Assembly (NCBI GenBank): GCA_045106895.1 | Contig: JBGCFM010000192.1 | Location: 1 to 31,457, forward strand | Length of the DNA: 31,457 bases | Source: Polyangiales bacterium | Lineage (GTDB): Bacteria > Myxococcota_A > Polyangia > Polyangiales > Houyiibacteriaceae | Reading direction: 5' to 3' | Shown: piece after piece, positions 1-31,457 of the stretch | Layout of the letters: every line of letters begins with the position of its first letter | Position numbering within the stretch: the first letter of the stretch is position 1 | Made by a program: the position numbers and the translations under genes | The notes under the pieces: model-generated | Told to the model about the DNA's origin: nothing | The model's input: only the letters and a program-made list of their open reading frames with translations | The model's database searches: none

Positions 1-3
1 ACC

Positions 4-918
4 TTACCCGTCAACGCCATCTGGCGTGATGTCTTTGCGAACTCGCTGGAGTCGCCACAGATTGGCGTCCACGGCACGCCAAGGATCCATCGCGCCACGG
101 CTGATGAGATCGAACATCATCAAGGGCTCGCCGCCTTCGACTTTGACGCGTGGGAGCGAGATGGGATCGTGCGATGCGCCAATGGAGCCATGCATCGAGT
201 TGAAGGCGATGTCGTAGCCAGCGTCGGCGACCGCACGGTCCGTCGCCGGGGAGAAGTCGGAGCGTGTCCCATAGGGATACGCGAAGGACGCGACGGTCTC
301 ACCAAGGATATCCTCAAGCTCGTCCTTGGAACGCTTCGCCTCGTCGCGGGCCTCATCGAGCTTCATAAGACCGAGGGAGCGATGGGTACGCGCGTGAGCG
401 CCAATCTCGACGAGGTCGCTCGAGGCCAACTCGCGAAGCTCATCGGCGCTCATGAAGCGTTCGACGAGGCCTTCAAAGTCGCCACCTACGAGGCTTGAAG
501 TCACGTAGAAGACCGCCGGCACGCCCCATCGGCGCAAGATCGGCAGCGCTTCGGTGAGGTTCGAGATGTTCCCATCGTCGAGGGTGACGATGCACGCGTC
601 TTCCGGCACTGTGCCTGTGCCCGCGACGAAGTCCTGAACTTGGGCCAGAGACACAGCGCGCCGCTCTTCAGCGAGGAGGCGTACCTGAGCTTCGAAGTCG
701 TCGCGGTGGACGCAAAAGGGGTCGTTGGGCACGTCGCCAACGCGGTGGTAGGTCAACGCGCGAACGCGAGGGCCGCGTCGCAAGAGGCGTGATGCTCCGA
801 GCAAGCCCGAAGCCCACGTTCCATAGGCGACGCCGCCGCGAGCAGCCTTCTTCACATACCAGCGTGCACCGGGCCGGGACTCGTCTGTCGCTTCCTCGTC
901 ATCACGTCGTTCGCTCAT
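4..918 (-). CDS. Polysaccharide deacetylase (CE4/NodB homology)
   Basis: Motifs LTYHRV, TLDDG, HARTH (HxxxH metal ligands) and FAYPYG; ATGA overlap with the upstream adenylation gene. Confidence 0.9.
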   Translation of the reverse strand: MSERRDDEEATDESRPGARWYVKKAARGGVAYGTWASGLLGASRLLRRGPRVRALTYHRVGDVPNDPFCVHRDDFEAQVRLLAEERRAVSLAQVQDFVAGTGTVPEDACIVTLDDGNISNLTEALPILRRWGVPAVFYVTSSLVGGDFEGLVERFMSADELRELASSDLVEIGAHARTHRSLGLMKLDEARDEAKRSKDELEDILGETVASFAYPYGTRSDFSPATDRAVADAGYDIAFNSMHGSIGASHDPISLPRVKVEGGEPLMMFDLISRGAMDPWRAVDANLWRLQRVRKDITPDGVDG

Positions 919-2516
919 TTGGCTTCTCCTTCAAGCATCGCCTGCAACGCCTTACGGTCCGTCTTGCCGTTCGCATTAAGAGGGAATGTGTCGATCTGAA
1001 TGACGCGCGACGGTTGCATATAGGCCGGAAGAAACGCCTTCACGTCCTGTTGGATAAGCGCCACGTCTTTGTCCGATGGACTCACAAAACCAACGATTCC
1101 GTCGGCGCCGCTCGCGCTGAGAGGCCAACCGATCGCGATGGCGACATCCGCGCCGCTCTCGCTCCGTAGTACCGCCTCAATCTCGCCGAGTTCCACGCGG
1201 TAGCCCATGATCTTGATCTGGTTGTCGACGCGCCCGAGGTAAATCAGGGGGCCGTCTTTGAGCTGCCTGACGCGGTCGCCGGTCCGGTAATAGATGCAGT
1301 CTTCTCCCGGCGGCACGACGAACACTTTGTCCGTGCGGGCTTGGTCTTCCCAATACCCCAGAGCGACCTGAGGGCCCGTCAGCAAAAGCTCGCCATCCGT
1401 ACCGGTGGGCACTTCGTTTCCTTCGGCGTCGGAGACACGAACGATCATGTTCGGATAAGGCACGCCGATGGGCACAACGCCGTGGAGCGCTTCGGCCTTG
1501 GACGCCTCCCCTTGCCACCGGTAGAGGGTGCAGGCGATGGTCAGCTCGGTAGGCCCGTAGAGGTTCTCCACGATGGCGTTTGGCGTGGCAGCGGCGAAAC
1601 GTTCGGTAATGTCGACGGGCAGAGCCTCACCGCAGAAGAGCGTCCAACGTAGAGTGGGGTAGGCGTCTGGTTTCAACATGCGCAGCTTGCTCATGAGCAC
1701 GCCCGTCGAAGGAACGCTGAACCAAACCGTGAGCTCTTGCTTCTTGACGTACTTGCCCGGGAAGAGCTTCTGTTGAGCCGTCGGAACGCAGAGACAAGCG
1801 CCACACGCCCACGCACAAAACATGTCGAAGGCGCTCAGGTCGAAGGTCAGGTCGAAGGTCTGCGAGAAACGATCGTTCTCGTCAAAGCCGTAGCGCTCGA
1901 CCATCGAATGAACGAAGGCCACCACGTTGCGCTGAGCGACCATGACACCCTTGGGTGTACCGGTGCTGCCGCTGGTGAAGAGAAGGTAGACGAGGTCGTC
2001 TGGGCTGACGGGCCCCAGCATGTACCCGTCCCCATCTTCGAGCCCCGCAGCCCCGATGAAATGATGCCGAGGGAACGCTGCACTGAGCGCAGCGACGTCT
2101 TCGGCGTCGGGAAGCACAACGACAAGCTCGGTCGCGATGCCCGTCAACAACTCTTCAAGTTTGCCTTCGCCCGTCTTGTCGACGACCAGCGCGCGGCAGT
2201 GCGAGCGCTCAAGCATGACGCGAGACCGGTCGATGGGAAACGCCGGGTTAAGTGGCACGTATCCGTGGCCCTCGTAGAGAACGCCGAGGATGCCCGCGAA
2301 GGCGCTCGGTGCCCGATGCCCAAAGACGGCGCTGAGACGATGTTCGCCGGAGGGGGCCGGCGCGTGCTTTCGAAGCGTCGCTCCGATGCGTCGCGCTCTC
2401 TCGTCGAGTTCAGAGTAGGTGAGGGACTCTTTGCCAATGGACAAAGCCGGACGCGTGGGGTGAGCTTCACGCGAACGGAGAAAGCCGTCTCGCACTGTTT
2501 CTGTTGTGGCCGTCAC
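915..2516 (-). CDS. Stand-alone amino-acid adenylation enzyme (DltA-like carrier-protein ligase)
   Basis: A-domain cores YLLFTSGSTGTPKGV, FDLS, FCGEAL, NLYGPTE, YRTGD, GRVDNQIKIMGYRVELGEIE and PLNANGKTDRKAL; no C or T domain. Confidence 0.9.
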   Translation of the reverse strand: MTATTETVRDGFLRSREAHPTRPALSIGKESLTYSELDERARRIGATLRKHAPAPSGEHRLSAVFGHRAPSAFAGILGVLYEGHGYVPLNPAFPIDRSRVMLERSHCRALVVDKTGEGKLEELLTGIATELVVVLPDAEDVAALSAAFPRHHFIGAAGLEDGDGYMLGPVSPDDLVYLLFTSGSTGTPKGVMVAQRNVVAFVHSMVERYGFDENDRFSQTFDLTFDLSAFDMFCAWACGACLCVPTAQQKLFPGKYVKKQELTVWFSVPSTGVLMSKLRMLKPDAYPTLRWTLFCGEALPVDITERFAAATPNAIVENLYGPTELTIACTLYRWQGEASKAEALHGVVPIGVPYPNMIVRVSDAEGNEVPTGTDGELLLTGPQVALGYWEDQARTDKVFVVPPGEDCIYYRTGDRVRQLKDGPLIYLGRVDNQIKIMGYRVELGEIEAVLRSESGADVAIAIGWPLSASGADGIVGFVSPSDKDVALIQQDVKAFLPAYMQPSRVIQIDTFPLNANGKTDRKALQAMLEGEAK

Positions 2517-2770
2517 GCGGCGAGTGTAGCGAAAAACCCCGCCCAGAGTGTGTTGATGCTCGTGAACACCTCTGGCTCGATCTCATCGGTATCGACCTCT
2601 TCTTCACGAAGCTCTTCGATGTAGAGGACGAACTCGACGATATCCAAAGAGTTGAGCAAGCCCACCTCAAGAATTGGAAGGTCGTCGGTGAGAGCGTCCT
2701 TTTCCATGGGCGCCTGACTGTGCTCAAGGAGCCAGTCTTTGAGCTGATTTCGCACTTCCGCTTCGTTCAT
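2513..2770 (-). CDS. Acyl/aminoacyl carrier protein (DltC-like)
   Basis: 85 aa, acidic, GLLNSLDIVEFVLYIEE around the phosphopantetheine Ser; GTGA overlap with the adenylation gene. Confidence 0.85.
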   Translation of the reverse strand: MNEAEVRNQLKDWLLEHSQAPMEKDALTDDLPILEVGLLNSLDIVEFVLYIEELREEEVDTDEIEPEVFTSINTLWAGFFATLAA

Positions 2771-3185
2771 ATCGTCTCACTGGCCAAGGGCCGAAAAGTC
2801 GGCGAGACAATACGCAGTTGGCGTCTGGGCGCAAGGGAAGAGACGCCCGCCGTCGGGGTCGTGACGGGAAGGGCTTGACGGACACTCCCCGCGTCGCCGT
2901 CGACACTGGCTTTTAGGGCGTGTTTGTGCTAGAGTTCACTCTCTGGCGACGAGATCCTGTCTTAATCGTGCTGACGCACGCGACGGTGATTCCAGGTCAG
3001 GCCACATAGCCAGGTTCGAACGCAAAGCGTCGTCTGCCGACGCTCTCTGCAGCGCGTGAAACGCACTTTTGAACCACGGCGAGCTCGCTTAGGCGGTCCC
3101 ACCCCTCAGCCAGCAAGTGTCAGCGCACGGTGCGCGGCACTTCTCGACCACTTACGCCCGGCCTTCGGACCGGAACGGAGAACCT

Positions 3186-4241
3186 GTGACCTCAACGAAC
3201 TCAAACACCAACGCTCCCGCCAACACCGACCTCGACATCATCGACGGCGCCACCTCGATGCACACCCTCTTCCGGCACACCCGCCGAGAGATGTGGGGGC
3301 TTGGAATCGTCCTCGCCCGCGACGATGACCGTGTGAAGATGCAGTTTCAGGATGGACGCACCCGCTCCTTCGCAAACGGCTACTACCACATGCTCGATGC
3401 CGTCGACCGCCCCCTCGACCTGACCCGCAGCGTGGTCAACGCACTCTGCTCGATGGTGGACGACGAAGCAGCGCCACGTGCCACGGGTCCGGAGCCGGTC
3501 AGCTTTGACGAACAGGTGCGCTTCTTTCAGGCAAAATACGCAGCCGGTTTCCACGACGCGGAGTACTCGGAGCGGCATCGAGGCGATGGGCGCAAGAAGC
3601 CTCTGAAGCGCCAGCGCGATGGGCTCGTTGAGAAGGCCCGAAAGCTACAGAAGCCGCAGATGTCCAAGTGGATGAAGGCTGGCGAGTTCGCAGAGATTCA
3701 CAAGGCCGCCAAGGGCGTGGCCAATGTCACGGACCTCGTCGCCGCAAAGGAGCGTAAGGCCTTCGCGGCGATCGGTGAAGAGCATCACGAGATGTTTGCT
3801 GCCAGCCTTCACGCTCTCCTTCACGGCACAAGCAAGCTCGTCGCGCGCATGGACGGTTTCATCCGCACGCTGACCACAGCCATGGGAACGGCTCCTAGCT
3901 GGGGCCTCGCATCTGTGTTCTTGGGCGCGACGCATCCCGAACAACACGTGGTCGTTCGCGGCAAGGTATTGGCACTGCAGTGCGCGTGGATGGCCCCCGG
4001 CCTGAGCGTCTCTGACAACCCCATGGGCATTCTCTACGAGCGACTCGCAAACATGACCAAGGATGTGAAGGCGCGGCTTGAAGAAGCCGGATTTGAGCCC
4101 CGAGACATGCTCGATGTAACGGACTTTATGTGGGCGACACTCCGCCCCATGGCGCAAAAAGAGATCATGAGGATGCGTCGGGCGACACCTCGTCTCTCCG
4201 CGACCGTCAGCGCGAACGAAAACCAAGAACAGGCCGCGTAA
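3186..4241 (+). CDS. Hypothetical protein; small N-terminal beta (DUF3553/SH3-like) domain plus a helical domain ending PRDMLDVTDFMW
   Basis: GTG at 3186 preceded by GGAG; open 351 aa; segment H..WGLGIV....DRVKMQFQDG resembles DUF3553-type domains (from recall). Confidence 0.7.
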   Translation: MTSTNSNTNAPANTDLDIIDGATSMHTLFRHTRREMWGLGIVLARDDDRVKMQFQDGRTRSFANGYYHMLDAVDRPLDLTRSVVNALCSMVDDEAAPRATGPEPVSFDEQVRFFQAKYAAGFHDAEYSERHRGDGRKKPLKRQRDGLVEKARKLQKPQMSKWMKAGEFAEIHKAAKGVANVTDLVAAKERKAFAAIGEEHHEMFAASLHALLHGTSKLVARMDGFIRTLTTAMGTAPSWGLASVFLGATHPEQHVVVRGKVLALQCAWMAPGLSVSDNPMGILYERLANMTKDVKARLEEAGFEPRDMLDVTDFMWATLRPMAQKEIMRMRRATPRLSATVSANENQEQAA

Positions 4242-4292
4242 GCCCGGCCGCTTCGCATCCCGCGAGGCTGACAAGGCTCAACTGGAAAAGGA

Positions 4293-4325
4293 AAAGGCTG
4301 AGATGGCAATGCCGTCTCAGCCTTT
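4293..4325. terminator. Probable bidirectional intrinsic terminator
   Basis: AAAGGCTGAGATGGC-AAT-GCCGTCTCAGCCTTT, a 15-bp stem with one G-U pair, between convergent genes; followed by TCCTTTTCC on the minus strand. Confidence 0.75.
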
Positions 4326-4370
4326 GTCGTTAGCGCGCGCTTCTTGAAGCGAGAGCGCGGCGGCTTTGAG

Positions 4371-5234
4371 CTAGAGAGCTGGCTCTTCTGTAAGGAGGTT
4401 GTTCTCAAGGAAGAAGTTCACGAGCTTCCGGCTCGCGCGTTCGCGGTGCTCCGCCGTCGCCGGGTGCGCGAGCGCAGCCTTACGAATCTTGTACGCACCT
4501 TCGAGTCCGGCGTCCTTGTACATGGTCGGGTTGTAGAAGTCGGCCCAGCTCGATTTGAGGTACTGAGCAAGCCACTTCTGAAAACCGGCGCGCAGTTCGT
4601 CGTCCCACTTCGGCAACCACTCCGCGGCAACTTCGGCAAGCCGGAGCCGACCGAAGGCGATGTGTCGCGACTCATCACGATGGTGGACATCGTTGAGGAG
4701 CGCGACGATGGGCTCGAGGCGTTTGTCCTTGGCCATCTTGATGTTGTAGTAGTCGCCAAGCTCTTCGACGACGAGGGCCTTGCAGAAGAACGCGACTTCT
4801 TCTTCGCCCTTGGCGTACTTTCGGTCGAGGGCAATCTTCTTCTCTGGGTACACCTTGCCGATGTACTTGTTGAGGAACATGCCAAACATGATCATGTGCT
4901 TGTTTTCCTCGTCGAGGAAATGATGCAGATACTCGGTGGATGATTCGTCCATCCGCTTGGAGTAGAGGCGGTCGCTCAGTCCGGCGACGAGTGGGCGCTC
5001 CCCCTGTAGCGTCAAGCTAAAGAAGTTCGCGCACTCGTACAGGCTCAGCTTGAGCCGCTGGTCTTCGTTGAGCGCATCCCAAGCTTCCGTGCCGAAGAGC
5101 GAGCATAGCTCCGGCGCCATGCACCACTTCTCACCGGACAAGGCCTCGGGCCAATCGAATCGATCGTAGACGTTCCAGAAACGGTCACGAGAGAGTTTGG
5201 TTAGTTTTTGGGCGACGGTTGAAGCGGTTCTCAT
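4371..5234 (-). CDS. AurF-like ferritin-fold diiron oxygenase
   Basis: Paired carboxylate/His motifs QGE...DEENKH and VEE...HHRDESRH with AurF-family spacing; 287 aa. Confidence 0.85.
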   Translation of the reverse strand: MRTASTVAQKLTKLSRDRFWNVYDRFDWPEALSGEKWCMAPELCSLFGTEAWDALNEDQRLKLSLYECANFFSLTLQGERPLVAGLSDRLYSKRMDESSTEYLHHFLDEENKHMIMFGMFLNKYIGKVYPEKKIALDRKYAKGEEEVAFFCKALVVEELGDYYNIKMAKDKRLEPIVALLNDVHHRDESRHIAFGRLRLAEVAAEWLPKWDDELRAGFQKWLAQYLKSSWADFYNPTMYKDAGLEGAYKIRKAALAHPATAEHRERASRKLVNFFLENNLLTEEPAL

Positions 5235-5310
5235 AGCTTCCTAACTATTGGTGCACTTTGGTGGGACGGCAAGACAGACCCGTGATCTCGGACACTGGTT
5301 TCGCGGGTCT

Positions 5311-6441
5311 TTAGAACATGGGCCCATGACCGTCGAAATTGGAGACAAAGAGGCCACGTTGGCTCTGGGTCCACGGCTCGAGCGCCGCCTGAAAGGCCGG
5401 ACTTGCACAGAATAGCCGACGTCCAGCGACGGAAACAAAGCCCTTGTCCTCAAAAGCGCTGATCCATCCAGCGTGGCTCTGGTTGGCGATGACCATGTCG
5501 GCGCCGTTTTCGCGCAGGTATTCGTACGCCGCGTGGATCACCTCGCCCGCGTCTTCCGGCAAAGCGAGGTAGTCGCCCACCTGACCCACATTGAGATTGC
5601 CGAAGCGGCCGTCGTCCTTCTTCTGCTTCTGCAAAACGACGGCCCAGCCTAACGTTTTCCCATTCTTGCGGATTCGCAGCCGCGTCGGCGGTGGCCATTC
5701 CAAAGTCTTGTGCTCCGCCGGGATCATGACGTTCATCGTCGCCGAATCTCGTACCGCGATAGCGTCGTAGCGCGGCGACACCTTCTCCCAGATCTCATCG
5801 GCCCAGGGCCCAAACTCACTCACGACTTCGGCTTCCGCCGAGAAGCGTTTTTTCGATTTGAGCCGGAGCGCCGCATGCAGGGAGCCCATCGCGAGATCTC
5901 CGAGACCACTCTTCGCCAGAACATCCTGGGCAAAGGCCCGCTTCGCGTCTTTTCGGAGTTCTCCGTTGTGAAGCAAGAAGTTCTTTCCGTTGCAGATGCG
6001 AAACAAGAACGGCGTGGGATGCATGAGCCAGCCCATTTTCGCCAATAGCTTAACGATCGGCTCGTCGTTTCCACCGTGCCCCCAGCTGTAGAGCATCGGG
6101 TACTTCTTGAGCATGTCTCGCAGTAGGCGAAGGCCGAGGACGGCGTACTTGGAATCGATCACACCGAGACTGATGGGACCTTGCCAGTCGGCGACCATTC
6201 CGGTCTTGCCATGGATGCACCACTCCTGAGGCTTCAGGGCGTACGCGCCGACACAGCGTGTCTCGTTCTCGATGGCGAGGAACATCTCCCGCCAGACCTT
6301 TTGGCCCTCACGTTTTGGGACCCAGATAGGTTCGGGATCGACGTAGAACCCCCAAGGGGAGTCCGCGTTGCGCAGCTCCGCGTTAAAGGTCTCAACGAGT
6401 GGCTTCATCTCTTCGCCGTGCCCGACGATCTTCGTTCCCAT
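5311..6441 (-). CDS. GNAT/FemAB-like acyl- or aminoacyl-transferase (putative)
   Basis: Start moved to ATG 6441 to avoid overlap with the divergent gene; two GNAT-like halves (CVGAYAL...LGLRLL; LGWAVV...VGDYLA); same strand as and directly upstream of the AurF-like gene. Confidence 0.55.
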   Translation of the reverse strand: MGTKIVGHGEEMKPLVETFNAELRNADSPWGFYVDPEPIWVPKREGQKVWREMFLAIENETRCVGAYALKPQEWCIHGKTGMVADWQGPISLGVIDSKYAVLGLRLLRDMLKKYPMLYSWGHGGNDEPIVKLLAKMGWLMHPTPFLFRICNGKNFLLHNGELRKDAKRAFAQDVLAKSGLGDLAMGSLHAALRLKSKKRFSAEAEVVSEFGPWADEIWEKVSPRYDAIAVRDSATMNVMIPAEHKTLEWPPPTRLRIRKNGKTLGWAVVLQKQKKDDGRFGNLNVGQVGDYLALPEDAGEVIHAAYEYLRENGADMVIANQSHAGWISAFEDKGFVSVAGRRLFCASPAFQAALEPWTQSQRGLFVSNFDGHGPMF

Positions 6442-6449
6442 GGGGCGGG

Positions 6450-6500
6450 AGTATGCCACACCGTTCTGTGTTTGCGACGGTGGGGCTTTCTGGGGATAAT
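6450..6500. promoter_or_regulatory. Back-to-back sigma70-like promoters
   Basis: Plus strand: TTGCGA(6472-6477)-17 bp-GATAAT(6495-6500), 7 nt before ATG 6508. Minus strand: TGG-CATACT extended -10, 8 nt before ATG 6441. Confidence 0.55.
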
Positions 6501-6507
6501 CACGCCG

Positions 6508-7323
6508 ATGATCAAGCCAATCGAATATGAGCGGGAAGCGCTCCGCGATGCTTTTCGCGACGCCACTCCCTTTCCCCACGTCTCCATGGACCCCTTTCTT
6601 CCGGAAGCGACGGCGGACGCGCTTGCTGGCGCGTTTCCTTCATTCGACCAGGCGAGCAAGGTCGGCAAACAGTTTACGGCTGTGAACGAGCTGCGGAAGA
6701 TCCAGATCACAGACACGGAGGCGTTCTCTGGACCCATCGCGGAGCTCAATGATTTCCTGGCGAGCCCTGAGTACCTCAAGGAGCTTGAGTTCATCACCGG
6801 GATTCCAAACCTCTTGGCCGATCCAACCCTCGCGGGTGGCGGAATACACATGACGGGATCCCGGGGCCGCCTCGATGTGCACGTTGACTTCAACTACCTC
6901 GAAGAAGCGAAGCTTTACCGCCGTCTAAACCTCCTCCTCTATCTCAACCCGGTGTGGGAGCGAAGCTGGGGTGGCGCCGTCGAACTCTGGGACGAGAAGG
7001 TCTCGACGCTCCACCACTCGTTCGAACCGAAGCTGAATCGCTGCGTTCTCTTCGAGACAAGCCAGCGGAGCTATCACGGCGTAGAAGAGGTTCGCTGTCC
7101 CCCCGACATGACGCGAAACTCTTTCGCCGTTTATTACTACACGAAGGAGCCGCCGCCGGACTACCCAGGCTACAACCACACCACCCGCTTCCGCGCGCGC
7201 CCCGACGAGCCGCTCAAGAAGTACGTTCTGATGCCTGCGGAGAAAGCGAAGATCGCCGTCAAAAAGGGACGCGAAAAGGCGAACCGCGCCAAGGACAAGG
7301 TAAAGAAGCTTCTCGGCCGCTGA
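6508..7323 (+). CDS. 2OG-Fe(II) oxygenase (prolyl-hydroxylase-like)
   Basis: GGGIH...LDVHVDFN (HxD), RRLNLLLYLN, GGAVELWD, SYHG and RNSFAVYYY; start at ATG 6508. Confidence 0.9.
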   Translation: MIKPIEYEREALRDAFRDATPFPHVSMDPFLPEATADALAGAFPSFDQASKVGKQFTAVNELRKIQITDTEAFSGPIAELNDFLASPEYLKELEFITGIPNLLADPTLAGGGIHMTGSRGRLDVHVDFNYLEEAKLYRRLNLLLYLNPVWERSWGGAVELWDEKVSTLHHSFEPKLNRCVLFETSQRSYHGVEEVRCPPDMTRNSFAVYYYTKEPPPDYPGYNHTTRFRARPDEPLKKYVLMPAEKAKIAVKKGREKANRAKDKVKKLLGR

Positions 7324-7338
7324 ACTCGGTCACAGCTC

Positions 7339-7450
7339 AAGAACGGGGCATTGACCTCGGCTTCTATGAAACCTCATCGCCTGGATGAGGCGCCGTAGAG
7401 CTGAGATCAGGGCCCCGTCTTCAATTCGGCGCGGTGAAACCACCGCTCCG
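7339..7450. other. Long imperfect hairpin (about 83 nt) followed by a second short hairpin
   Basis: 7339-7378 pairs with 7384-7421 (CCTCATC/GATGAGG core, ACGGGGC/GCCCCGT base); GCGGTG-AAAC-CACCGC at 7431-7446. Confidence 0.6.
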
Positions 7451-7475
7451 AGAATCGCAGATTTCACGGACCGCC

Positions 7476-7519
7476 TTGATCTCAACGCGTCCAACGTTCA
7501 TTATCAGTCGAGTGATAAT
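7476..7519 (+). promoter_or_regulatory. Promoter with overlapping palindromic operator (likely for the downstream TetR)
   Basis: TTGATC-17 bp-CATTAT; 20-bp palindrome ATTATCAGTCGAGTGATAAT (7500-7519, one mismatched pair) ending 4 nt before the start codon. Confidence 0.65.
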
Positions 7520-7523
7520 AAAC

Positions 7524-8474
7524 ATGAAACGAGGTTGGATCATGGTTCTAAGCCTCCTGGGGTGCATGAGCGCCGAAGTGGAGACCCAAGACGGGGTGTT
7601 TCAAGGAGTTGTGGAGTTTGATGAACGCCGACTCGCCTTTGAACGCCCTGGCCGCGTGGACCAGATGCTGGTGGCCGAAACCGAGGAGGTGGAGGCAGGA
7701 CAGCTCCTCGCCACGCTGGACACGGATCTGGCGGAGCTCGAACGCGATATGCGCGCTGCTCAACTTGAAGCCGCCCAGGCAAAGCTCGCCCTCATCGCCG
7801 CAGGTGCGCGCTCGAGCGATGTTCGCGCCCTCGCGTCGGAGCTTCGAGCAGCGCGCGCGAGCGTGGAGACCCTCGAAGACGACCTGGCGCGCAACGAGAG
7901 CCTCCAGAACACCGGCGCGGTTCCCGCGGCGCAAGTCGATCGACTTCGTGGCGAAGTCGAGCGAGCTCGGGGCGTCGCCGGCGCCGTCGCATCCCGCCTC
8001 ACCTCGCTGCGCTCGGGTCCACGAAGCGAGGAACTCTCCATCGCAGCCGCGCAGGTCGAAGCAGCAGATGTTGCCGTTCGCGTCGCAGAGCGAAGCCTCG
8101 AGCAGTTTGCGTTGCTCGCGCCGGTCGACGCGCAGGTCCTAAGTGTGGACTCGGAGCCGGGCGAAGTCGCGGCAGCGGGCCGCGTCGCCATGGTGCTGTC
8201 ACTTCGCGACCGACCCTTTGTCGATGTCTTCGTGCCACAAAACCGGGTGCGCGATGTACGTGCCGGCGGCTCCGTAGAGATCCGTGTGGACTCAAGCGAG
8301 AGCGTGCTCCGCGGCACCATCGAGCAGATCGGAAGCGAGCTTGAGTACACGCCACGCTTTCTGTTCAGCGAGAGCGAGCGGCCCAACCTGGTGCTCCGCG
8401 TCCGCGTGCGCGTCGAAGACCCGGAGCATGTTCTACTCGCCGGCGTACCTGCGTTCGTGACGATGGTTCCGTGA
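7524..8474 (+). CDS. HlyD-family membrane fusion (periplasmic adaptor) protein, YbhG-like
   Basis: Signal/lipobox-like N-terminus (LSLLGC), GRV...V..GQLLA.LD lipoyl half, coiled coil, LAPVD, EYTPRF. Confidence 0.85.
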   Translation: MKRGWIMVLSLLGCMSAEVETQDGVFQGVVEFDERRLAFERPGRVDQMLVAETEEVEAGQLLATLDTDLAELERDMRAAQLEAAQAKLALIAAGARSSDVRALASELRAARASVETLEDDLARNESLQNTGAVPAAQVDRLRGEVERARGVAGAVASRLTSLRSGPRSEELSIAAAQVEAADVAVRVAERSLEQFALLAPVDAQVLSVDSEPGEVAAAGRVAMVLSLRDRPFVDVFVPQNRVRDVRAGGSVEIRVDSSESVLRGTIEQIGSELEYTPRFLFSESERPNLVLRVRVRVEDPEHVLLAGVPAFVTMVP

Positions 8475-9442
8475 TGGACGCCTCGGAGCCGATCATCGAG
8501 GCTGAGAACCTAGGGCGGCGTTTCGGGTCCATCGTGGCGGTTCGAGACGTGTCGCTGCAGGTGGAGCGAGGGGAAATCTATGGGGTCCTCGGCGCAAACG
8601 GCGCCGGCAAGAGCACGACGATTCGTATGCTCTGCGGAATCCTCGACCCGACGAGTGGGAGCGCGCGCGTGGTTGGCCATGACGTCTCGAAAGACCCCGA
8701 GGCCGTCAAGCGAAGCATCGGCTACATGACGCAGCGCTTCAGCCTCTATGAAGACCTCACGATTCAGGAGAACCTCAGTTTCTATGCCGGCATCTACGGT
8801 GTGGCCCGCAAGCAGCGAAAGGCGCGCATCGGAGAGATGTTGGAGCGCCTCGGCCTCGGCCCCCGACGAAACCAACTCGCGGGGACCCTCAGTGGTGGCT
8901 GGAAGCAACGCGTCGCCCTCGCCTGCGCCACGATTCATGCTCCCCCGCTGCTCTTCCTCGATGAGCCCACAGCTGGTGTTGACCCCATGTCGCGGCGCAG
9001 CTTCTGGGACCAGATACATCGCCTCGCTTCGGAAGGAACCACTGTGCTCGTCACGACGCACTACATGGACGAAGCGGAGCGATGTCACCGTCTGAGCTTC
9101 ATCTTTCGTGGCGCCGTACTCGAAGCGGGGACGCCGGCGGAGGTCGTCGAGCGGCGGCGCCTTGAGGTCGTCGAAGTGGAAGTCGATAGACCGGCCGATG
9201 CGCGGCGCGCCGCCGACGTACTTCGCGAACTAGACGGCGTGCGAGACGTCGCCCCCTTCGGGAAAGTGATGCGCGTCGCCACGCGAGACGTTCAGGATCC
9301 CGAGACGCTCTGCGAGTCCGGCCTACGCGCCCAGAGTATCCCCGCTTCGACAGCCATCCGAGCGCGCGTGACCGTCGAAGACGCCTTCGTGTCGATGGTG
9401 CGCGATGACGCTGAAGACAACGCCGAGGGGAGCGACACATGA
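8471..9442 (+). CDS. ABC transporter ATP-binding protein (YbhF/DrrA-like)
   Basis: Walker A GANGAGKST, signature LSGGWKQR, Walker B LFLDEPTAGVDP, TTHYMDEAE. Confidence 0.95.
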   Translation: MMDASEPIIEAENLGRRFGSIVAVRDVSLQVERGEIYGVLGANGAGKSTTIRMLCGILDPTSGSARVVGHDVSKDPEAVKRSIGYMTQRFSLYEDLTIQENLSFYAGIYGVARKQRKARIGEMLERLGLGPRRNQLAGTLSGGWKQRVALACATIHAPPLLFLDEPTAGVDPMSRRSFWDQIHRLASEGTTVLVTTHYMDEAERCHRLSFIFRGAVLEAGTPAEVVERRRLEVVEVEVDRPADARRAADVLRELDGVRDVAPFGKVMRVATRDVQDPETLCESGLRAQSIPASTAIRARVTVEDAFVSMVRDDAEDNAEGSDT

Positions 9443-10551
9443 ATCGTCTATTGGCCATCATCACCAAAGAGCTGCGGCAGATGCGGCGCGACAGGATGAC
9501 CATCGCCATGATGGTCGCGCTCCCCGTGATGCAGATTCTGCTCTTTGGCTACGCCATCGACACGGACGTACGCAACATCCCCACGGTCATCTACGACCAG
9601 GACCGAAGCGCAGGCTCCCGCGACTTGGTCGCCGGTCTCGAAGCCACAGGCTTCTACGACATCATTGGCAATGTTCGCGACTACGACGAAATCGGCGACG
9701 CTCTGCGCAGCTCGCGCGCACGTGTCGCCCTCGTCGTCCCCAGCGGCTACCACGCAGACCTGCTCGCTCAGCGAAGAACCACGCTTCAGCTTGTCGTCGA
9801 TGGAAGCGACCCGCAGATCGTCGCGAGCGCCACGCAGAGCGCTGCAGGGCTCGTCGGAGCCCGAAGCGCGGCGGTGCAGGCGAGCGCGCTTGGCGTGGAC
9901 GGGGGCCCGCTTATCCGCCTTGAAGCCACCAACTGGTACAACCCCGAGCTGCGCACGGCGGTTTTTGTCGTGCCTGGCATCGTCGGCGTGATCTTGACGA
10001 TGACGATGGTGATGCTCACGGCGATGGCCATCGCCCGCGAGCGCGAACGCGGCACCCTCGAGGCGTTGATCGTGTCTCCGGTTCGAAGCGTCGAGCTCAC
10101 CCTCGGAAAGATCATCCCCTATATCGGCGTCGGCTTCGTTCAGGTCACCCTCGTACTGATCACCGGGCGAATATTCTTCGATGTGCCCTTCGAAGGGAGC
10201 ATTCCTCTCTACTACGCGATGACGTTCATCTTTGTCGCTGCAAGTCTCGCGGTAGGACTCGTGTTCTCCACCGTCGCCAAAACGCAACAGCAAGCGATGC
10301 AGATGTCCTTCTTCTTCTTGCTGCCGAATATTCTGCTCAGCGGCTTCGCGTTTCCTTGGGAGGGCATGCCAGCGCCAGCGCAGTGGCTGAGTGAAGCGCT
10401 CCCTCTGACTCACTACCTGCGCATCTCGCGGGGCATCATTCTCAAGGGCACGTCATTCGCCGACGTGCAGAACGAAGTCTGGTGGCTGTGCGCGACGCTG
10501 ATGGTTCTCGTCGGCATCGCCACGACGCGGCTGACGAAGAAGCTCGGATAA
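9439..10551 (+). CDS. ABC-2 type transporter permease (YbhS/R-like)
   Basis: KELRQMRRDR, N-terminal TM, large soluble loop, ARERERGTLEAL, multiple C-terminal TMs, LLSGF.FP. Confidence 0.93.
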   Translation: MNRLLAIITKELRQMRRDRMTIAMMVALPVMQILLFGYAIDTDVRNIPTVIYDQDRSAGSRDLVAGLEATGFYDIIGNVRDYDEIGDALRSSRARVALVVPSGYHADLLAQRRTTLQLVVDGSDPQIVASATQSAAGLVGARSAAVQASALGVDGGPLIRLEATNWYNPELRTAVFVVPGIVGVILTMTMVMLTAMAIARERERGTLEALIVSPVRSVELTLGKIIPYIGVGFVQVTLVLITGRIFFDVPFEGSIPLYYAMTFIFVAASLAVGLVFSTVAKTQQQAMQMSFFFLLPNILLSGFAFPWEGMPAPAQWLSEALPLTHYLRISRGIILKGTSFADVQNEVWWLCATLMVLVGIATTRLTKKLG

Positions 10552-10564
10552 GGTAGACAAGCCT

Positions 10565-11167
10565 GTGGCTCGTCCCCCCTCCGATATTCGAGCGCGTATC
10601 ATCACGAGCGCGCGCGGGGTCTTTCTTCGGAAAGGCGTCGATGGGGCGTCTCTCCGGCAGATTGCCAAAGACGCCGGCACCAATATCGGCATGGTCTATT
10701 ACTACTTCGAGACGAAGGACGAGCTTTTCCTTCAGGTCGTCGAAGACCGCTACGCTGGTGTCTTGGCGAAGCTTGAGGCGATCTTCGCGCGGGAGACTCC
10801 TTTCCTCGAACGAATGACCCTCGCCAGCGCCCAGGTTGGCGACCTCGAGGATGAAGAGTTCGAAGTGATGCGCATCGTCATGGGTGAGCTGGTGCGCTCG
10901 ACGCCGGAACGCAAGAAGCTTGTCATGGACCGCTTCAAGCAGGGCCATGTGGGGCTCCTATTCAGGGCGTTGACGGAGGCCTCAGGGGAGATCGACCCTC
11001 GGCACCCCGTGCCCGTCGCGTTGATCAGCATCGTCGGTGCGATGGTGCTTCCCCAGCTTCTGATGCGTATGGCTGGTGACGCGGCGCCCATCGCGTTGCC
11101 CGAACCCGCGGTCCTGGCGGAGTCCCTCGCGAACGTACTGCGACACGGTCTTCTCAAGGAAGAGTAG
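10565..11167 (+). CDS. TetR/AcrR family transcriptional regulator
   Basis: HTH SLRQIAKDAGTNIGMVYYYFETKDELF; last gene of the efflux operon. Confidence 0.93.
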   Translation: MARPPSDIRARIITSARGVFLRKGVDGASLRQIAKDAGTNIGMVYYYFETKDELFLQVVEDRYAGVLAKLEAIFARETPFLERMTLASAQVGDLEDEEFEVMRIVMGELVRSTPERKKLVMDRFKQGHVGLLFRALTEASGEIDPRHPVPVALISIVGAMVLPQLLMRMAGDAAPIALPEPAVLAESLANVLRHGLLKEE

Positions 11168-12743
11168 ACGCGCTCGCGCTGACCGTCTGAAGCGCTTCCG
11201 TTGCAAAGGCGGGCCCGGCGGCGGCGAGACTTCGGAACACCAGGTCGGCGCCGGCGTCCTCCAAGGTCTGAACTTCGTCGTCATAACGCGCCGTGGCCGC
11301 GACGATTCCCCGATAGCCCTCGGCGCGAAGCTGTTCGATGGTGATTCGGTTCTCTTCGTTGCTCGACATCGCGAGCAAAACGAGTTCCACGCGCTCCTGC
11401 TCAATGTGCAAACGCTCCCAGAAGTCTGCGTCCGTGGCGCTTGCGATGAACACACGCCGACCTGCTTGCTGGTGCTCATGCACCCTCGCAACGTCGACAT
11501 CAAAGCCCGCGACTCCGTCGCCCAGTCGCTCGGTCAACATGTCGTAGGCGGGAGCGCCGATGCGCCCCATGCCAAAGACAAGCGCTCGTGCCCAGCCGAC
11601 ATCCACCGGTTCCTCTTCGGCGAGCCGGTCCGGTCGTTCGAGGCCCTGCAGACGCTCTCGGTACCTTCGGTAGAGGTCGAAGGCGCGCGAGTTCAGGGCG
11701 GCGCTGCATACGAAGCTGATACCGACGGCAATGGCGACGGTGACGATCCACTCGCTTGGCAGCCACCCTTTCGAAACGCCGACGGCACCGACGATCAGAC
11801 CAAACTCGCTGTAGGACGTGAGCGCCGCGCCGCCCAGTACCCCGGAGCGTGCCCGGAGCCGGAAGCGGGTAAAGAGGAACAGGAAGAAGCCCGCTTTGAG
11901 CGGCAAGAGCAACGCGAGGACAGCGCCGATGCCGACCATCTCCAAGGTGGGAAGTCCCGTCAGACCGACGGTCAAAAAGAAACCGACGAGGAACACGTCC
12001 TTGAGTCCGAGAAGACTCTTCGCGAGCTCGTCGCTCTTGCGATGGCCGCCGCATACGATGCCCGCCGCCAGCGCGCCGAGGTCTGGTTTGAGTCCGACAA
12101 GCTCGAAGAGCGCGGCGGCACCGAGAGCCGCGGCGAGGCCGGCGAGGACCAAGAGTTCTCCATGACCGCACCACTCGAGCGCCCGCGCGACGAGGGGCCG
12201 GAGCGGGATGAGCGCAAAGAGCGCCAACGCCCAGGGACTAGGCCACTCACCGCTCGACGCGGTGATAAAGACGACGGCGGCGATGTCCTGAACGATGAGC
12301 ACGCCCACGGCGATCCTCCCGTAGAACGTGGCCATGTCGTCCCGTTCTTCGAGGACCTTCACGGCAAAGACCGTGCTCGAAAAACTCAGCGCGAAGGCGA
12401 TCAACCACGCCGTCGAAGCATGCAAACCCGCGAACATGCCGAGCCCCAAAGTGGACAGGCCGAGGACTGGGAGTGCGAAGAGAACAACGCTCGCCACCAT
12501 GTGCAGCACAGCGGTCCCGAGAACGGGGCGCGTCGCGAGCACCCGTAGATCGAGCTTGAGGCCGATAGCGAAGAGAAGCAGCAGGATGCCGACGTCGGCG
12601 AGCTCGCGGAGGGAGTCGTCGGGACGTAGGCCGAGGAGCTCCAGGGCGAAACCTGCTGCCATGAAACCCAAAAGAGGCGCTTGCCCAAGCCTCTTGGCGA
12701 AGAGACCGAAGAGAAACGCGATGCCAATCCACTTCAGTTCCAT
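11154..12743 (-). CDS. CPA2 cation:proton antiporter (Kef-like) with C-terminal TrkA-N/KTN domain
   Basis: LLFAIGLKL, LSFSSTVFAVK, LIVQDI, SEFGLIV; KTN motif GMGRIG; ATG 12743 preceded by GGAG. Confidence 0.9.
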   Translation of the reverse strand: MELKWIGIAFLFGLFAKRLGQAPLLGFMAAGFALELLGLRPDDSLRELADVGILLLLFAIGLKLDLRVLATRPVLGTAVLHMVASVVLFALPVLGLSTLGLGMFAGLHASTAWLIAFALSFSSTVFAVKVLEERDDMATFYGRIAVGVLIVQDIAAVVFITASSGEWPSPWALALFALIPLRPLVARALEWCGHGELLVLAGLAAALGAAALFELVGLKPDLGALAAGIVCGGHRKSDELAKSLLGLKDVFLVGFFLTVGLTGLPTLEMVGIGAVLALLLPLKAGFFLFLFTRFRLRARSGVLGGAALTSYSEFGLIVGAVGVSKGWLPSEWIVTVAIAVGISFVCSAALNSRAFDLYRRYRERLQGLERPDRLAEEEPVDVGWARALVFGMGRIGAPAYDMLTERLGDGVAGFDVDVARVHEHQQAGRRVFIASATDADFWERLHIEQERVELVLLAMSSNEENRITIEQLRAEGYRGIVAATARYDDEVQTLEDAGADLVFRSLAAAGPAFATEALQTVSASASTLP

Positions 12744-12823
12744 GACGACTCCGTGGGCCCGAGAGCCATGCTTATCATGGGGCCAAGGAGCTATCGTGAC
12801 AGGCGATAATCCCAACACCACGC

Positions 12824-12838
12824 ATCGATTTTATCGAT
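12824..12838. promoter_or_regulatory. LysR-type dyad ATCGAT-TTT-ATCGAT upstream of the antiporter
   Basis: 15-bp dyad containing T-N11-A, 81-95 bp upstream of the antiporter start; AT-rich in a GC-rich background. Confidence 0.5.
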
Positions 12839-12884
12839 ATGGCGTCACGAGCGCGCGAGGACTGGCTCTCGAAACGAGGGAGAC

Positions 12885-14444
12885 TCAGGCGTCAGGGTTC
12901 GCGGCGACGTAGGCGTCATGGGCGGCACGCCGCTCTCGTCGGGCGCGAAGTCGGTCACGAAGCAGCGGCCAAGCAAGCGGCACCCAGAACACCGTCACGA
13001 CGACGGCGACGAGGGCGCATCGCACCAGGATGTTCCAGTCCCAGATGCGCATGAAGTACTCGGCCGCGCCGCCGACTCCGCTGGAGAGCGCGACGAGGAA
13101 CGTGAAACGAAAGTCCTGGGCAAAACCGGACATGCCGATTCGCCGACTGGATGCAGCGGCGGCAAAGTAACGGACGACCTCGGAGGCCGCGAAGCCTGCG
13201 ATGGCGCCATGGAAGCCATACCCTCCGACTCCCTCCCCGAGCCAATACCCCAGCGGGATGAAGGCGCCCATGGCGAGGATCTTCATGAACGACGCGAGGC
13301 TGTTCCACTTTGGGACACCTGCTGCGAAGAGCGCGGCTTCGTAGGTCCGAGCGAGAATGAGCCACCAGCCGCCCATGGCGAGGAGCTGAACCTGCCAGCC
13401 AGCGGCGAAATAGTCGGCATCGTAGAGAAGGTCGATGGCTGTGGGCCCACCGGCCACGAGACCCGCGAAGGCCCAACCGGCGGCGATGAGCAGCGAGGAG
13501 CGGGTGCTCTCAAAGATCCCGTGGAAGTCGCCGTCGCGCTCGCGCACTTTGCTGTAGACAGGAAAGATGATCTGGGTGGTCAACTTGCCCAGCGCTTCGG
13601 CGGGCAACATCGCGATGTTCAGCGCGATGAAGTAGACGCCGAGTTCGTCGAGACTGACGATCTTTCCGAAGATGAGACGGTCGGACTGCGTCGCCACAAA
13701 GGTCAAAATGGTGCCCAGGAAGATCCAACGCCCGAAACGCACGAGCTCTGTGACGGCGGACTTGTCCCAAGCGAGGCGGTTCTTTTCGCCGGGCAGGTAG
13801 ACGTGCGTTAGCAGCGTCCGAGAGAACCCGGTCGTCAATGAACCTGCGACAAGCGCCATCACGGAAGGCGAAATGAGCGCCCAAGTGACCATGACGATTT
13901 GGCCCAGCAGTTGAGATCCGAAGATCATGATCTCAATACGCCCCAAGGACAGGTCGCGGTTGAGCGTGAAGATCCGCGTGGAGTTGAACCCCGCACAGAG
14001 CGCGTTGAGACCCACCAGCGGCAAAAGGTAAACCAGCGTCGGCTCGTCGTAGTATCCCGCCATGGGATACGCGAGCGCGCAGGCTGTGAGGTAGAGCAGA
14101 CCGCCACGCCCGACCTGCATGCTCCAAGCGGTGTTCACGAAGGCGCTATCGCGTCGGTCGTTCTGGATCAGGCTTGGGCCGATGCCCACATCGCTGAAGA
14201 GCTCAAGCCCAGTCAGCACAACCTGAATGAGACCCATGATGCCAAAGGCCTCAGGAAAGAGCAGTCGAGTAAGGATGAGGTTCCCGACAAGACGGAGGAC
14301 TTGGGAGCCGCCATACCCAAGGAGAACAAAGAGCGCTCCGCGCCGGGCTTTCGTTTCAACGCCTTCGCCCTCAGGCGCGGAAGTATCGGCGCCCTCTTCG
14401 GCCGGCTCTTCGTTCTTTTCTGTCTCGCTCACCGGTACCGTCAC
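12885..14444 (-). CDS. Wzx-type oligosaccharide flippase (polysaccharide biosynthesis protein)
   Basis: LILTRLLFPEAFG, SDVGIGPSLIQ, TAWSMQVGRG, QSDRLIFGK...LGVYFIA; many TM segments; GTG 14444 overlaps the upstream TGA (GTG 14432 is an alternative start). Confidence 0.88.
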   Translation of the reverse strand: MTVPVSETEKNEEPAEEGADTSAPEGEGVETKARRGALFVLLGYGGSQVLRLVGNLILTRLLFPEAFGIMGLIQVVLTGLELFSDVGIGPSLIQNDRRDSAFVNTAWSMQVGRGGLLYLTACALAYPMAGYYDEPTLVYLLPLVGLNALCAGFNSTRIFTLNRDLSLGRIEIMIFGSQLLGQIVMVTWALISPSVMALVAGSLTTGFSRTLLTHVYLPGEKNRLAWDKSAVTELVRFGRWIFLGTILTFVATQSDRLIFGKIVSLDELGVYFIALNIAMLPAEALGKLTTQIIFPVYSKVRERDGDFHGIFESTRSSLLIAAGWAFAGLVAGGPTAIDLLYDADYFAAGWQVQLLAMGGWWLILARTYEAALFAAGVPKWNSLASFMKILAMGAFIPLGYWLGEGVGGYGFHGAIAGFAASEVVRYFAAAASSRRIGMSGFAQDFRFTFLVALSSGVGGAAEYFMRIWDWNILVRCALVAVVVTVFWVPLAWPLLRDRLRARRERRAAHDAYVAANPDA

Positions 14445-15889
14445 TGTTCCGCGGGCACTTTGGGCGAACTGGCCTCGGGCGCCAAGGGCCTTTGCCCTCT
14501 GCGCCTCTTTTTCTTCTCTCGGCGCTCCGCTCTCTTTCTTTTCAGCATTCGCTCCTGTTCGATGGGGAGCCCCAGGGACAAGCCATGCAATGCCCCCGAC
14601 AAGAAGAGGGGCATGCAATTAAAGAGGCCATTTGGCAGTAGATCGACGGTCATCACGCTCCCCATGAGAGCGAGCGCCGCGAGGAGACGTCGATCGAGCT
14701 TCGACTTCAGCTTCCTCATCCGGAAGAAGAGCAATATGCACGGGATGGTCATCATGCCGTACATGCCTAGAAAGCCGACGGCGCCGCGGTTGCCGAGCTG
14801 AATGGTCCAGTCACCATCCGTAATCGAGAGGTCCTCGCCCGTGGTTGGGTCGAAGAGGCGGTTTCGGTCGTAGCCCCCCCAGCCAAAGATCGGCCGTTCG
14901 CGAGCGCGCTCCATGAGCTGAAACTCCTGGTCGAAACGGAACCAAAGAGAGAGCGCGCGCTCTTCGTTGAACCCCTCCGCGTACTCCACGAGCTCGTCCG
15001 CCGGGAACACATCTGTCCCACGCAAGATTGGGTAGAGCAGCGCCATGAGTGAGAAGAGCATCGGGACGATGATTCGAAAGCGCCGCGAGAAGAGAAGCAG
15101 CGGCCACAGCAGGATTCCGTAGATGACGGCGCCGGAACTCTTACAAGCAACGACCATCGCGGGCATCCAAACGACCGTCCACATCTTCGCGAGACCGGCG
15201 CGGTTTCGAGCGATGGCCATCATGCTGGATCCCAGCAGGTACATGGACACGGCCATACCGGTCTGCATGAAGATCATGGGGCGATAACCGCCGAAACGAA
15301 TGGACATGTTGAAGTCCATCTGGTGGAAGCCATACAGCGTCTTGTGCAGCTGCGGGCTCATTCGAATCTCAACGAGAGCGAGGAGCGTATAGAAGAGGCC
15401 TGTCGAGAGTAGGATGCGGGTCAGGTTGTGAAGATCGGCACGGTTGCGAACCATCGCGCGCCCGATGAAGAACGGTAGGTAGACCCCGAGCGTGTCCTTG
15501 ATGCTGCATGCAAACGCGTCGTAGAGCGTCAAGTTGGGTCGAACGACGGGACCCGTAACGAGGGCGTCGCCGTTCGTCAACGCCGTGCCTACGTTGCCGA
15601 CGAGCATGAAGATGAAGAGAATATCGATGCCGCGAAACGGCTTGGCGCTCTTGATTCGCCCGGGGCTCTTAACAATGCACGCGATGAGGCACCACAAAGC
15701 GGCCATCGAGGTCTTGTCGAGCGGCGGCAAAAGCGGCGGGTCGAAGGCGACGACCTCCGGCAGGTAATTGACCGAGAGCAGTATGGCCCAGATCGCGGCT
15801 TCGGCAGGCTTGAACCGTTTGAAGAGCCACGCCGTAACGGGTATCCAAAGGAAGAGCGCAAGCGTGGAGAAGATATTGGGACTGCCCAT
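14441..15889 (-). CDS. Wzy polymerase / O-antigen-ligase-like membrane protein
   Basis: Polytopic; RFGGYRP..F, CKSSGA, ERALSLWFRF...RPIFGWGGY loop; coupled to the flippase. Confidence 0.75.
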   Translation of the reverse strand: MGSPNIFSTLALFLWIPVTAWLFKRFKPAEAAIWAILLSVNYLPEVVAFDPPLLPPLDKTSMAALWCLIACIVKSPGRIKSAKPFRGIDILFIFMLVGNVGTALTNGDALVTGPVVRPNLTLYDAFACSIKDTLGVYLPFFIGRAMVRNRADLHNLTRILLSTGLFYTLLALVEIRMSPQLHKTLYGFHQMDFNMSIRFGGYRPMIFMQTGMAVSMYLLGSSMMAIARNRAGLAKMWTVVWMPAMVVACKSSGAVIYGILLWPLLLFSRRFRIIVPMLFSLMALLYPILRGTDVFPADELVEYAEGFNEERALSLWFRFDQEFQLMERARERPIFGWGGYDRNRLFDPTTGEDLSITDGDWTIQLGNRGAVGFLGMYGMMTIPCILLFFRMRKLKSKLDRRLLAALALMGSVMTVDLLPNGLFNCMPLFLSGALHGLSLGLPIEQERMLKRKRAERREKKKRRRGQRPLAPEASSPKVPAEQ

Positions 15890-15919
15890 GAGCCTAGCCG
15901 GGCCGTAGACATAGCACGC

Positions 15920-16750
15920 TCATCCGCGGCTGTTTCCTGAAAGGAAACGGCGCGAACAACGCGCGAGAAGCCCTCTTCCAGGAGCCGGCGCGTGGTGGGA
16001 GAGCGCCCGCTCCCAGACATCGCCGACAATAGGCAGCCCGTGTCCCGGCAGCAAATGGCGGACCTCAAGGGATCGAAGCCGTTCTTCGCTGCGGCGACTA
16101 TCGGCATCATCCAGGGATTCCGGGTTGAACCAGGCCCGGCCGTCGATGGTCAGGACGGCGTCGCCAGACAGGAGCGTGGCCGAGTCAGCGTGGTAGAGCG
16201 AGATCGAGTCATCGCTGTGGCCGGGGCACTCGATGACGCGCCAGGAGGACGCACCCGGAACGACGTCGCCGTCCCGGAGAAAGCCCGCGCACCTGAGAGG
16301 AAAACGGAACTCGGAGTTCCCGCCACCAAAGCCGATGCTCGAGCCGATTTTGGCGAGTTCGACGAGACTCCCAAGCTCGAAAGGCTGCTGGGCGACAAAG
16401 GGCAGGAATCGCAGAGTGGTCTTGGCGGAGAACATTCGCGGCTCCTCTCCGCCAAGGTACGCCTCACATCGCCCTGGGAGAAACGCGCGCGCGCCGTACG
16501 TGGATTTCAGGAGCGGCATTCCCGCCAGGTGGTCGACATGGCCATGCGTGCACAGCGTAGAGACAGGCTCGTGGGAGACGCCCTCCTCGGTGACGAGGTC
16601 CATCGCGCGTTTCGCCGTCGACGGGAGGCCCGGGTCGACAACGACGGGCCCGGCGTCGCCTTCGATCACGTAGCAGTTGAAGATCCAGCGAGAGCTTCGG
16701 TGAACAGGTAGGTCAAGAACGCGCCCGGCGTAGCCTTGGGAGGAAGTCAC
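15920..16750 (-). CDS. MBL-fold metallo-hydrolase
   Basis: VVDPG, THGHVDH (HxHxDH), PGHS, SGDA, PGHG; GTG 16750 has TAGAGT 7 nt upstream. Confidence 0.88.
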   Translation of the reverse strand: MTSSQGYAGRVLDLPVHRSSRWIFNCYVIEGDAGPVVVDPGLPSTAKRAMDLVTEEGVSHEPVSTLCTHGHVDHLAGMPLLKSTYGARAFLPGRCEAYLGGEEPRMFSAKTTLRFLPFVAQQPFELGSLVELAKIGSSIGFGGGNSEFRFPLRCAGFLRDGDVVPGASSWRVIECPGHSDDSISLYHADSATLLSGDAVLTIDGRAWFNPESLDDADSRRSEERLRSLEVRHLLPGHGLPIVGDVWERALSHHAPAPGRGLLARCSRRFLSGNSRG

Positions 16751-16837
16751 GGCGCCCACTCTAATGCACAACCTCGTCGGGGCGCGATGTTCGCCGCACC
16801 TCTTCCGCGTTCGAACAACGCATCGTAGGGTTGAGCG

Positions 16838-17962
16838 ATGAAGGCGACGAGCGCGAGCTGCGAGAAGTGCGGGGCCGACCTTCCTGCGACGCTTGGAAGA
16901 GTTGAGTGCAAGTACTGCGGGAAGGAGACGCTTCTTGGGGCCGGCGGCGCGACAACCGCGATACCATCGACGAGCGTCCCGGGCTCAGCCGGCCGGATCG
17001 TTCTCTTCGCCGCCACCGTACTCGCCCTCGGGATCGGCTCGATGGTCGTGAAGCTCGCCGGCGAGAACGAAGTTGCAGGCGGAGCCGGAGATGTACACGT
17101 CGATACGAGCGCTTCGCTGCAATCTCAGGTCTGCCTCCTCGATGACCTCAACGGCGACGGCGTGCGCGAGATCGCCGCACTCTTGGCTCTCGACTACAAC
17201 GCACCAAGGCTGCCGACGATTCTTAACGGGGCGACGGGCGACACTCACTGGCAAGGCGATGCTCTCCCATCCAGCACGAAGCTCTTCCAGGTGTGCCTCG
17301 GCGGCTCGTGGGTGGGCATCGCCGACAACGACGCGTTCTCTCTCACCCTCATCAACGCCAGCACTCCGACCCAGCAGGTGCGCCACGCGTTGAGCGACGA
17401 GGTTGAGATGTACGGCGCGGACGAGTCCTGTTTTTCGTTTCACATGAACGACGAACGCAACGTTGGCTTTTCGGCGAGGGACGGATCTCCGGCGGAATGT
17501 GACGTGGTCCCGGGCTCTCACGTCCACGTCATAGAATCGACGACCTGCGGGATCATCTCCACCATGCCCGAGGGCGCCACCTTCGACGAAAACGAAGTCA
17601 CCTACCGGGTCCGCGGGCGGCAGCCGGGAACGGCGTTTCTTGAAGTGAAAGCGACGCGCGGAGAACGCGACCTTTGGGACCAGACGCTCCGTCTTATGCC
17701 AGCGGAAGGCGAACGCATTGGGTGCTTTGCCGCCGCCGCGACGCCGGGCGCCCTCGTGGTGCTCGGGTCTCCGCGAGGCGATCAGCACCACGTCGTCGCC
17801 CTTGGACTCGACGCCGAATCGGGCACCGAGCGATACGCTACCGAGTTTGAGTCGCTCGTGACGCGGGTCCGGGGCATTCACTACAACGGGCGCTATGTTG
17901 TGTTCGGTCTCACCTCACGCCTCGTGGCCCTCGACCCGCTGAGCGGTGAGGTGGCGTGGTGA
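16838..17962 (+). CDS. Membrane-anchored hypothetical protein: Zn-ribbon, TM, extracytoplasmic beta-propeller-like domain
   Basis: CEKCG...CKYCG, hydrophobic IVLFAATVLALGIGSMVV, DLNGDG Ca-binding-like motif, PQQ-like repeats (LNGATGDTHW, LDAESGTERY, LDPLSGEVAW). Confidence 0.7.
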   Translation: MKATSASCEKCGADLPATLGRVECKYCGKETLLGAGGATTAIPSTSVPGSAGRIVLFAATVLALGIGSMVVKLAGENEVAGGAGDVHVDTSASLQSQVCLLDDLNGDGVREIAALLALDYNAPRLPTILNGATGDTHWQGDALPSSTKLFQVCLGGSWVGIADNDAFSLTLINASTPTQQVRHALSDEVEMYGADESCFSFHMNDERNVGFSARDGSPAECDVVPGSHVHVIESTTCGIISTMPEGATFDENEVTYRVRGRQPGTAFLEVKATRGERDLWDQTLRLMPAEGERIGCFAAAATPGALVVLGSPRGDQHHVVALGLDAESGTERYATEFESLVTRVRGIHYNGRYVVFGLTSRLVALDPLSGEVAW

Positions 17963-18063
17963 GCTGAGCAGCGGCTGCCTCCGCATCGATCAGGTGCTGC
18001 TCACTTTCGTGCCCTTGTCTGTGGCGGACTTCAGGACGAGGTTGCCTCTCCTAGGAGATCCTC

Positions 18064-18441
18064 ATGAGCGCAGACCCCCCCAAAAAGACCCCCATCGCTG
18101 GCCACATTCTTACGGCCCTCGTGGGCCTCGCCATGTGCGCCAGCGCCGGCGCCAAGATCGCCGGCGTTGAGGCCATCGTCGCGAACCTCACCTCCTACGG
18201 TCTCGCGGACTACGTTGTGCTCATTGGCGTCATCGAGCTCGTCAGTGCTGTACTTTTCGTGGTGCCAAAAACTTCGTCCGTAGGAGCCTTCCTCGTAACG
18301 GGCTACTTCGGCGGCGCCATCGTCGCTCATCTGACCATCGGCGACGTCGCCGGAATCGCCCCCGCCGTGGTTCTAGGGCTTCTTGCTTGGGGCGCGAACT
18401 ACCTTCGCAATCGCCAGATGTTTGAGTCGTTCTCGCGCTAG
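18064..18441 (+). CDS. DoxX family membrane protein
   Basis: 125 aa, four TMs, SAGAK...IGVIELV..VLF.VP...GYFGGAIVAH; AGGAG RBS. Confidence 0.85.
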   Translation: MSADPPKKTPIAGHILTALVGLAMCASAGAKIAGVEAIVANLTSYGLADYVVLIGVIELVSAVLFVVPKTSSVGAFLVTGYFGGAIVAHLTIGDVAGIAPAVVLGLLAWGANYLRNRQMFESFSR

Positions 18442-18457
18442 TGGTACCCCTAGCGCC

Positions 18458-19669
18458 ATGAGAATCGCCTACCTCGTCAACCAGTACCCCAAAGTCAGCC
18501 ACACCTTCATCCGGCGCGAGATACAAGCGCTTGAGTCCCTTGGTGTCGAGGTGGTGAGATACTCGGTGCGCCGCGTGGCGGAACCATTGGCCGACCCCGT
18601 CGACGTCGCCGAACAAGAGCAGACCCATGTGGTCCTTGATGGGGGCGCCCAGGTGTTGGCGGCTTCCATCGCAAAGATCGCGGCAACGCGACCGAGACTC
18701 TTCGCTCGCGCCTCCGCGATGGCGAGTCGCATCGGTCTCGGCTCCGAACGAGGCCTGGCCATTCATGGCGCGTACCTTGGCGAAGCGTGCCTACTCCTCG
18801 AGTGGATGCAGCGGGACAAGGTCGAGCACGTGCACGCGCACTTCGGCACAAACTCCGCCACCGTGGCCATGCTCGTCGAAGCCCTCGGCGGACCCGGATA
18901 CAGTTTCCACGTTCACGGCCCCGAAGAGTTCGACAAGCCTTTCCTGATCTCCCTTGGTGAGAAGGTGGAACGCAGCCGTTTCGTGTGCGCCATCAGCAGC
19001 TTTGGGCGCAGCCAGCTCTACCGCCGCGTCAAATACGAGCACTGGCCGAAGGTGGAGGTCGTTCGTTGCGGCGTCGACGAGAGTTTCCTCGATGGCTCCT
19101 CGGAGAGCACCCCACTTCCGGAGACCCCACGTCTCGTCAGCGTCGGGCGCCTGAGCGAGCAAAAGGGACAGATGCTCATGATCCAGGCCCTCGCTCAGCT
19201 AAAGCGGGAAGGCGTCGACTTTCACCTCACGCTCGTCGGCGATGGTGAGATGCGCGCGGAGATCGAAGCGGTCATCCGCAGCGAAGGACTCGACGAGCAC
19301 ATCACCATCACGGGCTGGGCCAGCGGACCTGAGGTCCGGCAGCACATCCTGGGCGCTCGGGCGATGATCTTGCCCAGCTTCGCTGAAGGGTTGCCCGTCG
19401 TTCTTATGGAATCCCTTGGACTCGGACGTCCCGCGCTCTCCACCTACGTCGCCGGTATTCCCGAGCTCATCGAGCCCGGCAAGAGCGGCTGGCTTGTCCC
19501 AGCGGGCAGTATTCCCGCATTGGTAGAAGGCATCCGCGAGGTCCTCGCGACTTCCACCGAAGATCTGACACGCATGGGTCAACATGGTCGTAAAGCAGTC
19601 CACGAACGACACGACTCGAAGACCAACGCGGCGATCCTCAAGGCGCTCCTCGACAAGTACGTGAGCTGA
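18458..19669 (+). CDS. GT4 glycosyltransferase (WcaL-like)
   Basis: MRIAYLVNQYPKVSHTFIRREI, HVHAHFG, VGRLSEQKG, EGLPVVLMES. Confidence 0.92.
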   Translation: MRIAYLVNQYPKVSHTFIRREIQALESLGVEVVRYSVRRVAEPLADPVDVAEQEQTHVVLDGGAQVLAASIAKIAATRPRLFARASAMASRIGLGSERGLAIHGAYLGEACLLLEWMQRDKVEHVHAHFGTNSATVAMLVEALGGPGYSFHVHGPEEFDKPFLISLGEKVERSRFVCAISSFGRSQLYRRVKYEHWPKVEVVRCGVDESFLDGSSESTPLPETPRLVSVGRLSEQKGQMLMIQALAQLKREGVDFHLTLVGDGEMRAEIEAVIRSEGLDEHITITGWASGPEVRQHILGARAMILPSFAEGLPVVLMESLGLGRPALSTYVAGIPELIEPGKSGWLVPAGSIPALVEGIREVLATSTEDLTRMGQHGRKAVHERHDSKTNAAILKALLDKYVS

Positions 19670-19715
19670 TCTCGCCCAGCGCCCAGCTCATGGGCGCTAG
19701 CACTTCACGCAGGGG

Positions 19716-21803
19716 CTACGGATTCGGGACCGGCATTCGGCCGGTGGGTCGTTGCGGCGTGCGCGCCATCGAGCCGGCGGCACCTGTCTCCACATCGAGG
19801 GAGAAGTCTCCTCGGCTCGCGTTGCCGAAGCCATCGACGAAGACAAAGTACGTTCCTCGGTCGAGGGTCGTGATGATCTCCGAATGGTTGCTGTCGCTGC
19901 TGTCGTCGTTGCACGCCAGCTCCGTCGTCTGGTCTTGGCAGTCTCGGCGGATGTAGAGCGCAGCGTCGTAGGTGGCGCTCACGCGAACACGCACGTCTGA
20001 GCGACGCGCAACGCGCAAGCGGTACATCTGCTCACCGCTACGAGCACCGCTCGCGCAGCTCGCTTCGAACTGATTGCTCTGACCGTTGGTGGTGCCGTTC
20101 GTCGTGCGACCCGCACGAAGCAAAGGAGCTCGCTGACAAGCTCGGCGCTGCGCGGCAACGTCCTGAATGTCGAACTGTACGTTCGCCTTGCCGAAGGACT
20201 CGGGACGTTGTCCGTCGAAGACGAAGAAGTACTGGCCGGGGTCGAGGGTGACCTCGTACGGCACCATGTTCTGGTTGCCCGGGCGTCTGGTTCCGCTTGT
20301 GCCCTGGCCGCGGGTGATGGAGGCGCAGTAGCTCTCGGAGCTTGCGTCGGCGCACGTTCGGCGAACATAGAGAGCGCCCTGGAACTCGCTGCGCGTGATG
20401 TCCACTTGGACGCGGGATCGCTGTCGCAACGTAACCTTGTAGACCACTTCGGGGGCGCCCTGCCCGCCGCAGCTTCCAGCCATGGTGTCCGTCGCCTGGA
20501 ACGTATCGATCTCGAAAGCGCTCGTCGGCGCATCGACGGCTGCTGCGCATGTATCGGCGGCTGCTCCTCCACCCGCCGCAGGTGCCAGGTCCGCTGTAAG
20601 GCTGAACGTGCCGACGTTGTTTGAGCCAGCACCGCCGTATCCGTCGCTGTACACCCAATAGGTGCCAGGATCGACGAACTGCGTCACGAGTGACGCGTTC
20701 GTATTGATGAAGTCGTCATCGCAGGCGATCTCCGAAGCGGCGTTCGCGCAAGCGCTTCGAACGTAGATCGAGCCGTCGTGGGCGCTCTGCTGACGGACGC
20801 GAAGGCGCGAACGTTGGGGCACGTCGAGCTGGTAGACGTGGTCGGGAGAGCGCGACCCGTCGGCGCAGGTGGACTGGAAGTAGTCCGCGCGACCGACCGT
20901 CGTTCCCGTCACGGCTTGGCCTGGGATGAGCGATGGCGCAGCCTGGCAAACCGTGGCCACGTCCTGAAGCGCCGTCTCGGTGATGGTGAGCTCATAGGAA
21001 CCCTGAGCACCAGCACCGAACCCGTCCACGATGGCGTAGTAGGTGCCTGGCTCAAGCGTGAGATCCACGCGCGAGCTCGTCGTGTCAGCTTCGTCGTCGT
21101 TGCAGCCGAGGACCTCGCCGCCGCACTGTCGCATGATGTAGAGCGTGCCGTCGTAGCTTGACGTGATGCGCGCGCTAATCTGTGTACGCTCGGTGAGCTC
21201 GAAGCTGTGTACGCGCTCTGGCGCGGAGCCCTGCTCGCTCACGCAGGGCGTGTCCATCGTGGCGGCTGCGCCCGCCGTCGTACCTGAGTAAGGCTGGCCC
21301 GTCGTCACGGCGATGGGTGATGCGCACGTTCCTTCGCCAGCGCTGACGATGGCAGAGAACCCGCCGCTGTTGCCGCCGCCGCCGGACCAAGAGCTGAGGA
21401 GGTAGCCGCCGCTTCCAGTGATGGCGGTGACGACGACGCGGTGCATGCCGTCCTCCGTGGGACAGGCGCGCGCCGCCGCCTGGGAGTCGTGTGTAACGTC
21501 CCGGGCGATCTCTTCTTCGCCTTCGAAGACACGAACGTTGATGTCCGTCACGCCATCGACGCCAAGAGCGAGGAAGGCGTAACATTCGCCGCCTCGGAGC
21601 TCGACCTCGACGCTGGCCTCGGCGCTCTCGGGGAGTGAGCCTTCGCTGATCGAGCCGGTCTGGGCGTAGCCCATGCTGCTCAATGTGTTGTGGACCGCGA
21701 CGAAGCGGGGCTCCAGCCGGGAGGAACCGCCACAGGACGCCAGCGCGACGCACAGGCAGGCCATGGACAAAGAGCGGAGAGAGATGGACGGAGATGAACT
21801 CAT
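19716..21803 (-). CDS. Lipoprotein with four tandem Cys-containing PPC-like beta-sandwich repeats
   Basis: Lipobox LASC; four ~120-aa repeats with C...SC...LY.R..C...C(NDD)...L.PG.Y...DG. Confidence 0.8.
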   Translation of the reverse strand: MSSSPSISLRSLSMACLCVALASCGGSSRLEPRFVAVHNTLSSMGYAQTGSISEGSLPESAEASVEVELRGGECYAFLALGVDGVTDINVRVFEGEEEIARDVTHDSQAAARACPTEDGMHRVVVTAITGSGGYLLSSWSGGGGNSGGFSAIVSAGEGTCASPIAVTTGQPYSGTTAGAAATMDTPCVSEQGSAPERVHSFELTERTQISARITSSYDGTLYIMRQCGGEVLGCNDDEADTTSSRVDLTLEPGTYYAIVDGFGAGAQGSYELTITETALQDVATVCQAAPSLIPGQAVTGTTVGRADYFQSTCADGSRSPDHVYQLDVPQRSRLRVRQQSAHDGSIYVRSACANAASEIACDDDFINTNASLVTQFVDPGTYWVYSDGYGGAGSNNVGTFSLTADLAPAAGGGAAADTCAAAVDAPTSAFEIDTFQATDTMAGSCGGQGAPEVVYKVTLRQRSRVQVDITRSEFQGALYVRRTCADASSESYCASITRGQGTSGTRRPGNQNMVPYEVTLDPGQYFFVFDGQRPESFGKANVQFDIQDVAAQRRACQRAPLLRAGRTTNGTTNGQSNQFEASCASGARSGEQMYRLRVARRSDVRVRVSATYDAALYIRRDCQDQTTELACNDDSSDSNHSEIITTLDRGTYFVFVDGFGNASRGDFSLDVETGAAGSMARTPQRPTGRMPVPNP

Positions 21804-21849
21804 GTGGCGGCCAGGGTAAGGGATTTCATAAAGTTGTGCTGCATTCCAA

Positions 21850-21875
21850 TGCGGGTCCGACAGCTCAGACCCGCA
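21850..21875 (-). other. GC-rich hairpin between the ECF cassette and the PPC lipoprotein gene (terminator or leader element)
   Basis: Minus strand TGCGGGTCTGA-GCTG-TCGGACCCGCA, an 11-bp stem with one G-U pair; no strong U tract. Confidence 0.3.
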
Positions 21876-22006
21876 AAGCCAGACATCCTTGGAAAAACGT
21901 ATGGAGGAAACGCATCCGGGGACACCGCCATTCCTGGTTTCCTACGTATTATTCTGGATTGGGTCACGACGTGGGTGAGGAAAGCGCGACGTTCGGAATG
22001 CCCGGA

Positions 22007-23158
22007 CTAGAGACGTGCCTCCAGACGAAGGTGCGCAGCCGGCGCGCTAAGACTGGCATCCTCGCCCATCGTGCAAGCTCCCATTTCGCATGAGCGCTCG
22101 AAGCGCAAAAGCGCGGCGCCAAGGTCTGCACCGAGGGACCATGAGCCGGAGTCGCCGCGACCGACGAGCCACACGTCGACGCCTACACGTGCGAGGAAGA
22201 AGCCGCTGGCGAAGAAACCTTCGAGCTGCGAATGGATGCGAATGCGCCGAAAAACGAGGCCCTGGATACGGAGCATCACACGCTGCACTTTGACGCCGTC
22301 CGCATACAAACCTTCGAAGGCCAAGCGAACGCCGATGCCGTCTTCCACACCAAGGCGTAAGTGCAGTCCGGCGCTTGGGGCGACTTCTCCGGGGCGCAGT
22401 CCTCGCGAAGGCGTCACGCCGAGGGATAGCTCCACGCTGCCGTAGTGGGCGTCGACGCCACCGCGGATGGCGCCGGCGAGCGCGAAGGAACGTTCACCCC
22501 CGAGACGCGCGAGGAGCACTGGGTGTGCTTCGACGCCGAGCGTCCACGGGGACTCGAAGCGATGGCGAATGCTCAACGCCCCCATGCCGGCAATCCCATC
22601 GGAGCCAGCGACGCCAAGACGAAGTGTCATCGAAGTCGCGCCACGCCCGGTGTCGTCCAACCCCGCATAGTGCGGCAACCACGCCTCTCGGTCCGCGGGG
22701 GTCGCCACGGGCCTTGGGTCTACCCAGGAGGGCCGGGGCGCTGGGGGCGGCGGCACCGGAGGAGGAGGCACTGGCCGCCGCTCCGCGTCGAGCTCCGGCG
22801 CCGTGCTGCCGCGCCGTCGGCCAAGAGTCTCCACGATGGCAAGGGCTACGAAACGCCAGTGGGACTCGGTTTCGCCGATGGCCAACTCCGTCTCGCGTTC
22901 GTCGACGACGAGAGAGACCAAAGCGGGGACATCACACGTGCCTTCGGGCACCCGAACCGTCACGTCGGCTTCTTCGACGTCGCCCGCGAGGCACTGCGCC
23001 TGAACGAGCGATGCCAACGTCTGCGTCGCCTCCGGGCAGTCGACGACGTGAACACGAGGGCAGCTTCTTGGCTGGTCTTGCTCTTGGGCCTCCGTATGTC
23101 CTGCGACACAAGTGATGCACGCCGTGCAAAAGAGCACCGCCGCGCGCGCGCGCTTCAC
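22007..23158 (-). CDS. Exported protein: signal peptide, Cys-rich ~85-aa domain, Pro linker, probable outer-membrane beta-barrel
   Basis: TEA|Q-type signal cleavage site, PVPPPPVPPPPAP linker, alternating amphipathic strands ending HLRLEARL; GTGA overlap with the FecR gene. Confidence 0.6.
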   Translation of the reverse strand: MKRARAAVLFCTACITCVAGHTEAQEQDQPRSCPRVHVVDCPEATQTLASLVQAQCLAGDVEEADVTVRVPEGTCDVPALVSLVVDERETELAIGETESHWRFVALAIVETLGRRRGSTAPELDAERRPVPPPPVPPPPAPRPSWVDPRPVATPADREAWLPHYAGLDDTGRGATSMTLRLGVAGSDGIAGMGALSIRHRFESPWTLGVEAHPVLLARLGGERSFALAGAIRGGVDAHYGSVELSLGVTPSRGLRPGEVAPSAGLHLRLGVEDGIGVRLAFEGLYADGVKVQRVMLRIQGLVFRRIRIHSQLEGFFASGFFLARVGVDVWLVGRGDSGSWSLGADLGAALLRFERSCEMGACTMGEDASLSAPAAHLRLEARL

Positions 23159-24249
23159 GGCAAAACCTGTACCGGCTCATCGGGGTAGCGATCGTAGAAA
23201 CGCCGCCAAGCGCTCGTTGCGTTGCCACCCGCCGCCTCTGTGGTTTCCGCGTAGCCACGCATCGCTCCTCGCCGCAAGGGCTCCGCCAAGCCCAGCTCGA
23301 GCGCCCGTTCGAAGAGCCGCGCGGCGCGCGCCGGCGCAGTGTGCTCCAGGGAACGCGCTAAGGTTAGGGCCGCGAGATCGCTGTCACCGTCGCCCAGAGC
23401 GATGGCCTCTTCGAGCAAACGTTCCGCGTCCGCTCGACGCCCTTGGCGGCGCGCAGCGTCGGAGGCGTTCATCAGCTCCGCCGCATTCCTGCTGTCTTCG
23501 GTACTCATGGTGTCTACGAGGGTCGAAGTCTCGACACGGGTCGAGGTCTCAGGGCTCGCAGTGTGCTCGGAGTTCACGGTGCCCACAGAGAGGTCCGTCG
23601 GCGCAAGCGCTTCGACAGGGTTCGGGGACGCAGGCGTTTCTTCCTGCATCGAATCCGCCTGGGCAGAGGGCGTCTCGATCTCGACGCTTTCGCCCGCCGT
23701 GAGTCGTTCCACGCCATCCCTGACGTGCTCGCTTCGTACCAGAACGACGCCCTCTTCGACATGAACACGCAGGCGCCCTTGCGAGCGATCGATGACGAAC
23801 TCCGTCCCTACGATCTCCACCGATGCGCCCCCAGCGTCGATGCGCCACTCCCGGCCCTGCCCTTCGACGGAGTAGTGAACTCTTCCATTTCGCTGGACAA
23901 ACTCCACGACTCGCCCGGTGTTGTTGATGGGAACGACTTCGGCTCCCTCTTCCAGGGCGAGGAGCGAACCGTCGGAGAGCCCAACGCGTGAGGGCCCGAC
24001 AAGGACACTCTCAATGAGAATGAGGTCGCCGCTTTCCAGCGTGAGCGGGGACAAGTCGCCCTGGGCTTCCGTCCACGGATGCCAGACCAAGAGCGCGACA
24101 GCGGCGGCGGCGATGAGCGCGGCTCCGCGCGACGTCCGGCCCCTCGTGCCGCCTCGCCTTCGGCTTCGTGTGGACTCGATGCGACGCCACACGTGGTCCA
24201 CACGCTCCTCCGGAACAGATGGATGTGGCTTCTTCATCCCCTCACTCAT
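23155..24249 (-). CDS. FecR-family anti-sigma factor with C-terminal TPR-like region
   Basis: TM AALIAAAAVALLVW; FecR motifs LSDGS, VEIVGTEFVI, VHVEEGVV; helical C-terminus ending YDRYP; ATGA overlap with the sigma gene. Confidence 0.85.
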   Translation of the reverse strand: MSEGMKKPHPSVPEERVDHVWRRIESTRSRRRGGTRGRTSRGAALIAAAAVALLVWHPWTEAQGDLSPLTLESGDLILIESVLVGPSRVGLSDGSLLALEEGAEVVPINNTGRVVEFVQRNGRVHYSVEGQGREWRIDAGGASVEIVGTEFVIDRSQGRLRVHVEEGVVLVRSEHVRDGVERLTAGESVEIETPSAQADSMQEETPASPNPVEALAPTDLSVGTVNSEHTASPETSTRVETSTLVDTMSTEDSRNAAELMNASDAARRQGRRADAERLLEEAIALGDGDSDLAALTLARSLEHTAPARAARLFERALELGLAEPLRRGAMRGYAETTEAAGGNATSAWRRFYDRYPDEPVQVLP

Positions 24250-24806
24250 GGCGATGCCCCCCACCGCGCCAAGCGCCCTTGGGCTTTCGCCACCCGTCTC
24301 TTAACCGTGGCAGGTGATGCGCCTACGGACGCCGCGACCTCGGCGACGCTCATTCCTTCGATTCTTTGCAGGGTCCACGCGATGCGTTCGTCGGCGGGAA
24401 TGCGCCGGAGAAAGCTCGCAGCCTGTGCGAGCTCAGCGCGCACGCTCGGCGCAGCCTGTTCCGACCACGCGGACTGGGAAAGCGCGAGCTCTGAACCTCG
24501 GCGCCACCAAGACCGCTCTCTTCGCATTCGAGCGCGACACTCATTGAGAGTGATCTGACGAAGCCAAGCGCCGAAACGCTCACCTCGAAACTGTGCGATG
24601 CGTTCGAAAGCCCGGATGAATGCATCGTGGACGACATCGTCCGCGTCAAACTCGTTCCCGAGCATGCGGGTCGCGAGGCCAAGCATGTCCGCAGCGTGCA
24701 GCCGATAGAGCGCTGCGGGCGCCATAGCCTCCCCACGGCGGAGACGCTCTACCCACTCCTTCTCCGGCACCTCGGGGGTGCTTCTACGCAGCGGAACGAC
24801 CTTCAC
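24246..24806 (-). CDS. ECF RNA polymerase sigma factor
   Basis: Region 2 DADDVVHDAFIRAF...FGAWLRQITLNEC; region 4 IEGMSVAEVAASVGASPATVKRR; start codon uncertain (GTG 24806 chosen). Confidence 0.88.
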   Translation of the reverse strand: MKVVPLRRSTPEVPEKEWVERLRRGEAMAPAALYRLHAADMLGLATRMLGNEFDADDVVHDAFIRAFERIAQFRGERFGAWLRQITLNECRARMRRERSWWRRGSELALSQSAWSEQAAPSVRAELAQAASFLRRIPADERIAWTLQRIEGMSVAEVAASVGASPATVKRRVAKAQGRLARWGASP

Positions 24807-24982
24807 GTCTCGACGATGCGTCCCAGAGTCTAGATGGCTCGCAGCACCGTGAGCCTCATCACACAGAGAAAGAAAAAGTGAGCCGGTGACAAGACGCTGC
24901 GCGTCGTGATTGTAACGATGAAAAGCACTCCGGCGAGGATGATGAACGGCCAGCAACGCACACAGGGCGCGGGTTAGCGAAG

Positions 24983-26044
24983 TTGAAGCGGCTGATGTTG
25001 CTGGCGTTGTGTGCGTGCGGAACCTGGATGACTCCCCCGATCTCCAATGCGCCGTCCCCTTCCCCGAGCGCCGAAAGCGCGTGGGTCGTATTCCTCGCGG
25101 AACCAATGGAACCTTTCGTGTCGTTCAGAACGGCAAGAGAAGGGGCCCGGGTTCATACGATTCGTGACGAGACCGGAAGAATGCTCGGGCGCCTCAACGG
25201 TCAGAGCTGGTTCGCCGTCGAGCGCCCTCCTGGACGCCAATGGTTCTTCAGCGGCGACTACACCGTGGGGCGCGTGTGGGACGAAATGGCGACCACGATC
25301 GTGGGCGCGCTGAGGGCGGACTTGGAGCCTGGCAAAATCTATTTCGTGCGCGCGGACTTTCGCACCGGCGCTCAGCGCGGAATTCGCGAGAGAATACGAG
25401 AGTCTCGCGACAGCCCTTGCCTCATGCCCGACTTCGACAATGACCTTCAGCCGATGTTTGCGGACCTCGTCGGAGTTCTTCCAGGTAGCGCAGACTGGGC
25501 TCGCGCCTTGACCGTGCTTCGCCATGGAGTGCGATATCAAGCTGCGCCGCGAAACCTCGACGAAACAGATTTCAACAACACCCCAGCTCGAGGTCGCGCG
25601 CGGTTGGGTCGTTGCCTCGACATCGACAAGAGCCGCCTCGCCGCAGAGCACGGGGTTTCCGCTTGGCCCATCCCGGCGCCGTCCGTGGGTCCCGACTTCG
25701 CAGAGGATCCTATCTTCGACACAGAAGAAATCTTCGGCGTTCGGGACGCAGAACCGCCTACTCGCGGCCGCGGGACATGTCCGCAAACCCTCGTGAGCGG
25801 TTGCCTCGAAGCGACGGACGAATTGAATGCGATCGTGCGGGCGCAGTGTCTTGCGCGCTCGCCCGAAGTACGCGTCGAGAGCGACGTGAACGCATTCGTC
25901 CGAGTTGTCTCGGGAACTTGTGCTCTTCCCGAGACCGTGGAGTTGCAGGTCGGTGAAACCCGTGCCCGTTTGACGCTGGGGCCGTCACCGGCGACTCGAT
26001 GGCGTTTTGTCGCTTTGGCGATCGTCGAGAAAATTCCGCGCTAG
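24983..26044 (+). CDS. Chimeric lipoprotein: DUF2846-like domain plus a C-terminal Cys-rich domain shared with 22007..23158
   Basis: Lipobox LCAC; GRLNGQSWFAVERPPG...LEPGKIYFVRA; C-terminal CP......C.EAT......AQCLA...GTC..P...WRFVALAIVE. Confidence 0.7.
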   Translation: MKRLMLLALCACGTWMTPPISNAPSPSPSAESAWVVFLAEPMEPFVSFRTAREGARVHTIRDETGRMLGRLNGQSWFAVERPPGRQWFFSGDYTVGRVWDEMATTIVGALRADLEPGKIYFVRADFRTGAQRGIRERIRESRDSPCLMPDFDNDLQPMFADLVGVLPGSADWARALTVLRHGVRYQAAPRNLDETDFNNTPARGRARLGRCLDIDKSRLAAEHGVSAWPIPAPSVGPDFAEDPIFDTEEIFGVRDAEPPTRGRGTCPQTLVSGCLEATDELNAIVRAQCLARSPEVRVESDVNAFVRVVSGTCALPETVELQVGETRARLTLGPSPATRWRFVALAIVEKIPR

Positions 26045-26098
26045 GAGTGCGTCGAAGGCCGGGATGAAAAAGCGGGGCTTTGTCACTACAACTTCGAT

Positions 26099-27007
26099 AT
26101 GGACTGGCTCAACTACCACCACCTTCTCTACTTCTGGACCGTCGCCCGGGAAGGCTCCGTCACGGCAGCGGCTGCGACGCTGCGTCTCTCGCAGCCCACG
26201 GTCAGCGCGCAGATCCGGACCCTTGAGAGCACGCTGGGGCAGCGCTTGTTCAACCGCGTGGGGCGAGGTCTGGAGTTGAGCGAAATGGGCAAAGTCGCTT
26301 TCCGCTACGCCGACGAGATCTTCTCCCTCGGCCAGGAGATGCAGGACGTCTTCGCTGGACGCGCAGGCCACGGAGACCGTTTGGTGATCGGAGTGAGCGA
26401 CCTCGTGCCGAAGCTTGTATTGCATCGACTCATCGCACCGGCGCTGGCGATGGCTCAGCCGCCGCGGATCACTTGCCGCGAAGACAAGACGGACCGACTT
26501 CTCGCGGAGCTTGCGCTTCACGACATCGATCTCGTCCTCGCTGAAACCCCCATCACGGGTCAAAGCGTGCGCGCGTTCAATCACCCCTTGGGGGAGAGCG
26601 ACGTGACCTTCTTCGCCAAGAAGGCCCTGGCCCGTAAGTACAAGAAGGGCTTCCCGCAATCGCTTCACCAAGCGCCGCTCCTTGCCCCGACCCCCAACAC
26701 CCTATTGCGGCGTTCCTTGGATCGTTGGTTCACGAAGCTCGACGTCCACCCGAACCTGGTGGCGGACTTCGAGGATAGCGCCCTCATGAAATCCTTCGGG
26801 GCGGCGGGCGCAGGTGTCTTTCCGGGCCCAAGCGCGATCGAAGCGGAGATCTGCGACACCTACAACGTTCAGCCCATCGGGAGTACGCATGAGGTGGTGG
26901 AACGCTTCTATGCGATCACCGTCGAACGACGCATCAAGCATCCCGCGGTGCGGGTCATCAGCGACAACGCCAAGCAGCTGCTCTTCCCAGACCCGCGCGA
27001 ACACTGA
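26099..27007 (+). CDS. nhaR: LysR-family transcriptional activator NhaR
   Basis: Characteristic N-terminus WLNYHHLLYFWTVAREGSV and C-terminal FEDSALMK.FG..G.G.F, FYAIT.ERRIKHPAV. Confidence 0.85.
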   Translation: MDWLNYHHLLYFWTVAREGSVTAAAATLRLSQPTVSAQIRTLESTLGQRLFNRVGRGLELSEMGKVAFRYADEIFSLGQEMQDVFAGRAGHGDRLVIGVSDLVPKLVLHRLIAPALAMAQPPRITCREDKTDRLLAELALHDIDLVLAETPITGQSVRAFNHPLGESDVTFFAKKALARKYKKGFPQSLHQAPLLAPTPNTLLRRSLDRWFTKLDVHPNLVADFEDSALMKSFGAAGAGVFPGPSAIEAEICDTYNVQPIGSTHEVVERFYAITVERRIKHPAVRVISDNAKQLLFPDPREH

Positions 27008-27009
27008 CG

Positions 27010-27351
27010 CTAAACGGCTCTGGCGCGTCCGGCACGAAGAAACTTCGAACGGCGCGAAGGTACACGTTTTTCAATTTGGCGCCGAGCGCGTCCCACGGCC
27101 TTGGCGACGGATCCCTTTGGACAATCCGAGAGCGCCTGCGCCACCACCGGAGCGCCTTTGTCACGAAGCGAGATGTCCACGACACACCGTTGATCGACCC
27201 CGCCTCGTGGCCCATTCTGGTCTTTGACGGAGATGGACACCGAACGAATCACCCCCGCCAATCGGTCGAGGGCGAAGCGCGTACGACGCCGGATCTCCCG
27301 CTCGGTGTTCTTCTCTACATCCGCGCCAATGAACTGAACTGCAATATCCAT
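27010..27351 (-). CDS. HPF/RaiA-family ribosome-associated protein
   Basis: RR.RFAL.R...I..VSI...DQNGPRGGVDQRC motif; AGAGGAG RBS before ATG 27351; convergent with nhaR. Confidence 0.75.
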   Translation of the reverse strand: MDIAVQFIGADVEKNTEREIRRRTRFALDRLAGVIRSVSISVKDQNGPRGGVDQRCVVDISLRDKGAPVVAQALSDCPKGSVAKAVGRARRQIEKRVPSRRSKFLRAGRARAV

Positions 27352-27391
27352 GTGTGAACTCCTCTGCGCCCAGTGTAGAGACCCCAAACGC

Positions 27392-27442
27392 ATAGACAAT
27401 AAGGAAGATTCATTCGAAAACATAGATACAGTCTATGTTTTC
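27392..27442. promoter_or_regulatory. AT-rich LysR-type operator region with a perfect 11-bp inverted repeat
   Basis: GAAAACATAGA-TACAG-TCTATGTTTTC (27416-27442); T-N11-A boxes at 27392-27406 and 27413-27427. Confidence 0.55.
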
Positions 27443-27523
27443 AATTTGCCGGTGAAAGCTCATCTTGCGCTCGGGGACAAAAAGCGTGACCCGATGGACC
27501 GCGGGGCTGCATCGTGTGGTCAC

Positions 27524-28231
27524 ATGTGCCTCCGCCCCCTACGGCTCGTCGCCTTCGTCGCTCTCGGTGCGTGCGGGTCCATGCTTCCGCCGCCTTCGAC
27601 GGATCCTGTACCCACGCCGAGCCCAGAGAGCGCCTGGGTCGTGTTCTTCACGGACGACAACGAGCGATTCAACCCACTCTTGTCTGTACGCGACGAAGAA
27701 GGACAGCTCCTCGGGCGCGTTCGAGGTCGCAGCTGGTTTGCCGTGGAGCGCCCACCGGGCTTGCAGTGGTTCTTCGCCGGCGAAGTGTTTCACCTCTGCC
27801 ACGGGGATCCGTCGCGGGGCCGCTCCAGCGTCGGCGCCCTCAGCGCTGACCTCGAAGCCGGACGTGTCTATCTCGTCCGTGCAACGGCGTATCAGGGAAG
27901 GCGCCGCAGCATCGCCGAGAGATTCCGCGCCATGAACAGTGGCTGCTGCATGTCGGACGACGACGACGGAAGGCCCACTTTCCTCGACCTCATTGGGGTT
28001 CGGCCAGGCGGGAGCGAGTGGATCCGCGCCCTCGATGTTCTTCGCGAAGGCGTCCGATATAGCGCCGCGCCGCGCGGCCTTGAGGAGCGCAGCGTGTCGC
28101 AAATACCCGCACAGGGGCGCGCGCGTTTCGGCCACTGCATCGACGTCGAACGAAGTCAGCTCTCCGCCGAGGACGGCTCGCGCTTCTGGCCTCTGACCCC
28201 CGTCGATCCCTCCGATGCCCTCATATTCTAG
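27524..28231 (+). CDS. Lipoprotein, paralogue of the N-terminal domain of 24983..26044 (DUF2846-like)
   Basis: Lipobox LGAC; ESAWVVF, SWFAVERPPG.QWFF.G, VGAL.ADLE.G..Y.VRA, GVRY.AAPR.L.E and GRAR.G.C.D all shared. Confidence 0.72.
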   Translation: MCLRPLRLVAFVALGACGSMLPPPSTDPVPTPSPESAWVVFFTDDNERFNPLLSVRDEEGQLLGRVRGRSWFAVERPPGLQWFFAGEVFHLCHGDPSRGRSSVGALSADLEAGRVYLVRATAYQGRRRSIAERFRAMNSGCCMSDDDDGRPTFLDLIGVRPGGSEWIRALDVLREGVRYSAAPRGLEERSVSQIPAQGRARFGHCIDVERSQLSAEDGSRFWPLTPVDPSDALIF

Positions 28232-28237
28232 GCTGAT

Positions 28238-28268
28238 TTGCCGACTGGACACACATTCAGTATAGGGT
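28238..28268 (+). promoter_or_regulatory. Sigma70-like promoter of the topB-recQ fusion
   Basis: TTGCCG(28238-28243)-17 bp-TATAGG(28261-28266); overlapping TAGGGT ends 6 nt before the ATG. Confidence 0.5.
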
Positions 28269-28274
28269 AGCGGG

Positions 28275-31200
28275 ATGCCGACCCTCGTTCTCGCCGAAAA
28301 GCCCTCTGTCGCTCGTGATATCGCGGCCGTTCTGGGCGCGAGCGCCAAGCGAAACGGCTACCTTGAAGGCAACGGCTACAAGGTCACCTGGGCCGTGGGT
28401 CACCTTCTCGGTCTCGCGTCCCCCGAGACGATGCAGCCCGCGTGGAAACGCTGGAGCTTCCGAACCTTGCCCATGCTCCCTACGCGCTGGCAGCTGAGCC
28501 CGCGCGAGTCCGGCGAGAAGCAGCTTCGCGTCGTGCGCCAGCTCTTCGGCGACGCGGACACGAGAGACATCGTCAACGCGACGGACGCCGGGCGCGAAGG
28601 CGAGCTCATCTTTCGTTACATCTATGAGCATCTCCGCTGCCGCAAGCCCGTGAAGCGTTTGTGGATCTCGTCGCTGACTCCTGCGGCGATTCGTCAGGGC
28701 TTCTCGAAGCTCCGGCCCTCTGCGCACTTCGATGATCTCGCCGACGCCGCCAAGGCACGCAGCCGCGCGGACTGGCTCGTGGGGATGAACCTCTCGCGCG
28801 CCTACACCATCGGCTCCGACGAGACATACTCCGTCGGTCGCGTGCAGACGCCGACGCTCGCGATGCTCGTCGAGCGGGAGCTGTCCATTCGCGACTTCGT
28901 TCCGGAGTCCTACTCAGAAGTACGCGCGACCTTCAACACGGAAGTCGGCGAGTACACAGGTGTGTTCGTCGCGGAAAAAGCGGAACGCTTCGTGTCTGCA
29001 CGCCCCGGCGACGAAACCAAAAACCCGTGCCGCGTGGCTCGCCCCGAGTTCGCGGCGAAGGTCGCCGCGCGAGCCACAGAGGGGTTCGCTCAGCTCACGT
29101 CTGTCAAACGTCGCCTTCAGCGCATCCCATCCCCGCGCCTCTATGATCTGACGGACCTGCAGCGCCATGCCAACCGTCTCTACGGTTTCTCTGCGAAGCG
29201 GACCCTTGAACTCGCTCAAGAACTCTACGAGCGACACAAGCTCATCAGCTACCCACGAACGGACAGTCGTTACCTGAGCACGGACATCGCCAAAGTCCTC
29301 GACCCCATCGCCAGCGCCGTGGAGAGCTCCTACGCGGCGACGGCGCCGAACATGCGAATGCCGGATGGAAGCCTTCGTCCACTGACCAAGCGCTTCGTCG
29401 ATGACGCGCGCGTCACCGATCACCACGCCATTATTCCGACGGAAGCGTCGTGCAAACTCGCGACGTCGAGCGACGCGTTCAAAGTCTACGACTTGGTGTG
29501 CCGGCGTTTCCTCCAGGCCTGGCATGAAGACCACATTCAGGCCGTGACCAACGTCGTGACCACAGTCTCCGGCGCTGAAGATGAGGCTCCCTTCGAGGAC
29601 ACGTATCGGAGCCGCGGCACAAGCGTTGAGCAGGTCGGCTGGAAGGCCCTGGATGTGGGCGCTGGGAGAAAGTCTCGCCACGTGACACTCCCCGGCGGGC
29701 TAGTTGCGGAGATGCCAGCGAATGTCCAAGAGGCGAAGGTCCTCGAAAAGAAAACGCTAGCGCCGCGACGTTTCGATGACAGCACGCTGCTGACGGCGAT
29801 GGAGAGCGCAGGGAAGACGCTTGAGGACGAAGAGCTCGCAACGGCGATGAAAGAGAGCGGGCTCGGGACACCGGCGACGCGGGCCGGAACCATCGAGACG
29901 CTCATCGCGCGCGAGTACCTTGAGCGACACGGCAAGAAGGAACTCCGCGTGACGAGCAAAGGCGTCGCCCTCATCGCGCAGGTTCACCCGAGCGTGAAGA
30001 GCCCCGCGATGACCGGCGCGTGGGAGCTACGCCTCGCGCGCATGGCCAGCGGCGCCGAAGCCCTCGACACGTTCATGCACGAGATCGAAGCGCACGTGCG
30101 CAGCATCGTAGAAGAACTGCGAGGCGAAGATGGTTTCACCTCTCGTCCGGCTCTTCCAGACTCTGCTGGCTCCGGCGCCTCGCTCTGTGAAACGCGCCCA
30201 CAGACTCGCAACGCAGAGTTCAGCATCGAGCCTCGCGTCACGCGAGAACGCACCGCACCCAGCGAGCTCCCGGCGCTCCTCCGCGAGACATTCGGCTTCG
30301 ACTTTCGCCCGCATCAGAAGTCCATTTGCGAGACCGTCACCGAGGGCATCGACACCCTCGTCGTCATGCCAACGGGCGCCGGCAAGTCCCTCTGCTACCA
30401 GCTCCCGGGCATCGCGCGGGGCGGCACGACCATCGTCATCAGCCCTCTTGTCGCCCTCATCGAAGACCAGGTGTTGAAGCTGCAGGCCGCTGGACTGGTC
30501 GCGGAGCGCATTCACTCGGGCCGTACGCGCGTGCAGAGCCGCGAAGTGTGTCGCGCGTACCTCGATGGTCGCCTCGACTTCCTCTTCATTGCGCCGGAGC
30601 GCCTCGGCGTCCGCGGCTTTCCAAGCATGCTCGCCAAACGCCCGCCGACGCTCATCGCTATCGACGAGGCTCACTGCATTTCCGGGTGGGGGCACGACTT
30701 CCGGCCGGACTACCGCATGCTCAAAGAGCGGCTTACGGCGTTCCGGAGCGGGGCTCCCTTGGTGGCACTCACCGCGACGGCGACGCCCCTCGTTCAGAAG
30801 GACATCTGCGAGCAGCTCGGCTTGCATGGCGACGGAAAGGAAAACGGCGGCTCTAAGAACAAGGGGAAGAGCGAGTCGAAGCAGTTCATCTTGGGCTTCC
30901 GGCGGACAAACATCGGCGTTGAAGTCGTGGAAGTTCCGCGACCCGAACGCGGCGCGCAGGCCCGCGCCATCTTGGAGGGCGAAGGTCGTCTCCCGGCCAT
31001 CGTGTACGCTCCCACGCGAAAGACCGCGGAACAACACGCAGCGACCTTAGGCAAAAAGCTGCGGGCCGGCTTCTACCACGCGGGTATGAACGCTTCGGCA
31101 CGGAGCGAAGTACAGCAGCAGTTCATCGATGGTGACATCGACGCCGTTGTTGCCACCGTCGCCTTCGGCATGGGCAGCGACAAGGCCGACGTACGCACCG

Positions 31201-31457
31201 TCCTGCACATGGCACTCCCGGCGAGCCTCGAGGGCTACTACCAAGAGATCGGACGCGCCGGACGCGACGGGGAACAGAGCCGGGCGCTGTTGATGTACTC
31301 CTACGGCGACGTACGCACGCTGCAGTCTTTTCTGGATCGCGACTATCCGCCTGTCTCGAAGCTCGCCAAAGTGCACAAAGCCATCTGCACCGAATCGCTT
31401 TTGCGCGAGGACCTCATCGCCAGCGTCAACGCCAAGGACGAAGACGCGGAAGCGTGG
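28275..31457 (+). CDS. topB: DNA topoisomerase III fused in frame to a RecQ helicase (runs off the window, >1061 aa)
   Basis: Hand translation shows no stop. TopB motifs: LAEKPSVARDIA, ATDAGREGELI, SVGRVQTPTL, catalytic LISYPRTD (Tyr codon 29250), DHHAIIPT, GLGTPATRA. RecQ motifs: MPTGAGKSLCYQLP, DEAHCISGWGHDFRPDY, ALTATAT, YHAG, ATVAFGMG, YYQEIGRAGRDG. Confidence 0.93.
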   Translation, partial: MPTLVLAEKPSVARDIAAVLGASAKRNGYLEGNGYKVTWAVGHLLGLASPETMQPAWKRWSFRTLPMLPTRWQLSPRESGEKQLRVVRQLFGDADTRDIVNATDAGREGELIFRYIYEHLRCRKPVKRLWISSLTPAAIRQGFSKLRPSAHFDDLADAAKARSRADWLVGMNLSRAYTIGSDETYSVGRVQTPTLAMLVERELSIRDFVPESYSEVRATFNTEVGEYTGVFVAEKAERFVSARPGDETKNPCRVARPEFAAKVAARATEGFAQLTSVKRRLQRIPSPRLYDLTDLQRHANRLYGFSAKRTLELAQELYERHKLISYPRTDSRYLSTDIAKVLDPIASAVESSYAATAPNMRMPDGSLRPLTKRFVDDARVTDHHAIIPTEASCKLATSSDAFKVYDLVCRRFLQAWHEDHIQAVTNVVTTVSGAEDEAPFEDTYRSRGTSVEQVGWKALDVGAGRKSRHVTLPGGLVAEMPANVQEAKVLEKKTLAPRRFDDSTLLTAMESAGKTLEDEELATAMKESGLGTPATRAGTIETLIAREYLERHGKKELRVTSKGVALIAQVHPSVKSPAMTGAWELRLARMASGAEALDTFMHEIEAHVRSIVEELRGEDGFTSRPALPDSAGSGASLCETRPQTRNAEFSIEPRVTRERTAPSELPALLRETFGFDFRPHQKSICETVTEGIDTLVVMPTGAGKSLCYQLPGIARGGTTIVISPLVALIEDQVLKLQAAGLVAERIHSGRTRVQSREVCRAYLDGRLDFLFIAPERLGVRGFPSMLAKRPPTLIAIDEAHCISGWGHDFRPDYRMLKERLTAFRSGAPLVALTATATPLVQKDICEQLGLHGDGKENGGSKNKGKSESKQFILGFRRTNIGVEVVEVPRPERGAQARAILEGEGRLPAIVYAPTRKTAEQHAATLGKKLRAGFYHAGMNASARSEVQQQFIDGDIDAVVATVAFGMGSDKADVRTVLHMALPASLEGYYQEIGRAGRDGEQSRALLMYSYGDVRTLQSFLDRDYPPVSKLAKVHKAICTESLLREDLIASVNAKDEDAEAW

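Follow-up and report, generated by a model that had tools for sequence, protein, structure and literature searches.

In a Polyangiales bacterium, genes for a stand-alone amino-acid adenylation enzyme, a small carrier protein and a diiron oxygenase lie beside polysaccharide genes, and the locus raises the question of what an amino acid held on such a carrier would be used for. We propose, with about an even chance of being right, that these genes are a tailoring cassette which works through the carrier protein in a Wzx/Wzy-type polysaccharide pathway: an amino acid would be loaded, oxidised and transferred to a sugar amine. If this is true, an oxidised aminoacyl group on a sugar would add a new type to the known decorations of polysaccharides. 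The cassette seems to be a variant of carrier-dependent envelope aminoacylation whose conserved gene set is still unnamed, and no publication on it was found in the literature.

Organization of the gene cassette

The window, meaning the whole stretch of 31,457 nucleotides that was analysed, is an entire contig. Its minus strand encodes, in this order, a tandem-GNAT-fold protein of an unnamed family (5311–6441, 376 aa, recognised from its predicted structure), a ferritin-like diiron oxygenase of the AurF/CmlI/PvfB family (4371–5234, 287 aa), a small carrier protein (2513–2770, 85 aa), the stand-alone adenylation enzyme (915–2516, 533 aa) and a CE4 polysaccharide deacetylase (4–918, 304 aa; PF01522, E 2e-19), which is the final gene before the contig end. 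The original prediction described the last three genes as translationally coupled; the ORFs were confirmed, with 4-base overlaps between CE4 and A domain at 915–918 and between A domain and carrier at 2513–2516. Its AurF-like gene was recovered as a PF11583 match (E 8.2e-42) and its 2OG-Fe(II) oxygenase as a PF13640 match (E 1.1e-18). The latter (6508–7323, plus strand, 271 aa) is divergent from the GNAT-like gene and likely starts at 6508, not 6181; it is accessory to the cassette: 14 of the 46 cassette loci have it no further than 10 kb away, and these are mostly from Myxococcota.

An inserted gene on the plus strand (3117–4241), with no Pfam or NCBIfam match, splits the cassette into two units in this genome. 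It is present in only one of 80 related loci, that of the closest relative (L001), and lies outside the conserved cassette. The atlas neighbours of its product are Myxococcota hypothetical proteins, with DUF3553 in a minority.

Conservation and polysaccharide context

The 80 related loci were anchored on the AurF-like gene and all but a few came from MAGs; 61 had enough flank for counts. Sandaracinus amylolyticus, for which a homologue was found, is one cultured organism with the cassette. The co-conservation test suggested with the original prediction gave a positive result: the order GNAT-like, oxygenase, carrier and A domain is kept in 40 of the 61, and carrier and A domain are both present in 46. 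This four-gene order occurs in MAGs labelled Myxococcota, Burkholderiales, Pseudomonadales, Planctomycetota and Spirochaetota, and in nearly every cassette locus the oxygenase and carrier genes lie directly side by side. In the tree, loci without the cassette form one lineage-specific paralogue clade (13 rows, SH-aLRT 100).

The families neighbouring these loci are GT2, GT4, WecG, Bac_transf, AsnB, the rhamnose genes RmlA/B/C and Wzx, the last adjoining 2OG/GNAT-like genes in L002, L007 and L014. Of the 36 cassette loci whose flanks reach at least 8 kb on both sides, 27 have a CE4 or DUF2334 deacetylase gene no more than 10 kb away and nine do not; such a gene was seen in none of nine loci that lack the cassette.

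The GNAT-like family was also found in 14 other genomes of the same phylum, and the oxygenase lay within the fetched flank (1.5 to about 8 kb) in seven of them; the oxygenase is dispensable for this family. GNAT-like genes without a nearby carrier still stand beside GT4 and a CE4. An LpxL-type acyltransferase was seen close to one of the GNAT-like genes that lack the oxygenase.

In the window itself, the predicted Wzx-type flippase (12885–14618, minus strand; PF13440, E 2.7e-50) and GT4 glycosyltransferase (18383–19669, plus strand; PF00534, E 1.7e-32) were both found, but the Wzy stays unconfirmed: the candidate (14441–15889, minus strand) is a polytopic membrane protein with seven hydrophobic segments and no Pfam or NCBIfam match. 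HlyD, ABC, TetR and Na-H exchanger genes (7434–12821) lie between the cassette and these three genes, putting 5.5 kb of efflux genes between cassette and Wzx; none of the 80 related loci has such genes.

In line with what the original prediction had observed, no MBOAT, DltD, condensation or thioesterase domain was found among the scanned ORFs of the window, and neither the window nor L001 nor the probable neighbouring contig yielded a release or condensation enzyme. The left flank was judged from L001 and from other contigs. A C-domain NRPS or dltB/MBOAT gene just to the left could have explained the A-domain/carrier pair, but in L001 (93% identical) the gene next after CE4 encodes an EpsU-like GT2 rather than DltB or a C domain, and the single MBOAT and two C domains of the genome are on other contigs. 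The contig probably adjoining the window encodes an NRPS-like formyltransferase-A(LLM)-T protein, which brings A and T domains of its own and so does not explain the pair. Together, the co-occurrence counts and this left-flank check support the overall reading of a carrier-linked aminoacyl decoration.

Predicted loading of the carrier protein

The adenylation enzyme matches PF00501 (E 2.7e-71) and PF13193, and exceeds the cut-off of TIGR01733 (346 bits against 317). It also matches DltA models (E 8e-82, 275 bits), below their cut-offs (560). Its PDB relatives include LgrA A2, VinM (8k4r), IdnL7 (6akd) and AlmE (4oxi), the last (E 6.6e-75) being among the nearest stand-alone ones. The enzyme keeps the Asp/Lys anchors and places Leu and Cys where AlmE has L248 and C316, residues tied to Gly/D-Ala in the AlmE/DltA literature; the pocket code DLFSLCLIAK is common to 40 of 53 orthologues. 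Judged by its sequence, the enzyme resembles the Gly/Ala loaders AlmE, IdnL7 and VinM, and its substrate is predicted to be a small amino acid, either Gly or L-/D-Ala. It would activate this amino acid and attach it, in thioester linkage, to the 85-aa carrier. The carrier has no Pfam match and weak NCBIfam ACP matches (top 24.8 bits), and its S41, in the motif G-x-L-x-S-L-D, is invariant among 21 orthologue sequences.

The cassette had been called Dlt-like. This description fits the loader and carrier, since a stand-alone loader and a small dedicated carrier also serve envelope-polymer decoration in teichoic-acid D-alanylation (DltA/DltC/DltB/DltD), and the FDLS and LFCGE pocket residues are common to DltA and the cassette enzyme. 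It does not extend to the rest of the pathway: DltB (MBOAT) and DltD are absent from the window, L001 and the probable neighbouring contig, off-loading probably falls to a cytoplasmic tandem GNAT, and there is a diiron oxygenase in addition. The AlmE/AlmF/AlmG system for Vibrio cholerae lipid A also pairs a Gly-specific DltA-like loader with a carrier, in a Gram-negative envelope. Unlike it, the cassette has no AlmG-type acyltransferase of the LpxL family and belongs to a Wzx-type polysaccharide locus, not lipid A, while its oxygenase and tandem GNAT have no Alm counterpart.

Proposed oxidation by the diiron enzyme

The AF2 model of the oxygenase (pLDDT 91.6) has CmlI (5hyh, TM 0.67) and AurF (2jcd, 0.66) as its top Foldseek matches, and the residues E67, E79, E109, E110, H113, E157, E158, H184, H185, E188 and H191 are invariant. 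Identity to CmlI/AurF in the structural alignment is 14–15%, and the family profile run against the PDB retrieved neither of them at E ≤ 1; its chemistry may therefore differ, for instance C-hydroxylation or desaturation.

Eighteen plasmid records with distant homologues of the oxygenase (21–36% identity) were found, and in all five that were examined a carrier protein and/or an adenylating loader adjoins the oxygenase; in two of the five a class-II aaRS-like protein takes the place of the A domain as loader. Class-II aaRS homologues are said, in work by Mocibob et al. in 2010, to load Gly or Ala onto small carrier proteins. The loci of this kind on Tistrella pTM2 and an Agrobacterium vitis plasmid share with the cassette a 31–36% identical oxygenase and a homologous carrier, beside the aaRS-core-like protein; the 84-aa protein adjoining the oxygenase on pTM2 is 28% identical to our carrier (E 9e-10). 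They differ in having a nitronate monooxygenase, a methyltransferase or thioesterase and a PPTase, without glycan genes, and look like small-molecule pathways. Across the distant homologues the adjoining carrier is kept even where loader and off-loading enzymes change, and this oxygenase subfamily is recurrently coupled with carrier proteins.

The predicted oxygenase–carrier complex gave a median ipSAE of 0.37 (runs 0.37, 0.59 and 0.31), against 0.00 for the best of three controls; of 157 solved complexes 116 pass the mark, as do 2 of 215 mismatched pairs, and passes at 0.60 or below comprise only 18 of the 157 together with both mismatches. Contact agreement between runs was at least 90% and partner pLDDT at least 82. 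This model weakly supports a pairing of oxygenase and carrier.

The characterised PF11583 members named in PMC10724926, AurF, CmlI, ObiL and PvfB, are N-oxygenases, and for the AurF homologue HamC the NRPS-tethered valine is described as the substrate for oxidation (PMC11659414). By family and description, HamC/PvfB (with HamD/PvfC) resemble the cassette in combining a PF11583 enzyme, an A domain and a carrier, and act on a tethered amino acid, valine on an NRPS (PMC11659414, PMC10724926). Their pathways, as presented there, are built on an A-T-R NRPS and yield diffusible N-oxides or diazeniumdiolates, whereas the cassette has a free-standing carrier, no reductase, a predicted Gly/Ala substrate and a glycan locus.

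It is unlikely, although worth weighing, that the glycan is decorated in the same way but the diiron enzyme is something other than an N-oxygenase of the tethered amino acid. The enzyme might instead hydroxylate or desaturate carbon, or act after transfer on the amide or sugar, giving for example a hydroxamate or glycolyl-type group. The missed AurF/CmlI retrieval, the low identity and the weak complex prediction agree with this, as does the GNAT-like family without oxygenase, which is expected for an optional tailoring step; LitN, a PF11583-like enzyme, is proposed to oxygenate an amide once the bond is formed (PMC10616846). On the other side stand the oxygenase gene abutting the carrier gene, the carrier kept by distant homologues, three of the five examined plasmid loci with a nitronate monooxygenase, and the N-oxygenase activity of the characterised members named. 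Under the proposed load, oxidise and transfer scheme, the enzyme would oxidise the tethered aminoacyl group, most likely at the alpha-amine, to give a hydroxylamino, oxime/nitroso or nitro product.

Proposed transfer to the sugar

The start of the GNAT-like ORF was placed at M47. The protein has no Pfam or NCBIfam match, and its best PDB profile hit (E 0.04) is an unrelated protein; the GNAT-like identity claimed for it was borne out by predicted structure and not by a family match. Foldseek of the AF2 model (pLDDT 93.1) returned N-myristoyltransferases (E about 1e-10), and the two-GNAT fold aligned over the whole length with NMT (VIA Z 18.6), Eis2 (15.8), the tandem GNAT MAB_4324 (15.3) and glucosamine N-acetyltransferases (15.1 and 13.5), and more distantly with FemX (10.7) and MprF (9.6). 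The top whole-length matches (NMT, Eis, GlcN N-acetyltransferases, MshD) are pantetheine-thioester-using amine N-acyltransferases. Known tandem GNATs move an acyl or aminoacyl group from a CoA thioester (aminoacyl-tRNA in FemX/MprF) to an acceptor that is mostly an amine; the cassette protein has no detectable sequence similarity to them, and its proposed donor is an aminoacyl-carrier, not CoA or tRNA. On this structural model we propose that it is an acyl/aminoacyl transferase, which would move the modified acyl group from the phosphopantetheine arm of the carrier to a free sugar amine.

The acceptor sugar would be part of a nucleotide- or lipid-linked repeat unit, and its amine would in most loci be exposed by the CE4 (or DUF2334) deacetylase. 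The CE4 has the TLDDG, HARTH and YPYG motifs; its best NCBIfam matches, all below cut-off, are the PgaB N-terminal domain, IcaB and HfsH. It is probably cytoplasmic because no hydrophobic or TM segment was found in it. The tetronate sub-cluster of V. cholerae O1 presumably also encodes an ACP-like and an AMP-ligase-like protein. It likewise makes an unusual acyl group within a polysaccharide cluster, amide-linked to the sugar amine of perosamine (PMC3441752), but the acid used there is other than an amino acid, the system has no diiron oxygenase, and its transferase is not related.

We consider it improbable that the product is a small metabolite that diffuses away, for instance an N-oxygenated derivative of an amino acid like the pvf/ham products, with the glycan locus incidental. 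HamC/PvfB-type oxygenases do serve small-molecule pathways (PMC11659414), plasmid homologue loci carry thioesterase or alpha/beta-hydrolase, methyltransferase, NRPS/PKS and transporter genes, and an HlyD/ABC exporter adjoins the cassette in the window. That exporter is peculiar to the window among the related loci, while loci labelled as five phyla repeatedly show the glycan neighbourhood, deacetylase co-occurrence is frequent, and even carrier-less GNAT-like genes lie within glycan loci with CE4; in or beside the cassette there is no reductase, thioesterase or condensation domain.

A lipid acceptor (compare AlmEFG glycine on lipid A, and aminoacyl lipids) or a protein N-terminus (compare NMT), in place of the proposed polysaccharide sugar, is suggested by the AlmE-like A domain, by the LpxL-type acyltransferase near one oxygenase-less GNAT-like gene and by NMT as top structural match, which acylates proteins and not sugars, but has little likelihood, as no LpxL/AlmG-type acyltransferase (PF03279) was found among the scanned window ORFs, glycosyltransferase, sugar-nucleotide and deacetylase genes make up the conserved neighbourhood, and glucosamine N-acetyltransferases and MshD come close to NMT in score.

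The best-supported model for the gene cluster at the left end of the window was a carrier-dependent pathway that would attach an aminoacyl group to the repeat unit of a polysaccharide, and we give it about an even chance of being correct. In this model, the adenylation enzyme would load glycine or alanine onto a small carrier protein, and the diiron oxygenase would oxidize the carrier-bound amino acid. A tandem-GNAT protein would then move the oxidized group to a sugar amine of the repeat unit, and this acceptor amine would usually be freed by a cytoplasmic deacetylase.

Organization of the gene cluster

The window is one entire contig of a 7.7 Mb assembly of 288 contigs. The ORF listing and the Pfam and NCBIfam scans agreed with the original prediction on the genes present. 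The CE4 deacetylase gene (4-918, reverse strand; PF01522, E 2e-19, 70.2 bits against a cut-off of 23.1) encodes both the Asp-Asp (TLDDG) and His-x3-His (HARTH) motifs of that family as well as YPYG. It overlaps by 4 bases the gene of the stand-alone adenylation enzyme (915-2516, reverse strand; PF00501, E 2.7e-71; TIGR01733, 346 bits, above the cut-off of 317), which in turn overlaps by 4 bases the gene of the 85-aa carrier protein (2513-2770, reverse strand). The ACP matches of the carrier were weak, and its serine was invariant in the motif G-x-L-x-S-L-D. The PF11583 'AurF' diiron oxygenase (4371-5234, reverse strand; E 8.2e-42) and the 376-aa tandem-GNAT protein (ORF 5311-6579, reverse strand, with the start placed at 6441 by orthologue alignment) follow. 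The family scan also identified a 2OG-Fe(II) oxygenase on the forward strand, whose likely start was read from the sequence at 6508. No hydrophobic segment was found in the CE4, GNAT-like or oxygenase proteins.

Between the carrier and oxygenase genes lies a 374-aa gene of no known family (3117-4241, forward strand). It was seen in only one of 80 related loci, that of the closest relative, L001, and is therefore regarded as an insertion. The Atlas neighbours of this protein were Myxococcota hypothetical proteins only, some with DUF3553. A paralogue (30% identical) is located on contig C157 of the same assembly.

It had been claimed that Wzx, Wzy and GT4 genes lie nearby. This held for Wzx (12885-14618) and GT4 (18383-19669), while the Wzy candidate (14441-15889), a protein with seven hydrophobic segments, matched no family. 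The HlyD, ABC, ABC-2, TetR and Na+/H+ exchanger genes (7434-12821), which separate the cassette from Wzx, were absent from all 80 related loci and thus resemble an unrelated efflux module that was inserted into a glycan locus. In L007 and similar relatives, the 2OG and GNAT-like genes directly adjoin Wzx. The HlyD product is an adaptor, the ABC product an ATPase and the ABC-2 product a permease, and the exchanger bears a TrkA-N domain.

The left flank and a second carrier-based protein

The window ends 3 bases past the CE4 stop codon, and the flank was read from L001, whose oxygenase is 93% identical and whose gene order equals that of the window, insertion included. In L001, the CE4 gene is followed by an EpsU-like GT2 (NF041865, E 1.3e-79, under the cut-off), a 330-aa protein, an Alg13/Alg14-like pair and a Wzz-like gene. 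The 330-aa, Alg13/Alg14-like and Wzz-like genes had their best matches, in matching orientation, at one end of contig C196 of the window's own assembly, and the GT2 had no tblastn match anywhere in that assembly. On this basis, C196 is probably the left neighbour of the window, with the GT2 in the unassembled gap between the two. A 25-residue match of the L001 GT2 ORF at 89-15 (reverse strand), which was considered as a GT2 starting in the window, was rejected as the conserved 3' end of CE4 in another frame. The original prediction named a dltB/MBOAT gene or a condensation-domain NRPS to the left of the window as a competing explanation of the adenylation-carrier pair; no dltB/MBOAT or condensation domain was present among the scanned ORFs of the L001 flank and of C196.

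C196 encodes a 1542-aa protein (394-5022 of the stretch L081 of this contig, forward strand), located between an SLBB-domain fragment, likely an export protein, and the Wzz-like gene. It consists of formyltransferase N- and C-terminal domains, an adenylation domain into which a luciferase-like monooxygenase of the MupA/Atu3671 type (TIGR04020, above the cut-off) is inserted, and a PP-binding domain. Its orthologues (42-49% identical), full-length or cut by a contig end, were found within 10 kb of the cassette in nine other loci (L032, L033, L041, L062, L063, L069, L073, L077 and L080). Its pocket residues look glycine-like when compared with what we take to be the reference glycine code. Since this protein has its own adenylation and T domains, it does not explain the adenylation-carrier pair of the window; it also has no condensation domain. 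These observations suggest a second carrier-based step in the same glycan loci.

Conservation of the cassette

A database search with the oxygenase gave 772 relatives at E ≤ 1e-3. Identity was 60-99% for the 120 listed, all of which carry PF11583, and the named ones among them are the 'diiron oxygenase' of Sandaracinaceae, Rhizobacter, Piscinibacter and Planctomycetota. Across phyla, this branch is 60-77% identical. Taking one genome per species gave 187 encoding stretches, of which the best 80 were retrieved with up to 10 kb of flank, and the 61 with at least 1.3 kb upstream and at least 2.3 kb downstream were counted by tblastn with the window proteins. Co-conservation, which had been proposed as a check, was observed: the order GNAT-like protein, oxygenase, carrier and adenylation enzyme was kept in 40 of the 61 loci. 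The carrier and adenylation enzyme occurred together in 46/61 and the 376-aa protein in 44/61. According to ORF clustering and a Pfam scan of representatives, the neighbouring families were GT2, GT4, WecG/TagA, Bac_transf, asparagine synthase, RmlA/B/C, DUF2334 and Wzx. Among the 36 loci with carrier and adenylation enzyme and at least 8 kb on both sides, a CE4 gene was found within 10 kb in 19 and DUF2334 in 8 (either in 27), the formyltransferase-A-T protein in 8 and the 2OG oxygenase in 9.

Nine of the 61 loci had none of the 376-aa protein, carrier and adenylation enzyme. A luciferase-like monooxygenase gene adjoins the oxygenase in seven of these nine, and neither CE4 nor DUF2334 was found near the oxygenase in any of them. 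A quick maximum-likelihood IQ-TREE tree (81 rows, SH-aLRT support only) placed the window oxygenase as sister to that of L001 and grouped the monooxygenase-associated copies in one clade (13 rows, support 100). This clade is nested among Sphaerotilaceae cassette sequences, indicating a lineage-specific paralogue. Loci of this Sphaerotilaceae-specific clade (L031, L038, L042, L044, L045, L050, L054, L058, L060, L061 and L079) have no carrier or adenylation domain, and their neighbours are a stand-alone luciferase-like monooxygenase, an SDR and a 306-aa protein of no known family. This monooxygenase shares about 50% identity with the one that is embedded as a domain in the C196 protein of 1542 aa.

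Adenylation enzyme and comparison with known systems

The closest PDB relative of the adenylation enzyme was the second adenylation domain of LgrA, which we take to be glycine-specific, followed by the stand-alone enzymes VinM (8k4r), IdnL7 (6akd) and AlmE (4oxi; E 6.6e-75 over residues 9-529). According to a review, AlmE is specific for glycine, and IdnL7 takes glycine, alanine and serine. In the same review, the residues adjacent to the C-alpha are Leu248 and Cys316 in AlmE and Leu198 and Cys268 in DltA. In the alignment with the PDB relatives, our enzyme carries Leu and Cys at these glycine-selection positions of AlmE (FDLS and LFCGE), a likeness that makes glycine a possible substrate. Of 53 orthologues, 40 have the ten-residue code DLFSLCLIAK and 8 have DLHSLCLIAK in a motif-anchored reading at positions that we presume to form the pocket. 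As most orthologues share one code, the substrate seems to be fixed across phyla.

The cluster had been described as Dlt-like. This was retained for the first two steps, the loader and the carrier, which would work as in Dlt and Alm. It did not extend to membership in either system, as neither DltB/DltD nor an enzyme of the AlmG type was found. The adenylation enzyme scored 275 bits with the DltA model TIGR01734 (cut-off 560) and 274 bits with NF003417 (cut-off 476), in contrast to the generic TIGR01733, which was above its cut-off. No MBOAT or DltD domain was found in the scanned ORFs of the window, the L001 flank and C196, and the LpxL-family domain PF03279 of AlmG was absent among the scanned window ORFs. 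Unlike a modular NRPS, the scanned ORFs of the window, the L001 flank and C196 contained no condensation, thioesterase or reductase domain; for the first two, this agrees with what had been noticed for the window at first. The genome's single PF03062 (MBOAT) match is on contig C251, where the adenylation domain had no tblastn match, and its two PF00668 (condensation) matches are internal to contigs C233 and C260, both with adenylation domains of their own alongside. A full-text literature search found no paper describing the cassette.

Diiron oxygenase

The assignment to the AurF type was borne out. The protein matched PF11583 with 143.7 bits (cut-off 29.6) over profile positions 5-279 of 282, also on a genome-wide scan. 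In its predicted structure (pLDDT 91.6), the ferritin-like four-helix core was closest to CmlI (5hyh, TM 0.67) and AurF (2jcd, 0.66), which took Foldseek ranks 1-8, with R2lox and RNR R2 lower. The oxygenase-family profile did not retrieve AurF or CmlI from the PDB at E ≤ 1, which points to a wide distance between this branch and the enzymes studied so far. PF11583 enzymes have a seven-ligand site with a third histidine (E...ExxH...E...HxxxExxH). The candidate ligands E110-x2-H113, H184-x3-E188-x2-H191, E67/E79 and E157/E158 were invariant in 20 oxygenase sequences. Excerpts of one paper place AurF, CmlI, ObiL and PvfB in PF11583 (PMC10724926), and excerpts of another describe HamC as an AurF homologue that oxidizes valine tethered to the HamD NRPS (PMC11659414).

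In nearly all cassette loci, the carrier gene directly adjoins the oxygenase gene. The oxygenase-carrier complex was predicted in three runs with three controls and gave a median ipSAE of 0.37 (0.37, 0.59 and 0.31) against 0.00 for the best control; at least 90% of contacts agreed, and the partner pLDDT was at least 82. Of the 157 solved complexes, 116 reach the pass mark used, against 2 of the 215 mismatched pairs; only 18 of the 157, but both of these mismatches, pass with a score of 0.60 or under. The prediction thus lends weak support to the oxygenase binding the carrier.

Plasmids also encode distant homologues of the oxygenase (18 records, 21-36% identity); the five examined are all 31-36% identical, and each has a carrier protein, an adenylating loader or both beside the oxygenase. 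Plasmid pTM2 of Tistrella mobilis (L107) encodes the oxygenase, an 84-aa protein (28% identical to the window carrier, E 9e-10) and a protein with a class-II aaRS core, besides a nitronate monooxygenase and a methyltransferase. An Agrobacterium vitis plasmid (L108) carries an 86-aa protein, the oxygenase, a nitronate monooxygenase, an aaRS-core protein, an FlK-like thioesterase and a PPTase, and a Streptomyces plasmid (L109) the oxygenase, a phosphopantetheine-binding protein, a nitronate monooxygenase, a hydrolase, a PPTase and an AMP-binding protein. In Azospirillum, an adenylation domain, an ACP, a methyltransferase, the oxygenase, an NRPS and a PKS are found together, and in Nostoc an adenylation-domain protein adjoins the oxygenase. 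The pairing of oxygenase and carrier is constant, while the loader and the off-loading enzyme vary. The nitronate monooxygenase genes beside three of the five homologues hint at nitro or nitronate products, and they bear indirectly on a possible N-oxygenation of an amine.

It is conceivable that the pathway is as proposed and that the oxygenase acts with another chemistry or at another time, given its distance from AurF and CmlI. We consider this unlikely; the carrier gene beside the oxygenase, in the cassette loci as in distant homologues, is consistent with oxidation on the carrier. It is improbable that the cassette makes a diffusible metabolite. In favor of this, the clusters of L107-L109 resemble a so far uncharacterised small-molecule pathway with a nitro or nitronate product; on the other side stand the glycosyltransferase, Wzx and deacetylase genes around the cassette and the lack of condensation and thioesterase domains in the scanned ORFs.

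The tandem-GNAT family

The 376-aa protein had been called GNAT-like. The fold agreed with this, and the sequence did not place it in any named GNAT, FemAB or NMT family, as it had no match in Pfam or NCBIfam at E ≤ 0.01. The best PDB profile match, an unrelated methyltransferase (E 0.04), was discarded. The sequence searches gave nothing usable, and the fold was obtained by structure prediction. The AlphaFold2 model (pLDDT 93.1, pTM 0.90) consists of two GNAT domains, and its top Foldseek matches were N-myristoyltransferases (E about 1e-10). An independent structural aligner gave Z-scores of 18.6 for N-myristoyltransferase (8fbt; rmsd 4.7, 306 aligned), 15.8 for Eis2, 15.3 for the tandem GNAT MAB_4324 (residues 1-372 of the model), 15.1 and 13.5 for glucosamine N-acetyltransferases, 13.3 for MshD, 10.7 for FemX and 9.6 for MprF.

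This family comprises 285 clusters. The 120 listed have no recorded Pfam domain and no name other than 'hypothetical protein', and among them the cultured organisms are Sandaracinus amylolyticus and a Sphaerotilaceae isolate. In a reverse test, a profile of the 376-aa protein matched 15 of the 401 genomes searched in the phylum, the window's own included, and none of 23 that belong to the same family; the system therefore appears accessory and patchy. The oxygenase was near the 376-aa gene in 7 of the 14 other genomes, with flanks of 1.5 to about 8 kb fetched. Among the loci without an oxygenase in the flank, L098 has a carrier directly downstream of the 376-aa gene, L106 has two adenylation domains, and L105 has DUF2334, Alg14 and a formyltransferase-A-T protein. 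L101 and L103 have no carrier, and GT4, methyltransferase, GDSL and 549-aa CE4 proteins occur instead. As the partners vary, what these loci have in common is a glycan setting, in most cases including a deacetylase. The oxygenase often accompanies the family yet is optional, as expected of a tailoring enzyme.

In L101, L103 and L104 (genomes G313, G258 and G293), the carrier, adenylation domain and oxygenase are all absent within about 8 kb of the tandem-GNAT gene, and the genes nearby encode GT4, SAM methyltransferase, GDSL-like, 549-aa CE4 and LpxL-type acyltransferase proteins. For these members, the donor may be an acyl-CoA.

A lipid or protein acceptor has only a slim chance, since the glycan locus is the constant theme of the family, although N-myristoyltransferases were its closest structural matches.

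Returning to the decoration of a polysaccharide, we tentatively propose a more specific product, which is possible and rather less probable than the general model: an N-oxygenated glycyl or alanyl amide (hydroxylamino-, hydroxyimino- or nitro-acyl) on an exopolysaccharide amino sugar, made by the unnamed tandem-GNAT family with a carrier protein as donor in place of CoA or tRNA. The cassette would then be one branch of a wider module of diiron oxygenase and small carrier. If true, this would be the first N-oxygenated glycan decoration, and other bacteria would couple the same uncharacterised module to aaRS-like loaders and nitronate monooxygenases. Carrier-dependent envelope aminoacylation by Dlt and Alm alters surface charge, resistance to antimicrobial peptides and phage adsorption. 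Such aminoacylation would extend to the Wzx/Wzy polysaccharides of several Gram-negative phyla, with oxidative tailoring on the carrier and a new transferase family added, and an oxidized aminoacyl amide, N-oxygenated or other, could give the polysaccharide metal binding or redox reactivity. The model also offers a testable function for the 376-aa family, for this AurF-family branch and for the pairing of a small carrier protein with a glycine/alanine loader, which to our knowledge has long been unexplained.

Other features of the window

No RNA family, including the glycine riboswitch, was found at positions 1-8000 (Rfam, E ≤ 1). The promoter scan gave one site against 1.3 expected, and the 14 terminator-like sites against 7.4 expected are not interpretable. 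The region 19716-25106 encodes a PPC-domain (pre-peptidase C-terminal) protein of 695 aa and two proteins that belong to no known family; its last part (23155-25106, reverse strand) holds the genes of a FecR-like protein and an ECF sigma factor. An ORF open at the contig end (28275-31457, forward strand) encodes N-terminal Toprim and type IA topoisomerase domains and C-terminal DEAD and Helicase_C domains, the opposite of the domain order in reverse gyrase.

Follow-up and report, generated by a model that had tools for sequence, protein, structure and literature searches.

RecQ helicases and topoisomerase III work together in every domain of life. The bacterial case rests mainly on the biochemistry of the Escherichia coli enzymes, in which RecQ and Topo III act together as separate proteins. 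Catenation-decatenation and converging-fork reactions of RecQ and Topo III are cited in PMC7245102, and in PMC13244152 the in vivo role of the bacterial enzymes is still called poorly defined. In the eukaryotic BLM/Sgs1-Top3-Rmi1 complexes, a RecQ-family helicase is coupled to a Topo III-type enzyme non-covalently, via the helicase N-terminus and the OB-fold subunit RMI1. A covalent join of an SF2 helicase fold and a type IA topoisomerase is found naturally in reverse gyrase, and PMC7245102 describes hyperthermophiles as having "uniquely" fused helicase and topoisomerase units.

The protein described here joins the two enzyme families of the E. coli pair in one polypeptide, in the order TopB-linker-RecQ. 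It is encoded in a window of 31,457 nucleotides, which is an entire contig of a Polyangiales genome. The catalytic motifs and the RecQ catalytic-core fold are those of E. coli RecQ and TopB, which act with SSB but are separate proteins. As in the BLM/Sgs1-Top3-Rmi1 complexes, a RecQ-family helicase and a Topo III-type enzyme are physically joined and the presumed substrates are double Holliday junctions and hemicatenanes, whereas here the coupling is made by a peptide linker; no RMI1-like partner or conserved neighbor was found at 51 other fused loci. Relative to reverse gyrase, the domain order is opposite, a true RecQ replaces the reduced helicase-like module, a flexible and variable linker is found where that enzyme has a packed interface and a latch, and the host lineage is mesophilic, from soil and sediment. 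The reverse gyrase profile TIGR01054 matches the topoisomerase part only (96.9 bits versus a cut-off of 471.7). The fusion qualifies the textbook view, as given in PMC7245102, of reverse gyrase as the only helicase-topoisomerase fusion. In Listeria monocytogenes, recQ and topB lie side by side on one strand with 23 bp between them and are about 40% identical to the fusion over both halves, but they are separate, unfused genes, and recQ comes first. This pair links the two families by neighborhood in another phylum.

The topB-recQ reading frame and its encoded domains

The frame extends on the forward strand from the ATG at 28275 to the contig end at 31457 and translates to 1061 residues with zero stops ("1061aa ATG,3open" in the ORF listing), as had been stated in the preliminary description. 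An in-frame TAG is located upstream at 28263-28265, with no start codon between it and the ATG at 28275, and the N-terminus, MPTLVLAEKPS, lines up with the N-termini of homologues. Since the window is the entire contig, the gene is cut off at its 3' side by the contig end. About 220 C-terminal codons are absent, as judged from a full-length homologue of 1279 aa that is 93% identical (P0002). When the C-terminus of the same-genus homologue was used in a tblastn search of the whole assembly, only a 39% match was obtained, which is another RecQ paralogue (contig C50). The 3' end of the gene, which would encode the Zn, WH, and tail domains, is unassembled here and is known from relatives.

The frame lies in DNA of 62.6% G+C, and the values of 0.66, 0.48, and 0.78 at the three codon positions over the entire frame form a coding-like pattern. 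An open frame of 1061 codons at this G+C content, with the domain E-values given below, is far beyond chance. The source genome is a draft of 288 contigs that is 96% complete. Support over the linker was found in the contigs of three other studies, which span positions 30108-30472 with 0 gaps and no indels listed. One relative carries an in-frame variant of +12 nt in the linker. The fusion is a genuine gene of the chromosome that encodes one enzyme chain, and not an assembly artefact.

The N-terminal half is predicted from its sequence to be a catalytically complete core of topoisomerase III (TopB, type IA). The Toprim domain identified with Pfam covers residues 3-133 (28281-28673, on the forward strand, as are all features below) and contains Glu8 and the acidic motif D104-A-G-R-E108. 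The Topoisom_bac core, domains II-IV of a type IA topoisomerase III, covers residues 153-601 (28731-30077; Pfam E 8.6e-100). The codon for the catalytic Tyr326, in the motif SYPRTDS, is located at 29250-29252. This residue lies within LISYPRTDSRYL, whose aligned counterpart in E. coli Topo III (1d6m) is LITYPRSDCRYL, and is Tyr in 119 of 119 sequences. The match of 1d6m to the fusion has an E value of 2.8e-90, and the TopB family cut-offs are passed for NF005829 (647.5 bits versus 597) and TIGR01056 (topB; 547.9 versus 515.75). Residues E8, D104, E108, Y326, and R328 are invariant in 118-119 of the 119 fused homologues. In the AF2 model, the last core helix ends at about residue 620 (nt 30134). 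A complete TopB core with its Tyr near residue 326 and its end near nt 30120, as first described, is recovered by Pfam, the 1d6m alignment, and the AF2 model.

The second Asp of the E. coli DPDRE motif is Gly in the fusion (DAGRE). The same Gly is shared by 12 stand-alone relatives and by the fused sequences, 57 of 57. The longer Toprim motif, DAGREGE, is found in all 57, and the stand-alone TopB relatives show DAGREGE or DSGREGE. A dead Toprim domain resulting from Gly106 in place of the second Asp was rejected, because the same motif is present in stand-alone TopBs of the subfamily. Residues ~510-530 pair gap-free with residues ~501-521 of E. coli Topo III, a stretch that we take to be the Topo III-specific decatenation loop of domain IV. 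Unlike E. coli TopB, the TopB half belongs to a Bacillota-like subfamily (PRK07726, with the DAGREGE motif), and it is without the Zn-ribbon tail of that subfamily. Such C-terminal tails (CPxC...C..C) are found in five stand-alone relatives (L063, L066, L069, L075, and L084), whereas no C-terminal DNA-binding tail (Zn ribbon) of its own is present in the TopB half of the fusion, where the linker and RecQ occupy the position. A profile search of the 96%-complete genome returned the fusion as the sole topB above cut-off (549.2 bits).

The linker covers residues ~620-661 (30132-30257). It is rich in A, P, S, R, and G, is disordered, and replaces the Zn-ribbon tail of stand-alone TopB according to the AF2 model and the homologue alignment. 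The pLDDT is <50 at residues 620-647, and 49 residues separate the alignment anchors at 615 and 665. These values and the tails of the stand-alone relatives agree with the linker of ~45 residues without a Zn ribbon that was noted at the outset. Across 119 homologues, the linker length ranges from 10 to 360 residues with a median of 48, and the aligned sequences have no conservation at all in this segment.

RecQ motif 0 and helicase lobe 1 cover residues 662-837 (30258-30785; Pfam DEAD at 678-837, recQ_fam, and 1oyw). The Walker A motif is GAGKS with an invariant K704 (30384-30386), and the DEAH motif is found at residues 797-800 (30663-30674), with D797, E798, and H800 invariant. A Gly/Lys/Ser-rich insert between the two lobes at residues 854-863 (30834-30863; within ~849-868) was identified from the alignment and has a pLDDT <50. 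It is complete in 2 of the 13 aligned sequences, the fusion and its 93% identical relative, and one other sequence has a shorter insert. Helicase lobe 2 (Helicase_C in Pfam) covers residues 906-999 (30990-31271) and contains motif VI, QEIGRAGRD, at residues 990-998, in which Q990, R994, and R997 are, like K704 and the DEAH residues, invariant in 118-119 of the 119 fused homologues. In GMG(S)DK, the fusion copy carries Ser968 at a position occupied by Ile in 12 of 12 aligned homologues. The recQ_fam profile TIGR00614 scores 344.9 bits versus a cut-off of 219.8, and E. coli RecQ (1oyw) matches with an E value of 1.8e-77. The recQ equivalog TIGR01389 scores 376.5 bits, under its cut-off of 640.2, with the truncated window covering 344 of the 591 model positions. 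The RecQ motifs 0-VI, placed by the preliminary description from about nt 30270, are confirmed by Pfam, TIGR00614, and the start of the RecQ N-terminal helix at residue 662 (~nt 30258) in the AF2 model.

The RecQ C-terminal region starts at residue 1005 and is cut by the contig end at residue 1061 (31287-31457). From the model of a same-genus homologue, this segment comprises the initial helices of the Zn subdomain and the opening part of a winged-helix insert. That model, which includes the RecQ half and the C-terminus, has a pLDDT of 82.7 and superposes on bacterial RecQ catalytic cores including the WH (4tmu and 1oyw) over ~600 columns with a target-normalized TM of 0.71. Relative to E. coli RecQ, it has an extra insert of ~65-75 aa in the Zn subdomain, with the shape of a winged helix. 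The Zn-binding domain PF16124 is present in 7 of 7 full-length homologues scanned, and the four Zn cysteines are conserved among homologues. The HRDC domain is lacking in the genus of the fusion. In the homologue scan it was absent from the 93% identical full-length P0002, P0050, and P0095 and present in P0004, P0012, P0016, and P0105, and an HRDC-like motif occurs in about two thirds of the homologues (79 of 118). Taking the C-terminal parts from homologues, the RecQ half is modeled as two RecA-like lobes and a Zn subdomain that contains the winged-helix insert, together with an RQC-type winged helix and a tail of basic character. Three other RecQ-family genes are present elsewhere in the source genome, and the RecQ of the fusion is a dedicated paralogue.

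The AF2 model of the fusion has a mean pLDDT of 88.7, with both modules folded confidently, and a whole-chain pTM of 0.64. When residues 2-614 and 666-1048 were predicted as a complex from a 119-row alignment, ipSAE values of 0.01 and 0.01 were obtained in runs made without controls, which speak neither for nor against docking of the two halves. The architecture originally proposed, a single polypeptide with a TopB core, a linker, and RecQ motifs 0-VI, is fully supported by the open frame and the domain matches.

Relatives and genomic context

Both halves are found in one frame in 44 of the 80 related genome loci, and three further fused loci are interrupted by the end of a contig. At two acidobacterial loci, the halves are in two overlapping frames with the frame change in the linker, and one locus ends after TopB. 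The architecture is common to all 119 of the best database matches listed. It occurs in Myxococcota and Acidobacteriota, in 8 of 40 genomes of the same order and in at least 38 of the 401 Myxococcota genomes sampled; many Myxococcota carry a stand-alone TopB instead. The tree of the fusion mostly tracks phylum lines. In other Myxococcota, the RecQ half has seven orthologues that stand alone, with identities of 57-60% and stops immediately upstream. They are interspersed among the fused ones in the tree, which implies that the helicase is able to work unfused. The possibility that relatives encode two separate genes, raised in the preliminary description, holds for these seven and for the two split acidobacterial loci; they are a minority, and the fusion in this lineage stands.

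Similar fusions had been suspected to be annotated in myxobacterial genomes, and the matches listed include cultured Myxococcus (among them Myxococcus xanthus), Stigmatella, Corallococcus, Archangium, and Cystobacter. In NCBI and UniRef, the fusion is named merely "DNA topoisomerase 3" or "RecQ". A description or activity test of a TopB-RecQ fusion was not found in the literature searched, and this protein, common in two phyla, seems never to have been studied. Its presence in the genetically tractable M. xanthus makes its role directly testable. PMC12288472 lists MXAN_1950, a "RecQ" of M. xanthus, as induced by mitomycin-C. The candidacy of MXAN_1950 as the fused gene was dropped: no tie was established, as the cluster lists other accessions and supplement file 2 of PMC12288472 has no topoisomerase row. 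No RNA runs containing positions 29800-31457 were listed, which carries no information on expression.

The neighbors of the fusion are ordinary chromosomal genes, including a LysR gene, an ECF sigma/FecR pair, transporters, and glycosyltransferases. The upstream ORF at 27350-28231 has no Pfam or PADLOC match. A conserved partner gene was not found, as no flanking ORF is common to more than 7 of the 51 other fused loci. The most widely common flanking ORF resembles an ABC ATPase.

Proposed activity and alternative explanations

We infer, with a probability of roughly 0.65, that the fusion acts as a tethered RecQ/Topo III decatenase-dissolvase and not as a reverse-gyrase-like machine. The RecQ motor would bind and unwind duplex or branched DNA with ATP, and the single-stranded DNA so produced would lie beside the tethered Topo III, which would break one strand transiently and pass strands through the opening. 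In this way, the fusion would unlink late replication intermediates as well as catenanes, hemicatenanes, and double Holliday junctions. The proposed reaction is that of E. coli RecQ and Topo III (with SSB) as separate proteins, which the covalent tether would make obligatory. The label of a covalent dissolvasome, used in the preliminary description, may reasonably be drawn from the two intact active sites and the cooperation of the E. coli enzymes. The fusion provides the sole Topo III of its genome and is kept in two phyla, which is evolutionary evidence for RecQ and Topo III as one functional unit. For structural and single-molecule studies, it also supplies the two enzymes already joined 1:1 in one chain.

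A mechanically coupled helicase and topoisomerase, in which ATP hydrolysis gates strand passage for directional supercoiling or processive unlinking as in reverse gyrase, is considered unlikely. The fusion is the only natural one of a helicase with a type IA topoisomerase besides reverse gyrase and has been long maintained across two phyla, the extra winged helix that the fused clade conserves could serve as a contact element, and the whole-chain pTM of 0.64 is compatible with a preferred arrangement. However, the order of domains is reversed, a full RecQ, in which Zn and WH domains are often joined by HRDC, takes the place of a reduced helicase module, TIGR01054 falls far below its cut-off and is confined to the topoisomerase part, and stand-alone orthologues of the helicase exist. 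The disorder of the linker and its 36-fold range of lengths argue against a fixed geometry. An integrated mesophilic ATP-driven topoisomerase, in which closure of the RecQ lobes would gate the DNA gate of Topo III, perhaps via the winged-helix insert, is an equally doubtful form of this coupling. If true, it would predict a directional activity that needs neither SSB nor RMI1, for example processive unlinking driven by ATP or supercoiling, and would represent a second, independently evolved helicase-topoisomerase coupling of a type so far known only from reverse gyrase.

It is very improbable that the fusion is a polyprotein-like precursor, translated as one chain and then cut in the linker to give the cell two proteins in a 1:1 ratio. 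The linker is long, disordered, and accessible to proteases, and both halves function as stand-alone forms in other bacteria, but it contains no conserved cleavage motif, no dedicated protease is found among the neighbors, and a severed TopB half would be left with no DNA-binding tail at its C-terminus, whereas its stand-alone relatives have one.

There is very little to commend a role in anti-phage defense or on a mobile element, as a DpdF-type Dpd helicase or a conjugative-element TopB, in place of housekeeping genome maintenance. The PADLOC profile PDLC02865 "DpdF" (1499 positions) matches both halves, with 1154.8 bits for P0001 and 1316.8 bits for P0002. Since this match spans both halves, the profile was seemingly built from fused proteins. 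The curated NCBIfam DpdF model NF041063, however, scores 177.5 bits versus a cut-off of 550, and neither another Dpd protein nor a coherent defense set was found among 22 ORFs of the window and 91 flanking ORFs at 6 fused loci, where the neighbors are of the ordinary chromosomal kind noted above. Membership of the fusion in a Dpd system was rejected on the NF041063 score and the absence of neighboring dpd genes among these 113 ORFs. TopB genes are common on conjugative plasmids, and the query is matched by at least 5000 plasmid records, of which 3885 are conjugative. The fused form was nevertheless not found in the tblastn search against plasmids, a query coverage of at least 80% is reached in two records only, both of them Listeria, chromosome-like and with separate genes, and the tree runs largely along phylum lines. 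The names in NCBI and UniRef and the PADLOC "DpdF" profile hide the architecture and can yield false defense-system calls.

That an assembly or frameshift error joined two adjacent genes, or that the gene is decaying with one dead half, is hardly credible, given the truncation at a contig end in a draft of 288 contigs and the frame change in the linker at two related loci on one side, and on the other the single frame at 44 of 80 loci and in all 119 database matches listed, the gap-free linker in contigs of three studies, the invariance of all catalytic residues, and the coding-like G+C at the codon positions.

The open frame and its continuity

Positions 28275 to 31457 of the forward strand are translated as 1061 residues free of stop codons, and the ORF listing has the 3' end open, as the preliminary description had stated for the frame running from the ATG at 28275 to the window end. 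An in-frame TAG is found at 28263–28265, the next start after it is the ATG at 28275, and the N-terminus of the protein agrees with the N-termini of aligned homologues. Since the window is the entire contig C104, one of 288 in the 96%-complete source genome, the gene is truncated at the contig end. The missing 3' part was not found elsewhere in the source assembly. The full length of P0002, a homologue 93% identical to the window protein, is 1279 residues, and thus about 220 residues are absent from the window copy.

The single-frame fusion of topoisomerase III (TopB) with RecQ is real. Among 40 other genomes of the same taxonomic order, both halves were found in one open frame of 1287–1473 residues in seven (G009, G011, G013, G022, G024, G026, and G030), and the same-genus genome G001 has a fused gene truncated by a contig end. 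Among the protein database matches listed, 119 of 119 contain Topoisom_bac, DEAD, and Helicase_C together. Contigs of three other studies span 30108–30472 without gaps and with no indels listed. A 14-kb contig of a relative that is ~93% identical carries 143 nt in place of 131 nt of the linker, with the frame kept.

A one-genome-per-species collection yielded 80 loci, of which 44 are single-frame fusions, 3 are fused with the contig ending inside RecQ, and 5 are interrupted earlier by the end of the contig. TopB alone is found at 26 loci (23 from Bacillota and three single rows with the labels Solibacteraceae (L041), Rifleibacteriota, and Thiohalocapsa). The halves occupy two overlapping frames at the remaining 2 loci, both in acidobacterial long-read MAGs (L037, 7808–7887; L092, 7857–7998). 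The second frame of L092 has no plausible start ahead of motif 0, and thus a frameshift, as an error or a pseudogene, is likely rather than a true split.

Domains, catalytic residues and predicted structure

The Pfam domains of the forward-strand frame are Toprim (residues 3–133), Topoisom_bac (residues 153–601, E 8.6e-100), DEAD (residues 678–837), and Helicase_C (residues 906–999). The first 620 residues exceed the curated cut-offs of two NCBIfam Topo III models (647.5 bits vs 597 and 547.9 bits vs 515.75), and the second part of the protein exceeds that of the RecQ family (344.9 bits vs 219.8). Identity as a reverse gyrase was rejected, as the NCBIfam model for that enzyme scores 96.9 bits against a cut-off of 471.7. 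The closest solved structures are E. coli Topo III for residues 4–649 (1d6m, E 2.8e-90) and the E. coli RecQ core for residues 667–1022 (1oyw, E 1.8e-77).

Tyr326 is paired by alignment with the active-site tyrosine motif of E. coli Topo III. The Topo III-specific loop region, which we take to be the decatenation loop, aligns to the same enzyme free of gaps. Residues E8, D104, E108, Y326, R328, K704, D797, E798, H800, Q990, R994, and R997 are invariant across 119 aligned fused homologues, E8 falling in a gap in one N-terminally truncated row. Judged by residue conservation, both catalytic centers are intact and under purifying selection. The Toprim motif reads DAGREGE in 57 of 57 fused sequences and DPDRE in E. 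coli; stand-alone TopB relatives have DAGREGE (12), DSGREGE (15), or DAAREGE (1). DAGREGE is the normal motif of this TopB subfamily. Residue 968 (31176–31178), within helicase motif GMG(S)DK, is Ser in the window protein and Ile in each of the 12 other fused proteins aligned; Ser968 may be genuine or may reflect an error in sequencing.

The window protein was modelled using AlphaFold2 with a 119-row alignment, which provided a mean pLDDT of 88.7 and a pTM of 0.64. Values below 50 appear in two segments only, at residues 620–647 and 854–863. The first lies in the linker, which measures 49 residues between alignment anchors 615 and 665, close to the ~45 residues originally proposed. Across homologues the linker varies from 10 to 360 residues (median 48) and is enriched in A (17.5%), P (16.6%), S, R, and G. 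This position is occupied by a Zn-ribbon tail in stand-alone TopB relatives; in the fusion, RecQ takes the place of the topoisomerase's own DNA-binding tail. The TopB and RecQ modules are predicted to fold independently, and the disordered connector between them can vary freely in length. The second low-confidence segment belongs to a Gly/Lys/Ser-rich insert, GDGKENGGSKNKGKSESK, that separates the helicase lobes (30819–30878, residues about 849–868). Among 13 aligned sequences, the full insert is present only in the window protein and its 93% relative, and P0012, another homologue, has a shorter version.

The RecQ half and C-terminus of the same-genus homologue L006 were modelled as a construct of 623 residues (pLDDT 82.7, pTM 0.79). 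The model runs from two helicase lobes through an insert, Zn helices, and a winged helix (490–565, L006 model numbering) to a disordered basic tail. The insert, three helices plus a hairpin at 364–418 of the same numbering, lies within the Zn subdomain and corresponds to ~65–75 extra residues between E. coli RecQ positions 354 and 365. The ~660 nt of the gene beyond the window are expected to encode the remainder of this winged-helix insert, a Zn cluster of the CxxC type, a winged helix, and a basic tail, followed by a stop. Using Foldseek, the model was superposed on bacterial RecQ catalytic cores over ~600 columns (4tmu_A, E 4.9e-35; also 1oyw; TM 0.71 normalized to the target). The RQC and HRDC domains that the preliminary description had proposed to look for past the contig end were followed in homologues: the winged helix is present in the L006 model, and HRDC is present in four of seven scanned full-length proteins and absent from P0002. 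Of 118 homologues, 79 have an HRDC-like motif.

Distribution and history of the fusion

Searches of databases and genome collections place the fusion in Myxococcota and Acidobacteriota. It is already visible in public annotation under one-sided names only, and the earlier suggestion that myxobacterial fusions were annotated is borne out by public entries with this architecture. The cultured or named Myxococcota carriers are Labilithrix luteola, Nannocystis, Archangium, Cystobacter fuscus, Hyalangium, Stigmatella aurantiaca, Corallococcus coralloides, Myxococcus stipitatus, M. fulvus, and M. xanthus, the proteins of the last having 1592–1597 residues in a 9-member cluster. The acidobacterial carriers are many MAGs in Bryobacterales, Solibacteraceae, Acidobacteriaceae, and Thermoanaerobaculia.

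Matches at an E value of 1e-100 or better were detected in 213 of 401 sampled Myxococcota genomes. Per-genome classes were counted from 150 match rows, 133 further rows being outside the counts: one alignment spans both halves in at least 23 genomes, and two alignments fall within one frame of 1295–1990 residues in at least 15 more. Other genomes of the sample have a stand-alone TopB (42–49% identical) or a stand-alone RecQ-half orthologue (57–64% identical).

Quick, unrooted trees without bootstraps were built for each part. In the TopB tree (86 rows, LG+G4), a branch (SH-aLRT 94, 90, 95) separates all fused rows from the Bacillota stand-alone TopBs, and the 37 Acidobacteriota rows are nested within Myxococcota rows. 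Another four rows, with the labels Pseudomonadota or Actinomycetota, are placed within these clades and may be mislabelled. In the RecQ tree (49 rows), seven stand-alone orthologues group with the fused halves in a single clade (99), separate from the three other RecQ paralogues of the source genome. The seven (genomes G040, G100, G105, G110, G257, G319, and G409; loci L014 and L098–L103) are 57–60% identical, have about 600–630 amino acids where the frame is tight, and are preceded immediately by stop codons. They are scattered among the fused rows; that of G105, for example, pairs with a fused row (support 100).

The preliminary description had named two separate genes in relatives as a finding against the fusion. 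Stand-alone RecQ orthologues in seven genomes and the overlapping frames of L037 and L092 are of this kind, and 44 of the 80 loci are fused. Because stand-alone forms are interspersed with fused ones, fusion or fission occurred more than once; this scatter suggests repeated loss of the TopB part. We infer that a TopB of the Bacillota type was joined once, long ago, to a dedicated RecQ paralogue, that the fused gene probably spread between Myxococcota and Acidobacteriota, and that losses followed. A highly divergent fused copy, 44% identical, comes from a contig carrying the label 'uncultured proteobacterium' (L073, 5041–8826); its branch is long in the TopB tree and in the RecQ tree.

Proposed activity, Dpd label and genomic context

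The fusion gene is the sole topB above cut-off in the 96%-complete source genome, which has no second Topo III; a gene on contig C168 is TopA-like. Three more RecQ-family genes are found by tblastn on contigs C227, C230, and C50 (35–46% identity). By analogy with E. coli RecQ and Topo III (Harmon et al. 2003; Suski and Marians 2008, both as cited in PMC7245102), the fusion may carry out helicase-fed strand unlinking. The helicase would load onto duplex or branched DNA and pass single strands to the tethered Topo III, which would then unlink catenanes, converging forks, or double Holliday junctions as the E. coli pair does. The variable linker favors tethering, with a high local concentration at 1:1 stoichiometry, and argues against rigid coupling of helicase and topoisomerase as in reverse gyrase. 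A docked state of the two modules is possible.

No description of a Topo III–RecQ fusion was found in the full-text literature within reach, subscription-only papers and bioRxiv supplements being outside it. Term searches found neither 'RecQ' nor 'helicase' in the main text of a 2022 survey of type IA C-terminal domains (PMC9369019), nor 'RecQ' in the searched text of a 2024 review of type IA diversity (PMC10969213). Helicase and topoisomerase units are said in a passage of PMC7245102 to be fused 'uniquely' by hyperthermophiles. The fusion is unsurprising in principle and apparently unstudied; through it, a tractable model organism has RecQ and Topo III naturally in one chain. According to PMC12288472, Myxococcus xanthus MXAN_1950, a protein annotated RecQ that may or may not be the fusion, increases by ~1.9 log2 units when cells have been exposed to mitomycin C for 10 h, and it increases in a ddiA mutant as well.

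PADLOC profile PDLC02865, labelled DpdF (1499 positions), matches both halves, scoring the window protein at 1154.8 bits and P0002 at 1316.8 bits. Because it covers TopB and RecQ alike, the profile appears to be derived from fused proteins, and it could produce false Dpd calls. Membership in the Dpd DNA-modification system was rejected because the curated NCBIfam DpdF model fails (177.5 bits vs a cut-off of 550) and no other Dpd protein was found among 113 ORFs of the window and six fused loci.

The fused form was not found on plasmids among the matches listed, where Listeria records, with separate genes, are the only ones to cover 80% or more of the query. Listeria recQ and topB are 23 bp apart and, in contrast to the fusion, have recQ first; in Bacillota the two families seem to be paired much as in an operon. 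In Listeria monocytogenes NZ_LR134400.1 (L108, 2983–6932), recQ and DNA topoisomerase III are neighbors on the same strand. This record, filed as a 594-kb 'plasmid', looks chromosomal.

No flanking ORF is common to more than 7 of 51 other fused loci. The window neighbors are ordinary chromosomal genes: a LysR regulator (26045–27004), an ECF sigma factor and FecR-type anti-sigma pair (23158–25106, reverse strand, ~3 kb upstream of the fusion gene), a PPC-domain protein, a glycosyltransferase, an ABC transporter with HlyD and TetR, a Na/H exchanger, an AurF-like oxygenase, and an AMP-binding enzyme. The last two lie within 918–7320, together with an unassigned ORF and a 2OG-Fe(II) oxygenase and adjoined by a polysaccharide deacetylase; the AurF-like protein is an N-oxygenase, and the region may be a small tailoring or biosynthetic cluster.
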